From an uncultured Planctomycetales bacterium (GTDB lineage: Bacteria > Omnitrophota > Gorgyraeia > Zapsychrales > JAHFFX01): a stretch of DNA of 64,000 bases. Position 1 is the first letter of the stretch. Every line of letters starts with the position of its first letter. The notes under the pieces are model-generated. The model did not search any database. It was given only the letters and a program-made list of their open reading frames with translations, and was not told the DNA's origin. The stretch is taken from the NCBI GenBank assembly GCA_964612665.1, contig CAZTCI010000001.1:712624-776623 (forward strand). Reading direction: 5' to 3'. The position numbers were made by a program, and so were the translations under genes. This document shows, one piece after another, positions 1-64,000 of this stretch.

Positions 1-3000
1 TTTCCGCTTATAATATTCGCGTAGGCATTTGACTCTCCGGAGGCGGTTTTAATATTCGCAAGATCAGAAATTGTACCGCTTTTAATAACATTGTCCTTGG
101 CATCACGTATAGTAAGGTATTTCAGAGAGTCGTCTTTTCCATTAATCTCAAATGTATTAACAATCTTTTCACCCGAGGGCGCGAGATCGGTTCTGTTGAC
201 ATATAGTGGGAAGCTTGTTGATGCCTGATGATAGGTCTGATCGCCAAGATTAATGACAAGCGTTTGTCCATCGGATGATTTAACAACAGCCACTTGACCT
301 TTATCAGCTTCTGCGGTCATTGTTACTTGTGGATTTTGTAAACCTAAATTCTTTGCAAACGATTCAATGGTCTGTGGCGCGCCGTTCTCTTTATTTAAAA
401 GAACAATGGAGCCTTCTTTTAATTCCGCATCCTGTTTAAGTTCTCCGTTGATAACTGTACCGGGAATATACATGATCGCCGCGACTTTTTGTTGCGGCCC
501 CATATCAGCAGCCAATTCAGAGGGGTGGATAGGCTGGCCATTTTCGCCGATTAAAACTTTTTCAGCTTTGTCAATGTGTGTTTGATCAGGGTAGAAATGA
601 AGGACTTTAGGATTATCAACATCCGCCAATAAAACACCATTTTCACTGACGGGGCGATCTGGCAACATGGCAGATGCATGATTTCTATCGAGAAGCGGAG
701 CCAACTGTCCATTTTCATCTTTACCAATGGTGGCATGAACAATCATATCTTCAGGACTAATAACAGTGTCGCCCATCATGATGGTTGTTCCAGGCTTGAG
801 CTGCAGTCCCTTTAAATAAAATGAATCTCCATTTTGAGCAAAAACATCAATGGAACGATTGCTGCCATCTCTTTGATAACTTTTAACAACAACTCCTTCA
901 AGTTGGCGTCCATCGTCGGCGATGGCCATACTGGATCCTACAACTTTTCCATCATTACCAACATCATAAATCTTAGTGATCTGAACCGTCTGGACAGCTT
1001 CAGGTTGAGGTGATGGGTTCATACCGGTTAAGTCTTCTGACGTACTCGCCGTCTCGATGTTGACTGGTTTAGGCGCACCAATAAATTCTAAAGTTCTTAA
1101 AATCGGAACTCTTCCACCAGCTTGTTCAAAATGGGCACCAGGGCTTACCGCGGTCGAGTTTAAAATATTATTAGCATCCGTCACTGCAAAAGCAATGCGC
1201 TGCGCTCCGCCATTTACCGAAATTAAGGAATTGTTCGCTGAATCTACATTTTCAACAAACGTAAAATTATTTGGCTTTCCTGGAATGGGAACTTTCCCGC
1301 CAGCTTCGTTTTTATTTTCCTCTTTATTACTCGACATAAAATCTGGATTATAGACTGATCCTTTCGTACCATAGTATGCGTATTGCGGTAATAAATCTGC
1401 TTTAGTCCTGGCTGCGCTACTATACACATTATCAATTCCCGCAATCTGTAGAATGGCTGGGTGATTGCTAGCATCAAAGGTCTTTAAAATCCCTTTGGCT
1501 GTCGATTGTGCAGCGTCGGGAATAAGCGTGCTGGTTCCGTCTGTATTTCGAACAGAAAATTCTTTTCCTCCTTCTGTAACCGAAATGTTTCCCTTCACCT
1601 CTTTGCCTTGCCAATTAACTGAGGCTGTGCCTTCCCTCTTCCCCGTAAAATACGACCCCCAATTCCCATACAATCCCAATCCCCCGCCGGCGGTGACGAA
1701 AACAATGCCACCATTTTGATCAACAAAGACGTTACGATCTTTTGCAACAAGGGATAAAGTCGTTTTTCCGTCCGCGCTAAGAATGGCGTTAGAAGTACTA
1801 ATAGGCAGAGTTTTACCTTCATTAAGGTCGCCGGACTTAACAAATAAAACCGTTCCTGGGGTGCTCAGCGGCAATGGGAGTGTGCCTTGCAATGAGGGGT
1901 GGAACAAAATATTAAGATTAGGCGAAAGTGGCGCCCCGAATTGATTGATTAATTTTGTTGCAGCCGCACCATCCGACGGATTTGCCATCAATAAATCGAT
2001 GTTTCCTTTTCCTTTAAGTAAGATCGCATGTGTACCGCCTTCTACTGGGACCGCCCCACCACCGGACGATTCGCTGCCTTCTTGTGTCTCATCGATTTTA
2101 TGCTGACCTTTCAGAGTAATACCACTCGGCATATACAAGGACCCTTGGCCCAATAAGGTCAATTCTCCTTCTTTGCCAATTTTGACGCCAGTAAATTTTC
2201 CTTGTTCTTTTTGATTAAACCCTCGGGCAAACCCAAACCACCCGTTTATATCTAATCCTGAAAATTCTTCGGGTCCGACGGCTAATGGATTGTTTAAACT
2301 AATCACACCATTGTTTAAGACAACGCGTTTTGCATCAGAACTGGCAGCGCCGGCACCTGCTAAAATTTTATTCCCATCCCAAATGCCCGGCCCGGTGATC
2401 TTATACCCAATGATTCTTGAAATATCGGTTGCGAATTTACCATTTTTATTAAGATGTGCTCCATACCGATACGTTCCAATTTGTGAAAATGATGTCCATG
2501 GGATTGGATTTTCTTTAGATAGAACGGTCCCTGCCTTAAACGTAAAAACATTTGTTCCTCCAAAGGTCTCTCCTGGACTTAATACCGACAAGGAATGCCG
2601 TAAAAGTTGCACATCATGACCTGCGAATCCTTCACCAATGGTGATCTTTGCTCCATCTTCAATATTTCCGAAAAGATTAAGCAATGCACCGGCGAGAAAG
2701 GCGTATCTAAAATCTCCCTGAGCGATAAATCCAACATCCCAAATATTCCCTTTCTGGGATTTAATCGGTTGTAATTCAACATTTGACCCTGTGGCATCAA
2801 TTCCAACTTCCTGTGTCTGTGATTGTTTTTCTCCCTCACCGTAGAGGCCGCCTTCTTTTTTGTTGACGGTCTCTTGTTTTAAATTTTCTTCCAGGGTTAA
2901 GTGCCTGGTTGTGACATCGGCATCCGAAGAATAACCAGCAGCTTCACCTCGACGGGTCACACCTTCAAGACTGCTGGTACTGTTATTCGCCAGACTCAAT

Positions 3001-6000
3001 TCAGTTGGTTTTTCACCTTCAGCTAATTTTTCTAAATAAGGCTGCGCTGTAATCCGATCAATGTTACGATCAACGATTTCAGAACCATGGCCAAATAAAA
3101 TAGGAATACCTTTTTCACCGCTTGTTCCGCCAAAAATTTCGGCTTTGACTTTTTGTACAGGGACTGAATCTCCTTGTTCAAGTCCTATATGTGTCAACAC
3201 TGAGTTAGCTAACTCTTCGGGCGTTGATGATTCGATTGTCCCTTGAGCATTGTGAAAAATATCGTCGCCTTTTTCTGAAGCAACAAATTCACCTTTGCCG
3301 TTGTAATGTCCTGCAACATATGTATGGCCTGTCCAGCGTAAAACCGTTTTGTCCTGCGAATAATTCATAGCCATGGCCACTTTGGTCAAGGCAGCTTTAG
3401 TCTTATCTTCGATGACTTGGCCGTCCTTTTTAACTAACGTTTCCTTATTACCGCTGGTGTATATAACATTCACATTAGAAAAATAAATTCCGGGATCTAT
3501 ATCGGTTTTAAGAATATCTTTTCCTTCTTCCGATTTATCTTTTCTTAAGGTTATATATTTAATTCCCTTTTCACTTTTCAATTCCTCTTTTCGACCATAG
3601 AGTGGTTCTTTTAATGGGTTATAACCCCAATGTTGGTCGTCGATATATAGCTTACTACCATTCCCAAAAATAACTTCGCCGCCGGGAAGCTCCATAAAAT
3701 CCTCAGGCTTAGCCAAATTGATACTAAACAATTCAGGGGCGAGACTTCCAATCCCGGGAGCAAAATATCCAAACATTACCTCCATGGCCACATCTGGAAT
3801 TTTTCCTCCTTGTGAACCACCCATTGAACGAGCAAAGAAAAGAGAATTAGCTTCAGGGTTCTTATCTTCAGAGTCATAAACTAAAACAGGATTAAATGTA
3901 TAGCCCTCCAACTTGCCTCTATCATCGACCTTCAGTTCTAAAGTCGAACTCTTTTTTCCTCCAGAAGTTTCAGCTTCACCCGCTTTGGCATAACCTCCTA
4001 GCACTTTTTGATCATTAATAAATAAAGCTGAAAACATCTTGCCGGTAATATTGCTCTGTTTATTAATTTGTTCTGGACCCACTGTAGTCCCCAACCATTG
4101 GGTCGCAAGCCCTTCACCTGGAAAATTATTAGTTAGATTGAGAGTATTAAAAACATTTTCAGCTTCATCAGAATTTTTATCCGACTGTTCGAGCGCAACT
4201 TTCGTCGCATTTTTCGACTGAAGCGGTAGCCATGTTTCTTTGTTCCAGACTACATTGGTATTTCCATTTGGTTGGGGCATATAATAGAAAAATGTGCTGT
4301 CGAGAATGTTTTCTTTTTTACCATCTTCCTTTGTGACAGCAAGACCGCGATTCGATGTATTTTCCTGAAAATAAATTTTTCCATTAGAGTCGCCTTCTTG
4401 AGCTAGAAAAGATACGGTGGTATTAATGCCATCCCCTTGCGCAAAAAGTTTCGCCACGCCACTCGAAGTCAACGCCAGTCCAGCGGCTGCTGGAGACATC
4501 GCGGCATTGACAACTTTGGCTTCTTGAGGATTTTCTTCGCCGGGATTAATTTGACCAAAAATATTACGCAATGCCTTAACCTGCGCCAACGCTCCGGCCT
4601 GAGCAAAATAATTACCCGTCGCTATTAAACCGATTGTCTGCCCGCCGGGAAGAGAATAGCGGTCCACTGAAAAATCAAACTGCGGGCCTAAGTTATCGTT
4701 ATTAAATCCTATGGTTCTGTTGAAATGAATGTCGTGTGCCAGTTCCTCTGTTTTGTAAACCAATTTTTCAAAAGGTACCATTTCTGTTCCCGAAAGCATC
4801 CAATCATCCTTCACTTGAACATTAGCTGCTTCCTTCTCAGCGTCGGCGCGTGCAAGGCCCGCTTTATCCATTAAAAATTTAACTTTCGTTTCTTCTAAAG
4901 GCTCATTCGTACTTTGATTTAGAACCATTGTTACATATTGCGGGGTCGTCTGTCTCGCCTCGCCGATCATGCGCGTTAAATTTTGCACGCCTCCATTTTG
5001 CTGGCCGTTAATGTCAAAAACTTGTTGGGACAATAAAGATCGAGTGGACGAACCTTTGTAAGCAACAGTTAAAGCGTTCGTTGTTTGAGATTGACCTAGA
5101 AGCGCACCTAAAAATGGGCTGCCTAAAACGGGCAGGGCTTGAGTGTTCGCGGCTTTAAACCAAAAATTAAATTCTCCGCCGTTATTAATAATTGAACGGA
5201 TCAAATCGGGGCTGACTGTTCCTGTCAAAACAGGTGAGCTTCCCATAATCGACTGGACGGTTGGTATGATTCCTCCGTTATCTTTAAAAGGTTGTCCATC
5301 CGGACTAACAAGCACCGTTGGCAAGTTAACAAGGGCAGGACCAGAGGCAGAAATGCTCTGCAACTTATTAATCAATTTATCTAATTCTTTAGAAGATATT
5401 TTCTCGAGATCTTCAGGAGTGGCGTTATATTTTTGTTGCAATCGATTTAAGACAGCCTGTTTATCTGATCCTGATCCTGGTCGCAATTGAATTAACAGAC
5501 CCGCCAATTCTTTTGCCTGTGCCGGGCTCAAATAAACTTGCACACCGACCTTAGCTAAATCCATCCCCAACTTGGCAAAATCACCAGCATTGCCTGCTTT
5601 CCCATTAAATAAACTTAAATTCCAAACCTCGTTCCCATTTTTATCCTCGGCGACGTTCCCTAAAACATTTTTAGTCCCCAGCAAATATCTCAAACCAACT
5701 AAATTAACCGCCGTCATTTTACTTCCATCAGGACCGACGTTGGTCGCCCATGCCACGCGCCACTTTTTTCCGTCGTAACTAGGAATCCAACCGAGCCGGC
5801 GCGCGGTCATTCCCCATCGAGTTACGTCTATGAGCGGGGTCAAACCATATTCCAAAGCGGTCCTAACATTGGTGACATTGCCTGCGGGCAAACTGACATC
5901 TGTCAGATATTTCATCGGACCAGTACCGGGATTGATGACTGTAAAAAGTTGTTGAAGATATTCTTCTTGCAGTTTCTTTTTGGTGACAGGGGTGTCTGGT

Positions 6001-9000
6001 TGAAAGTTAGGAAGATCATAGGCGGATTTAATACGGACATACGGCATGTTGGGCCGACGATTGGATTCTTTAACGCTCTTCCAAATTTGATTTGCATTAT
6101 CGACAAACTGCAGATCAAATTGGCTCATGTGAACGAGCTGATCGACATAGCCAAGATAATTAACCAGTCCAGGAGTGTAGCCAGTCAAATTATATTCGGA
6201 TGTGTACTCGCCTTTTTCATCGGGGATAAATTTAGATCCGGTAAACCAGCCGCCGAGGGAATTCTGGGTAAAATTCATCCCGACAAAATTGCCGCCTAAA
6301 ATCTGAAATTGATTGACGGGCGCATAGAGAATCGTTTCTAAATTAGAGGCAGTGAAATCGCCTCCGTTAGTAAAGATCACATTATTATTGATGGGCGCTC
6401 GAAAATAATTAGAGTTACTTTCATCGACTGTCTTCCATTCAATCTTACTCACATCGACTGCCTCAGTATTGCCGGGCATATTAGCTTCGTCTCCCGTTGC
6501 CGTTGATGCGCCAACCGCGGCACCGCCTACAAACAAACCTGAAACCAGAAAAGCCAGTGCGCGGAATTCAGTCGGAGAAAGTTTAGAATGATACGGACTC
6601 ATGTGCGTGTCTTTCTTGTCAACGAGTTGCTTTTCAAGAAGACTCATAAAACCATAAATGGTTGCATTAACTGCGCCGGCCTTGAGCGCTTCCCAAACTT
6701 TATCACCCAGTTGAGCCGAGGGAATACCTCCGCTCCACACACCGTAAGCAAAGGCGCCGGTGGTGGAGCCGGCTTGCTGTAAAATCTGCGCCGCAGCACT
6801 GTCTGCTTTCAAACCGAAAGCACCGACGGCCGCGGCGGTAACAATAGCTCCGATACTCTGACTGGCTAAAAGTGGCAACTGAGTTTGAATAACAAGATAT
6901 AAAGCATCTGAAACAGATTCCGGAGCAAAATTTGGATTGCTATTATAGTTTTCCACAACAGATTGATGATAAGCGGCTGCTTTGATCGCTTGTTGTTCTT
7001 GCGGACTAAGAACTTTTCCATTGCTTTGGGCTTGAAGAGCATCTTGAGCATCTTGGTTGGCTTTATTGGCGAGCTCATGATTCTCCATGCCAAACTCCGC
7101 CCCGAATTTAGTGCCAGCATAATTATCTAAAAATGCAACTCCCCAAGTAAGGGCAACGTTGCTTGCAAAACTACTTAAGCCAGGAACCAAAAACTGTTTG
7201 AGAGATTTTGCGACTTCGCTGTTTTTATCGCCAAATATTTCATCGACGAGATTAAACACTCCAAACTCGACCAAACCTTTAACCTCACCAAGAACAAAAC
7301 CTTTAGCAAATTCTTTTCCAAAACCTGTTAAGACTTGACCAAGGGTCAAAGCAGGAAAAGATTTAGGCACGGCATAAGTTAAAACGCCATAACCATTCGG
7401 GATATTAGGGGGGGCTGTTTTCCGAACAAATGCTCCTCCTTCGGCAGTTAGCTTTTTTGCAGTAGCTTCACTCGTTTCAGATGCTACTTGGAACTGTTGA
7501 TCTTGCGTTGCGTCTTTAGCTAAATCCTTACTTAATGCTTGTTCCGATTGGTTACTTTGCTCTCCAGGATTCAAAGGCCCACCGCCAGGTTTGATCGTGT
7601 TCGCTGCTGCCGTCGTAGGAACATCCACCGGAGTCCAGGAACCGCCCCACAATTTAACTAATTTATCCATGGCCCAATTCAAAACTCTTACTAAAGGCGC
7701 ATAAACATACGCCGTCAATAAATTTTTAACCATCGTCCAGGCTGTTGCCAAACTCTTTCCAATTGACTGCAACATGCCGCTAAGAGTGACATTACCAACG
7801 CCAATGTTTCCTAGCGAAGTGATGCTGGTTTTGAGCATATCAGTTAACCAGTCCCCGAGTATACGGCGTGACAGGCTTTCCAAACCTGCTAAAAATCCTT
7901 GACTCGAGGCGGCTGCAGAGCTCAAGTTAACAGAATCAAGACTAGCGGCCCAATTCATTCCTGCCGACAACGCCGCACTCAACCCAACATTCAACAAAAA
8001 CCCAGTCGTCCCGTTACAAGCGCCTTTCATCTGGCAAATCGTGGTCAAAGTTTCCGCAAGCGCGGAGGCGCTCATCGCAATCACCCATGCCGCTTGAAAA
8101 GTTAAATTTGACCCAAAACCCATCATGCCAGCCACGTTTCCACCCACAGCCAGCATCGCCGTCTGCATCGCCACATTAATCGCAATGTCGCCCAAACTCA
8201 TTAAGCCCGGCAAATCTTTATAATGGCTGTGCCAAATAGATCCCCAAACAAAAGTCTGCATGGTCTCATCAACCGGCTCGTAAGCAATATTTTGTTTGTC
8301 CAAATCTTCCGCCAAAACAAAACCGGTTGATTGCTTAACAAAATCATCACGGCTCAGCATCATCGCATCGCCGGTGTCTGAAAAATAGACGTTCTTGTCA
8401 TCAATCTTGGTGATCATGACAAAATGCTCATTGCTGAAGTTAGCAATAAACGGAGGCTTAAGCGTTAGGATGTCTTGAGGATTTAGTTTCGCGGCCTGAG
8501 CTTTTAGGCCGTAGGCTTGCGCAACTTTGTTGATTGCAAAAAGAGAGGTTTTAAGTTTGGGTTGACCGGCTTCGATAACGTTGTTCGCAAAGTCAGCACT
8601 GAGTGTTAAAACAGAAATCTGTTCCAACGGTAAATTAATTTGATGCACATAAAGCCAATCGCGTAACGCATAGACACCGCAGTTTAATGGGTGAATATTA
8701 GGATCACGCAACCAATTGTCAATCCGTTGTATAGAATCGGAATTAAAAGATTTGGCTAACGTCAGATTGAGAGTGTACTTACTATTTTCGGATGCGCCTG
8801 TAATTGAATCAGGAATTCTTAACGCGACTTGCGTATTTTCTTGCTTGGGAAGCTGTTTTAAAAGATGTGTGAGCTCAATGGCAACTTTGGCTGTTGCAAC
8901 TGCTTGAGCTGAAAGCCCGCCATCTTCCGGGTCAACCGTGGTTTGAATATTGCGGGCGCTATTTGGATATAAAACATCAGGCCGATAGCTAAAAGACATT

Positions 9001-9236
9001 GCGGCTTCTTGCGGAATAAACGTAATCAAAACAATGGCGGCAACAACGCGAACCCAGAGTTTGATTCGGCTTATAAACGGTTTTCGGGAAAACGCAGAAT
9101 TGGCAGGATCTAATTGGGTGTCGGAAGAAAAAAAAGGACTATCTTGATTAATAATATTATTATTTATATTAGTAATCAAAGTTTCACTGTTTTCCTGAAC
9201 TTCAGAAGGTTTTTGAATGTCCATTCTGTTATTCAT
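1..9236 (-). CDS. giant (>3078 aa, 3' end beyond window) membrane-anchored surface protein: N-terminal TM helix + papain-like C39-like peptidase domain, Ala/Gly-rich hydrophobic region, then long G/N/S/T-rich beta-type region
   Basis: ATG at 9236 (seen as cat on the plus strand). Translating the minus strand gives MNNRMDIQKPSEV...RIKLWVRVVAAIVLITFIPQ (TM helix). It continues ...DNWLRDPNIHPLNCGVYALRDWL...NFSNEHFVMITKIDDKNVYFSDTGD. The Cys-Gly, His and Asp (16 residues after the His) have the same spacing as in the bacteriocin-processing C39 domains. No minus-strand stop in this frame through 9.2 kb: all minus-strand ORFs listed in the track for 1-9236 are in a different frame, and the track has no long ORF here because the reading frame never closes inside the window. 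Confidence 0.6.
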   Translation of the reverse strand, partial: MNNRMDIQKPSEVQENSETLITNINNNIINQDSPFFSSDTQLDPANSAFSRKPFISRIKLWVRVVAAIVLITFIPQEAAMSFSYRPDVLYPNSARNIQTTVDPEDGGLSAQAVATAKVAIELTHLLKQLPKQENTQVALRIPDSITGASENSKYTLNLTLAKSFNSDSIQRIDNWLRDPNIHPLNCGVYALRDWLYVHQINLPLEQISVLTLSADFANNVIEAGQPKLKTSLFAINKVAQAYGLKAQAAKLNPQDILTLKPPFIANFSNEHFVMITKIDDKNVYFSDTGDAMMLSRDDFVKQSTGFVLAEDLDKQNIAYEPVDETMQTFVWGSIWHSHYKDLPGLMSLGDIAINVAMQTAMLAVGGNVAGMMGFGSNLTFQAAWVIAMSASALAETLTTICQMKGACNGTTGFLLNVGLSAALSAGMNWAASLDSVNLSSAAASSQGFLAGLESLSRRILGDWLTDMLKTSITSLGNIGVGNVTLSGMLQSIGKSLATAWTMVKNLLTAYVYAPLVRVLNWAMDKLVKLWGGSWTPVDVPTTAAANTIKPGGGPLNPGEQSNQSEQALSKDLAKDATQDQQFQVASETSEATAKKLTAEGGAFVRKTAPPNIPNGYGVLTYAVPKSFPALTLGQVLTGFGKEFAKGFVLGEVKGLVEFGVFNLVDEIFGDKNSEVAKSLKQFLVPGLSSFASNVALTWGVAFLDNYAGTKFGAEFGMENHELANKANQDAQDALQAQSNGKVLSPQEQQAIKAAAYHQSVVENYNSNPNFAPESVSDALYLVIQTQLPLLASQSIGAIVTAAAVGAFGLKADSAAAQILQQAGSTTGAFAYGVWSGGIPSAQLGDKVWEALKAGAVNATIYGFMSLLEKQLVDKKDTHMSPYHSKLSPTEFRALAFLVSGLFVGGAAVGASTATGDEANMPGNTEAVDVSKIEWKTVDESNSNYFRAPINNNVIFTNGGDFTASNLETILYAPVNQFQILGGNFVGMNFTQNSLGGWFTGSKFIPDEKGEYTSEYNLTGYTPGLVNYLGYVDQLVHMSQFDLQFVDNANQIWKSVKESNRRPNMPYVRIKSAYDLPNFQPDTPVTKKKLQEEYLQQLFTVINPGTGPMKYLTDVSLPAGNVTNVRTALEYGLTPLIDVTRWGMTARRLGWIPSYDGKKWRVAWATNVGPDGSKMTAVNLVGLRYLLGTKNVLGNVAEDKNGNEVWNLSLFNGKAGNAGDFAKLGMDLAKVGVQVYLSPAQAKELAGLLIQLRPGSGSDKQAVLNRLQQKYNATPEDLEKISSKELDKLINKLQSISASGPALVNLPTVLVSPDGQPFKDNGGIIPTVQSIMGSSPVLTGTVSPDLIRSIINNGGEFNFWFKAANTQALPVLGSPFLGALLGQSQTTNALTVAYKGSSTRSLLSQQVFDINGQQNGGVQNLTRMIGEARQTTPQYVTMVLNQSTNEPLEETKVKFLMDKAGLARADAEKEAANVQVKDDWMLSGTEMVPFEKLVYKTEELAHDIHFNRTIGFNNDNLGPQFDFSVDRYSLPGGQTIGLIATGNYFAQAGALAQVKALRNIFGQINPGEENPQEAKVVNAAMSPAAAGLALTSSGVAKLFAQGDGINTTVSFLAQEGDSNGKIYFQENTSNRGLAVTKEDGKKENILDSTFFYYMPQPNGNTNVVWNKETWLPLQSKNATKVALEQSDKNSDEAENVFNTLNLTNNFPGEGLATQWLGTTVGPEQINKQSNITGKMFSALFINDQKVLGGYAKAGEAETSGGKKSSTLELKVDDRGKLEGYTFNPVLVYDSEDKNPEANSLFFARSMGGSQGGKIPDVAMEVMFGYFAPGIGSLAPELFSINLAKPEDFMELPGGEVIFGNGSKLYIDDQHWGYNPLKEPLYGRKEELKSEKGIKYITLRKDKSEEGKDILKTDIDPGIYFSNVNVIYTSGNKETLVKKDGQVIEDKTKAALTKVAMAMNYSQDKTVLRWTGHTYVAGHYNGKGEFVASEKGDDIFHNAQGTIESSTPEELANSVLTHIGLEQGDSVPVQKVKAEIFGGTSGEKGIPILFGHGSEIVDRNIDRITAQPYLEKLAEGEKPTELSLANNSTSSLEGVTRRGEAAGYSSDADVTTRHLTLEENLKQETVNKKEGGLYGEGEKQSQTQEVGIDATGSNVELQPIKSQKGNIWDVGFIAQGDFRYAFLAGALLNLFGNIEDGAKITIGEGFAGHDVQLLRHSLSVLSPGETFGGTNVFTFKAGTVLSKENPIPWTSFSQIGTYRYGAHLNKNGKFATDISRIIGYKITGPGIWDGNKILAGAGAASSDAKRVVLNNGVISLNNPLAVGPEEFSGLDINGWFGFARGFNQKEQGKFTGVKIGKEGELTLLGQGSLYMPSGITLKGQHKIDETQEGSESSGGGAVPVEGGTHAILLKGKGNIDLLMANPSDGAAATKLINQFGAPLSPNLNILFHPSLQGTLPLPLSTPGTVLFVKSGDLNEGKTLPISTSNAILSADGKTTLSLVAKDRNVFVDQNGGIVFVTAGGGLGLYGNWGSYFTGKREGTASVNWQGKEVKGNISVTEGGKEFSVRNTDGTSTLIPDAAQSTAKGILKTFDASNHPAILQIAGIDNVYSSAARTKADLLPQYAYYGTKGSVYNPDFMSSNKEENKNEAGGKVPIPGKPNNFTFVENVDSANNSLISVNGGAQRIAFAVTDANNILNSTAVSPGAHFEQAGGRVPILRTLEFIGAPKPVNIETASTSEDLTGMNPSPQPEAVQTVQITKIYDVGNDGKVVGSSMAIADDGRQLEGVVVKSYQRDGSNRSIDVFAQNGDSFYLKGLQLKPGTTIMMGDTVISPEDMIVHATIGKDENGQLAPLLDRNHASAMLPDRPVSENGVLLADVDNPKVLHFYPDQTHIDKAEKVLIGENGQPIHPSELAADMGPQQKVAAIMYIPGTVINGELKQDAELKEGSIVLLNKENGAPQTIESFAKNLGLQNPQVTMTAEADKGQVAVVKSSDGQTLVINLGDQTYHQASTSFPLYVNRTDLAPSGEKIVNTFEINGKDDSLKYLTIRDAKDNVIKSGTISDLANIKTASGESNAYANIISG

Positions 9237-9344
9237 GAACCCAAAATTGCACTAGCCAAATTACAAAATTACGGGCGCAAAAAAGCAGATTTTGGGGAAT
9301 TCTGGAACTGAGCCAAAGGTTAAAGAATTTTTTTTAGGTAATAA

Positions 9345-9368
9345 AAAACCCCTTGAAAAAGGGGGATA
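9345..9368 (-). terminator. rho-independent terminator (CCCCTT-gaaaa-AAGGGG then T-run on the minus strand) between tadC and the giant gene
   Basis: aaaaaaccccttgaaaaagggggataaa on the plus strand; the reverse complement gives the stem followed by TTTTTTATTACC. Confidence 0.5.
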
Positions 9369-9921
9369 AATGTTCAAAGCTAGAGGCTCTTTCCAGCCGA
9401 ATCATCAAACGATCTTCACGTCGAAGAATCCCAAAGGATTTCTTCAAAATTGCTAGGATGAATGTAATTTTTTGGTTATTTGGGCGCACGTTTGACCGTT
9501 TATTCGGTTGTACTTTAACTTTGCATTAAAGTATAACATATAGTAGGCCTCCACTTCTTATTAGTCAAGTTTTTTTACGAATTTATCTTATTTATTTCTA
9601 GCAACTTATGCTTCTAATAAATTTCTTTTAAAAATCTTTTTGATAATTTTAGGGTTCACTCAGATCGCTCACATTCTCTTGAGTATTTGGGAAAGGTCAT
9701 TGATTTTTTCAAAATGTTAATTGTCATTCTCGACGAGAATTACAAAAATATTATGAAAATGCGTTAGACGGATAATTAACTTTTGTGGGAGCAGAATGGG
9801 TAACGAATGATAAAAAAATTGACAAAAAAGCAAGCGTTTCCTAAGTGGCCGGCATTTTAGGAGGCCACTTAACTTAAGATTAGAACAGAATGGACAATTT
9901 GCCTAGAGTGGACAATATACC

Positions 9922-10806
9922 CTATTGTTTAGTCAGCTGGGCGAGAGGATTATTTTCAACGAAATCGAGGAATATTGGGCCCGCCACCAAGATACCTACA
10001 ACTGGGAAGATAAAAAACAAAAGTGGGACAAGCATTTTAAGAGGCGCTTTCATGGCCAACTGTTCCCCACGGCGAAAACGGGCTAGCCGCATGTCTTCCG
10101 ATAAAATATTTAAAGCTTCAGCGACCGAGGTTCCCATCTTGTCCGCCTGGATTAACGTTCTGGCCAGCGTTGAAAGATCCGGGAGGTCATACTTTACCGC
10201 CAAATCTTTAATGGCATCACGCCGCGCTTTACCGAGATTAATTTCTTGCATGACAGTATTAAACTCGCGAATAATAACAGATGGCGGCGATTTTTCAACA
10301 ACCCATTTCATTGCCAACATAAAGTCCAGCCCGGCATTAACACAAAGGCGGAGCAAATCAATCGCATCAGGCAATTCTTTTATAATGGCGCTTTTAATCT
10401 TTTTAATTTTACCTTTGAGCCAAAACTCCGGAGCCATATATGCGATTCCGAAACAGCAGGCCAGCCAAATAATAAACATCTGCGGACTTACCATATTAAA
10501 GGTCAGAATAATAAAAAAAACAAAAACCAATTCCTTGACCAAAAAATATTCTTCAGGCGTCATGTTGACATGAGCGATTTCCAAATCTTTCAGCATTCTG
10601 ACCCGAACCGGCCCCATTGTAAAAGGCTTATTAATAAGGGCGAGCTTTCTAATAAAAGAAAGAATCGATCTTTTTCTTTTTAAAGCCCCGACCTCAAAGC
10701 CCGTAAACCCCTGCAACCGCGGCCGGCTTTCCCACTCTATCGGCGAGACGCCCAGTATAAAACTAAACACCGAGATAAATACCATCATAGAAAAAACTGT
10801 AATCAT
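9922..10806 (-). CDS. tadC: Flp pilus assembly inner-membrane platform protein, TadC/TadB family (T2SS F domain)
   Basis: 294 aa, multiple TM segments; GspF/TadB-C-like cytoplasmic domain (…AIIKELPDAIDLLRLCVNAGLDF…); adjacent to second T2SSF paralog. Confidence 0.75.
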   Translation of the reverse strand: MITVFSMMVFISVFSFILGVSPIEWESRPRLQGFTGFEVGALKRKRSILSFIRKLALINKPFTMGPVRVRMLKDLEIAHVNMTPEEYFLVKELVFVFFIILTFNMVSPQMFIIWLACCFGIAYMAPEFWLKGKIKKIKSAIIKELPDAIDLLRLCVNAGLDFMLAMKWVVEKSPPSVIIREFNTVMQEINLGKARRDAIKDLAVKYDLPDLSTLARTLIQADKMGTSVAEALNILSEDMRLARFRRGEQLAMKAPLKMLVPLLFFIFPVVGILVAGPIFLDFVENNPLAQLTKQ

Positions 10807-10818
10807 ATTTTCCTCACT

Positions 10819-11682
10819 TTAAAAATTCTTAAAGGTGCTGATCTTCCAAATAAAAAAAGCACCGATGATTTCTGAAAAAAAGGAATAAATCAACATCGCC
10901 CGGCCCAAAGACGACTTCATCATATGGATTAAAAAATCCGGTTTTGTCGACTGAACAATAATAAGAAATCCTATCGGCAAACAGGACATGACAATGCCTT
11001 GAATTTTTCCCTGCAATGTCAATGTATCGATATTTTGCTGGATTTTTTTATTTTCGCGAATGGTGTTTACGATGCGCGTAAAAATTGCCGGCAGATTGCC
11101 TCCCGTTTCGCGCGCCAAAAGAATCGCCGTAATGGTTTGCTGAAGTGCCGGCGAAGGCATTCTTTTATATAAATGATTGAATGCCTCGTCGAGAGCCACT
11201 CCCATTTTATTTTCACTTAAAACCATGCCGAATTCCTGATCAATCGGCTCCGGCATTTCCTCGACGACCGCTTCCATCGCTTGAACCAAACTCAATCCAC
11301 CTCGAAACGAACTCGACATAATCATGAGTGCGTCGACCAGTTGATTGGCAAATTTTTCTTTTCGTTTGCTGATCAGCATTTTGGCATAAAAACCGGGCAA
11401 TATAAAACCAATCATAAAAAGAGCAATGACACCTATGAGCCGGATAGCCGGTGGAAAAACTATAAAACCGATAATGGCCCCAATGACAGGCGCCAACAAT
11501 GAAGCGCCCGTCATTTTTTTGGAATCGGGTTTCATTAACATCCGTTCCATCTTAGTCGCAAATGTAGGGGCTGCGCGCCTTTCACCAATCACAACAGCAC
11601 GATTCGCAAAAAGGGGCATGGCCGTATAGCCCAAAATAAATACTGAAAGGAATATAAAAAAGAGGAGTATTGGAATGGCCAT
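10819..11682 (-). CDS. tadB: Flp pilus assembly inner-membrane platform protein, TadB/TadC family (T2SS F domain)
   Basis: 287 aa; TM helices plus T2SSF-like domain (…FANQLVDALMIMSSSFRGGLSLVQAME…). Confidence 0.75.
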   Translation of the reverse strand: MAIPILLFFIFLSVFILGYTAMPLFANRAVVIGERRAAPTFATKMERMLMKPDSKKMTGASLLAPVIGAIIGFIVFPPAIRLIGVIALFMIGFILPGFYAKMLISKRKEKFANQLVDALMIMSSSFRGGLSLVQAMEAVVEEMPEPIDQEFGMVLSENKMGVALDEAFNHLYKRMPSPALQQTITAILLARETGGNLPAIFTRIVNTIRENKKIQQNIDTLTLQGKIQGIVMSCLPIGFLIIVQSTKPDFLIHMMKSSLGRAMLIYSFFSEIIGAFFIWKISTFKNF

Positions 11683-11727
11683 AAATTTTTCTCTCGTCTT
11701 ACTTCGTTAATTGCTCACTAAACACGC

Positions 11728-12048
11728 TCAATTATCGCACTCACTCCGACGACAACCGCTAATGCTGCTTTTGATACAACCTACATTCGATAATGAAATA
11801 CAATTAAAGTTGTCTGCGCACTTTGAATCGTACCAGACGTTAAAAAATTGCGGATCGAATTTACATTCGATTGTTTGTTTAGGATCATATTGCCGGCCCG
11901 AACCAAAAGCATCACCCACAGACCGCCAGTGTCCGGCGATTCCCCGGAAAATATATTTCTGAAAAAAAATCAAAGCGCCAATGACAAAAAGAAGCATTAC
12001 TATGTACTCCATGGTAGAAACGGCTTTGTTGTTGGAATATTTTTTCAT
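11728..12048 (-). CDS. Flp-type pilin-like protein with Cys-rich C-terminal extension
   Basis: KAVSTMEYIVMLLFVIGALIF matches the class III/Flp leader (A/G-XXXX-EY then hydrophobic helix). It shares the RGIxGxWRS..D..G.QYDP motif with the other pilin paralogs; C-terminus has 8 Cys. Confidence 0.6.
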   Translation of the reverse strand: MKKYSNNKAVSTMEYIVMLLFVIGALIFFQKYIFRGIAGHWRSVGDAFGSGRQYDPKQTIECKFDPQFFNVWYDSKCADNFNCISLSNVGCIKSSISGCRRSECDN

Positions 12049-12084
12049 ATAAAGTGCGTTCTAAAACTAACTAAAATTTAATTG

Positions 12085-12347
12085 CAAATCTCAAATGTCA
12101 AAATCCAAATCAATTCCAAATTTTTTAATCCCAAACTGCTCTGACTTCTTTGTATTTCGGATAATACTACTTAAAATCAACAACAACTCTGTACTTTCAA
12201 TGATTAACCAAACCAACTCATTCTTATGTAATTCTTCCTTTCGGCAAAATTAAAGGCCCTATCATAGATGTTGAATTTTCTATTGCTTGACATTGGAAAT
12301 TTAATGATTTATTTGTCATTTGACATTTGGTTTTTGTCATTAATTAA
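12085..12347. repeat. intergenic repeat element copy 1 (26-mer caaatctcaaatgtcaaaatccaaat ... 27-mer tgacatttggtttttgtcattaattaa, with ~180-bp insert between); putative promoter/operator
   Basis: Exact 26-mer at 12085-12110 and 27-mer at 12321-12347 are both repeated at 17655-17680 and 17710-17736. TGACA-N10-TGTCA inverted half-sites. Lies just upstream of the pilin gene 11728..12048. Confidence 0.7.
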
Positions 12348-14797
12348 AACGGCGCATAATCACAGCTCACAAATTTTAAACTAAACCCGCGCTGAGTCCG
12401 GTCAGGACCTGAACCACCTGAACCATTGTGAAAGAAATATTCCGCGCACGTACGGCTCATAACCCCGTGCTCAAGGATGGCATTAACATAATCCCAACAC
12501 GCCGGGGAATCAGTGCGGCGGTTAATCATAAAAGCCTCAGGTGCTTCTTTACTGATGACATCTTTACATACAACATCCAGAGTATTTGGGCTAGGAATAG
12601 ATGATGTAACGGACGGATGTCTAAATTTATACCGCCACACATCCAGCCCCGTCGGTAATTTAATGGTTGTGTCTTTATCTTCGTCCCAGCGGATGACTTG
12701 GGATTTAACAGTTGCGCCAAGGAAACACTTCCGGGCGTTCGAATAATCGTCGGAAGAATCACAACCCCCATAAAGATGAAAGGCATCGCCGAGAGAATAA
12801 CAGCGCATCAAACCCCACATCGTCGTATACGTTTTTATCTTGGCGAGTTTTGGTTCTTTTATTGTTAAGCTCGCGTTATCCGCTTGGTAACAACGGCCGT
12901 TACACCGTCCAGGAATACGTCCGTCAACCCGCACGATATGCCATTTGGCCGAAGATTTAGAAGGATTGGTCGCCGGCGTTTTCCAGGCATAAATGGCTTC
13001 ATTAGGTAAAGGAACCAAGGCCAAATCTTCAATGCGCAGACGTTCTTTACGCAACGCCTCGCCCGCGTTAATGATGTCCGTAAAATGCGACATCGCGCTC
13101 GTGAAGAAATCTCTTAGATATTTAACTTCATTCTCGCGGGCCGCGAGAAAATTCCGTCGGCGTTGAAGTTTTGCCTGCTGATTGACACTTTCATTACCGC
13201 TTTGTACAAGTTTAGGCTGCCAGAATGCGGCGTAATTATTGCCGTCTCCCGCCGCGACGCTTGATGTTCCTCCGACGACAGGATCGGTAAAAGTATTTAA
13301 GCAGCTTCCCTTAGCTAACTTCCAGGATGCCACCGCCGCATTATAAAGAGGATTCCCTGGTCCCCATGTGCCGCACACGCCGGCATTGATGGTATAGGCC
13401 GCGGAACATGTGGCTGTTAGTCCTGAAAGATTAAGAACATTAAGATCGCAGACAATCGATTCGGTTGGCGTAAAAGTTGTTGGTCCTCCGACGGGCGGCA
13501 AGGTTCCCTGACCGATGACCGTTCCAGAAGAGTTATAACATTTATAATCCAAAGAGTTGTCCGCATCTCCAGTACTGTTCCATGAAAAGGAAGTTGGCGA
13601 ATTCGCTGGTCCTTGGCCTGGAACAAACGTTGCCGTACACGACGGACACGGACCGCAATCCCCCGGACAGTTTTTACATGTTTCCGTAAATTGCGACCAT
13701 CCTGTCTTTTCGCAGACACCGTTACCGCAAACAGGGCACGCTCCGCAATCTTGGGCACAGGTTGAACAGTCTTCATTGGCGTCGCATGTACCGTTGCCGC
13801 AGTAAGGACATCCTGCCGGATCAGCCACGCATTGTGTCATTACGTCACAAGCGTTTGGACAGCTTCTTGTTTGCAACCGTGTTCCCAGCGGACAGCCGCC
13901 TGTGCTACAAACAGGATCGCTCACCCACGACGAGCAAATACAACAATCTGGATTATCGAGAAGGCATTGTGTTGTTGCCGAACAATTATAGGTGCAGCTT
14001 CTCGTCTGGTACATATAGTTCCCAAGACAGCCCCCAGCACCGCAGCCGGCATTAGCGAAAGCGGTGCAGGAATCACCCAAACACTGCAATTGCGTCTGGC
14101 AGTTGGCAGGAATACAAGTCCGCGTCTGGCTCATTTGATCAGCAGGACAACCATTGCCGCAGCCACTATTAGCAAAATTACTACAATCGCAGGGAGGATT
14201 AATATTGGCGTAAATTCCGGTATACACATTATTGTAATTAGGACCATTATTAGTGAGCGTTAATCCGATTAATACCGTTATGCCTCCAGTCCCTCCCATG
14301 GACCATCCGTTAATTAGGGGAGCGCACTCAATTATCCATCCGCTTGTTAAACAGCCGGTATCAGTTTTTGATTGTACCCCCGTCGCTATCTGCCCGGCAG
14401 GACACGTAAGGTTGATATAACTAGAACCGGTGGGGCTCATACAGCGATTACAATTCGGTTGATTACCATTAGGAACAGCCACAAACTGGCTACCGCCACC
14501 ACACGTACCTGAGCTGGCGCCTATTCCGACGATACCATTAAAAGCGGTAACAATAGGTGTGCACGGGGCAACTATGTTGTCTGCTCTATTATCGCTACTA
14601 AAGGAGGTTATGGCTTGGTTCACTGGACACGACGAGGAAGAGTCAGCAAAAGCTTTCGAGACAGAAAGCATTAAACAAAGGGAGAAAATACTTCCAACAC
14701 TAAATAAAATCTTCGCCGAGAAAGACCGCATCAGCCCAAATTGTTTATTTCTTTTGAAATGAAACATATGTCCTTTATAAATTTTGATAAGCTTCAC
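12344..14797 (-). CDS. secreted cysteine-rich protein (817 aa) with tandem ~40-aa Cys modules; putative pilus-associated adhesin/tip protein
   Basis: N-terminal signal peptide (…SLCLMLSVSKAFA). Three tandem modules GCGxGxC…QTRxC…NC…TQC, then CGNGxC-type repeats. No recognisable enzyme motifs. Confidence 0.55.
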   Translation of the reverse strand: MKLIKIYKGHMFHFKRNKQFGLMRSFSAKILFSVGSIFSLCLMLSVSKAFADSSSSCPVNQAITSFSSDNRADNIVAPCTPIVTAFNGIVGIGASSGTCGGGSQFVAVPNGNQPNCNRCMSPTGSSYINLTCPAGQIATGVQSKTDTGCLTSGWIIECAPLINGWSMGGTGGITVLIGLTLTNNGPNYNNVYTGIYANINPPCDCSNFANSGCGNGCPADQMSQTRTCIPANCQTQLQCLGDSCTAFANAGCGAGGCLGNYMYQTRSCTYNCSATTQCLLDNPDCCICSSWVSDPVCSTGGCPLGTRLQTRSCPNACDVMTQCVADPAGCPYCGNGTCDANEDCSTCAQDCGACPVCGNGVCEKTGWSQFTETCKNCPGDCGPCPSCTATFVPGQGPANSPTSFSWNSTGDADNSLDYKCYNSSGTVIGQGTLPPVGGPTTFTPTESIVCDLNVLNLSGLTATCSAAYTINAGVCGTWGPGNPLYNAAVASWKLAKGSCLNTFTDPVVGGTSSVAAGDGNNYAAFWQPKLVQSGNESVNQQAKLQRRRNFLAARENEVKYLRDFFTSAMSHFTDIINAGEALRKERLRIEDLALVPLPNEAIYAWKTPATNPSKSSAKWHIVRVDGRIPGRCNGRCYQADNASLTIKEPKLAKIKTYTTMWGLMRCYSLGDAFHLYGGCDSSDDYSNARKCFLGATVKSQVIRWDEDKDTTIKLPTGLDVWRYKFRHPSVTSSIPSPNTLDVVCKDVISKEAPEAFMINRRTDSPACWDYVNAILEHGVMSRTCAEYFFHNGSGGSGPDRTQRGFSLKFVSCDYAPF

Positions 14798-14825
14798 GTC
14801 TTCAATTTTCTCGAAACGCTAACCC

Positions 14826-17657
14826 TCAAAACGTCTGCACAATATTGACCTGACAACTTGAACCGCCCAATCCATTTGACACGATAATCGTTTTAATTCC
14901 AGGAGTGGAATACGTCGTCGTAAAAGTAGCCGTCCCGGTCCCGCTTACCGGAGAAGCACCTCCGGCTGCATACCATTTATTAAAGGCCGGACCAAGACCT
15001 CCAGCCGCGGATACAGTCACGGTCACTGGACCGTTAAAAGCAAATGCTTGTGTCGCGGGCGAACACACAACGCCAGAACCACCCGGATTAATAACGCCCT
15101 GCGTCGGATAACATCCAACAAGTGGTCCACTTGGTCCCTGCCATGGCGTCGGACAGGTCGGTAAACTCGAACACTTTGTACAATCTCTTAAGCAAGCATC
15201 AAATGCACCAACATCCGGATCCCGGGGCACAACGAAATAATTTGTATCAAAAGGTGAAACCGGATCATTGATTAAAAGCGAGCGTGGCAGATCCGCACAG
15301 TTGCTCTCCCTGCATTTATCTGTAGCCGTACCAATTTGTCCGACGTCGGCAGATGCCGTACCGCATATGCCAAATTTAGGAAGGTTGGTTATGTTGTAAT
15401 CTAAACAGGCAAGAATATTATCTAAAGTTCCCGTGCCCATGACTGCTGATTCCGGTGCTTTCATACCCGCACACATTCCCGGCGGAGTTCCAACGTTTCG
15501 GGTCGGCCAGGTTGTTTGAATGCCGACTGTATTATTAGGAATGCACAACGCTTGATTACAATCCGTTCCTTTAAAAGTAAGGGTCAACCAATAATTCAAT
15601 TTGTCGATCCAGGCTTGATGCTGATCGCGCCAAACAAGCATCTGGCCATTTTGATCGTTATAGAATTGATCAACGTTGCCTTGGGCAACGAGAAACTGCG
15701 CCGCGGTCGGATACCATTCTCTAAATGTGGTACGCAGCGTCATCATGTCCATATTGATTAACTGCGTGGCAAATTTTATAAAATCTTCTACCCCGTAAAC
15801 AAAATCATCAAACGGATCGTCCGGCCACATAGACGGCGGACCCGCTCCCAGCTGGCCGCACATACAGGGCCCTCGTGTTCCGTCGGGAAACGTGCAAGTT
15901 GTTCCGTATTTGGCGCAGGTCGCGGCGTAAGGCCACACGGTCGAACAATAGCGGTCAGCGCCTCGTTTCCATTTTCCGTTAGTAAACGGCGCCACATAAT
16001 CCTGGCCGCAGGTTGTTGCATATTGCATGGGCGCAACGAGAAGATCTTTTGTCGGGTCAGGTAAATTATAAAGAGATTTGACCATGTCTGGCCGCAGAAT
16101 TTTCTTGGAAGTGTCAACGGGGTTGGTGTTATCAAAGATACAGGGGCCTCCATTATATAATCCCGGCGCTGTAGGAAGCGTAAACTGAGGCGCAATTTCA
16201 ACCGCCAATGAACCTGGTAAAGTTAATATCGGATTAATGTTTCCGCATCGAGGATGGGACGGGTCGCAGATATTACATTCATACCGCCGATTTTTATCCG
16301 TCGAATCGAGCAAGAGACCACCTAAGTCCATTCCCCAATCCAATAGTTTATAAAAAATCGGATAAACATACTTCACCTCGCCGGGGGCAGCGAGATCACG
16401 CGTATCATCAAAACGAAACAGCGGTTGCTCCGGATCACTGCTTTGCGCCGCCGAATACATCTTAGAAGGCACATACATATTACGCGCAGGCTGCATTCGG
16501 AAATATTGATTCTCGTCGTCCTTGCCAAAAAGTTCAAGATATGAAAATCTGTTGTTAGAACTGTCTTCAAAAACAGAATTATAAACGTAAGGATAAGAAG
16601 AGCCATAGGGGGACGTCGCCGCACAATGGGCGGCGCCTGAATAGCCGCAGCGGACGGTAGGGTCTGGATCGTCGCAGCATTCTGGCACTGTAGAAAACGC
16701 AAGGCAGGAGCTCGAACTGGCGCAGCCCGTCGTCGGGTCAGGATCATCACAACACGCCGGGCGGCGCGGATCGATTTGGTTTTTATCAACACAACAGGGA
16801 TTACATTCCGCCGGCGGATCATTACTGCAACAAACATGCGCCGGATTTAAACTACAATCAACCGGGTCCCAAAGAAAATTAAGATAACCTTTAAGTGCAT
16901 CAATAAATGCTTGGATCGCGGCCTCGTCGGGTAATGACTGCTGCATCGATTCAAGCCGCTTAGTATAATAAAATCCAAACCGGCTGACCTGGTCGCCGCC
17001 GTTAACTTTGGTTCCAGAAGCAGTAACATAAGCACCATCTAAATCCATGTCGTGAAGATCGTCAATTTGTCCGGGATCTGTGACAACATTTTGTAAAGCG
17101 GCTAAGATTCCCCGCTCCAAAAATCCATCGGTTTTGGGCATGTTTGCGAACATTTTATTCCAAATTGAAGTTAAGCCTGGCTGGACAACTGTTATTTGCA
17201 AAGCCAATGCGGCTGTGGCGACGGCAAGAGCAAGAACGGCGAGCGTTTGAGACATTATAGCAATTAATTCATATTGCTGAAGAACCACAATAACAGCTAT
17301 TGCAACTACAATAATTAATATTTGCAAGACTCCGGTAAACCCACAGATCGTCAAATCACTTCCCGCGCCTTTTTCTCCGCCGAGCTGAGTTTGATAAAGT
17401 TGTTCCGTGTAACTGGCATAACTGGATGCCATCAATGCGGCGCTGGCGTTAGAAGCGACGGCTGTCAGAGTTTTTAATTCAGCGGATTTTCCAAAATTGA
17501 GAGATATCGCAAAAAAGATAATGCTGATGGCGGAGAGAAGAATCAAAATGAGGGCGACTTGGCCGTTGTTCTGCGAAGTCGAACGCGTGGATTTTCGAGA
17601 ATGAATTAATTTTTTAAGGAACCTAAGCACTCTAGATCCTCGAGAGGTTAATGACAA
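14826..17657 (-). CDS. membrane-anchored cysteine-rich protein (943 aa) with pseudopilin-like N-terminal hydrophobic segment and CCDDPDPT repeats
   Basis: Track ORF starts at a TTG inside the repeat element, so the true start is probably downstream. N-term …NNGQVALILILLSAISIIFFAISL, a second TM, then Cys-rich ectodomain. 28 bp upstream of the 817-aa gene, so probably co-transcribed. Confidence 0.5.
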   Translation of the reverse strand: MSLTSRGSRVLRFLKKLIHSRKSTRSTSQNNGQVALILILLSAISIIFFAISLNFGKSAELKTLTAVASNASAALMASSYASYTEQLYQTQLGGEKGAGSDLTICGFTGVLQILIIVVAIAVIVVLQQYELIAIMSQTLAVLALAVATAALALQITVVQPGLTSIWNKMFANMPKTDGFLERGILAALQNVVTDPGQIDDLHDMDLDGAYVTASGTKVNGGDQVSRFGFYYTKRLESMQQSLPDEAAIQAFIDALKGYLNFLWDPVDCSLNPAHVCCSNDPPAECNPCCVDKNQIDPRRPACCDDPDPTTGCASSSSCLAFSTVPECCDDPDPTVRCGYSGAAHCAATSPYGSSYPYVYNSVFEDSSNNRFSYLELFGKDDENQYFRMQPARNMYVPSKMYSAAQSSDPEQPLFRFDDTRDLAAPGEVKYVYPIFYKLLDWGMDLGGLLLDSTDKNRRYECNICDPSHPRCGNINPILTLPGSLAVEIAPQFTLPTAPGLYNGGPCIFDNTNPVDTSKKILRPDMVKSLYNLPDPTKDLLVAPMQYATTCGQDYVAPFTNGKWKRGADRYCSTVWPYAATCAKYGTTCTFPDGTRGPCMCGQLGAGPPSMWPDDPFDDFVYGVEDFIKFATQLINMDMMTLRTTFREWYPTAAQFLVAQGNVDQFYNDQNGQMLVWRDQHQAWIDKLNYWLTLTFKGTDCNQALCIPNNTVGIQTTWPTRNVGTPPGMCAGMKAPESAVMGTGTLDNILACLDYNITNLPKFGICGTASADVGQIGTATDKCRESNCADLPRSLLINDPVSPFDTNYFVVPRDPDVGAFDACLRDCTKCSSLPTCPTPWQGPSGPLVGCYPTQGVINPGGSGVVCSPATQAFAFNGPVTVTVSAAGGLGPAFNKWYAAGGASPVSGTGTATFTTTYSTPGIKTIIVSNGLGGSSCQVNIVQTF

Positions 17658-17736
17658 ATCTCAAATGTCAAAATCCAAATGAATTTCAAATGTTTTAATT
17701 TCCAAACCTTGACATTTGGTTTTTGTCATTAATTAA
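17652..17736. repeat. intergenic repeat element copy 2 (compact form, same 26-mer and 27-mer as copy 1)
   Basis: 17655-17680 and 17710-17736 identical to copy 1 motifs; immediately upstream of/overlapping annotated start of the 943-aa gene. Confidence 0.7.
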
Positions 17737-17848
17737 CGCTGTGTGCAAGTTTCTCTTTATCCGTTTGGGGATTTCAGCCTAAATTAGCCAAGTCGCGAGA
17801 AAATGAAGCTAATTCCCTATGTAGAAAAAAACTTGCACATCGCGTTAA

Positions 17849-18118
17849 TTACCAATTATTAAACACCAAATTCATCTTTGTGCCCCGATAAAAATCGCCG
17901 TCTAACTGATTGATCGGGCTGTTTGTATCTAAGCCTTGCCAGCTCTCCGAAACAGGCTTAATCAAAGACTTCTCATGCGCATCCCGACGGTAAACAAGGT
18001 CCAGCGCTGACCATCGAAAAGCCTTAAGGCAGGCATAGCCGAGCAATAAAGCAATGATGATGCAAAATGTAAATTCGAGAGTCACCTGCGCTTTTTCTTT
18101 GAACATCTTGTTGTCCAT
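17849..18118 (-). CDS. TadE-like pseudopilin (about 90 aa)
   Basis: Internal Met gives MDNKMFKEKAQVTLEFTFCIIIALLLGYA (A/QVTLEF + hydrophobic helix). Track ORF 17849..18235 has an implausible upstream extension overlapping the next gene. Confidence 0.5.
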   Translation of the reverse strand: MDNKMFKEKAQVTLEFTFCIIIALLLGYACLKAFRWSALDLVYRRDAHEKSLIKPVSESWQGLDTNSPINQLDGDFYRGTKMNLVFNNW

Positions 18119-18149
18119 TCTTCGGTTAAGGTGAAGAGGCCCGTTTCGG

Positions 18150-18662
18150 TTAACGGTAACGGTTATCGGTTTTTTCAAAATTACTCCATGCCTCAGCCAA
18201 TTTATAAATCTGGCGACCAGATTTATCGTAAGCATCTATCAATTCATCGCAAAGTTTTATATCTACATTCTGTGGATAAATATCTCTACTTTGACTCAAA
18301 CTTACAATCATTTCATTAGATTCAGCCATTGCATCATCGAGATATTTTTGAAAGCCAGCTTTTTGATGCCGCTTTGCATATCCTTCAGCTATTAACCGCG
18401 GAATTGCTTTGGAAGCTCGGCGGAGCTGATCTATTATTGGCCTTTTCCTTTCCAAAGAAAGGTTGTTCTTTTCGTCATCGAAGAGAAAAGGCCTAATATT
18501 GAGTTTTGTTGCATCCTTTGGATTTACAAAACTCAATAAATCATCTTCTTCGCATTTTGGCAGACAGGGAAGAATCTTTTGCATAACAGTGGTCATTGAT
18601 TTATAACTATCTTGATAAACTGTTAAATCTCTAAAGCTGGTAATTCGCTTCTTTTCTTCCAT
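18150..18662 (-). CDS. four-helix-bundle protein (23S rRNA intervening-sequence protein / bAvd-like family)
   Basis: SFRDLTVYQDSYK … DQLRRASKAIPRLIAEGYAKRHQKAGFQKYLDDAMAESNEMIVSL matches the conserved QLrRAavSIpaNIAEGygR…F…A.GS..E core of this family. Confidence 0.65.
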   Translation of the reverse strand: MEEKKRITSFRDLTVYQDSYKSMTTVMQKILPCLPKCEEDDLLSFVNPKDATKLNIRPFLFDDEKNNLSLERKRPIIDQLRRASKAIPRLIAEGYAKRHQKAGFQKYLDDAMAESNEMIVSLSQSRDIYPQNVDIKLCDELIDAYDKSGRQIYKLAEAWSNFEKTDNRYR

Positions 18663-18733
18663 AAGTTGTCTCTCACGTTGCCTTAACCAAAAACCGAAAC
18701 CGGCTTCCTAACCTTAACCTAAAAATTCACAAA

Positions 18734-20119
18734 TCAATATCCCCGCGGGCCGAGATCTTGGACCCATTTACGCCCGCGGCCTTCCCAAACCCGGCTTCGA
18801 ACATACAAGGTTAAAGAGCCTTCGTCAAAACAAGTTTTATAAACATTGGCCGCTGAAAAACAATTGGCCGTGGGATCACTCCCCAGTCCCGGGGGCACAC
18901 ACACCTCCACGTCGGGATTCCACTGAGTATTAGGCTGATGAACCGGCGCGTCCCAAACCGCGCCACTCCCAGTGCCGCAAACAAATCCGGTATTTCTACT
19001 TAACTGAACAACCCGTTGAACGATGTCTGTAATATTTCTTCTTTGCGTACTTTTAACATTTTGAGTGGCACTAATAATTTTTCCTTCTTCAATTTGAAGG
19101 TACGTTCCATCTCTAGTGTAAGTCCATCCTTGAGTGCCTTCACTTGAAAAACCAGGCGCGGCGCCGGGACTTTTACGGTTATGGGTCATATCCAAATCGC
19201 CTTCTTGAAAATCCAAAACACGCAATAATTTAATAGGAACATTGCCTGAACCTGATTTGTTTTTGCTGTTGGGCGTATATCTTTTGCCCTTTATATCAAC
19301 CATTTCCAAAATTTGTTCTTCCTTTAAATCGTTGTCAACGTCAAGCGAGGCATTCTGGCCTGTCTGCAAATTAATTGAGCTCGTCGTGGCTTTCACCATC
19401 TGCCATTGCCACGTAAAAAGAGGACGGTCGGCGGGTGAAACAATCGTCGTGCCGTCGCGGTAAAGGTCAAAGCAAGTCAGACACGTGTTCCACTTACAAC
19501 GATCGCAGGCATTGGGATCCCAGGCGGTATTCACCTTTAAATTCGGACTAATAGAATACAGGGCCATACAGCCATTCCCTTTCCCATTGCAATCGGGAAT
19601 CCAATTGGGGTCTGTGTCATTTTGTATGTTGTATTCTTTAAAAGCTGCTGTTGTAAATTGAAAATGTAAGCCGTTAATAAAAAAATCGGTGCGGGGAAGA
19701 CTATCGTATTCACCATAGTCAATGGGCATGAAAAGATTTTTAGAAAATGTGGCTGAAGCTCCGACGATAAACGGCGAACGCGATTGGACACCGAATTTAC
19801 TCTCTTCAGCGCTTAAACGGTCTTCAACGATGAGGACACTGGCAATATTGCGCGAGGCGTTGCCGGGTTTTTTAGACATGCGGTTTTTTCCGGTTTCGGC
19901 GGCCCGCAGAGACGTGGCCATAGCCATACGCATCGCTTTCAATGATTCACTTTGCGAAGTTCCAGCACTTAATGCATAACGAATCATCATGCCTAACATA
20001 AAAATCAAAACAGCTCCAAAAACGGCGAGTTCAGTTGACGTTTGAGCTTTTGAGTAAATGCTCTTGAACAACTTAATATCCCCCAATAATTGTATCTCCC
20101 GTCTTCGTTTCGAGGGCAT
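18734..20119 (-). CDS. large TadE/TadG-like pseudopilin-family protein (about 445-461 aa), Cys-containing ectodomain
   Basis: N-term …LFKSIYSKAQTSTELAVFGAVLIFMLGMMI resembles the pilin leaders. Track start overlaps upstream pilin gene by 47 nt, so the real start may be an internal non-ATG codon. Confidence 0.5.
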   Translation of the reverse strand: MPSKRRREIQLLGDIKLFKSIYSKAQTSTELAVFGAVLIFMLGMMIRYALSAGTSQSESLKAMRMAMATSLRAAETGKNRMSKKPGNASRNIASVLIVEDRLSAEESKFGVQSRSPFIVGASATFSKNLFMPIDYGEYDSLPRTDFFINGLHFQFTTAAFKEYNIQNDTDPNWIPDCNGKGNGCMALYSISPNLKVNTAWDPNACDRCKWNTCLTCFDLYRDGTTIVSPADRPLFTWQWQMVKATTSSINLQTGQNASLDVDNDLKEEQILEMVDIKGKRYTPNSKNKSGSGNVPIKLLRVLDFQEGDLDMTHNRKSPGAAPGFSSEGTQGWTYTRDGTYLQIEEGKIISATQNVKSTQRRNITDIVQRVVQLSRNTGFVCGTGSGAVWDAPVHQPNTQWNPDVEVCVPPGLGSDPTANCFSAANVYKTCFDEGSLTLYVRSRVWEGRGRKWVQDLGPRGY

Positions 20120-20387
20120 CAGATCTGTCGACGCGGTTGGTCCAGACTCCGTTCAGCGTCGTGTCATTAACCGCAACAATTTGCATTTCTTCATTGGCAA
20201 CACGGCTATAGTTAATAATGGTATTTGAAACGCGCGGATCGTATTGGTCTCCTAAATCATCAACTGTACTTCGCCACCGTCCGGAGATGCCTCGTTTCAT
20301 ATAATTGCTCATCGCAATAAAAGCACCAATGATGACCATTATCAAAACCGTGTATTCAATCGTCGATTGTCCTTTGCGTTTAAACAT
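20073..20387 (-). CDS. Flp-type pilin paralog G (104 aa)
   Basis: MFKRKGQSTIEYTVLIMVIIGAF… (G/QSTI-EY); KRGISGRWRSTVDDLGDQYDP family motif. Confidence 0.7.
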   Translation of the reverse strand: MFKRKGQSTIEYTVLIMVIIGAFIAMSNYMKRGISGRWRSTVDDLGDQYDPRVSNTIINYSRVANEEMQIVAVNDTTLNGVWTNRVDRSDALETKTGDTIIGGY

Positions 20388-20423
20388 TGAATCCTCTTTT
20401 ATTTGAAAAGAATAAAAACAAAT

Positions 20424-20837
20424 TTAATTATCCGCATTAATGGTGTTTGAAAAACCTAAATTTGAAACTGAATTGGATATAACATCGCCGGAATCATTGT
20501 AAATAAAATCAATGGCGCCGGAATTTTCTTTCCGGCTTTTATTTGTATTAGACCTCGTCGCTGAATAGGCCTGCATCAAATAGCCGCCGTAAGGCACGAT
20601 CCGCTGGTCAGATTCATTTTGTATGCCAACCTGATCAGCCGTGACCTTAATAACACTTTGAATACCGCGCTTACAAGCGTTAAACATCGCAAACAAAACC
20701 ATGGTCACAATTCCAATTAAAAGCATGTACTCCATCATGCTCTGAGCGGTTTTATTTTTTAAGAAATATAGACGGGTGGACTCGGAAGAAGCCGCCGTTT
20801 CCGTCAATAAGAATTTTTTTTTATCGACAAATTTCAT
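20424..20837 (-). CDS. Flp-type pilin paralog F (start uncertain, up to 137 aa)
   Basis: …KNKTAQSMMEYMLLIGIVTMVLFAMF (A/QSMM-EY); CKRGIQS… motif; start codon overlaps stop of paralog E (TAATG). Confidence 0.55.
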   Translation of the reverse strand: MKFVDKKKFLLTETAASSESTRLYFLKNKTAQSMMEYMLLIGIVTMVLFAMFNACKRGIQSVIKVTADQVGIQNESDQRIVPYGGYLMQAYSATRSNTNKSRKENSGAIDFIYNDSGDVISNSVSNLGFSNTINADN

Positions 20838-21226
20838 TAATTACCGCCCGTCAAATTGAAGTCTCTCGGCGGCAATTGATTACTATCAGTGGTGACTCTA
20901 ACTTGGTCCGTAAATTTGTCGCCGAAGATACCTGTTGTGCCGCCACCTTGGAGCGTTTGAACGGAATTCATTAAACTATCGACATTGCTTTGTGTCTGCA
21001 CGTAGTAAGGTTCATACTCCTGTAAAATTACATTACCAAGTGTGGCCGTATTGCTTGTGGCAATGCTGTGAATCATATAATTCCGGGCATCCCAAATCCG
21101 TCCCTGCAAAGATCTTTTTACATAAACCGACATCGCCGAAATAACTGCAATCACTAAGAAAAAAGTGATCACATATTCTGAGGTTGCCTGTCCCAATTTA
21201 TGCAAAACAATTTTAGAGTGAAACAT
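20837..21226 (-). CDS. Flp-type pilin paralog E (129 aa)
   Basis: …HKLGQATSEYVITFFLVIAVISAM… ; KRSLQGRIWDA…EYEPYY motif. Confidence 0.65.
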   Translation of the reverse strand: MFHSKIVLHKLGQATSEYVITFFLVIAVISAMSVYVKRSLQGRIWDARNYMIHSIATSNTATLGNVILQEYEPYYVQTQSNVDSLMNSVQTLQGGGTTGIFGDKFTDQVRVTTDSNQLPPRDFNLTGGN

Positions 21227-21400
21227 GTCTTGTTGCTATCATTTTTGTAATTATATTTGTAATAAAAACGGCTATGATTCTGGTTTTGCTGAACGTTAAA
21301 AAGTGCTGTCCCAAAAAACATGGCTTACCCCTCGTCGGGTGACGATTGAGTAAGCCATGTTTTTTGATCTATAGAACAACCCAACTCTATTACCGACGAG

Positions 21401-21724
21401 TTATTTACCCCAGAATGTCTGGTCTACGTTGATAATAGTTGAATCTTGGTTAATTAAGGTTGTTTCATTGGTGGCCATTTCTGAGCGGCTGATACCTTTG
21501 TCAAAAGTTTCAAAGGTTCTACCCTTTGTCATTGTCGACTTGTTCGCCTTGGTGTTCCCTGGGTCAAATTGATCACCGATATCATCGGTAGCACTCTTTA
21601 ACCGGCCTTGAACACCGCGCTTAATGTAAACTTGAATGGACAAAAGAGCACCAATAATAATGATAATCAAAACAGCATACTCCAAGGTGCTTTGTCCTTT
21701 CATTTTTCTTAGCAATTTAAACAT
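21401..21724 (-). CDS. Flp-type pilin paralog D (107 aa)
   Basis: MFKLLRKMKGQSTLEYAVLIIIIIGALL; KRGVQGRLKSATDDIGDQFDP; AAGGAGG RBS upstream. Confidence 0.7.
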   Translation of the reverse strand: MFKLLRKMKGQSTLEYAVLIIIIIGALLSIQVYIKRGVQGRLKSATDDIGDQFDPGNTKANKSTMTKGRTFETFDKGISRSEMATNETTLINQDSTIINVDQTFWGK

Positions 21725-21782
21725 TGATTAGTCCTCCTTAAAATTAGACATAAAGTTGCTTGCTTAACAAATGAAGCGGGTA

Positions 21783-22139
21783 TTAATGGCCAAGAACTTC
21801 GCCAAAATTCCCGTAATTAGACTGTTGGAAACCACCTAGGTCTCTATTGCGTGTACTATTTTCCAACTGACTGACTACACCCTTGTCTAACTGTTGGGTC
21901 TGATTCATGTCTCTGGAAATAGCGTAATTACTTTGTAGATAATACGGTTCGTATTGATCCGTAGCGCCCAAGCTGGATGTTTGGCTGGTTAAAAATTTAC
22001 CAGCATCGCGGATTCTACCTTGAAGACTTCGTTGCGCATATGTCTGCATGGCAATGATAGCCGCGACAACCAAAGCGATCAAAAGTGCATATTCTGCAGT
22101 GTTCTGACCTTTCTTATTTCTATTTATTCTTTTAAACAT
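21783..22139 (-). CDS. Flp-type pilin paralog C (118 aa)
   Basis: MFKRINRNKKGQNTAEYALLIALVVAAIIAM; QRSLQGRIRDA…DQYEPYY; GGAGG RBS. Confidence 0.7.
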   Translation of the reverse strand: MFKRINRNKKGQNTAEYALLIALVVAAIIAMQTYAQRSLQGRIRDAGKFLTSQTSSLGATDQYEPYYLQSNYAISRDMNQTQQLDKGVVSQLENSTRNRDLGGFQQSNYGNFGEVLGH

Positions 22140-22192
22140 TTATTTTTCCTCCTCGATGTGAATAAAACAAACCTGATTTCCCATGATTTAAG

Positions 22193-22390
22193 TTATGGTG
22201 ATAATGGCCGAGAACCAGAAAGTCTTATTGACATGTTGTTCATGCCATTTGTACCTTGAGTCAAGGTAGCGTTAAGGCTAGTCTGGAAAATCCCAGTTTT
22301 ACTGGCCAAAAAGCCAAGTAAAACGACTACAACGGCCGTCACCAAGAGAATGTACTCCAGCGTTGATTGACCTCTTTTGTTTTTCAACAT
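22193..22390 (-). CDS. Flp-type pilin paralog B (65 aa, classic Flp length)
   Basis: MLKNKRGQSTLEYILLVTAVVVVLLGFL; AAGGAGG RBS 8 nt upstream. Confidence 0.7.
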   Translation of the reverse strand: MLKNKRGQSTLEYILLVTAVVVVLLGFLASKTGIFQTSLNATLTQGTNGMNNMSIRLSGSRPLSP

Positions 22391-22419
22391 TTATATTCCT
22401 CCTTGAACAAATAATGACG

Positions 22420-22584
22420 TTAATTATTGGCGAACTCCTCTTCAACCACCTTTTCGGTTGCCTGCACGGAACGGAACACGTAGGTGCTCATTGCGACCAT
22501 TGCAGCTGAGACTAAAGCGACAACGACGGCATATTCAATTAGGCTTTGTCCTTTTTTGCTTCGTAGTGTTCTTAAATGCCGCAT
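22420..22584 (-). CDS. Flp-type pilin paralog A (54 aa, classic Flp length)
   Basis: internal Met gives MRHLRTLRSKKGQSLIEYAVVVALVSAAMVAM…; track extension to 22686 runs through a terminator hairpin and is rejected. Confidence 0.65.
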   Translation of the reverse strand: MRHLRTLRSKKGQSLIEYAVVVALVSAAMVAMSTYVFRSVQATEKVVEEEFANN

Positions 22585-22672
22585 TGTGTTTTTCCCACGT
22601 GTTAAAAGGTGATCGTTGCCATCCTCTTGTGCAACCACAAGCAGGAGCTCCACGACCAGGCTGTATAAAAAA

Positions 22673-22698
22673 ACCCTTGAACACAATTGTGTTCAAGG
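22673..22698 (-). terminator. perfect 26-bp palindrome CCCTTGAACACAATTGTGTTCAAGGG followed by T7 on minus strand (intrinsic terminator, possibly also operator)
   Basis: stem 11 bp/loop 4; minus strand continues TTTTTTTATACAG; a related hairpin cccttgaacgctgtcaaggg lies at ~22839-22860. Confidence 0.6.
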
Positions 22699-22907
22699 GT
22701 AGAGAACATAGATAAAGTAGATATAAAATATCTACAGTATTTGATACATATTTTTTTGATATTTGGGCGCATGTTTTTGTGTCTTTGATCAGACGATGAA
22801 AAACATATAATGTAAGACGGTACAAATATACCATGTGCCCTTGAACGCTGTCAAGGGAAAGAGTTTAAAAAATTCGACATATTAACAAATTAAAACACCC
22901 TTTCACA

Positions 22908-24572
22908 CTAAATTAGGACATCCATAGCAAAAAAAGACCCAGACGGGTCTTGAATATTCATATTTTTAAGCATTTTGATCGCAAATTCAAGCTCTTTACG
23001 ATATTGATAATCAGTGGGAACTTGTAATTTCACAATAATCTTTTGACCTATTTTTTGGAAACGGCCCGCCAATTTGTAAAAACGTTCACACATTTGATTA
23101 AAATCAAGTTCTTTGCAATTTTGGCTAAAAAAGTGACATTTGGCATACTCATTTAAAGCTAAGCTTATAACAAACGCATTTTCCAAGAGAGTGGGCACTT
23201 GCATGGGGTCGGATGCTACCATTTTTTCGTAAAAATCGAATGGAATTATTGAATTTTTTATTTCTTTATTGTCCAAACTGTCATTTTTATTTAAAAGTAA
23301 TGAAAAATTCACATCTTCTTTATAATCAAAGTTAAGATTATTAGTAAAAATCAAGCTACTGACCGCGTTAACCTTATTTTCTTCGCTTAAAATAATCAAT
23401 TTTAGAGGAATTTCCTTTGTCACACCCAAAGTTTCACCTTGAACTTCATGCTCACCGACATAAAAAGTTTTGTCTAAATCCTTGCAATAAAATTTTTTTA
23501 ACTTTATGTCTTGCAGAATATTAGAAACGCTACTTATTCTTTCAGGTCTTGTCACAAATAAAAATTGTCGTTTCTTTTTGGGGATTACATTAAATTGGGC
23601 CAATTCGTTGTCATTTTGATCCAAAATTTCTAGTTTGGACATTTCATTAGAAATTCCTTCTAAAGATTCCACTAATTTAAGCTCATTAGGTATATTTTCA
23701 GCCAATCCTTTGTCATATATGGTAATGTAATCCAAATTTGTAATAAAACGTCGTGTTACTTGTTTAATAAATCTTCCTAAAGAAAGGCCTGCGCCTCTTT
23801 CGCCAGATTGAAAAACCACCTGTTCTCTAGCGTCTAAGAAAACCTCTGTTTTGTCTTTTAAAGTTATCTTAAGCGAATTTGCTTCAGCAAAAATTTGTGG
23901 AATCTCATTGCCAACAACAAGAGACAATGTTCTCAAATCAGAAATGCTGTCTAGCAATTTTAAGAGCCTATCAAAACGAATCTTCTCTATCCCACTAAGT
24001 AAAGCCAACCCTGTTCCTTTATACGAATTGAAATCCTCAGGTTTGTTAATACCAAAAGACGGTGCCCATAACAAAACTTCACCAAGTTGGTTCACCTCGT
24101 CGGGATTAAAAATGTTTCCTTCCAAAAATTTTTCTAGAAATCTTCCCATTAAAAATCGTTCACCCAAATCCCATTCGGCAGCCTTTAAAAAAAACAGCCC
24201 TAATCTATCATGCATGGATTCGATTTTTTCTGCTTTTAAATCTTTTTTAGAAGATGTCCAAACGAGAGGGGATTCTTTTTTAGGCGCAAGGAGCAGGTTA
24301 GGTATGGTGAAAAGCTGTTGCTTTTTCTCGACGGGAATTTGAAATTTTTTGACTTTTTTATCTGTAAGGACGGCTGTGCGCCCAACTGGATTGCTCAACT
24401 GAGCGTCTTTGATGATTTGGTTTATGGCGGATTTTGAAACATTGATTTGAAATTTTTCTTCAACAATAGCAACTAAACGCCGGCAGCTTAATTGAGCGTC
24501 AGATTTTTTCTGATCAATAATAAAATCAATGACTTCTTTTCTTAATTTATAAACAACGCCCATGGAAACCAT
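22908..24572 (-). CDS. AT-rich hypothetical protein (554 aa) with N-terminal helix-turn-helix; ORFan-like
   Basis: Strongly K/N/I-rich and much lower GC than its neighbours. N-term LRKEVIDFIIDQKKSDAQLSCRRLVAIVEEKFQINVSKSAINQIIKD resembles resolvase/transposase-type HTH. No catalytic motifs recognised. Confidence 0.5.
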   Translation of the reverse strand: MVSMGVVYKLRKEVIDFIIDQKKSDAQLSCRRLVAIVEEKFQINVSKSAINQIIKDAQLSNPVGRTAVLTDKKVKKFQIPVEKKQQLFTIPNLLLAPKKESPLVWTSSKKDLKAEKIESMHDRLGLFFLKAAEWDLGERFLMGRFLEKFLEGNIFNPDEVNQLGEVLLWAPSFGINKPEDFNSYKGTGLALLSGIEKIRFDRLLKLLDSISDLRTLSLVVGNEIPQIFAEANSLKITLKDKTEVFLDAREQVVFQSGERGAGLSLGRFIKQVTRRFITNLDYITIYDKGLAENIPNELKLVESLEGISNEMSKLEILDQNDNELAQFNVIPKKKRQFLFVTRPERISSVSNILQDIKLKKFYCKDLDKTFYVGEHEVQGETLGVTKEIPLKLIILSEENKVNAVSSLIFTNNLNFDYKEDVNFSLLLNKNDSLDNKEIKNSIIPFDFYEKMVASDPMQVPTLLENAFVISLALNEYAKCHFFSQNCKELDFNQMCERFYKLAGRFQKIGQKIIVKLQVPTDYQYRKELEFAIKMLKNMNIQDPSGSFFAMDVLI

Positions 24573-24794
24573 TTAGCAATTTCAAATTTTTATAGGGATT
24601 TTCAGTATAAGCATGGGGACTTTTTCAGTCAAGAATTTGTTCTTTCTTCTTAAAAACAATTTTCTGCCCGAAGAAAAAATGCGCATAAAATCTTGCAATC
24701 ATAAAGCATTCATTGTTAAATGGTAATCGTAATGTATTTTTAAATTGATACTGAAGCCATAAATAAAATTCAGCCTAATAAAAGGTTAAATTAA

Positions 24795-25064
24795 ATGTCC
24801 AAATGTCCTTATTGTTTTGAAGAACTCCCAGGCAATTTTCTGGAAAAATTTTCAAAAAAAAATTCCCCAGAAGCGCCGCAATGTCCACATTGTTCACAAT
24901 TTATTATTGATCCACTGGTTAACGTTGATTATCCCGGCGTGGATAAAAAGAAGTGCCTTTACTGCGGAATGTTGATTTTAACAGAAGCACGTTTTTGTCG
25001 TTTCTGTCAGAAATGGCTTGATGAATTGGATGCGGCGGCGGATGATGCAGAAAATTTGGAATAA
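24795..25064 (+). CDS. double zinc-ribbon protein (89 aa)
   Basis: CPYC…CPHC and CLYC…CRFC pairs; acidic C-terminus. Confidence 0.5.
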   Translation: MSKCPYCFEELPGNFLEKFSKKNSPEAPQCPHCSQFIIDPLVNVDYPGVDKKKCLYCGMLILTEARFCRFCQKWLDELDAAADDAENLE

Positions 25065-25075
25065 AAAGTAGCGGG

Positions 25076-25426
25076 TTAAGCAGCTAGAATTTGAATAGAA
25101 TCGCCTAATTCAGTTTTGGATTTTGAAATAGTTTTAACAGGAAGTTCAATCGCGCGGTTGGCTTTTAAAAAAATAGGGCTGAGCCGAAATGGTTGTATCT
25201 CCTCGAGTAATCCCACCACTTTTCCAGAGTTATCGATAAAAATAACATCAATAGCAAATCGCATAAACAACATGTGAATTGACTGACAATGAGTAATGAT
25301 CAGCCCTTCTCCGTCGACGATAGATTGTCGGTTTAATAAACCAACCATACGGGTTCTGAAAGTATCCGCGAGGACTGCGCGGTCAGCAATAATTATTTTG
25401 CGGGTGGAATTAAATACGGTAAGCAA
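25076..25426 (-). CDS. DUF192 (COG1430) domain protein
   Basis: …ADTFRTRMVGLLNR…GEGLIITHCQSIHMLFMRFAIDVIFIDNSGKVVGL…AIELPVK matches DUF192 core. Confidence 0.6.
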   Translation of the reverse strand: MLTVFNSTRKIIIADRAVLADTFRTRMVGLLNRQSIVDGEGLIITHCQSIHMLFMRFAIDVIFIDNSGKVVGLLEEIQPFRLSPIFLKANRAIELPVKTISKSKTELGDSIQILAA

Positions 25427-25434
25427 GAGAGTAT

Positions 25435-27603
25435 TTATGGTGTAAAAATGTTTTTATCCAAAGCGATGCCTTTAGAAGAAAAATCTTCGTAACATTTGGG
25501 AACATAACCTGTGGTTTTATAGTCACCTAGAATTTTCCCGTCGCTGTCTGTTCCTAGACGTTCAAAAATAAAAATGTCGCGTAAATCCAACTGGTGTGTC
25601 TTCTGATCAACGCCGGCCACTTCGGTTATGCCGGTTATTTTTCTTGAACCATCTGAAAAACGGTTGACTTGAACGATGATGTCGATGGCTGAGCCGATCA
25701 TTTCATACATGGCGCTTAAGGGAAGTTCAACGCCCGTTAAAAGCATCATGGCCGTTAAACGAACCAAAACATCGCGTGTGGTATTGGCGTGGATTGTCGT
25801 CAAGGAACCATCGTGACCTGTGTTCATAGCCTGCAACATATCTAATACTTCTGCGCCGCGGCACTCACCAATGACAATCCTATCAGGACGCATACGAAGC
25901 GTATTCACAAACAAATCACGAATAGAAACAGCGCCTTTTCCTTCAATGTTCGCCGGGCGTGCTTCCAACCGGCCCCAATGACTGTACGGTTTAAGCCGCA
26001 ATTCGGCGGCGTCTTCTATGGTGATAATGCGTTCTCCGTCGGGAACAAAAAGGGAAATAATGTTAAGCAATGTTGTTTTACCGGCGCCTGTACCGCCGGA
26101 AACAATAATGTTACTTCTTCCCAAAACTGCGGCATGAAGAAAATCAGCCATCGGCTGAGACAAACTCTTAAAGCGATGGATCAAATCGTCAATCGTATAA
26201 CGTTCTTGGCTGAATTTACGGATCGTGACCATTGGTCCATTTAAAGATAACGGACGAATAATAGCATTAATACGAGACCCGTCGGGCAAACGCGCATCAA
26301 CCATCGGTGTCGACTCATCAATACGCCGGCCCAAGGGCGCAACAATACGGTCAATAACCGAACGAACCTGTTGTTCGGAAATAAACCGCCGATTGGTTAA
26401 AATTAATTTCCCATGTTTTTCAATGTAGATCTCATCCTTCTTATTAACCATGATATCGGTGACGTCTGAATCTGCCAAAAACTCTTCGATAGGACCAAGC
26501 CCTAGCGTTTCGTTTACAATTTCTTTAACCAGCCGGGTTCGCTCTTCATGGGAAGAAATGATAGCGCCCGCTTCCTCGGCGAGAATATTGCTGACAATTT
26601 TTTCAGTTGTCTCACGGATTTTCTGAAACTGCTGCGGGTTCGCCAAGGCTTCCGGAGTCAGGTCTTTTAAATCCATCTTGCCTAACAACTTTTCATGGGT
26701 CTTCTTTTTAAGCCGAACGACTTCGTCTTCTTCGTTAACATTGTAAATTTTATCTTTCCCTTTTTCCTGTACGCCTTGAGCAATGCCAAATTTTTCCCAA
26801 AACTCACCCGGCTTACCTAAATCTTCTGTTGTTCTTAATTTAGCTATGTCGGTCGCCTGCACAAAAAGTCCAGGCGCATTTAAATCGTTGACCATCTTAT
26901 TAAAAGCCGCCGCGACTTTGCTGCGCGGACTATCAACGACACAGGGAACGCCGCGGTTTAAAGCCATTCCAACCGCTTTTCCGTCGGAAGGAATTTGGGC
27001 AAAAATTTCGCAAGCCAAGGCCGCCTTAACTTCCTGCCAGGCAACCCCGCCATAACTTTCAGCACGGTTTAAAATTAACCTGACCATTTTGAGAGGGAAA
27101 TGCAGGCTCTGTAAAACTTCTAAGGCCGTTCGGATTTGATAAACAGCCAGAATATCTGGTGTCGCAATAAGAAAAATTAGATTGGAATAATCTAAAATGG
27201 TGATCAGCGTCTCGCTAAAGGCCTTACCGCCGTCGATAATAATGTAATCGTAAAGCTGGCCAACTTTTTTAAGAAAGGGTTTAATATTGTCAGGTGTAAT
27301 GTGACCAACTTGGCGGACGTGCGTGACGGCGGGGAGAAAATCAAATCCAGCAGAATGCGCCACAACATATCTTTTAATAATCGTGGGGTCGTTGTCTTTT
27401 TCTATTTCAGCCAAAAGATCAACGATAGCTAGACGGGGGGACAAATTGAGCATCCGGGCCATATCCTGAGCGGCCTGGAAGTCCATGTCCAAAAGCAAAA
27501 CCTTGTGGCCGCTCAACGCCAATGCCGTCGAGAGATTGACACACACAAAAGTTTTGCCAACCCCACCTTTATTACTAAAAACTGCTACGCTTTTTGCAGG
27601 CAT
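25435..27603 (-). CDS. tadZ-tadA: fused TadZ/CpaE-like ParA-family ATPase (N-term, about 260 aa) + TadA/CpaF secretion ATPase (C-term); 722 aa
   Basis: N-term deviant Walker A VFSNKGGVGKT (MinD/ParA/CpaE). C-term SGGTGAGKTTLLN…ITIEDAAEL…TGHDGSLTTIHANT (VirB11/CpaF family). One uninterrupted ORF. Confidence 0.8.
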   Translation of the reverse strand: MPAKSVAVFSNKGGVGKTFVCVNLSTALALSGHKVLLLDMDFQAAQDMARMLNLSPRLAIVDLLAEIEKDNDPTIIKRYVVAHSAGFDFLPAVTHVRQVGHITPDNIKPFLKKVGQLYDYIIIDGGKAFSETLITILDYSNLIFLIATPDILAVYQIRTALEVLQSLHFPLKMVRLILNRAESYGGVAWQEVKAALACEIFAQIPSDGKAVGMALNRGVPCVVDSPRSKVAAAFNKMVNDLNAPGLFVQATDIAKLRTTEDLGKPGEFWEKFGIAQGVQEKGKDKIYNVNEEDEVVRLKKKTHEKLLGKMDLKDLTPEALANPQQFQKIRETTEKIVSNILAEEAGAIISSHEERTRLVKEIVNETLGLGPIEEFLADSDVTDIMVNKKDEIYIEKHGKLILTNRRFISEQQVRSVIDRIVAPLGRRIDESTPMVDARLPDGSRINAIIRPLSLNGPMVTIRKFSQERYTIDDLIHRFKSLSQPMADFLHAAVLGRSNIIVSGGTGAGKTTLLNIISLFVPDGERIITIEDAAELRLKPYSHWGRLEARPANIEGKGAVSIRDLFVNTLRMRPDRIVIGECRGAEVLDMLQAMNTGHDGSLTTIHANTTRDVLVRLTAMMLLTGVELPLSAMYEMIGSAIDIIVQVNRFSDGSRKITGITEVAGVDQKTHQLDLRDIFIFERLGTDSDGKILGDYKTTGYVPKCYEDFSSKGIALDKNIFTP

Positions 27604-27607
27604 TTTT

Positions 27608-29827
27608 TTATTTTTGCAAACTAAAAACGATTGGTATTGTTAAATCCAATTCTTGGAGGTTAGTATCCGCAGGAAACGCGGTGTAAGGGGCCAGGCTTTT
27701 GGCGGTTGTAAGAGCAGCTTCATCGAAGATGTCGTGGCCAGAGGACTCTTTTACAGCAGCATAAGCTAAAGTCCCATCGCTTAAAATATGCAGCATCAAT
27801 TTTACGGTGCCTTCCCAATTGTATTGCCTTGCCTCGTCGGGATAATTGATGGCACTAGCGATTTTTTGTTGGACGGCGGCAGCGTAATTTTGACTTGATG
27901 AACTCTTAGCAGCCGCCGGTTTTGAAACTTTCTGACTATAAACAATAGGAACGTTCAACACCAAATCATCTAAATTTAATTTCAAAGGAAACGCGTCATA
28001 AGGTGAAAGAACTTGTGCCGTATGAAGCGCATCTTTATCAAAAATATTGTATCCTGAGGATTCTTTAATTTGTGAATCAGCTAATGAACCATTTTTTAAA
28101 AGATGTAAGCTCAATGTAACCGTTCCCTCCCAGCCTTTTTCTTTAGCTTCCGGCGGGTAGGTGATAGCCTTAGAAATTTTTTCTTGGATTGTTTTTGAAT
28201 AAGCGTCGATCAGGTCCTTTTGTTCAGCATTATTTCCGGATGCCCCTGCTTGTTCTCCTGAAGATTGATCTGTCGCTTCGGCGGTGGCATCTTGAAGCGG
28301 TATGGCATCAGCATTTTCAGACATTGAGCTTTGTGTTGGCATTCTCGACGGAGGGACTGATGTTTCAGATGTCATTGATGAATCTGATGACGACACTGAA
28401 GCGGCGTCGGATGTGGAAGATTCCGTTGTCTTAGCAGCAGGCGGAGGAACCTCTTTCGTTTTTTGCCGAAGAATCGTAGGCGTTACGGAAATAATTAACT
28501 CAGTGTCTTGATTGTTAGACGAAGGCGTTTTACGGGATCGGAAAACCGCACCCACAATAGGAATATCGCCCAGGAAAGGAACCTTGCGGACTGTTTCTCC
28601 CTCAACATGCTTAATCAAGCCAGCCAGAATAATCGTCTGCTGGTCGTCTAAAAGCAGCTGCGTTTGTGCCGTGCGGGTAGCAAAGGCAGGAACTTGCCCG
28701 ACGGAATGCGTTGGATCAACTTCGCTGACCTCGGTATTCATGACGACATTGACTTTATCCTGTTGGATTGTGGGGGTGATCGTTAGACTGATACCAAAAT
28801 CTTTAAACTCAACATTAGTCTGCACATTACCACCAACGGTCGTAGATGTCGTACTGATTGGAACCTGTCCTCCGACGAGAAAACTGGCCTCCTTACCGCT
28901 TTTGACGACCAATTTAGGTTTTGAAAGGACCCGGCCTTTTCCTTCTTCGACGACTGCATTAATAACGGCAGAAACAGATGTTGTTCGTCTAAGTTTGGCT
29001 ACTTTAAAAATGCTGTCTGCAAAAGGAATAGAACTTTGTGCTGTGCTGTCGACAAGCCCTTTTCCAGGCAACCCCTCGGTAATATTAATTTGATCAACCC
29101 AGTCTAAGCCGATGCTTTTGGATGCGGTGGCATTTAACTCGGCGAGCTGAACATCAACCTGAACCAAGTCGTTGCTGATATCTTCACGCAAAAGATTAAT
29201 CACATTGGTCATGTAAGGATGAATAATAGCGTCGGCCTCGGCTTTCTTTTGTTCACTTAAATTACCCGAAGCCACGACCTTACCTTCGTAAAGGTTCACT
29301 TCAAGATTAACTCCGTCGATCTTGGCGACTTTGAAAAGTTCTTCCAGCCGGGTTTTTAAAATATTTAAATCCTCGGCGTAAACACGGATCATTATTGTCC
29401 GCTTGCCATATTGGTCCCACACAAATAAAGCTGATTGTCCTGGTTTCTTGGCCAGCAAGAGGATTTCATCATTGGTGACATTCGCGATGTCCGCAATGTC
29501 AGGATCACTTACAGAAACACGCACTAATGAATAGGCTTTAATCGGAGTGAGTTCTCCTTTAAGCATGTGAACTTCGTCTTGATGTAGGATGTCAGGAGGA
29601 AGGTCTTTGGAGTCTTGCTTAGCATCTTGTTTCGTATCTTGGCTGGCGGTCTTGTCCTCGCCAAAAATTTCTTTCGGAGCAATCCATAGAGTTTCCATTA
29701 AAATGAAACCCATCAAAACAACCCACGCACAGCTCTTATTGATTTTTTTATCAAAAGCTCGGTGATTTAGGCTAGATCTCTTTTCCTCGACGGAATAAAA
29801 ATCTATAAGCTGTTTTTTATTTTTCAT
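27608..29827 (-). CDS. cpaC: Flp pilus secretin CpaC/RcpA-like with two C-terminal TonB C-terminal (TonB_C) domains; 739 aa
   Basis: Secretin core …VRKVPFLGDIPIVGAVFRS…ELIISVTPTIL. Two repeats at the C-terminus, YPPEAKEKGWEGTVTLSLHLLKNGSL…ESSGYNIFDKDAL and YPDEARQYNWEGTVKLMLHILSDGTL…ESSGHDIFDEAAL, each fit the TonB_C signature. Confidence 0.75.
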   Translation of the reverse strand: MKNKKQLIDFYSVEEKRSSLNHRAFDKKINKSCAWVVLMGFILMETLWIAPKEIFGEDKTASQDTKQDAKQDSKDLPPDILHQDEVHMLKGELTPIKAYSLVRVSVSDPDIADIANVTNDEILLLAKKPGQSALFVWDQYGKRTIMIRVYAEDLNILKTRLEELFKVAKIDGVNLEVNLYEGKVVASGNLSEQKKAEADAIIHPYMTNVINLLREDISNDLVQVDVQLAELNATASKSIGLDWVDQINITEGLPGKGLVDSTAQSSIPFADSIFKVAKLRRTTSVSAVINAVVEEGKGRVLSKPKLVVKSGKEASFLVGGQVPISTTSTTVGGNVQTNVEFKDFGISLTITPTIQQDKVNVVMNTEVSEVDPTHSVGQVPAFATRTAQTQLLLDDQQTIILAGLIKHVEGETVRKVPFLGDIPIVGAVFRSRKTPSSNNQDTELIISVTPTILRQKTKEVPPPAAKTTESSTSDAASVSSSDSSMTSETSVPPSRMPTQSSMSENADAIPLQDATAEATDQSSGEQAGASGNNAEQKDLIDAYSKTIQEKISKAITYPPEAKEKGWEGTVTLSLHLLKNGSLADSQIKESSGYNIFDKDALHTAQVLSPYDAFPLKLNLDDLVLNVPIVYSQKVSKPAAAKSSSSQNYAAAVQQKIASAINYPDEARQYNWEGTVKLMLHILSDGTLAYAAVKESSGHDIFDEAALTTAKSLAPYTAFPADTNLQELDLTIPIVFSLQK

Positions 29828-29852
29828 CTACGTTAGGCTCCTAAAAATGAGA

Positions 29853-30650
29853 TTATAATTCCCGGCCCCCGCGAAATATTTGAATAACCGGCTTAGCTTC
29901 TTCAGCGGCTGGTTCGAATGAACTGGTTTTCGCCTTTGTCCCGCCAAGTTCAGTACCTTGTCTTTCCAAAACATAGTCCGCGAGCGTTTGCCAATTATAA
30001 GGAGGTACCATAAATGATTCTGTTTCGGAAGGAGAACGTAACGCCAACTGGAGCTTACCATTTTGCTGAACAAAACTCAGCAGCCCTGCTTCTTCTGGAT
30101 CCAGCGCAAAAGTCACAGTCAAATCCTTGGTCTGCTGCTGGGCTTCATAAACACCAGGAGAATTCACATTCGTCCCGACAGCTAAGACTTGAACGTTTTG
30201 AAAAATCATGGCTGTAATTGTTTGGGCTGGTTGATATCCGACTTGCTGAGAACCGGGAGGTGTCATCTGCGCGAGAATGTCGACGAAATCGCCGGGATTG
30301 ATTAAACCACCGACGGCGGCGAGAGAATCAATTCGAACAGTGACGGCTCTCTTGCCCGCAGGTGTTTTGACAGCTAATGATGATTGGGGAATAATGGCAG
30401 CCGGCCCTTTTTCGGCGGCGGCTTTTTGCGCGGCAGCAATTGCCTGTTGGCGCACAGTGCCTAATTCTGTTTTTAATGCGGTGATTTCTTCTTTGAGGGG
30501 TTCAACATTTTTTTGAATTTCTTGAGAGGCAACTTCTTCTTTTTTAGTGATTTCACTTTGAATATAATTTCCGGCTCCGATGGCGGCGATTAATCCTATG
30601 GTCAACGCGATCACAATGATAACAATCGTTCTTCGCTGTTCATTGGTCAT
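29853..30650 (-). CDS. cpaB: Flp pilus assembly protein CpaB/RcpC (SAF domain)
   Basis: N-terminal TM, coiled region, …AVTVRIDSLAAVGGLINPGDFVDILA… typical of CpaB. Confidence 0.7.
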   Translation of the reverse strand: MTNEQRRTIVIIVIALTIGLIAAIGAGNYIQSEITKKEEVASQEIQKNVEPLKEEITALKTELGTVRQQAIAAAQKAAAEKGPAAIIPQSSLAVKTPAGKRAVTVRIDSLAAVGGLINPGDFVDILAQMTPPGSQQVGYQPAQTITAMIFQNVQVLAVGTNVNSPGVYEAQQQTKDLTVTFALDPEEAGLLSFVQQNGKLQLALRSPSETESFMVPPYNWQTLADYVLERQGTELGGTKAKTSSFEPAAEEAKPVIQIFRGGREL

Positions 30651-31633
30651 AACTTGACTCCTTCTAAAAGGGATTCATTACGTGTGACTGGTTTCTTTTG
30701 TTCCAGTTCTTTAAGATAACTTTCAACGGTTTGCTGCTGTTTAATTTGGAGCAATCCGTTTTTAATATCGTTTTTCACGTCGAGGAAACCTAATTGTTTC
30801 CCGCCCTTTTTCTCCTCAAGTTTTACAATCGAGTACCCTTCCGATCCTTTAAAAACCGCGCTGACATCACCGACTTCCAAATTCAAAACCGCCGCGGCCG
30901 TGGCTTGATCTAAATCAGCTCCCTTAATTAAACCTAAATCTCCGCCTTTAGCCGCTGTTTTTCCTTTGGAACGTGCTTGGGCAGTTTGCGCAAAGTCTGC
31001 GCCTTTTAAAACATCAACCAGAATATCTTTCGCCTCGGGTTGAGTAGGAACAACGATCGCGCGCAAATGATATTCGGCCGGCTCAACAAACATATTTTTG
31101 TTTTGGTTAAAATAATCTTGGACTTCGTTGTCCGTGACGGTGACACTTGTGATCAAATTATTAACATTTTCTCGGACAAGAAGCGTCCGACGGAATTCGC
31201 TAACCGCATCTTGGATTTCTTTTTTATTTCCCAAACCTTTTTCTTCAGCATCCATGACCATCAACTGCTGCCTGACCAATTCATCTAATACGAGCTTCTT
31301 GGATTCGGGTTTCTTTATGTCAAAATCAGGCACGACGTCTTTTAAATTCTTAAGCCGGTCTTTAAATTCATCGACTGTGATTGACCAGCTGCCGACACTT
31401 GCCAGGACATCGGCTTGCGTGTTTAAAGCCGCAGCTGCGCTGGCTTGGTCTTTAATTTTTTCCGTCGAGGTTTTAACCGGCGGTGGTTGAACTGCTTTGT
31501 CTTCGCTTGTGCTGGCTGTTGTTTTTTTGTTTTTGTTAAAAATTGATTCGATCGTTGAAGAAATTTGATCACAGCCAGCAATAGTTAAACAAAATAAGGC
31601 GGCCGCGACAATAAAAATTCTATCTTTTTTCAT
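30647..31633 (-). CDS. lipoprotein peptidyl-prolyl isomerase (SurA/PrsA-like, parvulin-type)
   Basis: lipobox LTIAGC; SurA-N-like region and rotamase segment …GGDLGLIKGADLD…GYSIVKLEE. Confidence 0.6.
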   Translation of the reverse strand: MKKDRIFIVAAALFCLTIAGCDQISSTIESIFNKNKKTTASTSEDKAVQPPPVKTSTEKIKDQASAAAALNTQADVLASVGSWSITVDEFKDRLKNLKDVVPDFDIKKPESKKLVLDELVRQQLMVMDAEEKGLGNKKEIQDAVSEFRRTLLVRENVNNLITSVTVTDNEVQDYFNQNKNMFVEPAEYHLRAIVVPTQPEAKDILVDVLKGADFAQTAQARSKGKTAAKGGDLGLIKGADLDQATAAAVLNLEVGDVSAVFKGSEGYSIVKLEEKKGGKQLGFLDVKNDIKNGLLQIKQQQTVESYLKELEQKKPVTRNESLLEGVKL

Positions 31634-31724
31634 TCAAAGAAACCTTAATAAATAAATTTAGAGTAAGTATAACCTAGCTTTTTGGGAAAAACAAAGATGT
31701 TTTAAAAAATTCTTGAGGCTTAAA

Positions 31725-32771
31725 TTAACAGGGTGGCCCGCCGCCTCCTGCTCCCTTAGGACATCCATGGCAGTCAAAATTTTTATTTCTAAAACCCTGA
31801 TTAAATCGTTGATCGCAATTAAAATTAGTAGCTGGATTATTCCAATCCGTTGACCAGACAGGACAGCTTTTTCCCCTAATAATACAATTTGCCGGTCCTA
31901 GACCTCCAGCAGGAGGAACGTTGGAACACTTTACAGTACCTATTACCGTGTCACTCGAACTTGGAAAACAAGAAGTCCCTTCCTGAAAATATATTTCCCC
32001 CGTAGCTGTATTGTTGGCAACGCAACCCCAATTGCTTCCGCCCGACATATTAACATCACAACCCGCAATAAATGGGCATTCTGGAGGACATCGAAGGGCT
32101 GGATTTACATCGGTGCCTTGGCAATCCCCGTTAACATTTGTAAGTGGTATATTACATTCCGGCGGCTGGCATCTTTGCAATTGAGGATCAAAGGGGTAAG
32201 CTCCGTCGCACACCGCTTCGCATTTGGCACCTGTACAATTAGCGACGGGGATCCACGGCGTTGGCGAGGGAACATTCTGGTCTGAGCCAGTGCAAATCGT
32301 TGCATGGTCAGGAATTGAACCGGTGCATCCAGCCGGACAGATAGGATCAGGAACACAATTTTTGGGCTGAAGATTATTGCCGCATTGAATTAGTGTGCTT
32401 TGTCCCGTCGGACAGCCGCCGCTCGCTCCGCACAATTTCGTACAGCAGGTATCATCAACAATACAACTGGTTTCCTGAGGTTCACAATCAAGAGGCGTGC
32501 AATTTTTTTGATACAGCTTTTCCGTCGGTTTACACGATCCCAATCCGCAGCCAATCGGTTCTTTCGGGCATTTACATGTGGGCGCCGGAAAATCAAAGCC
32601 TCCTTTTATCATTGGGTCGGTGTAAGAATCGTCGGCAACATCTTCCCACATTTTAAGATGGGCATTGACCGAGCGAATAACATACGGCCCCATGACAACA
32701 ATCCCAACCATGACCAAAACCATAACCGTAAGATATTCAAGCGTTGATTGGGCTTCTTTGGATAGGCGCAT
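31725..32771 (-). CDS. large Flp-motif pilin-like cysteine-rich protein (348 aa)
   Basis: MRLSKEAQSTLEYLTVMVLVMVGIVVMG (A/QSTL-EY + helix); rest has >40 Cys in CxxC/CPxxC patterns. Confidence 0.6.
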   Translation of the reverse strand: MRLSKEAQSTLEYLTVMVLVMVGIVVMGPYVIRSVNAHLKMWEDVADDSYTDPMIKGGFDFPAPTCKCPKEPIGCGLGSCKPTEKLYQKNCTPLDCEPQETSCIVDDTCCTKLCGASGGCPTGQSTLIQCGNNLQPKNCVPDPICPAGCTGSIPDHATICTGSDQNVPSPTPWIPVANCTGAKCEAVCDGAYPFDPQLQRCQPPECNIPLTNVNGDCQGTDVNPALRCPPECPFIAGCDVNMSGGSNWGCVANNTATGEIYFQEGTSCFPSSSDTVIGTVKCSNVPPAGGLGPANCIIRGKSCPVWSTDWNNPATNFNCDQRFNQGFRNKNFDCHGCPKGAGGGGPPC

Positions 32772-32942
32772 AAAATTTAGTCCATTTCGACAAATTAATA
32801 TTTATCGAAGACCTTAAGGACTATTAGCGGGTTTTTCTCGTCAGTAGACAATTTTTTGGAGAATACATTTAAAGTATATTATAAAGAAAACCGGGATGCA
32901 ATGTGCTTATCAGGTTTTTTTAATTTTTTTCTAAAAAAATTT

Positions 32943-33923
32943 TCAATTAAAAATTTTTTTAACTGTATCCCTTTCTTCCTCTAATTCTTTTAAAGTTATG
33001 TTAATTTTTTCTTTAGTAAACTCATTCACAGAAATTCCTTGAACAATTTCCCAGCCTTTTCCGTTTGAACGGACAGGAAAGCTAAACATTAAACCCTCTG
33101 GAATGCCGTAACTTCCATCAGAAGCTACTGCGACGGAGAAAAATTCGCCGGGCTTGGTTGCGCTCCGCAAGTTTTTAACCGTATCAATAACGGCATTTGC
33201 CGCCGATGCAGCGGAAGAGGCGCCGCGGGCCTTAATAATCTCAGCTCCCCGTTTTTGAACCGCTTCAATAAAAGTTGTTTTAAGCCAAGTCTCATCGGGA
33301 ATTACTTGTGTGACTAATTTTCCATTGATTGTCGCGTTATAAAAATCCGGATACTGTGTGGCTGAATGATTTCCCCAAATTGCTACATTTTTAATATCGG
33401 TCACGCCAACGCCTGCTTTCATTGCAAGCTGGGCTACGGCGCGGTTTTGATCAAGCATGGTCATGGCAAAAAAATTCTTCGGCGAAATATTTTTAACCGC
33501 CATCTTGGCAATATAGGCATTAGTATTGCAAGGATTTCCGACGACAAGAATGCGACAATCCTTTTTGGCATGAGCATCCAAATTTTTTCCCTGTTCAATA
33601 AAAATGTTTCCGTTAATCTTAAGCAGATCTCCTCGCTCCATCCCTGCCTTGCGCGGCACACTGCCGACTAAAAGAGCCCAATCAATATCTTTAAAAGCAA
33701 CGTCTTGTTTTGAACTTGTTGTGATAGATTTGAGCAATGGAAATGCGCAGTCCTGAAGTTCCATAACAACACCATTAAGCGCTGGCAAGGCTGCTTCGAG
33801 TTCTAAAAGATTTAATTCGATTTCCGTGTCCCGGCCGAACATTTCTCCGGCGGCAATTCTAAAAAGCAAAGCATAACCGATCTGACCGGCCGCACCCGTC
33901 ACTGCAACCCTAATTCGTCCCAT
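32943..33923 (-). CDS. mdh: malate dehydrogenase (NAD-dependent, LDH/MDH family)
   Basis: [17 protein letters not shown]… Rossmann motif, 326 aa, MDH-like throughout. Confidence 0.85.
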
Positions 33924-33937
33924 AAGAATAGCTCCTT

Positions 33938-34267
33938 TTAATCAACCAACATGGCTTTAAGAATTTCTTTCATGCTACGTATTGTTTCTTTATCTAACTT
34001 TCCCATCTTTTTTACTAAGCGCCTTTTATCAATGGTGCGAATTTGATCTAAAACAATCCAACCATCTCTTTCCTGAAATTTAACTGAAACTCTCGTGGGA
34101 TAATGATGAGAACGTGATGTGAGGGGAGCAATAATAACGGTGCTTACATTTTGATTTATTTCGTCGGGAGAAATAACAACACAAGGGCGTGTTTTTTTAA
34201 TTTCGCTGCCAAGCGCAGGGTCCAGCGTAACCCAAAAAACATCATACTGCTTTACTACCATTCCCAT
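33938..34267 (-). CDS. mazF: type II toxin MazF/PemK-family endoribonuclease
   Basis: 109 aa; …[31 protein letters not shown]… PemK/MazF signature; 4-nt region overlap with upstream antitoxin. Confidence 0.8.
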
Positions 34268-34503
34268 TCCTTCATCGGCAAATCTATTTTATCGTTAATA
34301 AGTAATGTATCTTCACCCCGAGCATGCATATCTTTAAAAGCTTTATCCCAGCCTTCTCTCGTATTTTTTTGAACGGGTTTCAAAATAATTTGTTCACCTT
34401 CAACGCGTAAATCTAAAGTTTTTCTAATACGGCATTGGTTTAAAATCGCCTTGGGAATTCTTATACCTTTTGAATTGCCGATTGGAACCAGATTAATTTT
34501 CAT
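34255..34503 (-). CDS. mazE: type II antitoxin MazE (AbrB/SpoVT swapped-hairpin)
   Basis: 82 aa; …LVPIGNSKGIRIPKAILNQ… AbrB/MazE fold motif. Confidence 0.75.
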   Translation of the reverse strand: MKINLVPIGNSKGIRIPKAILNQCRIRKTLDLRVEGEQIILKPVQKNTREGWDKAFKDMHARGEDTLLINDKIDLPMKEWEW

Positions 34504-34551
34504 GTGTTTATCACCTCGTGATGTAACTATAATGTAATTATATTAGCCCTG

Positions 34552-35352
34552 TCAACGCATTTTCCCGAAATAACGAATAGACGGTAAAATCGCTTGCGTT
34601 CTTTTTATTCGAGATTGATTTAGGTGACCATAAATAATCTCTTCTTTGTTTCCCGAAGCTTTCGCCAAAATTTCTCCCCACGGCCCGACGATCAAACTAT
34701 GCCCAAAGGCTTGAACGCCCCGCTCATCGCTTCCACACTGATTCGGCGCTAAAACATAACACCGGTTTTCAATCGCTCTGGCTCTCACCAAAACTTCCCA
34801 ATGCGCTTGGCCTGTTGTCCTGGTAAAACACGACGGGATAGCGATAATATCTGCATGCCTTTTGAAATAAGCGCGATATAATTCCGGAAATCGCAGATCA
34901 TAACAAATAGATAATGCTGTTTTAAATTCGCCCACAGTGGCTAAGGCTAATTTTTTGCCAGCTAAAAGTGTCTGCGATTCGTTAATGGTCTGCCGGCCGA
35001 TTACGGCTTGAAATAAATTTATTTTACGGTATCGCGCAATTATTTCTCCGACGGGATTAATCAGTGTGGTGGTGTTAAAAACTTTTGAAGCGCCAGGATT
35101 TTTTTCATAAATTGAACCGGCGAGAATAAAAACTTTTTTTTCTTTAGCTAATTTCATTAAAGGTAGGAGCGATTCGCCCGGGATGGTTTCGGCGATTGTC
35201 GTTTTGGGCGCCGATCCACGGTAATGGAAGATCTCGGGTAATAAAATAAATTCGGCTTTTCGGGAAGCGGCTTGACGCGCAAAGCCTTCGGCCTTTTGAA
35301 GATTACGCTTCTTATCCGCTGTAGCGTTCATCTGAATTAATGCGACTTTCAT
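34552..35352 (-). CDS. carbon-nitrogen hydrolase family protein (nitrilase/omega-amidase-like)
   Basis: MKVALIQMN… E-K-C triad-type layout, 266 aa. Confidence 0.75.
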   Translation of the reverse strand: MKVALIQMNATADKKRNLQKAEGFARQAASRKAEFILLPEIFHYRGSAPKTTIAETIPGESLLPLMKLAKEKKVFILAGSIYEKNPGASKVFNTTTLINPVGEIIARYRKINLFQAVIGRQTINESQTLLAGKKLALATVGEFKTALSICYDLRFPELYRAYFKRHADIIAIPSCFTRTTGQAHWEVLVRARAIENRCYVLAPNQCGSDERGVQAFGHSLIVGPWGEILAKASGNKEEIIYGHLNQSRIKRTQAILPSIRYFGKMR

Positions 35353-35432
35353 GAAATAGATTTCCTAAAAAACAAAAGAGCCAACCGCCGCATTCGACGA
35401 CGGTTGACTCTTTTAATTATGTGAATTGTTGT

Positions 35433-36071
35433 TTACTTTTTCTTAAGCGCTTCACCATATTCTTTATGACATTTCGTATAAAAATCCTGTTTACGCAAAG
35501 CGCTACGCCACTTCGCGACATTTTTATATTTGCTTAAATCAATATTGGCCGCTTCCGCCGGGTCTAAGAGCGCTAAAAGATTAATGTCCGCCAAGGTCAT
35601 TTCATCCCCGGCTAAATATTTTTGTTTAGAAAGCTGTTCATCAACAACGGGTAAAAATCTTTCCAGAAAAGAGATCCCTTCCTTAAGAGAATTCTCATCG
35701 ACTGGAACACCGCGCATCGGGGCAAACAAACGATTATAAACAACTTTGCTCAACGCCAGCCCGACGTGCATGCTGCCAAAATCAAGCCATTGCTCGACGA
35801 TCGCACGCGCTTTGCTGTCTTTGGGATATAAAGGCGATTTATTTTTGTCAGCTAAATAACGAATGATCGCGTTACTTTCAAATAAATTAAAACCATCATC
35901 ATCAATCGCCGGAATTTTATTCGCCGGATGAACTTTTTTATATTCCGGCTTCATGTGTTCACCTTCCCGCAAGTTGACTTTTACGTATTCATATTTCAAC
36001 CCCAACGAATTCGCCACAAACCGAACTTTGTTCGCCGGCGAAGATAGATCGCTTCCGTAGATTTTAAGCAT
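35433..36071 (-). CDS. glutathione S-transferase
   Basis: MLKIYGSDLSSPANKVRFVA…NAIIRYLADK thioredoxin-like N-domain. Confidence 0.75.
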   Translation of the reverse strand: MLKIYGSDLSSPANKVRFVANSLGLKYEYVKVNLREGEHMKPEYKKVHPANKIPAIDDDGFNLFESNAIIRYLADKNKSPLYPKDSKARAIVEQWLDFGSMHVGLALSKVVYNRLFAPMRGVPVDENSLKEGISFLERFLPVVDEQLSKQKYLAGDEMTLADINLLALLDPAEAANIDLSKYKNVAKWRSALRKQDFYTKCHKEYGEALKKK

Positions 36072-36250
36072 GTTGCCTCCTGATAATTTACGTTATGAAA
36101 TTTCTTTAGATCGTGTTCTGTGGTTTTTTAACTCGGCAATTTCTTACGCTCAAATACTTTCGTGTTTGAGCTTCGTAGGAATTCTGCTTCGCCTAGAGCA
36201 GAACCTGTTCCTGCAAAGCCCCCCCACGAAAGTATGGGGGCGAAGCAGAA

Positions 36251-36324
36251 CGACCCCAGCGGGATTTGAACCCGCGCTGCGAGCTTGAAAAGCTCGTGTC
36301 CTGACCAGGCTAGACGATGGGGTC
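36251..36324 (-). tRNA. tRNA-Glu (anticodon TTC)
   Basis: The reverse complement folds as a cloverleaf: GACCCCA acceptor, CGAGC-TTTTCAA-GCTCG anticodon arm, GCGGGTTCAAATCCCGC T-arm. Confidence 0.85.
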
Positions 36325-36532
36325 AAAATTTATTTCATAAATTTTGATTCTGAGGCTTGCTTCTAAAGCCGAAGAATCTGCGGAATTTTTTGCGAATAGG
36401 TTGCCTATTATAGGCAAAGCTCTTCGGCGGTCAAGTAAAAATTCCCGCCTTCGTTTTAATTTTACTCACACCGGCCTTTTTGAAACCCGTCTACAACTAT
36501 TTTCCAAAAAGCTAATTTCCGTCGAGATTTAA

Positions 36533-38986
36533 TTATTCTTCATCCTTTGCCATAACGTGCGCGACCGAACTTACCTGATCATTCTGATTAATTGAAATCA
36601 ACCGCACACCCTGCGTACTCCGCGCGGTTTCGCGAATGTCTTTAACTGCGCAACGCACCATCATTCCTTGTTTCGTAACCGCCATAATCTCATCGCCATC
36701 CGTTACCGCCAAAACACCGACGACATGCCCATTCTTTTCGGTTACTTTAACGTTAATGATCCCCTTTCCGCCTCTCGATTGAATGCGATATTCATCAAAG
36801 CTCGAACGCTTGGCAAAACCAGCGGAAGTCACTGTTAACAATGTGCTGCCAGTTTTTTGAATGTCCGAAGGAAAAACCTGCAAACTTACAACAACATCGC
36901 CTTTTTCCAGATTAATTCCTCGGACGCCACCCGCAGCGCGACCCATATCGCGAACATCCTTCTCAGAAAATCGAAGCGATTGACCTTCTTTTGTCGCCAA
37001 TAAAATTTCATGTTTGCCAGCGCTGATCGCTGTGCCAATCAATTGGTCGCCTTTATCCAGCGTAATGCCGACGATGCCGCCCTTGCGCGGATTGCTGAAT
37101 GCTGACAGTTTTGTCTTCTTAATCGTTCCTTGCGCCGTCGCCATAACGACAAATTGATCTTCTGGAAATTCTTTAACAGCGACAATCGAACTAATCTGCT
37201 CATCGTTCGCAAACGATAAAAGATTGACGATCGCTTTTCCCTTGGCGCTGCGCGAGGCTATTGGAATTTCATAAACCTTAAGCCAGCGCACCATGCCTTT
37301 ATTCGAAAAAATCAGCAAATAATCTTTGGTGTTAGCGATAAAGAGGTGTTTCACAAAATCCTCTTCCTTTGTTTCCATCGCCGTGACACCCTTACCTCCT
37401 CGACGCTGTTTACGGTAAGTATCAACGGAGAGGCGCTTTATATAACCGTCGTTGCTGATTGTGATCGCCATTTCTTCCTCAGCGATCAAATCCTCAACTT
37501 CAATCTCTTCGGCTTTACCGGCGATTTCTGTGCGGCGCTCGTCACTATATTTTGTTTTAAGTTCGGCGAGTTCATCTTTAATAATTTGGTCAATCTTTTT
37601 TTCCGACGCTAAAATCGCCCTGAACATCTCAATATTCTTTAAAAGCTCTTTGTATTCGGCTTCAATCTTGTCGCGTTCCAACGCGGTTAAACGCTGTAGT
37701 TGCATTTCGAGAATCGCTTGCGCTTGGATTTCGGTTAATTCAAATTTTTTCATTAAATTAACCTTGGCTTCCGGTGTGGATTTAGAACTGCGGATTGTTT
37801 TGATGATTGCATCGATGGCATCAATGGCAATGCGCAAACCTTCCAAAATATGCGCACGTTTAAGCGCTTTGTCCAAATCAAACTGTGTCCGTCGACGAAT
37901 GACAACGCGGCGGTGTTCGACATAATAAACCATTAACTGTTTTAGATTCAACTCCTGTGGCCTATTATTAACAAGCGCCAAATTAATAATGCCAAAAGTC
38001 GTTTCCATCTGCGTGTGTTTATAGAGAGAATTTAAAATAATCTGCGGTTCGACATCGCGGCGCAGTTCAATGACAACACGAATGCCATCCTTATCTGATT
38101 CATCACGGATATCAGTAATGCCGTCGATTGATTTGGCTTGAACTAACCCGGCGATAGTCTCAATAAGATTGGCTTTATTAACTTGATAAGGCAGTTCAGT
38201 GATAACAATGGAATCTTTGTTGCCCTTTTGTCGTTCAATAGAAGCTTTTGCGCGTAAAATAATTTTTCCTCGGCCTTTTGTATAAGCTTCAACAATACCT
38301 TCGCGACCGCAAATGATTCCTCCTGTTGGAAAATCAGGACCTTTGACGATTTTATTTAGCTCTTTAATGGTCACCTCAGGATTATCAATAACTTGGATAA
38401 TGCCTTCAGAAATTTCTCCCAAATTGTGCGGCGCCATGTTGGTTGCCATGCCGACCGCAATACCACTCGAACCATTAACTAACAGATTCGGAATGGCTGC
38501 GGGCAAAATGCGCGGCTCAACTAAGGACGCGTCAAAGTTCGGCGCAAAATCGACCGTTTCCTTTTCAATGTCAGCCAATATTTCTTCAGCAATGGGTGCC
38601 ATGCGTGCTTCGGTATAACGCATCGCCGCGGCCGCATCTCCGTCGACAGAACCGAAATTTCCTTGCCCATCGATTAAAGGATATCGCAATGAAAAATCCT
38701 GAACCATACGCACCATCGTGTCATATACCGCCATGTCCCCGTGAGGATGATACTTACCCAACACTTCCCCAACGATACGTGCGCTTTTTTTATAAGCTTT
38801 ATTATGTTCAAGATTCAATTCTTTCATAGCATAGAGAATGCGGCGATGAACCGGCTTTAGCCCGTCACGCACATCGGGCAAAGCACGCCCTACAATGACG
38901 CTCATCGAATAAGAAAGATAAGAATTTTTCATCTCTTCTTCGAGATAAACTGGAACAATTTTTTCTTTTACTGTTAAATCTTTCAT
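36533..38986 (-). CDS. gyrA: DNA gyrase subunit A
   Basis: 817 aa; active-site region …AMRYTEARM…; C-terminal beta-pinwheel repeats. Confidence 0.95.
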
Positions 38987-39018
38987 CTAGATTTACCTTT
39001 CTACTGAAGGATGTCTAA

Positions 39019-41846
<2,828 letters not shown>

Positions 41847-43039
41847 GGTTTGTCGGATGCGACCAATTCTAAATTAATAACATCTTCGTTAATATTTTTC
41901 AAAACATCCATTAAGAAATGCGGATTAAATCCAACAATAAGCTCGGAACCACCATATTGAACTAGAATTTCTTCGCGCGATTCGCCAACATCTGGCGTTG
42001 TTTTGGATACAATTAATTTATCAGTAAAAACTTCAAATTTAATGGCTTGAAAATCTGGAGTTGCCAAAAGATTCGCCCGTCGGATTGCGGCCAATAATTC
42101 TTGAGTCTTAACTTTTATTTTAGGATTCGATTCTTTAGGAATAACTTGGTTATAATTTGGAAACTCCCCTTCAATAATCCGTGTTGCAATTAAAACTCCA
42201 TCAATATCAAATAAAACCTGATTTGTTCCAGTTAAAAACGATACCTGACCATTATCTTTTAAATTACGGCTAACTTCCAAAATCGCTTTATGAGGAATAA
42301 TAAATGAGATGTCTTTTTTTATGGAATTTAAAATTTTTTTATCAATTTTAGCTAATCGTTTTCCATCTGTGGCAACGAGTTTAATATTATCGTTTGAAAT
42401 TTCAAATAATATTCCATTTAAAACATACCGAGTTTCTTCATGGGAAACGGCAAACGATGTCAATCTTAACATTTCCTTCAAAACAGCTTGATCAATTTGA
42501 ATAATTTCTTTGTCTTTGAATTCTGGAAATTTTGGAAATTCTTCTCTGGGCAACCCAGTTAATTTAAAACGGCAATTATCTCCTTCAATATCAACCTGAT
42601 TATTTTTCTTGGTTGTAATAGTAACATCTCCAGCTGGCAATTCACGAACAATATCACTAAAACGCTTTGCTGGAATAGTTATTCCACCTTCTTCAAGAAT
42701 ATTCACAGGAATTTCACAAGATATGCCAATATCTAAATCAGTAGTGTTAATTTTAACCATGTTTGATTTTGTCTCAAGTAACATATTAGATAATATAGGT
42801 AATGTTGCCTTAGATGAGACAATATTTTGAACGGTTTGAATGCCAGTTAAAAGATTTTCCTTAGAAATTTTAAATTTCATTTACCAACATCCTTCCTGTT
42901 ATTTACTTTTATTATTATTTAAATATTTTAAAAAATAGTCTTAGTCGTAATAAGGGGTGTTGATAATGTGTATATGTTTAAATCTTTTTTATTGATAGTA
43001 TTTTACAACATTTTTTAGTGTGGACAATTCTTGAATTTC

Positions 43040-44386
43040 TTAGGGATTAGTATTAATTTTTGTGGTTAATTTTTCGATTGTATTTTTAAGTTCACTATTA
43101 TTTAATATCTCCCGCTCTATTTTTTTACAGGCATGTAATACTGTTGTATGATCTTTACCACCAAAAGAATTTCCAATTTCCGGTAAAGATAAATTGGTTA
43201 GTTGTCTAGAAAGATACATCGCAATCTGTCTTGGTAAAACTATATTTTTGTTGCGACGCTTCATTTTTAAATCAGCAATAGGAACTCTAAAAAATTCCGC
43301 TACTCGGCTTTGAATGAGATTAACTCCTATTGTTTGATAAGAAGGCTGAGTAACATCTTTCAAAATATTTTTAGCCATATTAAGTGAAATTGCCTTCTCT
43401 TCTAATAAAGAATAAGCTACAACTCTTATTAGAGCTCCCTCTAATTCTCTTATATTGGATGTTATCTGCTGAGCAATAAACATAATAATATCATCTGGAA
43501 CTTGAACAGGTTCGTTTTCAATTTTTTTTCTTAAGATGGCAACGCGGGTTTCAAAATCCGGAGGTTGGATATCTGTGATTAGGCCCCAAGCAAATCGAGA
43601 AATTAATCTTTCTTCTAAATTTGAAATTTCTTTAGGAGGACGGTCTGATGCAATAATGATTTGTTTGCGTCCGTCGTGAAGCGCATTAAAGGTGTGAAAA
43701 AACTCTTCTTGAGTGGACTCTTTTCCAGCTATGAAATGAATGTCGTCGATTAGCAATACGTCTATATTTCTATATTTTTGACGGAATTGTGATGTTGATT
43801 TATTTCTTATTGCGTCAATTAATTCGTTTGTGAAGCGTTCGGATGAAATATAACAATATTTTGTAGTAGGAAAATTAGTATGAACTTTATTTGTTATTGC
43901 TTGCATCAAATGAGTTTTGCCCAATCCGACGCCGCCATAAATAAATAAAGGGTTATATGCTTTAGCAGGCGACTCCGCAACTGCTGAACAAGCTGCGTAA
44001 GCAAAGCGATTAGAAGACCCCATAACAAAATTGTCAAAAGTAAATCGAGGGTTTAGGCCTATTCGTTGTTTATCGACTTCTTGAAAATTTTTTTCAAATT
44101 CTGATAATTTTTTTTGCGTTTTTTGTTTTAAAAGGTAGGGATTAACTTCAAATTCTAACTGAATCGGATAAGAACAAACTGTTTGTAGGGATTCATTGAT
44201 TAAATTTAAATAATGTTCGACAATCCAATTTTTAAAAAATTCATCCGGTGTTTCAATAATTAATGTCGACACATTTTTTTCTTTAATATTTAATGAGGAA
44301 AACCAAGTATCATAGGTTGGTTCTCCTACATTGCTTTTAATAGTAGACTGAACTTTCTCCCAAATGACAATAAGGCTCATGAGCAC
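43040..44386 (-). CDS. dnaA: chromosomal replication initiator DnaA
   Basis: Walker A GGVGLGKTHLMQAI, domain IV …VLPRQIAMYLSRQLT…. Confidence 0.95.
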   Translation of the reverse strand: MLMSLIVIWEKVQSTIKSNVGEPTYDTWFSSLNIKEKNVSTLIIETPDEFFKNWIVEHYLNLINESLQTVCSYPIQLEFEVNPYLLKQKTQKKLSEFEKNFQEVDKQRIGLNPRFTFDNFVMGSSNRFAYAACSAVAESPAKAYNPLFIYGGVGLGKTHLMQAITNKVHTNFPTTKYCYISSERFTNELIDAIRNKSTSQFRQKYRNIDVLLIDDIHFIAGKESTQEEFFHTFNALHDGRKQIIIASDRPPKEISNLEERLISRFAWGLITDIQPPDFETRVAILRKKIENEPVQVPDDIIMFIAQQITSNIRELEGALIRVVAYSLLEEKAISLNMAKNILKDVTQPSYQTIGVNLIQSRVAEFFRVPIADLKMKRRNKNIVLPRQIAMYLSRQLTNLSLPEIGNSFGGKDHTTVLHACKKIEREILNNSELKNTIEKLTTKINTNP

Positions 44387-44677
44387 CCATTTGTTAATAT
44401 ATCAATATTATATAAGTTATTCAATTTCAATATATTGTAAAAAACCACTTTATTAGTTAACAAGTTATCCACAACCTGTGTAATATAAATTGAGTTATGG
44501 AAAAATTTGGATAAAAAGTGAGCACTATTATAACAAAGAAATTTTTGATTTCAATTTATTTAAAAAAATTAAAATTGATATTTAGATATTCCACAAGTAA
44601 TTGAAAAACAACTTTTTTTATCTTAACTAAAATGGAAATATCTTGACTACGAAAAAACCTATGTTATAATCGTCCCC
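44387..44677. promoter_or_regulatory. oriC region (AT-rich, DnaA boxes) plus rpmH sigma70 promoter
   Basis: perfect TTATCCACA at 44465-44473, TATTCCACA at ~44588; TTGACT(44643)-16 nt-TGnTATAAT(44665) upstream of rpmH; second DnaA-box cluster (TGTGGACAA) in dnaA-dnaN spacer 42881-43039. Confidence 0.7.
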
Positions 44678-44815
44678 ATGAAAAAACATTTAAAAACTCC
44701 GTCGAATCTTAAAGGTAAAAGAAATCATGGGTTTAGGCGAAGAATGCGCACTTCTAATGGACGTGCTGTCTTAAGAAATCGCCGCGCTAAGGGGCGGAGA
44801 AAGCTTAGTACATAA
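44678..44815 (+). CDS. rpmH: 50S ribosomal protein L34
   Basis: [45 protein letters not shown]. Confidence 0.9.
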
Positions 44816-44834
44816 ATAGACCTTTCTTGCCGCT

Positions 44835-45041
44835 ATGGTGAGAGTTGTATTAGTTTTAATAAAATTTTATCAAAAATTAAGCCGGCTTTTCCCTCAAACC
44901 TGTCGATTTTATCCCTCTTGTTCGCATTATGCCATGACGGCAATCCAAAAATATGGTTTGTATAAAGGCGCCCAAATAACAATTCTGCGCATGTTGAAAT
45001 GCTCTCCGCTCTCAAAAGGTGGCTACGATCCAGTAAGGTGA
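44835..45041 (+). CDS. yidD: membrane protein insertion efficiency factor YidD
   Basis: …FYPSCSHYAMTAIQKYG… conserved YidD motif. Confidence 0.85.
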   Translation: MVRVVLVLIKFYQKLSRLFPQTCRFYPSCSHYAMTAIQKYGLYKGAQITILRMLKCSPLSKGGYDPVR

Positions 45042-45047
45042 AAAATT

Positions 45048-46700
45048 ATGGAACAAAGAACTTTTGTAGCCATTCTTTTATCTCTAATATTCTTAATTAG
45101 TTATACTTATTTTTTCTCTCCCAAAAAATTTCAAGCTACGCAACAAAACAATTCCCAAATATCTCAGAATAATAAAGTAACAGAAATTGAGACATCGAAA
45201 ATTACCATGACCCCTCCTGTTTTTCAGAAAGAATCAAAATCTCAAAAAGAAGTTATCCAAACGCTGGAAACCCCCATTTTTTTAGTAGAATTTTCTAATC
45301 TTGGGGGAAATTTAAAAAAGATAATCTTTAAACAATATAATTACTCCTTCCCTCTCACAAATATTATAAGTTTAAAAGCTTATGAGGATAAAATATTTAC
45401 TTTAGAAAAGATAGATGATGATCAAATTGTTTATTCCTTAATAACTGAAAATGGGACCGAAGTTACCAAGCGTTATAAATTAGATAAATATCTAATTAAT
45501 TCTGAGATACTCTATGTTTCTAATGACAAAATGTCCAAAGAGAATTTAGAAATTGGGGATTATAAAATCGATTTTTCGAAATTGGACAAAGAAAGATTTT
45601 TAAAGAAGGAAATAAAGCCCAGCGATTCTTTATTAGAATATTCCTTGGCCGGATCCCAGGGAGTTTATAGAAAGACAAGCGCATATGTGTTTACTCAGAA
45701 TGAAAGAAAAGAGCTTAATGAAAATGTGGATTGGATAGGATTTCGTGATCGTTATTTTTGTACGATAATTAAACCCTCTTTTGAGATTAAAAAAACTTTA
45801 TTAACCCCACTTGGGGAACATGACTTTGAGATTGTTTCAACACCGAAGGAAGATTTAAATAACGAAAAAGGAGTAACTGCACTATCCTTTTTAATTTTTT
45901 TTGGCCCGCAAGATTTGAATTTACTTAAAGAATATAAAAAGGGGTTTGAGGATATTATGATTTTTAAAGCAGGGGGAATTGGAGATTTTATGTCTTTTGG
46001 GTTGACAGACTTTTTTGCGAAATTAATCTTGAAATGGCTTAACCTTGCACATAGAATAATACCTAATTGGGGTGTTTGCATTATCCTTTTGGGGCTTTTT
46101 GTATATTCAGTTACATATCCATTAACTTTGCGGAGCATGAATTCAATGAGAAAACTGCAAACGCTCCAGCCTGAAATTAATAAACTCAAAGAACAAAATA
46201 AAAACAATCCTCAGAAACTAAACAGAGAGATCATGGAATTTTATAAAAAGAATAATATAAATCCATTTTCTGGATGCTTTCCTGTTTTATTGCAAATGCC
46301 CGCGTTTGTCTCCTTATATCAGGTTCTTTGGCGATCTTTCTCTTTTAAAGGAGGTCACTTTCTTTGGATTAAAGATTTATCCGAACCCGACCGCCTTTTA
46401 TTATTTCCTTTTCAAATTCCTTTTGTAGGAAATGAATTAAATTTATTGCCGATTCTTGTTGCGATTTTAATGTTTTTTCAACAGCAAATCACTTTAAGAA
46501 ACGCACCAAATGCAGACCCAGCACAATATCAGCAACAAAAAATAATGGCCAATTTAATGCCTATTATGATCGCCGTTTTCTGTTATAGAGTGGCCAGCGG
46601 GCTAGCTTTATATTTTACCACCTTTTATTTATTATCAACCATTACACAATTTAGAAAAATGCATTTTTCTGAGCCCCCTGGTACAGCAGCTCTAGGATAA
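45048..46700 (+). CDS. yidC: membrane protein insertase YidC
   Basis: 550 aa; large periplasmic domain then 5 TM conserved core. Confidence 0.9.
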   Translation: MEQRTFVAILLSLIFLISYTYFFSPKKFQATQQNNSQISQNNKVTEIETSKITMTPPVFQKESKSQKEVIQTLETPIFLVEFSNLGGNLKKIIFKQYNYSFPLTNIISLKAYEDKIFTLEKIDDDQIVYSLITENGTEVTKRYKLDKYLINSEILYVSNDKMSKENLEIGDYKIDFSKLDKERFLKKEIKPSDSLLEYSLAGSQGVYRKTSAYVFTQNERKELNENVDWIGFRDRYFCTIIKPSFEIKKTLLTPLGEHDFEIVSTPKEDLNNEKGVTALSFLIFFGPQDLNLLKEYKKGFEDIMIFKAGGIGDFMSFGLTDFFAKLILKWLNLAHRIIPNWGVCIILLGLFVYSVTYPLTLRSMNSMRKLQTLQPEINKLKEQNKNNPQKLNREIMEFYKKNNINPFSGCFPVLLQMPAFVSLYQVLWRSFSFKGGHFLWIKDLSEPDRLLLFPFQIPFVGNELNLLPILVAILMFFQQQITLRNAPNADPAQYQQQKIMANLMPIMIAVFCYRVASGLALYFTTFYLLSTITQFRKMHFSEPPGTAALG

Positions 46701-46704
46701 AAAA

Positions 46705-46911
46705 ATGGCTAAAATTGCTAAAGATGATCAGAGTTTTGAATTTGAGGGAACCAGCGTAGAAGAAGCCATCAAAAAGGCTTTAAAAGTTTTAAGTGTTCCA
46801 CGTGAAGCAATTAAAGTAAAAATAGTCTGTGAAGAGCAAAAAGGGTTATTTGGAATGGAGGGCGCGAAATTAGCCAAAATAAAAGTTTTTCTAAAAAATA
46901 GTTCCACGTGA
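46705..46911 (+). CDS. Jag/KhpB N-terminal-domain-only protein (68 aa)
   Basis: …FEFEGTSVEEAIKKALKVLSVPREAIKVKIV… Jag_N motif; KH and R3H domains absent. Confidence 0.5.
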   Translation: MAKIAKDDQSFEFEGTSVEEAIKKALKVLSVPREAIKVKIVCEEQKGLFGMEGAKLAKIKVFLKNSST

Positions 46912-46915
46912 AACG

Positions 46916-47728
46916 ATGCATATGGGAAAAATTATTTCTATATCTAATCAAAAAGGCGGTACCGGAAAAACAACCACGGCTGTAAATTTATCTGCTGCTT
47001 TAGCGCTTGCAGGTAAAAGAATTCTTCTTGTTGATATGGATCCACAAGGAAATGCAACAAGCGGCGTGGGGATAAACAAAAATGTTTTAGAAAACTCTAT
47101 ATATGATGTTTTATTGGGAAAAGTACTTATCCAAGATTGTATTGTTTCAACACATATCGATGGATTAAGTAATGTGCCTTGTAATATTAATTTGACGGGG
47201 GCAGAAATAGAGCTTGTTGGAGCGTTATCGAGGGAAACCAGACTTAAAAAGGCATTATTGTTAATAAAGGATGAGTATGATTTTATCTTTATTGATTCAC
47301 CTCCATCATTAGGACTATTGACGTTAAATTCTTTTGTTGCTAGCAATACAATTTTAATTCCGATTCAATGTGAATTTTATGCTTTAGAAGGCGTTTCTCA
47401 GCTTTTAAATACAATAAATTTAATAAGAGAGGGACTAAACTCAGAATTAGAAATTGAAGGGGTTTTGTTAACCATGGCAGATTTTAGAACAAATCTTACC
47501 AATGAAGTGATTTCTGAGATCAAAAATTATTTTAAGAATAAAGTTTACAGCACAATTATCCCACGCAATATAAAATTAAGCGAAGCTCCAAGCTTTGGAA
47601 AACCCATTATGCTATATGACAAAACTTCAATAGGTTCCAAAAAATATGAAGAATTTGCCAATGAATTTTTGGGTGAAATGTCCAATGAATATAAAGCATT
47701 GCAGAAAAAAGTCTTAGATATAAATTAG
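46916..47728 (+). CDS. parA: chromosome partitioning ATPase ParA/Soj
   Basis: ISISNQKGGTGKTTTAVNLSAALA deviant Walker A. Confidence 0.9.
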   Translation: MHMGKIISISNQKGGTGKTTTAVNLSAALALAGKRILLVDMDPQGNATSGVGINKNVLENSIYDVLLGKVLIQDCIVSTHIDGLSNVPCNINLTGAEIELVGALSRETRLKKALLLIKDEYDFIFIDSPPSLGLLTLNSFVASNTILIPIQCEFYALEGVSQLLNTINLIREGLNSELEIEGVLLTMADFRTNLTNEVISEIKNYFKNKVYSTIIPRNIKLSEAPSFGKPIMLYDKTSIGSKKYEEFANEFLGEMSNEYKALQKKVLDIN

Positions 47729-47750
47729 ATAAATTTGTGGAGGAAATTTT

Positions 47751-48593
47751 ATGGAAGGACGAGCACTAGGAAAGGGTTTGTCCGCGCTAATCCCCGAAAA
47801 AAGCGCAAAAGAGGAAGATGTTTTGCATATTAAGGTATCAGAGATTCGAAATAACTCTCTTCAGCCACGTATTAATTATGATGAGGAAAAAATAGCGGAA
47901 TTGATACAATCCATCAAAGAAAAAGGTGTTCTACAGCCGATTCTTGTTAGACAAAAAGATCAAGGTTACGAAATTATCGCTGGAGAACGGCGACTTAGGG
48001 CCGCTCGTGCCTTAAAGCTCGAAAAAGTTCCTGTTATTATTAAGAATGTAAATGACCAAGAAGCATTGGTTTTGGCTCTTGTTGAAAATATTCAGAGAGA
48101 AGAGCTTAATCCAATTGAAGAAGCTCAGGCCTTTAGTCGTTTAATTAATGAATTTAGTTTTACTCAAGACAGTGTAGCTCAATCAGTTGGCAAAGACCGC
48201 TCAACGATAAGTAATCTTGTCCGCTTATTAAAACTTCCTGAAGATATTCAAAAAAGTGTCTTTGACGGAAAATTATCAATGGGACATGCTAGAGCGCTTT
48301 TAGGAACGGAGGATGCGCTTTTACAAAAAAAAATATTTCAACAAATAATTTCTAAACAGCTTTCCGTTCGTGAAGCAGAAAACCTTATAAGGTTTTCTGG
48401 TAAAACAGCGAGTGGGGCAAAAAAGAAAACCTCGTTGACTAAAGACAGTTATTTAATTGTTATTGAGGAAGAATTTCAGCGGGCCTTAGGAACAAAAGTT
48501 AGAATCTTGGCTCAAAAGAAACGCGGCAAAATTGCGATCGAATATTATTCAGCCGAAGATCTTGATCGGATTAAAAGAATTATTACAAAATGA
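47751..48593 (+). CDS. parB: chromosome partitioning protein ParB/Spo0J
   Basis: …GERRLRAARA… ParB box, HTH. Confidence 0.9.
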   Translation: MEGRALGKGLSALIPEKSAKEEDVLHIKVSEIRNNSLQPRINYDEEKIAELIQSIKEKGVLQPILVRQKDQGYEIIAGERRLRAARALKLEKVPVIIKNVNDQEALVLALVENIQREELNPIEEAQAFSRLINEFSFTQDSVAQSVGKDRSTISNLVRLLKLPEDIQKSVFDGKLSMGHARALLGTEDALLQKKIFQQIISKQLSVREAENLIRFSGKTASGAKKKTSLTKDSYLIVIEEEFQRALGTKVRILAQKKRGKIAIEYYSAEDLDRIKRIITK

Positions 48594-49093
48594 AACAAGC
48601 CGTTTTAATTTTTATAAAGCCTGATGGGCTTACTAAGTCTCTAAGTGGCTATATTTTAACCCGTTTAGCTGTAGCTAAACTTGATATGATTGCATGCCGC
48701 ATGGTGCGCCTTTCTCGAGCAATGGCTGAAGAACATTACAAACATTTAAAAAACAAGCCCTTTTTTGAAGAAGTTATTCAATATAGTTTAGGTGCGTTTC
48801 ATTCATATAATTATGTAATGGCGTTTGTTTTATATGGAGAAGATGCAATTAAAAAATGCCGCACGATAGCCGGAGCGACTAATCCTGAAGACGCTGATCC
48901 AATCAGTATTCGCGGATCATGCGGCCGCATAACGACTAAAGGTGTCTTTGAGAATGTTCTTCATGTTTCTTCCGATGGCAAAGAAGCTCGACGAGAAATT
49001 CAGTTGTGGTTTGAACCAGATGACCTTATGGTAGATGTTTTTCCAACCCAAAAAAAAATATTTAATAATTGTACAAAAAGGATTTGGGCATGA
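48590..49093 (+). CDS. ndk: nucleoside diphosphate kinase
   Basis: IKPDG…EHYKHLKNKPFF…GATNP…SIRG…NVLHVSSD active-site His. Confidence 0.8.
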   Translation: MKQAVLIFIKPDGLTKSLSGYILTRLAVAKLDMIACRMVRLSRAMAEEHYKHLKNKPFFEEVIQYSLGAFHSYNYVMAFVLYGEDAIKKCRTIAGATNPEDADPISIRGSCGRITTKGVFENVLHVSSDGKEARREIQLWFEPDDLMVDVFPTQKKIFNNCTKRIWA

Positions 49094-49911
49094 TTAAAGG
49101 TATGACGGGGTTTGGATGCGCTGCTTTTTCTAGCGGAAAAATTAAAGGGGTATTGGAAATTAAAAGTTTGAATCACCGGTATCTGGACATTAATTTTTAT
49201 CTGCCAATTGGGTTTGCATCAATTGAAAACCGTATTCGTGAGATTCTTCAAAAAACAATGGAACGAGGGCGGGTTTCAATTTCAATAAAGATTACAAACA
49301 AGCCAGCAGAAATTGTTGATTTTAATCGAGAGGCGGTAAAAAAATATTTGCATTATGCCCAGATTCTTAAAAAAGAGTTTGGTTTTCATGGTGAATTAGG
49401 CTTGTCTGATCTAATTAAGTTGCCGGGCGTTGTCGATGTTAAAGAAAGCCTTGTAAGTGGTGAAGAAATGTGGGGTGGGATTGAAGTTGCTTTAAAAAAG
49501 GCGCTCGCAGATCTTAATGTGATGAGAAAAAGAGAGGGGCAAAGTTTAGTTAAAGATATTTCAGCCAAGTTAAAAGAGATGAAGCTTTTACTGAAAAACA
49601 TCCATCAGCGCGGCGCAGCCATCCTTAAAGAGAAAAGAAAATTATTAAATGATGAAGAGTTCGGCTCTTTTCAAAAAGGGAATGATGTGAATGAAGAATT
49701 GGCGCGGCTAAGGCATTACATTGAAGAATTTGGCGCACTCGTTAAGAATGACGTCGCTTTAGGTAAAAAACTTGATTTTATCGCCCAGGAAATGCTTCGC
49801 GAAACAAACACGATTGGTTCAAAGCTGCAGGATAAAACAGTCAGCAATGCGGTTATTAGTTTAAAAAGTAAAATCGAAAAAATCCGAGAGCAATCGCAGA
49901 ATATTGAATAA
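49090..49911 (+). CDS. yicC: YicC/YloC family stress-induced protein
   Basis: MIKGMTGFG… conserved N-terminus; track ORF begins 21 nt earlier. Confidence 0.75.
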   Translation: MIKGMTGFGCAAFSSGKIKGVLEIKSLNHRYLDINFYLPIGFASIENRIREILQKTMERGRVSISIKITNKPAEIVDFNREAVKKYLHYAQILKKEFGFHGELGLSDLIKLPGVVDVKESLVSGEEMWGGIEVALKKALADLNVMRKREGQSLVKDISAKLKEMKLLLKNIHQRGAAILKEKRKLLNDEEFGSFQKGNDVNEELARLRHYIEEFGALVKNDVALGKKLDFIAQEMLRETNTIGSKLQDKTVSNAVISLKSKIEKIREQSQNIE

Positions 49912-49917
49912 AGCAGC

Positions 49918-50490
49918 GTGATGAAGAACGGAAAAATCATTATTATCTCTGGCCCGTCGGGCTCAGGAAAAACCACCCTGCATAAAAAGCTGTTATTAAG
50001 TCCGTTATTAAAGTCAAAACTCGTTAAATCCATTTCAGCCACAACGCGGCCAAAGCGAGTCGGTGAAAAAGAAGGCCGTGATTATTTATTTGTCTCAACT
50101 GAAGATTTTATTAATAAAATCGAACGCGGCGAACTTCTAGAATGGCAAAAGGTCTTTGAAAATTATTATGGAACGCCTAGAGCTAATGTTGAAAAACTGC
50201 TTAAAGCGGGGAAAAATGTTTTATTATGTATCGATGTAAAGGGGGCAGCTGTTGTCAGCCAGCAATTTCCTCAATCGCTTCGAATTTTTATCAAGACACC
50301 ATCTTTGTCCGTTTTAAAGGCGCGTTTAATGGCGCGTGGCTCCGAAAGCAATGCTTCCTTGAAACTTCGCCTTGAGACTGCGCGTGAAGAATTAAAGGAA
50401 GCCAAAAAATATAATTATGTCCTTGTAAATGACCAGCTCGACAAGGCCGACGAAGATTTAGAAGCGATTCTTGTTAAAGAGCTAGAGTAG
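49918..50490 (+). CDS. gmk: guanylate kinase
   Basis: IIISGPSGSGKTTL P-loop, 190 aa. Confidence 0.9.
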   Translation: MMKNGKIIIISGPSGSGKTTLHKKLLLSPLLKSKLVKSISATTRPKRVGEKEGRDYLFVSTEDFINKIERGELLEWQKVFENYYGTPRANVEKLLKAGKNVLLCIDVKGAAVVSQQFPQSLRIFIKTPSLSVLKARLMARGSESNASLKLRLETAREELKEAKKYNYVLVNDQLDKADEDLEAILVKELE

Positions 50491-50618
50491 GTCTGAACAA
50501 ATTGTTAATCTCTAATTTAATGAAATTGACAATAAATATAACATATGTTATATACTTAACCTCATTTCTTAAATATATCAAAATATTGACGTCGGAATTT
50601 TAATTAAGGGAGAAAAAA

Positions 50619-50903
50619 ATGGGATATCAACCGCTAGAAAGGCTTTTGCCTCAGGCGAATTTTAGTGTCTATAAGTTAGTTAAAATGGCGTCCAAGCGCG
50701 CAATGGCTTTGGCCGACGGCAAACCGAAATTAGTTGAGGTTCCTACCACAACCAAAACAGCAACGATTGCATTAGATGAAATTGCCGCCAGGAAAGTGAT
50801 TTTAAAAGAAGTCGTTGATAAAAATCCTCCCTCAAAGAAGAAATCTGCCCAATCTGAAAATTTAGAAAACAATGAAACAGTCGAGCCGGAACAAAACGCC
50901 TAA
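50619..50903 (+). CDS. rpoZ: DNA-directed RNA polymerase subunit omega
   Basis: …SVYKLVKMASKRAMAL… RpoZ core. Confidence 0.8.
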   Translation: MGYQPLERLLPQANFSVYKLVKMASKRAMALADGKPKLVEVPTTTKTATIALDEIAARKVILKEVVDKNPPSKKKSAQSENLENNETVEPEQNA

Positions 50904-51432
50904 TTCAAAGAAAATTCTTTTAGGCGTCACTGGCAGTATCTCTGCTTATAAATCTGCCGATATTATTCGACGTCTCCAGGAGTCAGGTTTTATGGTTTCT
51001 GTTATTATGACGTCGGAAGCTGAGAAATTTATTTCATCTTTAACATTAAGTAGTTTGTGCTGTGAAAAAGTTTACCGTGATATGTTTGCCGAGGACAATG
51101 CTTGGATGGCGCATATCACTTTGGCAAAAGAAGCGGATCTTTTTTTAATTGCTCCGGCGACGGCCAATGTCATCGCTAAATTGGCGCATGGTATTGCGGA
51201 TGATCTTTTAACGACGACTTTTTTGGCCACGCGCGCCAAATTATTTGTGGCGCCGGCGATGAATGATCAAATGTGGCAGCATAAGATTGTTCAAGAAAAT
51301 ATCAAGAAATTAAAATCGATCGGCGCAAATTTTATTAATCCCATCGAGGGTTCCTTGGCTTGCGGAACTTTCGGTGAGGGGCATTTGGCTGATGTTGATC
51401 AAATTGTTAAAGTAGTCGAAAAGGCTGTTTGA
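50872..51432 (+). CDS. coaC: phosphopantothenoylcysteine decarboxylase flavoprotein (CoaC domain only)
   Basis: KILLGVTGSISAYKSADIIRRL flavoprotein motif; 186 aa, no CoaB domain; start may be downstream of track start. Confidence 0.7.
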   Translation: MKQSSRNKTPNSKKILLGVTGSISAYKSADIIRRLQESGFMVSVIMTSEAEKFISSLTLSSLCCEKVYRDMFAEDNAWMAHITLAKEADLFLIAPATANVIAKLAHGIADDLLTTTFLATRAKLFVAPAMNDQMWQHKIVQENIKKLKSIGANFINPIEGSLACGTFGEGHLADVDQIVKVVEKAV

Positions 51433-51436
51433 ATTT

Positions 51437-51508
51437 GGCGGCATAGCCAAGTGGTAAGGCAGCAGTCTGCAAAACTGCTATTCATCGGTTCGATTCCGAT
51501 TGCCGCCT
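51437..51508 (+). tRNA. tRNA-Cys (GCA)
   Basis: GGCGGCA acceptor, GCAGT-CTGCAAA-ACTGC anticodon arm, GGTTCGATTCC T-loop. Confidence 0.85.
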
Positions 51509-51575
51509 TTAAAAATTCGTGGAGCTTTAAAAGGCGCACGTCCGGCGAGGTTGAATTTATAGCAAAATTATCGAC

Positions 51576-51659
51576 GGGCGGGTGGTGGAATTGGTATACA
51601 CGCAGGACTTAAAATCCTGTGGCCGTAAGGTCGTGAGGGTTCAAGTCCCTCCCCGCCCA
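51576..51659 (+). tRNA. tRNA-Leu (TAA), long variable arm
   Basis: CAGGA-CTTAAAA-TCCTG anticodon arm, extra arm, GAGGGTTCAAGTCCCTC T-arm. Confidence 0.8.
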
Positions 51660-51700
51660 CGTAAAAACTTGACTTCGTCAAGTTTACGTGGTTTTTATTT
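51660..51700 (+). terminator. long hairpin + T-run downstream of tRNA-Leu
   Basis: cacgtaaaaacttgac ttc gtcaagtttacgtg gtttttattt. Confidence 0.5.
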
Positions 51701-51785
51701 ATCAAATTTGTAAGTCAAAGTTTTTACGTGAGGAACGTGAGCCCGAAGGGCTTTTACGTTCCCATTTCGTTGATAAGTTTAATCT

Positions 51786-51857
51786 GGACCCGTAGCTCAG
51801 TTGGTTAGCAGCGTTTCTTTCGACGTTTTCTAAAAGGTTTAAAGGAAGTCGGGATCC
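51786..51857 (+). pseudogene. decayed tRNA-Val-like duplicate (intact acceptor/D-arm, degenerate anticodon and T arms)
   Basis: GGACCCGTAGCTCAGTTGGTTAG… aligns with 5' half of downstream tRNA-Val; no GGTTCGAGTCC T-arm. Confidence 0.5.
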
Positions 51858-51898
51858 CAATACCTTAATAAGTTTTTCTCAGAGCATTTTTAGAATAT

Positions 51899-51972
51899 GG
51901 ACTCATAGCTCAGTTGGTTAGAGCGTTTCCTTGACATGGAAAAGGTCGGAGGTTCGAGTCCTCCTGAGTCCA
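51899..51972 (+). tRNA. tRNA-Val (GAC)
   Basis: GGACTCA acceptor, TTTCC-TTGACAT-GGAAA anticodon arm, GGAGGTTCGAGTCCTCC T-arm. Confidence 0.85.
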
Positions 51973-52113
51973 TTTTAATTTTACAGAAACATAGGGACTT
52001 GACATTATGAACAAGTTTTCCCGTCTCCAAATTTTTTAGGTCGGCGGGAGCCCGCTTACATTAATTTTTTAAAGAAAAAAGCGGGAGAGTCTTGTCGGGT
52101 CCATTTATTTTTT

Positions 52114-53844
52114 ATGGAATACAAAACAGAATTAGATAAGTTACGACACAGCTGTTCGCACGTCATGGCAGAAGCCGTTAAAGAGTTGTGGCCCGAGACG
52201 AAAGTTACAATTGGACCAGCAATCGATAACGGTTTTTATTATGATTTTGATAAGAAAGAGCCTTTTACCGACGAGGATTTAGCCAAAATCGAAAAGGCCA
52301 TGCGCCGCATTATTGAACGTAAACCTAAGTTCGCTCAATCCTTCATGCCCCGCCAGGAAGCGATCGATTTGTTTTCAAGCATGAAAGAGAATTATAAAGT
52401 CGAACTCATCCAAGGAATTCCCGACGAAAAAGTTTCCATTTTTAAAACCGGCGAAGAGTGGTTTGATCTTTGTAAGGGGCCGCATGTTAATGATGCCGGT
52501 CAGATCAAGGCTTTTAAATTGCTTTCTGTCGCTGGCGCCTACTGGCGGGGCGATGAAAAGAATCCGATGTTACAGCGGATTTATGGGACAGCTTTTTTTA
52601 GCCAAAAAGAATTGGATGATTACCTCAAATTATTAGAAGAAGCGAAAAATCGCGATCACCGCAAGCTTGGAACCCAACTCGATTTATTTAACATTTACAA
52701 CGATACCGCCGGCGCCGGCCTTATTTTTTACCATCCTAATGGCGCTATGTTGCGTAAAGTCATTGAAGATTATGTCCGCGCCCAGCATTTAAAACGCGGA
52801 TATGATTTTGTTATGACGCCGCATATGTTAAAAGGAAAATTGTGGGAAATCTCCGGCCACGCCGAGAACTATCGTGACAACATGTATTACTTTAAGGTTG
52901 ATGAAGAAGATTTCGTTGTTAAGCCGATGAATTGCCCGTGTCATATTTTGATTTATAAAGCCAAACTTCATTCCTATCGTGAATTACCGATTAGATTTTT
53001 TGAGTTGGGAACCGTGTACCGTCAGGAGAAGGCCGGCGTTTTACATGGTCTTTTGCGTGTTCGAGGATTTACGCAAGATGATGCGCATATATTTTGCCGT
53101 CGAGATCAAATTAAAATCGAAGTCAAAAACGTGATTGATTTCGTTTTTGAAATGATGAACGACTTCGGTTTTAACAATCTGCATTTGGAATTAAGCACTC
53201 AGCCCGAAAAACACATCGGTTCTCAAGAATCTTGGGACACGGCGACGAAAGCCTTGGAAGAATCTTTGAAAGAAAAGGATTTAAATTATCAAGTGAACGC
53301 CGGCGACGGAGCATTTTATGGTCCGAAGATTGATATCAAGCTTCACGACGCATTAGGCCGGCAATGGCAATGCGGGACGATTCAATGTGATTTCTTTTTG
53401 CCCGAGCGGTTTGACCTATCGTATACGAATGATGCTGGTCAGTCCGAGCGTCCAATCATGCTGCACCGGGCAATATTAGGAAGTTTGGAGCGTTTTATTG
53501 GGATGTTGATTGAGCATTACGCAGGAGCATTTCCTTTATGGCTGTCGCCAATTCAAATTTTAGTGATTCCAATTAAGCCAGAACACCAATTGTTCGGCAA
53601 TCAAGTAAAAGAAAATTTACAAAAGCAGGGTTTGCGCGTTATACTTGATGACAGAAATGAGAGCTTAAATAGGCGTATCCGCGAAGGAATGCTTAAAAAA
53701 ATTCCCTACCTCCTTATTCTCGGTGATAAAGAAATGAATGAAAAGACCGTCGCTGTTCGTAAAAGAACGGCGGGTGATTTGGGAAGTTTGAGCCTGGAAG
53801 CTTTTTCCAAACAAATTCAAGAAGAAATTAGTTCAAAAAAATAA
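52114..53844 (+). CDS. thrS: threonine--tRNA ligase
   Basis: 576 aa; class II motifs, …CSHVMAEAV… editing-site Zn ligands. Confidence 0.9.
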   Translation: MEYKTELDKLRHSCSHVMAEAVKELWPETKVTIGPAIDNGFYYDFDKKEPFTDEDLAKIEKAMRRIIERKPKFAQSFMPRQEAIDLFSSMKENYKVELIQGIPDEKVSIFKTGEEWFDLCKGPHVNDAGQIKAFKLLSVAGAYWRGDEKNPMLQRIYGTAFFSQKELDDYLKLLEEAKNRDHRKLGTQLDLFNIYNDTAGAGLIFYHPNGAMLRKVIEDYVRAQHLKRGYDFVMTPHMLKGKLWEISGHAENYRDNMYYFKVDEEDFVVKPMNCPCHILIYKAKLHSYRELPIRFFELGTVYRQEKAGVLHGLLRVRGFTQDDAHIFCRRDQIKIEVKNVIDFVFEMMNDFGFNNLHLELSTQPEKHIGSQESWDTATKALEESLKEKDLNYQVNAGDGAFYGPKIDIKLHDALGRQWQCGTIQCDFFLPERFDLSYTNDAGQSERPIMLHRAILGSLERFIGMLIEHYAGAFPLWLSPIQILVIPIKPEHQLFGNQVKENLQKQGLRVILDDRNESLNRRIREGMLKKIPYLLILGDKEMNEKTVAVRKRTAGDLGSLSLEAFSKQIQEEISSKK

Positions 53845-53880
53845 TGCCGCACAACGGCAATAGAAATTGAAGAAAGGTGG

Positions 53881-54477
53881 GTGGTTCCTATTCAAAAGAA
53901 TATCCGTATCAATTCCAAAATAAGATCAAACGAAGTTCGGGTCATCGGACCTAATGCTGAACAGCTGGGGGTTGTGTTGTTGCGTCGGGCGCTTGAGTTG
54001 GCCGCCGAACATAATTTGGATTTGGTTGAAGTGGCTCCGACGGCAAAACCGCCGGTTTGCCGGATAATGGACTTTAGTAAATATAAATATGATCAAGAAA
54101 AGAAAGAGCGGCGCGTTAAGCGGAACCAAAAAATTTCACACTTAAAACAAATCCGTGTGAAACCGCATATTGATAATCATGATTATCAAGTGAAACTGCG
54201 CCAAGCAATCGCCTTTTTGGCGAAAAAAGACAAAGTGAAAATAAATCTTTTTTTTCGCGGCCGGGAAATGGCGTTTAAAGATCTAAGCCGGCAAGTGATT
54301 GAAAGATTTATCGCTGACATGGCGCCGCACGCTATGGTTGAAAAACCACCCATTATGGAAGGACGGGTTATGTCAGTTGTGTTTGCTCCTAAGACGGATA
54401 AAACACAAGTCTCCAACAGTACCGAAAGGAAGGAAAAAGACAATGCCGAAATTGAAAACGAACAAGTCGGCGGCTAA
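53881..54477 (+). CDS. infC: translation initiation factor IF-3 (likely initiates at ATT ~53890)
   Basis: …[21 protein letters not shown]… IF3 N-domain; GGTGG RBS 9 nt before ATT. Confidence 0.85.
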
Positions 54478-54640
54478 GCGCTTTAAGATAACCAAAAAGG
54501 GAAAACTTAAAAAGCGTAACGCTGGTCGAGGCCATATCCTTGGAAAAAAATCACGCAAAAGAAAACGCCAGCTGAGACGTGCCGGATTTGTTTCCAACGC
54601 GGATGAGCAGCGCATAAGGAGGTTGTTACCCTATGGTTAG
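54443..54640 (+). CDS. rpmI: 50S ribosomal protein L35
   Basis: [36 protein letters not shown]…; the track ORF's upstream extension is rejected; overlaps the infC tail. Confidence 0.85.
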
Positions 54641-55010
54641 AATTAAGCATGCGGTTAAAACGCATAAACGAAAAAAGCGTGTTTTAAAAGACGCGAAAGG
54701 CCAATTCGGCCAGAGAAGCCGTCGGTATCAACAAGCCCGTCGGTCGTTGATGAAATCGATGTCTTATTCGTACCGTGACCGACGCGTCAAGAAACGTGAA
54801 ATCAAAAACCTTTGGATTGTCCGGATTAACGCCGCTTGCCGGGAATCAGGGCTCGCTTACAGCCGGTTTATTAAAGGTTTAATTTTGGCTAACGTCACTG
54901 TAAATCGTAAACAACTGGCGGATTTGGCGGTCAATTCACCAGAGGTGTTTGACCGGCTGGTTAGTTTAGCGAAAGAAAAAGTTGGTGCCGTCGGTAACGG
55001 CAAGAAATAA
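54633..55010 (+). CDS. rplT: 50S ribosomal protein L20
   Basis: [23 protein letters not shown]…. Confidence 0.9.
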
Positions 55011-55015
55011 AAACG

Positions 55016-55052
55016 CCGTGGGCCTTGCCGGACCGGAAAGCGCACCGGCAAG
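55016..55052 (+). terminator. GC-rich hairpin after rplT
   Basis: cgtgggccttgccgg…ccggcaaggcccacg. Confidence 0.5.
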
Positions 55053-55171
55053 GCCCACGCGTCCATTCCTCTCTCATGAACACCTCTTCACTTCAAAAAA
55101 TTTATTTTCTTTCCACTAAAAAGTTTTTCCAATCATCATTTCATTTTTATAATTTTTTAGGATTTTAATCT

Positions 55172-56206
55172 ATGTGGGATTTTGAAACCATTCAAAAAAC
55201 CGCCCGTCAGGATATTGAAACAGTCTCTGACAAAAACGCGTTGGAAGAATTTCGTCTAAAGTATTTAGGAAAGAAAGGCCTCGTCGCGCAAATTTTTGCC
55301 AGCTTATCCGACGTCGAACCTTCTTTAAAACCAGCCATTGGTAAAGGCGCTAATGATTTAAGAATGTTAGCGACCCAATTGATTGAAGAAAAACAAAAGA
55401 CGGTTCAATCCGTTGGCAGCACTCAGGCCAAACCCGCACTCGACATAACGCTTCCTGGAATCGTTCCCGAAATCGGCCATCAACATATCTTGAACCAAAC
55501 AATCGATGATATCTGTACAATCTTTGAACGCTTGGGATTCATGGTTCAAGATGGACCTGAGATTGAAACCGAATTTAATAACTTCACCGCACTTAATATT
55601 CCCGTCGACCATCCTTCACGCGATGCGTTTGATACATTTTATCTGGAAGCGCCCGATCCGCAAAACAAAGGCCGCAATCTATTGTTGCGCAGTCACACCT
55701 CGCCGGGCCAAATTCGAATCATGCAACAATTTAAACCGCCCTTGGCCGTCGTTATTCCTGGAAAAGTTTACCGCCCGGATGCCGTTGACGCGAGCCATTC
55801 ATTTATGTTTCATCAGATCGAAGGACTTTTAGTCGACGATGATGTGAAATTTTCAGATCTCAAAGGTCTTTTAACCGCCTTTTGCCAAAGATTTTTTTTA
55901 AAAGATATTAAAATGCGTTTTCGTCCGCATTTCTTTCCTTTCACAGAACCGTCGGCGGAAGTGGACATTTCTTGTTATCTTTGCGGCGGCAAAGGATGTT
56001 CTGTCTGCGGCCGTAAAGGCTGGCTTGAAATCATGGGCTGCGGCATGGTGCATCCCAATGTCTTTCAAGCCGCCGGTTATCCCAAAAATCGTTACACTGG
56101 TTTGGCGTTTGGTATGGGCGTTGAACGTATTGCGATGTTGAAGTACGGCATTAATGATATTCGGATATTTTTTGAAAACGACATTCGATTTCTAAAACAA
56201 TTTTAA
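55172..56206 (+). CDS. pheS: phenylalanine--tRNA ligase alpha subunit
   Basis: class II motifs 2/3 (…FHQIEG…; …GLAFGMGVERIAM…). Confidence 0.9.
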   Translation: MWDFETIQKTARQDIETVSDKNALEEFRLKYLGKKGLVAQIFASLSDVEPSLKPAIGKGANDLRMLATQLIEEKQKTVQSVGSTQAKPALDITLPGIVPEIGHQHILNQTIDDICTIFERLGFMVQDGPEIETEFNNFTALNIPVDHPSRDAFDTFYLEAPDPQNKGRNLLLRSHTSPGQIRIMQQFKPPLAVVIPGKVYRPDAVDASHSFMFHQIEGLLVDDDVKFSDLKGLLTAFCQRFFLKDIKMRFRPHFFPFTEPSAEVDISCYLCGGKGCSVCGRKGWLEIMGCGMVHPNVFQAAGYPKNRYTGLAFGMGVERIAMLKYGINDIRIFFENDIRFLKQF

Positions 56207-56207
56207 A

Positions 56208-58232
56208 ATGAAAATCAGTTTAAATTGGTTAAAAGAATACATCGCGCTTTCCGGATCGCCGGAAAAGTTGGCCGAGCGGTTGACGATGGCCGGACAGGAA
56301 GTTGAAAAAATCCATTCACAAAACGGTGATACGGTTTTTGAATTGGAAGTCACACCGAACCGTCCGGACTGCTTAAATTATTTAGGCATTGGGCGGGAAT
56401 TCTCCGCGATCTTTGATAAACCGCTTAAGGCCCTCAAAATTAAGAATTTAAAAATGCCGACGACGAAGTGCGCGATCACGATTGAGGATAAAAGCGCATG
56501 TCCTCATTATGCAGGAACTATTGTGCAAAATATTTCTGTCAAAGAATCACCGGATTGGCTTAAACGTCATTTAACGTCCGCCGGCATGCGAAGCATTAAT
56601 AATGTCGTCGATATAACTAATTTTTGCTTAATGGAATCAGGTCAACCGCTGCATGCGTTTGATTACAATAAACTTGAAGGCGGAAAAATTATTGTGCGTT
56701 GGGCGAAGCCGGGTGAAACGATTGTTACCCTAGATGGTGTTGAGCGGAGATTAGATTCTTCTATATTGGTGATTGCCGATGAGAAGCGGCCGGTTGCTAT
56801 CGCCGGAATTATGGGCGGGCAAGGCACGGAAGTTTCAGCGCAAACAAAAAATATTCTGCTTGAGAGCGCTTATTTCGATCCTACCATTATCCGTTGGGCT
56901 TCACGTAAACTTGCGTTATCGACAGATTCTTCATACCGTTTTGAACGTGGGGTTGATAAACCTAGCGTTAGTTTAGGCGCCCAGCGTGCTTTAAATTTTA
57001 TTTTGGATCTCGCCGGAGGAACGCTGCAAGCTTATACAAATTTAGGAACGCTTAAAAAAGTTTCGGATAAAAAGCCCATTACCGTTTCTTTAAGTGAAGT
57101 GAATAACCGTTTAGGTGCATCATTTACATCTAAAAAAAGTCACGCAATTTTAAGCCGGCTAGGCTGTACGGTTAAAACAGTTTCCAAAGATATCTTAAAA
57201 GTCACGCCGCCGAGTTTTCGTAACGATCTAAAGACACCCGTTGATTTCATCGAAGAGCTGGCCCGCATCACGGGATACGACGCGATGCCGTCGAGTTTGA
57301 TGTCGGTTAAAGCGGTGCACGCTCAAGCGGACAAAAAATTAAATTTAAAAAAGAAATTAAGAAATCTACTTTTAGCTCAGGGATTTAATGAAGTCATTTC
57401 TTATACGATGACGGATCAAAAGTCGTTGGCCAAAACAAATCTTGACGTACACGATAACTTAAAAGTTAAGAATCCATTATCGCAAGATCAGGAAATCATG
57501 CGTCCGCATATTTGGCCGTCCATTTTGAAAATAATCAGCACCAATATCAATCACGGGCAAAGAGATTTTAAACTTTTTGAAATTGGAAAAGAATATTTTG
57601 AAAGTGGCGAACGGACCGTTGTCGCGTTAGCCTTAAGCGGCCATTACGTCCATGATTGGCAGCAAGGAAAGCGCGAATTTAATTTTTACGATATGAAAGG
57701 TGCGGTCGAAAGCATTTTGAATTTTACCTTATTCGCTCGCGCTGATTTTAATCAGACAGAAAATCAGGTGTTAAAGAAAAACGAATCGGCAAAGGCCGTT
57801 GTTAATGGAAGGAGCATTGCAATTTTAGGTCAAGTATCCGACGATGTTCTAAATCGTTGGGATATCAAGTATAAAAATATTTATTTGGCCTGGATTGATT
57901 TTGAAGAATTGGCTGAGCATTATGAAAATGTGAAACGATTTTATCCGACCCCTGAATATCCTGCCATCACCCGCGACATCAGCATTGCGATTAAACAAGA
58001 TCTTGATTTCTCAAAAGTCCGCGCGCTTGTTATGCGTCAATCCGGTGAATTCTTAACTGACGTCAAATTTTTAGAAGAATATACTGGTGAAAAGATTCAA
58101 GCTGGTTACCGCGGCATTGTATTTTCTTTAACTTTCCAATCATCTGAGCGTACGCTGCGCGAAGATGAGATCAATGGCATTCACGACCGGATCTGCAAAG
58201 CACTGGTTGAGTTAGGCGCCATTCGCCGTTAG
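56208..58232 (+). CDS. pheT: phenylalanine--tRNA ligase beta subunit (short form, 674 aa)
   Basis: B3/B4, B5 and C-terminal FDX-ACB-like regions. Confidence 0.85.
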   Translation: MKISLNWLKEYIALSGSPEKLAERLTMAGQEVEKIHSQNGDTVFELEVTPNRPDCLNYLGIGREFSAIFDKPLKALKIKNLKMPTTKCAITIEDKSACPHYAGTIVQNISVKESPDWLKRHLTSAGMRSINNVVDITNFCLMESGQPLHAFDYNKLEGGKIIVRWAKPGETIVTLDGVERRLDSSILVIADEKRPVAIAGIMGGQGTEVSAQTKNILLESAYFDPTIIRWASRKLALSTDSSYRFERGVDKPSVSLGAQRALNFILDLAGGTLQAYTNLGTLKKVSDKKPITVSLSEVNNRLGASFTSKKSHAILSRLGCTVKTVSKDILKVTPPSFRNDLKTPVDFIEELARITGYDAMPSSLMSVKAVHAQADKKLNLKKKLRNLLLAQGFNEVISYTMTDQKSLAKTNLDVHDNLKVKNPLSQDQEIMRPHIWPSILKIISTNINHGQRDFKLFEIGKEYFESGERTVVALALSGHYVHDWQQGKREFNFYDMKGAVESILNFTLFARADFNQTENQVLKKNESAKAVVNGRSIAILGQVSDDVLNRWDIKYKNIYLAWIDFEELAEHYENVKRFYPTPEYPAITRDISIAIKQDLDFSKVRALVMRQSGEFLTDVKFLEEYTGEKIQAGYRGIVFSLTFQSSERTLREDEINGIHDRICKALVELGAIRR

Positions 58233-58596
58233 TAAATTCAGATTTCTAAACTCGACTTGGAATCTTAACTTAGAATTTCGAGCGCCTTCGTTTTAAACAA
58301 TTCGACAGCGTCGGGAATTTTATCAAATCAACAATTGATACGACTTCAGATGTGTGTTAGAATTCCATCTGGATTTAAAAACGATATCCCTGCTCTGTGC
58401 GTTAGGGACCAAATGTGTTGAACCATTACACGATTAATGGGGACAAGATTGCTTCTTCTTACCCGAGGGTAAACAAGAGCCGTTCCCACTTGGTGAAAAG
58501 CTGGTTCACCTCACAACACATCCCGACGGCAAAAGCGGGGATAATTTTTTCGTTTGTCGCCTTCCAAAAGTTTTCAGAATTTTTTAGGATTCTGCC

Positions 58597-59946
58597 ATGA
58601 AAGCTAAGCCCACCATTAATAAAGAACAATCCAATCTTTTTTCTTTAGCGGAAAATCAGACAGAAATTTTGAAAAATGCGCCTTTAAGCGCGCGTATGCG
58701 TCCGCAAACTTTAGAAGAATACGTCGGGCAGAACCATATTCTCGGCGAAGGAAAATTATTATCGCGTGCCATTAAAGCAGACCGTTTAAGTTCGCTGATT
58801 CTTTACGGTCCACCCGGCTCGGGCAAGACGACGCTGGCCAGATGCATCGGAAATTACACGCAGGCTTATTTTGAATCGATCAATGCGGTCACATCGAATG
58901 TCGAAGAACTGCGCAAAATCATCGCCGCAAGCAAAAACCGCCAGCTCAGCTCTCAAAAGAAGACGATCCTTTTTATCGACGAGATTCACCGTTTTAATAA
59001 AGCTCAACAAGATGTGTTGATGCCGGATCTTGAAGAAGGCGCACTTGTTTTAATTGGTGCTACTGTTTTTAATCCTTTCTTTTCATTGATCGGGCCGCTT
59101 TTATCACGGTCGCTGATTTTTGAACTTCATCCGCTTTCGGAAGACGAGATTTTCTTAATTTTACAAAGAGCTCTTGGTGATAAAGAAAAAGGCTTAGGAC
59201 ATTTGAAAATCAAAATGGCGCCTGAGGCGCTTAAGTTTTTGGCGAATATCTGCGACGGCGACGCGCGTAAAGCGTTAAATGCCCTGGAACTCGGAACGCT
59301 AACGACGCCGCCAGAAGAAGATGGTGTTAAAAATTTTACATTGGAAGTCGCGCAGGAATCGATTCAGCGTAAACATGTTAATTACGACCGCGACGGTGAT
59401 CAGCATTATGATACTGCGTCCGCTTTTATTAAATCGATGCGCGGTTCAAATCCCGACGCGGCCATTTATTGGATGGCTAAAATGCTTTATGCCGGCGAAG
59501 ATCCTCGCTTCATTGCGCGGCGGATGTGCATTTGCGCGGCGGAAGATGTTGGCAATGCGGATCCGCAGGCTTTGGTCATTGCCAATGCCGCGTTACAGAT
59601 TGCGGAATTTGTTGGTTTGCCGGAGGCGCGCATTCCTTTAGCGCAAGCCGCCATTTATATCGCCTGCGCGCCAAAATCCAACGCCAGTTATTTAGCCATT
59701 GATCAGGCTTTAAGTGATGTTAAAAATCAAAAAACCCAAGAAGTCCCTAAAAACCTTAAAGACGCTTCATATCCAGGCGCGAAAAAATTGGACCACGGAC
59801 AAGAATATAAGTACGCCCACGATTACAAAGACCATTTTGTAAATCAAGAATATATGTCACACGCTAAAATTTACTATAATCCTACGGACTTAGGCTTTGA
59901 AAAGGAAATTAAAGAACGGGTTAAGAAATGGCGAAAAGCTGAATAG
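58597..59946 (+). CDS. rarA: replication-associated recombination protein A (AAA ATPase RarA/MgsA)
   Basis: LILYGPPGSGKTTLA…, MgsA helical and C-terminal domains. Confidence 0.85.
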   Translation: MKAKPTINKEQSNLFSLAENQTEILKNAPLSARMRPQTLEEYVGQNHILGEGKLLSRAIKADRLSSLILYGPPGSGKTTLARCIGNYTQAYFESINAVTSNVEELRKIIAASKNRQLSSQKKTILFIDEIHRFNKAQQDVLMPDLEEGALVLIGATVFNPFFSLIGPLLSRSLIFELHPLSEDEIFLILQRALGDKEKGLGHLKIKMAPEALKFLANICDGDARKALNALELGTLTTPPEEDGVKNFTLEVAQESIQRKHVNYDRDGDQHYDTASAFIKSMRGSNPDAAIYWMAKMLYAGEDPRFIARRMCICAAEDVGNADPQALVIANAALQIAEFVGLPEARIPLAQAAIYIACAPKSNASYLAIDQALSDVKNQKTQEVPKNLKDASYPGAKKLDHGQEYKYAHDYKDHFVNQEYMSHAKIYYNPTDLGFEKEIKERVKKWRKAE

Positions 59947-60049
59947 TGAAGAGACAGCCAATATAGAAGAATAGGATTGTATCTTGAAATGAAAGATGGT
60001 ATTATATCGCTCACAAAATTAGGAAAATCTGTATTTTATATACAAAAAA

Positions 60050-60607
60050 GTGTTAAATGATTCGAAAAAAGTGTTAAGAAATCAGTTTTTAAACCTGTTG
60101 CGCAGTCAAAAAGAGGAAGATAGGTTTAAAAAGAGTAAGATCATTGGAGATAAGTTTTTTTCAGCTCGGGAAGTCAATGAAGCCCAAACAATCCTTTTTT
60201 ATGCTTCATTTGATGGGGAAGTTGAGACATTTGAAATGATCAAACAAGCCAAAGCTGCAGGGAAAACAGTAGTATTACCAATCATTATAAAAGACCAAAA
60301 ACGTATCATTCCAACCGTTGTTCACAATTTAAATGAAGACCTTCATGACGGGCCATACGGAATTAAACAGCCCAAAGAGACTAACAGTGCAATTACCGTC
60401 GAGAAAATCGATGTGGTGGTTGTGCCTGGGATTGCTTTTGATTCCGCCAATTATCGTTTGGGCCGTGGACACGGTTATTATGACCGTTTTTTAAGCAGTA
60501 TTCCTTCCCGCATTCCAACCTTTGGCTTGGCTTTTGATTTTCAAGTTGTCGATCGTCTCCCTTTCGATTCTCACGACATTCAAGTTTCCCGAGTTATTGT
60601 TAATTAA
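60050..60607 (+). CDS. 5-formyltetrahydrofolate cyclo-ligase
   Basis: …VVVPGIAFDSANYRLGRGHGYYDRFL signature. Confidence 0.8.
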   Translation: MLNDSKKVLRNQFLNLLRSQKEEDRFKKSKIIGDKFFSAREVNEAQTILFYASFDGEVETFEMIKQAKAAGKTVVLPIIIKDQKRIIPTVVHNLNEDLHDGPYGIKQPKETNSAITVEKIDVVVVPGIAFDSANYRLGRGHGYYDRFLSSIPSRIPTFGLAFDFQVVDRLPFDSHDIQVSRVIVN

Positions 60608-60761
60608 CCGAGTTTTCCATAAAATTTTTTGGAATCTCAATTGATTTATCTCCGACGTGATGCGTTAACGCATCAAATCAACGGTGGCGGACAAATAGGG
60701 ACTTTATTGCTCACTTAAGAAAATCCAAGCCACTTTATTTATAAAAAAGAGGTGATTACTG

Positions 60762-62339
60762 ATGAACCAAGAACTCAGCATTTTGATGAAAAGCATTCTT
60801 TACTTTGTTGTGGTTGTGGGATCATTTCTTACAGGTTACGGCCTGCGATGGTTTTTCGCCGGCAAGCGGATCCGTTCAGCTGAAGAAAAAGCCAAGGCCT
60901 TGACCGAGTCTGCTGAGAGAGAGGCGGAAAACCGTAAAAAAGAAGCAGAAATCATGGCCAAGGATTTAATGATTAAACTGCGCCAAGATTTTGAAAAAGA
61001 AACAAAAGATAGACGTGAAGAAGTTTTAACCGCCGAAAAACGCATTCAGCAAAAAGAAGAAAACATAGAGAAGCGCGTGGAGCTTTTAGAAAAGAAAGAA
61101 AAAGACATTAATGGACGCATCAACGCTTTGCATAACGATGAAATCGGCATGAAGCAGAAAAAGGATGCATTGGAGCAACTTTTGCAGGAAGAAAAGAAGC
61201 GTTTGCAGACGATTGCCAATTTGACCGAGGAGGAAGCGAAAAAACTTCTCTTATCAAGATTAGATGAAGAAATTGTTCAAGAAAAAGCCATGCGTTTGCG
61301 AAAACTTGAAGAAGACGTTAAAGAAGGTTCCGAAAAAAAAGCCCGCCAAATTATCAGCACCGCCATCCAGCGATGTGCCTCTGATCATACCGCCGAAACA
61401 ACTGTTAGTGTTGTCGCACTTCCCAGTGATGAAATGAAAGGCCGTATCATTGGCCGCGAAGGGCGGAATATTCGGGCGCTTGAAACTGCGACGGGCGTTG
61501 ACATTATTATTGATGACACGCCGGAAGCGGTCACGATTTCAGGGTTTGATATGATTCGCCGTGAAGTTGCCCGCATCGCGCTTGAAAATCTGGTCGCCGA
61601 CGGACGCATTCATCCCGGGCGGATTGAAGAAGTTGTAGAAAAAGCTAAAAAGGAAATGGAAGAAAAAATTAAGGAAGAAGGCGAACGAGCGGCGTTTGAT
61701 TTAGGGATTCATGGAATGCATCCAGAACTTTTAAAGCTCGTCGGAAAATTAAAATACCGAACAAGCTTTGGACAAAATGCTCTGCAGCATACGAAAGAAG
61801 TAGCGTTTTTAATCGGCGTCATGGCCTCGCAGTTAGGTCTGGATCCGAAAGTCGCCATGCGCGCCGGAATTCTTCATGACATTGGTAAAGTGGTCGGGCA
61901 GGATGTAGAAGAAGGAACACATGCAATCGTCGGGGCAAATTTAGCCCGTAAGTATGGCGAATCTGAGGAAGTCGCGAAAGCGGTTGAATCGCATCATGAA
62001 GAAGTTGAAATGAGTACGCTTTATGGTGTTTTGGTTTGCGCGGCGGACGCGATTAGTGCCGCCCGTCCTGGGGCGCGGGCTGAGACGCTTGAAACTTATG
62101 TTAAGCGTTTAGAAAATCTAGAAGCGATAGCCAATGCTTTTAAAGGTGTTGAAAAGGCATTTGCCTTACAAGCCGGCCGTGAAGTCCGTATTATTGTTGA
62201 TCCAGCCAAGGTCAACGACGATGAAGCGATTGTGATGGCGCGCGATATTCGGAAGAAAGTTGAAGAGGAAATGGAATATCCGGGCCACATTAAAGTCATT
62301 GTAATCCGTGAAACGCGGGCCGTGGAATACGCTAAGTAG
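60762..62339 (+). CDS. rny: ribonuclease Y
   Basis: N-terminal TM, coiled coil, KH ([15 protein letters not shown]), HD (HDIGK). Confidence 0.9.
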
Positions 62340-62358
62340 GTCTTAAAGGGATAAATGG

Positions 62359-62428
62359 CGTTCGTTTTTCGTCGTTCGTGGAATTCGTTCTTTAAAAAAA
62401 CGAATTCCACGAACGAACGAAAGCACGA
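62359..62428 (+). other. long (~16+ bp perfect, ~35 bp extended) hairpin between rny and ymdB
   Basis: tcgttcgtggaattcgtt - ctttaaaaaaa - aacgaattccacgaacga, with flanking complementary cgttcgtttttcgtcg / cgacgaaaaa. Confidence 0.55.
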
Positions 62429-62446
62429 ACGACGAAAAAGGTTCGA

Positions 62447-63232
62447 ATGAAAATCCTTTGCATCGGTGATATCGTCGGCCGTCCTGGCCGCGAAGCGGTT
62501 GAAAAGCTTTTACCATCTTTGCGCAAAGAATTTGCTTTAGATGTCGTGATTGCCAACGCCGAAAATTCAGCAGGCGGCTCCGGCGTGACAGCGCGCACCG
62601 CCTATGAACTTTTTAATTTAGGCTGTGATATCTTAACGACTGGAGATCACGTTTGGGACAAGAGCGATGTCCGAGAACTCTTGGAACAAACGCCAAATAT
62701 CGTCCGGCCTGCGAATTTTCCTGAAGGCGCTCCCGGCGCCGGCTTTTATATCTGTACAACACAAAAAGGAAAGAAAATTGGCGTAATTAATCTTTTGGGC
62801 CGTACCTTTATGCGTTATAATGTGACTTGTCCTTTCCGGGGATTGACGTCGCTTGCGGAAAAAATTCGTCAACAGACGCCTGTGATCGTCGTGGACATGC
62901 ATGCCGAGACAACCAGCGAGAAAGTGGCGATTGGATTTTATGCGGATGGTAAAGTCTCCGCGGTCGTCGGAACACACACACACATTCAAACCGCAGATGA
63001 AAGAATTCTTCCTAACGGCACCGGATACATTACTGATTTAGGTATGACCGGACCTTATGATTCAGTTATCGGCCAGAATAAAGAAAAAATTATTGAACGT
63101 TTTTTAACGTCATTGCCCGTCAAATTCGAAGTGGCCGCCGAAAATATACAACTGCATGGAGTCGTCTTAACAATTGATGAAACGACTGGAAAAACTAAAG
63201 AGATTATAAGAGTACAAAGGAGGATTCCATGA
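62447..63232 (+). CDS. ymdB: YmdB-family metallophosphoesterase (2',3'-cyclic-nucleotide phosphodiesterase)
   Basis: MKILCIGDIVGRPGR… TIGR00282 pattern; conserved rny-ymdB pair. Confidence 0.85.
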   Translation: MKILCIGDIVGRPGREAVEKLLPSLRKEFALDVVIANAENSAGGSGVTARTAYELFNLGCDILTTGDHVWDKSDVRELLEQTPNIVRPANFPEGAPGAGFYICTTQKGKKIGVINLLGRTFMRYNVTCPFRGLTSLAEKIRQQTPVIVVDMHAETTSEKVAIGFYADGKVSAVVGTHTHIQTADERILPNGTGYITDLGMTGPYDSVIGQNKEKIIERFLTSLPVKFEVAAENIQLHGVVLTIDETTGKTKEIIRVQRRIP

Positions 63233-63624
63233 CAAGTTGGGATGGATTAAATCGAAGAAAATTTCCACGGGCATCGTATCCGTGTTTAATAACCATCCGT
63301 CACGAACTGGGTGAAAAAGAATCCCTGTTAACCCATACCGAAAATGTAGGCATCGGCGGTGTTTGTGTTATTCTTAATAAAAGTTTGAAGCTTTTCACTC
63401 CAGTCGATCTGCAAATTGATCTTTTAGACGGAGCTGAACATGTCATGTGCCAGGGAAAAATTGTCTGGTCCATCCGCCGGAAAGTTGATGAAAAAAAGAA
63501 GCCGCTCTTTTATGATATGGGAATTGAATTTGCCGGCATGAATGAAAAAGACAAAAATCATTTGGAAACTGTTTTGCGCCGTTTATTAAAAACTAACCAA
63601 ACAACCATCCCCTCCCCCATCTAA
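63229..63624 (+). CDS. PilZ-domain (c-di-GMP-binding) protein
   Basis: RRKFPR … D/ENVGIGGV PilZ motifs (RxxxR and D/NxSxxG). Confidence 0.65.
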   Translation: MTSWDGLNRRKFPRASYPCLITIRHELGEKESLLTHTENVGIGGVCVILNKSLKLFTPVDLQIDLLDGAEHVMCQGKIVWSIRRKVDEKKKPLFYDMGIEFAGMNEKDKNHLETVLRRLLKTNQTTIPSPI

Positions 63625-63639
63625 ATTTATTCATCTTAA

Positions 63640-64000
<361 letters not shown>

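Follow-up and report, generated by a model that had tools for sequence, protein, structure and literature searches.

Does one gene among the clustered Tad pilus genes of an Omnitrophota bacterium encode both the TadZ-type ATPase and the TadA/CpaF motor ATPase, and if so, what kind of TadZ is it and what might the union mean for the pilus machine? The question is raised by a stretch of DNA of 64,000 nucleotides, hereafter the window, in which positions 25435–27603 of the minus strand form a single open reading frame (ORF) of 722 codons that starts with ATG and contains no internal stop. From ORF calls, Pfam, NCBIfam and a cluster search, we think it likely that this gene is the tadZA of a Tad (type IVc) pilus or attack apparatus, its product being a TadZ ATPase devoid of the receiver-like domain (ARD) and fused through a flexible linker of ~80 residues to a TadA/CpaF motor. 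With this gene, a kind of fusion that was described recently and is widespread gains a member from a new phylum.

One reading frame for two Tad ATPases

Profile searches with the 722-aa protein recognised both domains. Pfam placed AAA_31/CbiA/ParA at residues 4–243 (E 3e-17 to 8e-16) and T2SSE at residues 368–644 (E 1.6e-55), and NCBIfam gave a MinD-type match at residues 5–243 and a TadA-type ATPase at residues 327–659; against all specific NCBIfam models the protein scores under the curated cut-offs, the best match of the motor being TIGR03819 with 321 bits against a cut-off of 373. The initial annotation had read the frame as joining a TadZ-type ATPase to a CpaF/TadA motor and had suggested domain HMMs as a check, and this reading holds, as do its KGGVGKT motif, Walker A, Walker B, Asp box and His box, all of which are found as described.

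The C-terminal part (aa 326–722, 25438–26628; this and all features below lie on the minus strand) carries the four motor motifs, namely the Walker A GGTGAGKTT (aa 503–511, 26071–26097), the Asp box ERIITIEDAAEL (aa 524–535, 25999–26034), the Walker B RPDRIVIGECRG (aa 572–583, 25855–25890) and the His box TGHDGSLTTIHA (aa 595–606, 25786–25821). Its 400 C-terminal residues match the solved CpaF of Caulobacter crescentus (8rkd, 8rjf, 9e24), which has the same four motifs, with E 3.5e-107 and 362 bits, whereas an archaeal GspE-like ATPase and FlaI reach at most 130 bits and VirB11 about 110. CpaF was also the top match, at 42% identity, when the AF2 model was searched with Foldseek; that full-length model (mean pLDDT 69.6, pTM 0.42) is poor in part of the motor, and only the domain boundaries and the fold of the N-terminal domain were taken from it. 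In the solved CpaF, a chain of 501 aa, the match begins at residue 112, while in the window protein the region before the motor is the TadZ ATPase with its linker. As judged from its sequence, the C-terminal domain is a complete TadA/CpaF, in agreement with what had been claimed for it, and it is predicted to work as a hexameric motor that powers the assembly and retraction of Flp pilins on the TadB/TadC platform.

The gene is embedded in a cluster of genes on the same strand. An RcpA/CpaC secretin with two C-terminal TonB_C domains (27608–29827) has its stop 4 nt before the tadZA ATG and is itself preceded by RcpC/CpaB (29853–30650), a PpiC-type chaperone and an Flp-like Cys-rich protein; a DUF192 protein (25076–25426) follows immediately 3′ of tadZA. 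Further along are a 554-aa ORF with no assigned function, an array of five Flp-like pilin genes (20073–22139) with N-terminal KGQST(I/L)EY motifs and weak matches to Flp_Fap and the class III signal peptide, large proteins without a Pfam match (two of them Cys-rich), and the T2SSF platform proteins, one TadB-like (10819–11682) and one TadC-like (9922–10806). With TadB/TadC, RcpA, RcpC and Flp-like pilins all present, tadZA stands in a tad locus. No separate tadZ was found in the window, where the sole other ParA-type gene is the chromosomal soj beside parB; dnaA lies about 12 kb from the tad cluster.

The junction between the two domains is genuine. In most bacteria tadZ and tadA are separate neighbours, with the tadZ stop near the tadA start (53 of 80 loci in our scan of GTDB species genomes, whose counts describe a sample, the matches listed, rather than a census), and a single assembly or sequencing error that removed a stop or shifted the frame could make such a pair imitate a fusion, but this explanation is effectively refuted already, because two further assemblies, from different sequencing runs (SRR12313479 and SRR12313478), contain the identical 722-aa protein, a single ORF of ~720–760 aa recurs in Omnitrophota and in Bdellovibrionales, with at least 118 clusters each, the linker motifs are conserved in frame, and the protein has no receiver domain, which merging with a stand-alone tadZ would have brought. 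The Omnitrophota clusters (90% identity), which came from a search of 5.8 billion clusters, have ~720 aa, the same Pfam architecture and 65–77% identity to the window protein, and the organism names given for them are all Candidatus Omnitrophota.

The lineage of the N-terminal domain

The N-terminal domain (aa 1–245, 26869–27603) has the ParA/MinD fold. It is modelled by AF2 at a pLDDT of about 80–95 and matches 3ea0 with a TM of 0.90, and Foldseek also matches its fold with FleN and MinD. Its deviant Walker A, KGGVGKT (aa 12–18, 27550–27570), retains the lysine of the signature (Lys12) as well as that of the P-loop (Lys17); the motif fits canonical MinD too and is non-discriminating alone. 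Because single-sequence searches with the domain could not separate TadZ from MinD, we combined the N-domains of 33 fused proteins into a profile (the fused-N profile). Proteins encoded upstream of tadA score 136–239 bits on it (52 of 53, the exception being L082, whose domain aligned only in part and scored 101 bits), two archaeal MinDs score 122–127 bits, and the Soj of the window scores 80. Against the PDB the top match is 3ea0 with 159 bits, the best MinD reaching 127; 3ea0 is a Chlorobium protein with a TadZ-like KGGDGGS, which we cite only under its label of "ParA family ATPase".

The same lineage is indicated by gene position. At the 53 listed loci, which come from many phyla, the N-domain aligns to a separate ORF just upstream of tadA, matching the C-terminal ~240 residues of an ORF of ~380–450 aa that ends at the tadA start. 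This is the position of tadZ/cpaE, so that the N-domain is a positional orthologue of tadZ. Stand-alone TadZ/CpaE (A. actinomycetemcomitans, C. crescentus, and E. rectale 3fkq) resembles the window domain in its ParA/MinD fold and its K/RGGxGx(S/T) motif, is encoded directly in front of tadA, and outscores MinD or Soj on the fused-N profile; it differs in being a separate polypeptide with a receiver-like N-terminal domain of about 130–190 aa. The proteins upstream of tadA at our loci likewise have 130–190 additional residues before the ATPase domain, and Response_reg matches, mostly weak and under the Pfam cut-off, were found there in 5 of the 8 that were scanned. The window protein lacks this receiver-like domain, since its Walker A begins at residue 12, and in all end-to-end homologues the Walker A lies within 27 residues of the start. 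By sequence, then, the N-terminal domain is the ATPase half of the TadZ/CpaE lineage with the receiver-like half missing, and not a generic MinD or ParA; its original assignment to the CpaE/TadZ type was sound.

An independent recruitment can also be considered, in which a MinD/FlhG/ParA-type ATPase other than a TadZ orthologue was joined to the motor, making the protein a new MinD–CpaF chimera. KGGVGKT is indeed the canonical Walker A of MinD/ParA, the minD models are the best single-sequence NCBIfam matches of the domain, some orthologues are labelled "MinD" by JGI, and in a neighbour-joining (NJ) tree of the domain the split of MinD and Soj from TadZ and the fused sequences has a bootstrap of only 36/100. 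The scores of those matches, however, do not reach the MinD family (92 bits for minD_arch with a cut-off of 202, and 78 bits for minD_bact with a cut-off of 213), the family profile ranks the stand-alone TadZ of tadA-adjacent genes above MinD, and the best PDB match by both profile and fold is 3ea0 instead of a MinD. Moreover, KGGVGK(T/S) is common among stand-alone TadZ proteins, and the position of the P-loop lysine varies across the fused family as it does in TadZ. MinD, FlhG and FleN thus share with the window domain the fold and the canonical deviant Walker A, while the window protein differs from them in scoring under the MinD cut-offs, in lying in a tad locus, where no MinC or MinE genes are near tadZA, and in being fused to a secretion ATPase. 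We regard such a recruitment as very improbable, and treat the domain as a TadZ.

Fused and separate genes across phyla

The fused TadZ–TadA architecture is already known and widespread, being common in the databases. The initial annotation held that TadZ and TadA are always separate genes in described Tad systems, which is outdated: in July 2026 a preprint reported from Bdellovibrio bacteriovorus HD100 a "TadZA" that is essential and has the same architecture, again with the ARD absent (bioRxiv 10.64898/2026.07.08.737194). Its authors call the architecture "atypical" and give no phyletic survey. The fusion goes unmentioned in Seymour et al. 2023, who reported Tad systems in Omnitrophota with TadB/TadC grouping with those of Bdellovibrionales, and in Denise et al. 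2019.

In our searches the architecture fills the match lists of Omnitrophota and Bdellovibrionales, and it is therefore common, an outcome that the initial annotation had itself named as counting against its reading, although its annotation is generic only: the public names are TadA, CpaF, MinD or T2SS/T4P/T4SS ATPase, and labels such as TadA, CpaF and MinD conceal the second domain. Within the Bdellovibrionales clade at least 118 clusters (90% identity) have the fused architecture. When 1.84 billion cluster representatives were searched exhaustively with HMMER, at least 43 sequences among the best 150 (50%-identity clusters) aligned end to end with the window protein at 38–53% identity. The named ones belong to Bdellovibrionales (41%), Bacteriovoracia, Bdellovibrionota, Elusimicrobiota (38%) and Spirochaetota; one Bdellovibrionales protein (P0138) aligns over residues 6–721 at 41% identity.

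True single-ORF fusions were found at 8 of the 80 GTDB loci listed, and at a ninth (L021) the open frame runs to 738 aa with its N-part under the tblastn threshold; at 18 of the 80 there was no N-domain match upstream of tadA. Among the matches listed, the fused loci belong to Omnitrophota, Pseudobdellovibrionaceae, Bdellovibrionales, Oligoflexia and Elusimicrobiales, apart from those in a few MAGs of poor classification. Coverage of query residues 1–720 had at first suggested a fusion in ~60 genomes, most of which turned out to have adjacent tadZ/tadA pairs when the ORFs were checked. In an NJ tree of the TadA domain (119 sequences) all 48 fused sequences fall, together with 12 unfused ones, on one side of one bipartition, and in an NJ tree of the TadZ domain (103 sequences) 43 of the 47 fused N-domains stand together, with bootstraps of 3/100 and 0/100 for the two groupings, respectively.

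The main value added by the window gene lies in the phyletic breadth of the fusion, in the recognition of the N-domain as a TadZ without the receiver-like domain, and in the clade-specific linker motifs. An architecture described as an oddity of Bdellovibrio now extends to several other phyla, among them the Omnitrophota, which are uncultured, ultra-small and probably predatory or parasitic. This supports the earlier finding of a relationship between the Tad platform proteins of Omnitrophota and those of Bdellovibrionales.

The linker and the positioning of the machine

The two domains are joined by a linker (aa about 246–325, 26629–26868) whose length and sequence vary between clades, as seen in the alignment, and which AF2 models with the least confidence (pLDDT <50 over residues 258–292). 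In Omnitrophota, and only there, it conserves KPGEFWEKFG(I/V) at aa 264–274 (KPGEFWEKFGI in the window protein, 26782–26814); the linker of this clade also keeps an acidic stretch followed by LKKK ahead of the motor. The corresponding motif in Bdellovibrionales is G(I/V)LQKLK..S(R/K)PK, which is unlike it. AF2 places a short helix at the Omnitrophota motif with low confidence only, and one idea is that it is an amphipathic membrane helix as in MinD. We infer that KPGEFWEKFGI is a candidate for a partner-binding or membrane-binding element.

The fusion would fix TadZ to TadA at 1:1 and so set six TadZ domains round each motor. In the Omnitrophota and Bdellovibrionales orthologues Lys12, Gly13–Gly16, Lys17, Asp39, Asp41 and Asp124 are invariant, and on account of the conserved lysines and aspartates the TadZ domains can probably bind ATP and, as is usual in the ParA/MinD family, form ATP-sandwich dimers. 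Their nucleotide state would then couple to the assembly or positioning of the Tad machine. It might instead be supposed that the domain is a pseudo-ATPase that has no nucleotide-dependent part to play and acts as a passive scaffold or tether, so that the fusion serves just to stabilise or recruit the motor. Low ATPase activity has been reported for stand-alone TadZ, according to Denise et al. 2019, who cite Xu 2012, and the Walker A of the N-domain is degenerate in several other fused lineages (e.g. P0148 and P0199), so that ATP turnover in this domain is not universally required. Given that Lys12, Lys17 and the three aspartates never vary in the two large clades, we consider a purely passive domain unlikely in the window protein and keep to a nucleotide-binding TadZ.

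What, then, would direct such a machine to its place? The initial annotation proposed that the fusion hard-wires pole localisation to the motor, and this is not supported. The role proposed for the N-terminal atypical receiver domain of stand-alone TadZ is to bring it to the pole (bioRxiv 10.64898/2026.07.08.737194), and that targeting domain is absent here. In HD100, moreover, the source of the only experiments on a fusion of this kind, TadZA moves from pole to pole in <1 second, its bias to the invasive pole depends on RomR, and its TadZ region with the linker binds this polarity hub (bioRxiv 10.64898/2026.07.08.737194). As the receiver-like targeting domain is missing from the window protein, any spatial cue would have to be supplied by a separate partner docked on the TadZ domain and linker, by analogy with RomR in Bdellovibrio. 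The best candidate for the docking site would be KPGEFWEKFGI, specific to Omnitrophota. Because the linker motifs differ between the clades, which speaks against a docking motif common to both, the RomR interaction is not transferable to Omnitrophota, and an Omnitrophota partner, if any, is likely to be different from RomR. These clade-specific motifs are concrete targets for finding the positioning factors of the machines.

That the fusion is conserved also argues, indirectly, for physical contact between TadZ and TadA at equal stoichiometry, which bears on the unassigned outer cytoplasmic ring that surrounds the TadA hexamer in cryo-ET of Caulobacter. More tentatively, TadZ might be that ring, and the ARD-less TadZA might mark a distinct Tad lineage, possibly shared horizontally, that predatory or epibiotic bacteria (Bdellovibrionota, Omnitrophota, Elusimicrobiota and some Spirochaetota) use for cell–cell attack or attachment, with the linker motifs of the clades acting as interchangeable docking sites for polarity or contact cues. 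If this were true, the obligatory 1:1 fusion would amount to Rosetta-stone evidence for TadZ in the outer ring; we hold this broader picture to be possible but doubtful.

Comparison of the loci shows both likeness and difference. The Bdellovibrio-type TadZA, with HD100 compared by description, is like the window protein a single polypeptide running from an ARD-less TadZ through a flexible linker to TadA, and Bdellovibrionota-type loci share with the window the gene order RcpC, secretin, tadZA; the host phylum and the linker motif are different. At the Bdellovibrionota-type loci tadB comes directly after tadZA and the flanks give no tadC match, in agreement with the separate tadC locus of the preprint, whereas in the window DUF192 comes next and tadB and tadC lie about 14 kb downstream. 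The DUF192 gene is also linked with tadZA at three of the other loci (L003, L005 and L021).

Neighbours of tadZA

Directly downstream of the fused tadZA gene we detected, by its Pfam match, a DUF192 gene (25076–25426, minus strand). Linkage of a DUF192 gene with either tadZA or the genes of the tad platform recurs in several fused loci of different lineages, namely that of the window and loci L003, L005 and L021 from the scan of GTDB species genomes; the DUF192 product is possibly a conserved accessory of the Tad subtype with fused tadZA. The RcpA/CpaC secretin is encoded at 27608–29827 on the minus strand, where a Ser/Thr-rich spacer is followed by two C-terminal TonB_C domains detected with Pfam, which is an unusual architecture for a secretin. 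In the Omnitrophota tad loci L003–L005, too, the secretin gene gave matches to TonB_C-like segments at its end. An ORF of 554 aa without a Pfam match (22908–24572, minus strand) separates tadZA and its DUF192 neighbour from the flp array; it lies in a stretch where G+C is reduced to ~35%, and it is found beside tadZA in the other assemblies of this organism as well.

Pilins and large proteins of the tad cluster

Five tandem Flp-like pilin paralogues (20073–22139, minus strand) have in common an N-terminus of the KGQST(I/L)EY(A/T)VLI type; only one of the five gave a Flp_Fap match in Pfam, and that one was weak. A comparable Flp-like pilin array is present in the Omnitrophota locus L005. The ORFs scanned, a subset of those in the window, yielded no Peptidase_A24 prepilin peptidase (TadV/CpaA), which parallels the tad loci of Bdellovibrio, where TadV is missing (bioRxiv 10.64898/2026.07.08.737194).

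Four further minus-strand genes of the tad cluster encode proteins without a Pfam match: an 817-aa protein (12344–14797), a very Cys-rich 943-aa protein (14826–17657), a 461-aa protein (18734–20119), and a 348-aa protein (31725–32771) that is likewise very Cys-rich and carries a Flp-like prepilin N-terminus. Each of the four is a candidate for a minor pilin, a tip pilin or an effector. Also embedded in the cluster, on the same strand, is a gene of the 23S rRNA intervening-sequence protein family (18150–18662; Pfam), which encodes a four-helix-bundle protein.

Relatives with other architectures

Among the best 150 matches of the HMMER search with the tadZA protein, some relatives of 1150–1600 aa contain two to four CpaF-like stretches (cluster representatives P0121, P0122, P0125, P0175 and others) and are tandem motor ATPase fusions. 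Many other relatives among these 150 matches, 550–650 aa long, bear N-terminal extensions of 130–230 aa.

Surroundings of the tad cluster

Directly downstream of tadC, an open frame of >3083 codons (1 to ~9250, minus strand) continues past the window start; it is probably part of an Omnitrophota giant ORF, of the kind reported beside pilus and secretion genes. Just upstream of the cluster lies a MazE/MazF (PemK) toxin-antitoxin pair (33938–34503, minus strand). From 36533 to 48593, gyrA, gyrB, dnaN and dnaA on the minus strand are followed by yidC, soj and parB on the plus strand, and at 42–46 kb of the window the sign of the GC skew flips and G+C falls to ~31%; this segment looks like a chromosomal origin region. 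At the window end opposite the tad cluster, a stand-alone PilZ-domain protein is encoded on the plus strand (63229–63624).

Follow-up and report, generated by a model that had tools for sequence, protein, structure and literature searches.

The gene at 27608..29827 encodes a secretin, the outer-membrane pore of a Tad/Flp (type IVc) pilus machine in a bacterium of the Omnitrophota type, and the encoded protein ends in two TonB_C domains. At least one TonB_C on the Tad secretin is standard across the candidate phylum Omnitrophota, and the TonB_C on the pore most likely serves to fasten it in the cell envelope, not to power it. Secretins have been studied as paradigms of assembly and gating. To our knowledge, the Tad machine is the least understood of the type IV filament systems, and we know of no wall anchor for Tad machines and of no pilotin for them outside the Proteobacteria. 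The secretin fusion is a case in which the TonB C-terminal fold has been reused without its motor, and a phylum-wide TonB_C in place of the pilotin-binding tail provides a concrete, testable handle on how such a pore is targeted and mechanically fixed. Omnitrophota are abundant uncultivated nanobacteria, and they are believed to attach to hosts or prey by means of their Tad pili (PMC10066038).

The secretin gene and its parts were located as follows in the window, which is the whole 64-kb stretch of DNA that was analysed:

27608..29827, (-) strand: whole gene, Tad (CpaC/RcpA-type) secretin with two C-terminal TonB_C domains, 739 aa (ORF, Pfam, NCBIfam)
29666..29743, (-) strand: N-terminal hydrophobic helix of the secretin, aa 29-54, presumed Sec signal or anchor (sequence and AF2 model)
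29183..29575, (-) strand: periplasmic N-domains, aa 85-215, with T2SS-T3SS_pil_N at 100-149 (Pfam; pLDDT >90)
28466..28954, (-) strand: Secretin domain, aa 292-454, outer-membrane channel core (Pfam, 7e-42)
28208..28465, (-) strand: disordered Ser/Ala/Thr/Glu/Pro-rich linker, aa 455-540, at the position of the secretin S-domain (pLDDT, composition)
27932..28207, (-) strand: TonB_C domain 1, aa 541-632 (Pfam, HMM boundaries; pLDDT 92-97)
27893..27931, (-) strand: short flexible inter-domain linker, aa 633-645 (pLDDT <50 at 635-642)
27620..27892, (-) strand: TonB_C domain 2, aa 646-736 (Pfam, closest solved sequence, terminal strand)

An earlier note on this DNA had described a Tad-type (CpaC/RcpA) secretin with two TonB_C domains at its C-terminus, and profile, fold and genome context all supported that description. 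In the Pfam scan, the Secretin domain (PF00263) scored 143.3 bits against a cutoff of 27.5, and T2SS-T3SS_pil_N (PF13629) scored 42.3 bits against a cutoff of 23. The GspD, PilQ, MshL, and SctC equivalog models of NCBIfam all scored far under their cutoffs on this protein. Its N-terminal region was a single one of the pil_N type, where GspD and PilQ have N0-N3 or AMIN domains. The closest solved relatives of the secretin core found with phmmer were 8jvb (1.6e-35) and RcpA (8odn, 4.6e-30), and the model of the core matched secretin structures in Foldseek. The motif VPFLGDIPIVGAVFRS was present at aa 416-431, and VTPTIL at aa 448-453.

The end of the gene, 27608..28260, corresponds to residues 523-739 and the stop codon. 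Across the whole protein, Pfam identified two TonB_C stretches (4.8e-33) and NCBIfam two tonB_Cterm stretches (1.8e-28; TIGR01352 at 98.7 bits, cutoff 27.1). Each repeat on its own also exceeded the gathering score of PF03544 (24.6): repeat 1 (aa 523-640) reached 55.9 bits (6.1e-15) and repeat 2 (aa 641-739) reached 66.7 bits (2.6e-18), with both near full-length on the profile (positions 2-77 or 3-79 of 79). The two repeats were identical at 44 of 82 positions, and the conserved YP motif was present. In the predicted structure both domains were confidently modelled (domain 1 at pLDDT 92-97) in the TonB/TolA C-terminal fold, an alpha/beta fold with a three-stranded sheet packed on helices. The solved sequence closest to domain 2 was the C-terminal domain of H. 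pylori TonB (6sly/5lw8), and the terminal beta-strand of this domain, LTIPIVFSL, lies 3-4 residues from the C-terminus and was conserved family-wide. The nearest relatives of the secretin's TonB_C domains were all motor-less, being either secreted or fused to outer-membrane proteins. Among them were the TonB_C domains of TolC-like OEP proteins (P0199, P0219, P0236), and poly-TonB_C proteins were also found among the relatives.

The linker that joins the channel core to the first TonB_C (aa 455-540, ~86 residues) was rich in Ser, Ala, and Thr, with 7 Pro in 86 residues (9.5% Pro in the linker family-wide), and had a pLDDT below 50 across most of 458-532 in the AF2 model. Among the homologs this tether was 35-196 aa long (median 53) and hypervariable, with a mean pairwise identity of 13%, and the TonB_C was conserved to the same degree as the secretin core. 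The linker between the two TonB_C domains was 13-37 aa in the 20 two-domain homologs. Both TonB_C domains are predicted from the models to be flexibly tethered to the pore. A fixed pseudo-dimer of the tandem domains was unsupported (pTM 0.38 and 0.47, with pLDDT <50 in the inter-domain linker).

In metagenome assemblies there is a general possibility that such a fusion is a product of faulty assembly or gene calling, or a remnant that has lost its function, and nothing beyond this spoke for it here. The gene was one uninterrupted ORF, and a protein identical to the 739-aa secretin (P0001) was found on four independently assembled contigs from different sources (NCBI, Logan), so the fusion was not created by assembly. 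All 80 of the best species-level loci, which came from Omnitrophota MAGs or MAGs with placeholder names, carried a secretin with one TonB_C or more, and 100 of the 150 closest cluster representatives had the same architecture. An artefact or a decaying fusion was already refuted by these conservation data, including the conservation of the TonB_C alongside the core, and we assign it practically no weight.

The two-domain form comprised 20 proteins and marks one clade. A single TonB_C is the ancestral state, and the two-domain state is that of this clade. Across the 20 proteins, the domain-1 copies and the domain-2 copies each grouped as a clade of their own, and the copies inside one protein were only 44-61% identical. 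These data indicate one old duplication of the TonB_C after which both copies were kept; a recent internal duplication was ruled out on the same grounds. The earlier note had regarded a fusion of this kind in Tad secretins as unfamiliar. This held for the literature searched, in which no paper describing the fusion was found, but not for the databases, where it occurred in all 80 loci. In public data these proteins were often automatically annotated as 'TonB family protein', a label that hides a Tad secretin and misleads genome surveys.

The secretin was encoded within a Tad locus, the other features of which were:

30647..31633, (-) strand: SurA-like PPIase lipoprotein, lipobox ..AGC|D, first gene of the conserved block (Pfam Rotamase_2, SurA_N)
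29853..30650, (-) strand: CpaB/RcpC, periplasmic alignment ring, immediately upstream of the secretin in the same operon (Pfam RcpC 6e-26; TIGR03177 above cutoff)
25435..27603, (-) strand: fused CpaE/TadZ (MinD-like) and CpaF/TadA ATPase, 722 aa (Pfam AAA_31/ParA 4-241, T2SSE 368-644)
25076..25426, (-) strand: DUF192 protein, member of the conserved block (Pfam)
20073..22686, (-) strand: array of at least 7 Flp-like pilin paralogues (N-terminal motifs GQSTLEY, GQSTIEY, GQNTAEY read from translations)
10819..11682, (-) strand: TadB platform protein (Pfam T2SSF)
9922..10806, (-) strand: TadC platform protein (Pfam T2SSF)

The order SurA-like lipoprotein, CpaB, secretin-TonB_C, fused CpaE-CpaF, and DUF192 was a conserved operon order in the 80 species-level loci. 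CpaB/RcpC adjoined the secretin in 79 of the 80, the CpaE-CpaF fusion was present in 78 (~720 aa wherever the contig permitted), the SurA-like lipoprotein gene in 73, and the DUF192 gene in 65. In the window the fusion gene starts 5 nt downstream of the secretin stop, and its product belonged to the TadA family (9.4e-96, NCBIfam). A strict lipobox pattern was found in 49 of 71 SurA-like homologs, and a GCD-type motif in most of the 30 N-termini listed. The T2SSF E-values were 1.5e-13 for TadC and 1.1e-17 for TadB, and none of the five Flp-like pilin paralogues that were scanned had a Pfam match. Genes for CpaB/RcpC, a TadA/CpaF ATPase, TadB/TadC, and Flp-like pilins all accompany the secretin gene, and synteny held in 78-79 of the 80 loci.

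The close association with CpaB bears on the possibility that the TonB_C domains regulate the machine from within, by binding the N-domains of the secretin, its gate region, or the CpaB ring, and so stabilise the oligomer or control its opening. This would be comparable to the wrapping S-domains of GspD-type secretins, and a domain at the S-domain position is well placed to touch the subunits next to it. In Pseudomonas, the contact between CpaB/RcpC and the secretin is one of beta-strand completion (PMC12307814). However, the monomer models placed the TonB_C in no confident contact with other parts of the secretin (pTM 0.38, linker pLDDT <50), and the presence of related TonB_C on unrelated OEP and poly-TonB_C proteins suggests a partner outside the Tad machine. 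We consider regulation from within the machine improbable.

The earlier note had proposed two roles for the TonB_C domains, anchoring of the channel and coupling to an energy-transducing partner. Anchoring was compatible with all of the findings, but coupling was unsupported. Under coupling, the TonB_C would link the secretin to a pmf-driven motor of the ExbBD/TolQR type, for example by taking hold of a strand that resembles a TonB box on a protein bound to the motor. The domains are true TonB_C with the YP motif, and genetic studies in Pseudomonas and Acinetobacter have reportedly connected TonB paralogues with the function of type IV pili. In TonB and TolA, an N-terminal helix with an SHLS motif binds the motor and the C-terminal domain grips outer-membrane targets (PMC12204202). 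The N-terminal helix of the secretin (aa 29-54, ..SCAWVVLMGFILMETLWIAPKE..) contained no His and no SHLS pattern, and both the TonB-type motor-binding helix and the Pro-rich rod were absent from the secretin sequence. No MotA_ExbB, ExbD, or TonB-dependent receptor was found by Pfam in essentially all ORFs of at least 100 aa in the 64-kb window, nor were exbB/exbD or tolQ/tolR genes detected there. Besides the secretin genes, a TonB_C HMM of our own matched no ORF either in the window or within +-10 kb of the 80 loci. The full-length TolA model (tolA_full, TIGR02794) scored 51.1 bits on the secretin, below its cutoff of 59.45, and matched with its C-terminal part only. Because the secretin lacks the SHLS helix and the Pro-rich rod, and no exbBD genes were found in the window, energy coupling is unlikely, and we judge its chances to be very small.

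The explanation that we favour, with slightly less than even confidence, is that the TonB_C domains are modules for docking or anchoring, independent of any motor, which fix the pore, help to assemble it, or both, the S-domain tail having been replaced by a TonB_C tether. The short C-terminal tail of the S-domain would have given way to a long disordered tether bearing one or two TonB/TolA-type C-terminal domains. Extrapolation from other secretins would place the C-terminus in the periplasm, where the TonB_C domains would function without a motor. In a 13-15-mer pore, 13-15 or 26-30 TonB_C domains would hang beneath the outer membrane. Docking would most likely be by beta-strand addition, to a strand that some envelope protein exposes to the periplasm; this is the only binding mode experimentally shown for the TonB/TolA C-terminal fold. 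Such docking would fix the pore and/or help to assemble it, and the TonB_C would stand in for the pilotin/S-domain that is missing here and for the modules by which other secretins are anchored to the wall. Against a pilotin substitute specific to secretins, the occurrence of related TonB_C on a second channel family (OEP) speaks rather for a generic envelope anchor. No TPR or TadD-like pilotin was found by Pfam among essentially all ORFs of at least 100 aa in the 64-kb window; against docking, a TadD-like pilotin could be encoded beyond the window or be too divergent for Pfam.

It should also be said against docking that the same data fit direct binding to peptidoglycan equally well. Under this alternative, many low-affinity TonB_C copies in each ring would hold the cell wall itself and brace the pore against the pull of the adhesive pilus as it retracts. 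PilQ, with its AMIN domains, and the LysM protein TsaP would be the analogues. With a median of 53 aa, and 86 aa here, the tether is long enough for the wall layer, and one or two TonB_C per subunit would make the attachment multivalent. The C-terminal domain of E. coli TonB has reportedly been proposed to bind peptidoglycan. Related TonB_C on OEP channels and on a Wzi-like barrel in FCB bacteria (PMC12419801) form the pattern expected of a generic tether between outer membrane and wall, and Tad machines have been noted to have no known factor related to peptidoglycan (PMC12307814). However, none of the solved complexes recovered for the TonB/TolA C-terminal fold contained peptidoglycan, no paper joining the TonB C-terminal domain with peptidoglycan and LysM was found in the literature searched, and no LysM, OmpA_C, SPOR, or AMIN wall-binding domain was detected in the secretin by Pfam. 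We consider direct wall anchoring an unlikely alternative to docking on a protein.

Motor-less TonB_C on secretins and OEPs, together with secreted poly-TonB_C proteins, may even represent an unrecognised envelope-tethering system of the Omnitrophota and their relatives, derived from TonB and load-bearing for the pilus, though we regard this broader idea as doubtful. If it is true, TonB-derived tethering would be an alternative to anchoring of the Lpp/OmpA/Pal type or the pilotin type, and in these ultra-small cells, which probably live as predators or parasites, it would carry the load when an attachment pilus retracts.

Textbooks connect secretins with the Ton system through the STN domain (PF07660, 'Secretin and TonB N-terminus short domain'), a connection in name only. 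STN is N-terminal in some secretins and TonB-dependent transducers and is a different domain from TonB_C; it was not detected in this secretin by Pfam. The pil_N-type N-domain and the secretin core are held in common with the RcpA/CpaC secretins (P. aeruginosa RcpA-TadD, 8odn; Acidithiobacillus caldus, 8jvb/9wfd), as is the operon logic of CpaB/RcpC, a TadA-type ATPase, TadB/C, and Flp-like pilins. Pseudomonas RcpA ends in a short unstructured S-domain, the last four residues of which bind the TPR lipoprotein TadD (PMC10499894), whereas Omnitrophota-type secretins end in a tether of 35-196 aa and one or two folded TonB_C. The two systems also differ in that no TadD-like gene was detected in the 64-kb window and that TadZ and TadA are fused. 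The secretin is counted as a variant of RcpA/CpaC because the TadD-binding S-domain tail is replaced by the linker and TonB_C.

Compared with the TonB/TolA transducers (5lw8, 9ddz, 2grx, 1xx3; TolAIII 4g7x, 6s3w), the secretin has neither the SHLS helix nor the Pro-rich rod that spans the periplasm, and its TonB_C domains are in tandem and tethered to an outer-membrane protein instead of an inner-membrane motor. The AMIN domains of PilQ, TsaP (LysM), and ExeA/GspA are likewise periplasmic modules that fix or assemble secretins, but the analogy is functional only: the folds are unrelated, AMIN lies at the N-terminus, and TsaP and ExeA are proteins in their own right. The PilQ AMIN, TsaP, and ExeA modules are established wall binders, and wall binding by TonB_C is putative. 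In the OEP fusions, as in the secretin, motor-less TonB_C are attached covalently to an outer-membrane channel, but there they are N-terminal and present in 2-3 copies.

The secretin is encoded by one uninterrupted open reading frame of 739 aa (27608..29827, minus strand), and an earlier note had proposed that the last part of this frame (27608..28260, corresponding to residues 523-739 plus the stop codon) carries two tandem TonB C-terminal domains. Profile searches confirmed this far beyond chance, and the motifs quoted in its favor were found in the protein sequence. Pfam matched a Secretin domain and two TonB_C stretches (4.8e-33), and the NCBIfam profile tonB_Cterm also matched twice (1.8e-28). 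When the repeats were scanned in isolation, repeat 1 scored 55.9 bits and repeat 2 scored 66.7 bits, both above the TonB_C gathering score of 24.6, with each repeat covering the 79 profile positions almost in full; the two repeats were identical at 44 of 82 residues. An STN ('secretin and TonB N-terminus') domain was absent from the protein in the Pfam scan. The identical protein was found on four contigs of independent sources. Its parts are as follows:

aa 29-54, N-terminal hydrophobic helix, presumed signal peptide
aa 85-215, N-domains
aa 100-149, pil_N-type N-terminal domain (Pfam)
aa 292-454, Secretin domain (Pfam, 7e-42); the secretin core ends at aa 454
86 residues after the core, linker rich in Ser, Ala, Thr, Glu and Pro
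aa 541-632, TonB_C domain 1
13 residues, inter-domain linker
aa 646-736, TonB_C domain 2, followed by three terminal residues

In an AlphaFold2 model built with a 38-sequence alignment (pTM 0.38), pLDDT was 92-97 in each TonB_C domain and fell below 50 over most of residues 458-532 and at 635-642. Prediction of the last 217 residues, which the earlier note had advised, returned the same two units of helix, helix, beta, beta, helix, beta (pTM 0.47). Given the high pLDDT of the domains, the low pLDDT of the linkers, and these pTM values, the TonB_C domains are modeled as well-folded units on flexible linkers, and their orientation relative to each other is not fixed.

All of the best 120 relatives from a collection of 5.8 billion proteins contained the pil_N, Secretin, and TonB_C domains, and the named ones were called 'TonB family protein [Candidatus Omnitrophota]' or 'pilus assembly protein CpaC'. 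Our own TonB_C HMM found one domain in 100 of these relatives and two in the other 20, which were the 20 top scorers. In a species-level scan, with each GTDB species represented by one genome, 566 secretin relatives were confirmed, and in the best 80 of these loci the secretin always carried TonB_C (a single domain in 72 loci, two in 8). These 80 were labeled Omnitrophota or Omnitrophica (47), 'uncultured Planctomycetales' (29), which was taken as a placeholder, or with other names (4). The possibility that the fusion is an artefact was excluded because it is conserved.

Mean pairwise identity in the family was 58-63% for TonB_C, 61.5% for the channel core, 44% for the N-domains, and 13% for the linker. 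In other words, the TonB_C domains are as conserved as the channel core and more so than the N-domains, and the linker is hypervariable, with a length of 35 to 196 residues. A terminal strand about 4 residues before the C-terminus, TVPIVYSL, was almost invariant. A neighbor-joining tree of the domains had two clades, one with every domain-1 copy and the other with every domain-2 copy, and domains 1 and 2 of one protein were just 44-61% identical. This indicates a single old duplication, in the two-domain clade's ancestor, with both copies kept.

The 217-residue tandem region was also searched, with no word index, against 1.84 billion cluster representatives, yielding 294 clusters at E ≤ 1e-10. 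One hundred of the best 150 clusters were secretin fusions. The other 50 comprised fragments, one BlaR1-peptidase fusion, secreted proteins bearing 2-7 TonB_C domains in tandem, and three proteins (P0199, P0219, P0236) in which 2-3 TonB_C domains lie N-terminal to a TolC-like outer-membrane channel (OEP); none of these 50 resembled canonical TonB. The OEP-borne domains ranked among the closest relatives of the secretin-borne ones. At one locus (L081) the OEP-TonB_C gene (6001-8391) adjoins a giant gene that encodes at least 2294 aa. Five secreted proteins, P0126, P0203, P0214, P0244, and P0266 (1183 aa), had 4-7 tandem TonB_C domains and no other Pfam domain; one poly-TonB_C protein was labeled Omnitrophota and one candidate division KSB1. 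Two secretin-TonB_C proteins, P0159 (1091 aa) and P0181 (1045 aa), had a further 300-450 C-terminal residues without a Pfam match, and one member of their clusters was labeled as an archaeal MAG, which is probably a binning error.

The secretin, the sole TonB_C-bearing ORF of the 64-kb window, lies in a tightly packed operon on the minus strand. CpaB/RcpC ends 26 nt upstream of it, and a gene starting 5 nt downstream encodes a single protein with a MinD-like CpaE/TadZ domain (aa 4-241) and a CpaF/TadA secretion ATPase (aa 368-644), which are separate proteins in model Tad systems. A DUF192 gene comes after this fusion, and TadB and TadC are encoded further downstream. The surrounding features are:

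3-9251, minus, open frame without a stop, at least 3083 codons long, running off the left window edge, downstream of TadC
12344-14797, minus, large protein of 817 aa
14826-17657, minus, large protein of 943 aa
18150-18662, minus, '23S rRNA-intervening-sequence protein' family gene, within the Tad locus, flanked by the pilin array and the large unmatched proteins
18734-20119, minus, large protein of 461 aa
20073-22686, minus, at least 7 small Flp-like pilin paralogues, N-termini with a K/GQSTLEY-type motif and then a hydrophobic helix
22908-24572, minus, large protein of 554 aa
25435-27603, minus, CpaE-CpaF fusion, 722 aa
30647-31633, minus, SurA-like PPIase lipoprotein preceding CpaB, signal ..LTIAGC/D with Asp at +2
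31725-32771, minus, 348-aa Cys-rich protein, also with a Flp-like N-terminus (AQSTLEY)
33938-34267, minus, MazF/PemK toxin gene, just beyond the Tad locus

Much of this arrangement was shared by the best 80 loci: CpaB was found in 79, the CpaE-CpaF fusion in 78 (about 720 aa wherever the contig was complete), the SurA-like lipoprotein in 73, where it opens the conserved block, and DUF192 in 65. A strict lipobox pattern was present in 49 of 71 SurA-like homologues, and a GCD-type motif in most of 30 listed N-termini; this lipoprotein is a candidate for a dedicated chaperone or pilotin-like factor of the secretin. No Pfam match was found for the four large proteins, the Flp-like paralogues scanned, or the 348-aa protein. 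Homologues at matching relative positions were found for the 554-aa protein in 59 of the 80 loci, for the 461-aa protein in 40, and for the 943-aa protein in 17, and full-length-like homologues of the 348-aa protein only in the two closest two-domain loci (L002 and L003). The open frame at 3-9251 is probably one of the Omnitrophota 'giant genes' reported next to pilus/secretion loci (bioRxiv 10.64898/2026.06.07.730766).

The right half of the window contains housekeeping genes near the replication origin: dnaA, dnaN, dciA, gyrB, gyrA, parAB, and yidC. Within the origin region (36533-48593), gyrA, gyrB, dciA, dnaN, and dnaA are on the minus strand, and the plus-strand genes yidC, parA, and parB follow; GC skew switches sign here, and GC falls to 0.31-0.34 at 42-48 kb. 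The Tad locus is 10-35 kb from dnaA, and in V. archaeovorus LiM it is at 12-30 kb of the genome record (PMC10066038).

TonB and TolA bind their motor with an N-terminal SHLS-motif helix, span the periplasm with a Pro-rich region, and grip their target via beta-strand addition by the C-terminal domain (PMC12204202). In contrast, only the gripping end is present in the secretin. Inspection of its N-terminal helix revealed no His and no SHLS motif, and Pro makes up about 8% of the linker, so ExbBD cannot drive the secretin itself, making the energy coupling that had been suggested for these domains unlikely. No ExbB, ExbD, TolQ/R, TonB-dependent receptor, or TPR lipoprotein was detected within the 64-kb window.

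In P. aeruginosa, the secretin RcpA has a random-coil S-domain at its C-terminus, and the lipoprotein pilotin TadD binds to the last four residues of this domain; secretin assembly fails without this interaction (PMC10499894). The Omnitrophota secretins bear the tether and TonB_C exactly where RcpA has its S-domain, and no TadD-like gene was found in the locus, from which we infer that the TonB_C domains may be periplasmic, motor-independent docking modules. A secretin ring would carry 13-15 or 26-30 TonB_C copies, which would hold the pore to a partner in the envelope, aid pore assembly, or both. The main rival to docking on such a partner is direct binding of TonB_C to peptidoglycan, and a further one is a self-binding or regulatory role. 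A TonB_C-type module is also found on a Wzi-like barrel (PMC12419801), and because related modules recur there and on OEP channels, a generic outer-membrane tether fits.

The impression that this fusion is unfamiliar held for the literature, in which no description was found, but not for the databases, in which hundreds of such sequences are public under automatic names. Keyword searches for the fusion gave nothing relevant. The main Omnitrophota genomics paper treats Tad/RcpA and leaves TonB unmentioned (PMC10066038), a 2026 preprint reports ORFs labeled 'TonB C-terminal domain' next to giant genes with no mention of a secretin (bioRxiv 10.64898/2026.06.07.730766), and neither secretins nor Omnitrophota come up in a 2025 survey of how TonB and TolA evolved (PMC12204202). 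The fusion is of moderate interest to specialists in secretins and type IV pili and for Omnitrophota cell biology. Compared with known systems, the protein lacks two features that define TonB, namely the helix that binds the motor and the Pro-rich rod, and its TolA score is under the cutoff; the STN domain is distinct from the C-terminal TonB_C fusion. The TadD-binding C-terminal tail of Tad secretins is absent, and by profile, fold, and operon the protein is a Tad secretin, with C-terminal domains that belong to the TonB_C family by profile and fold.
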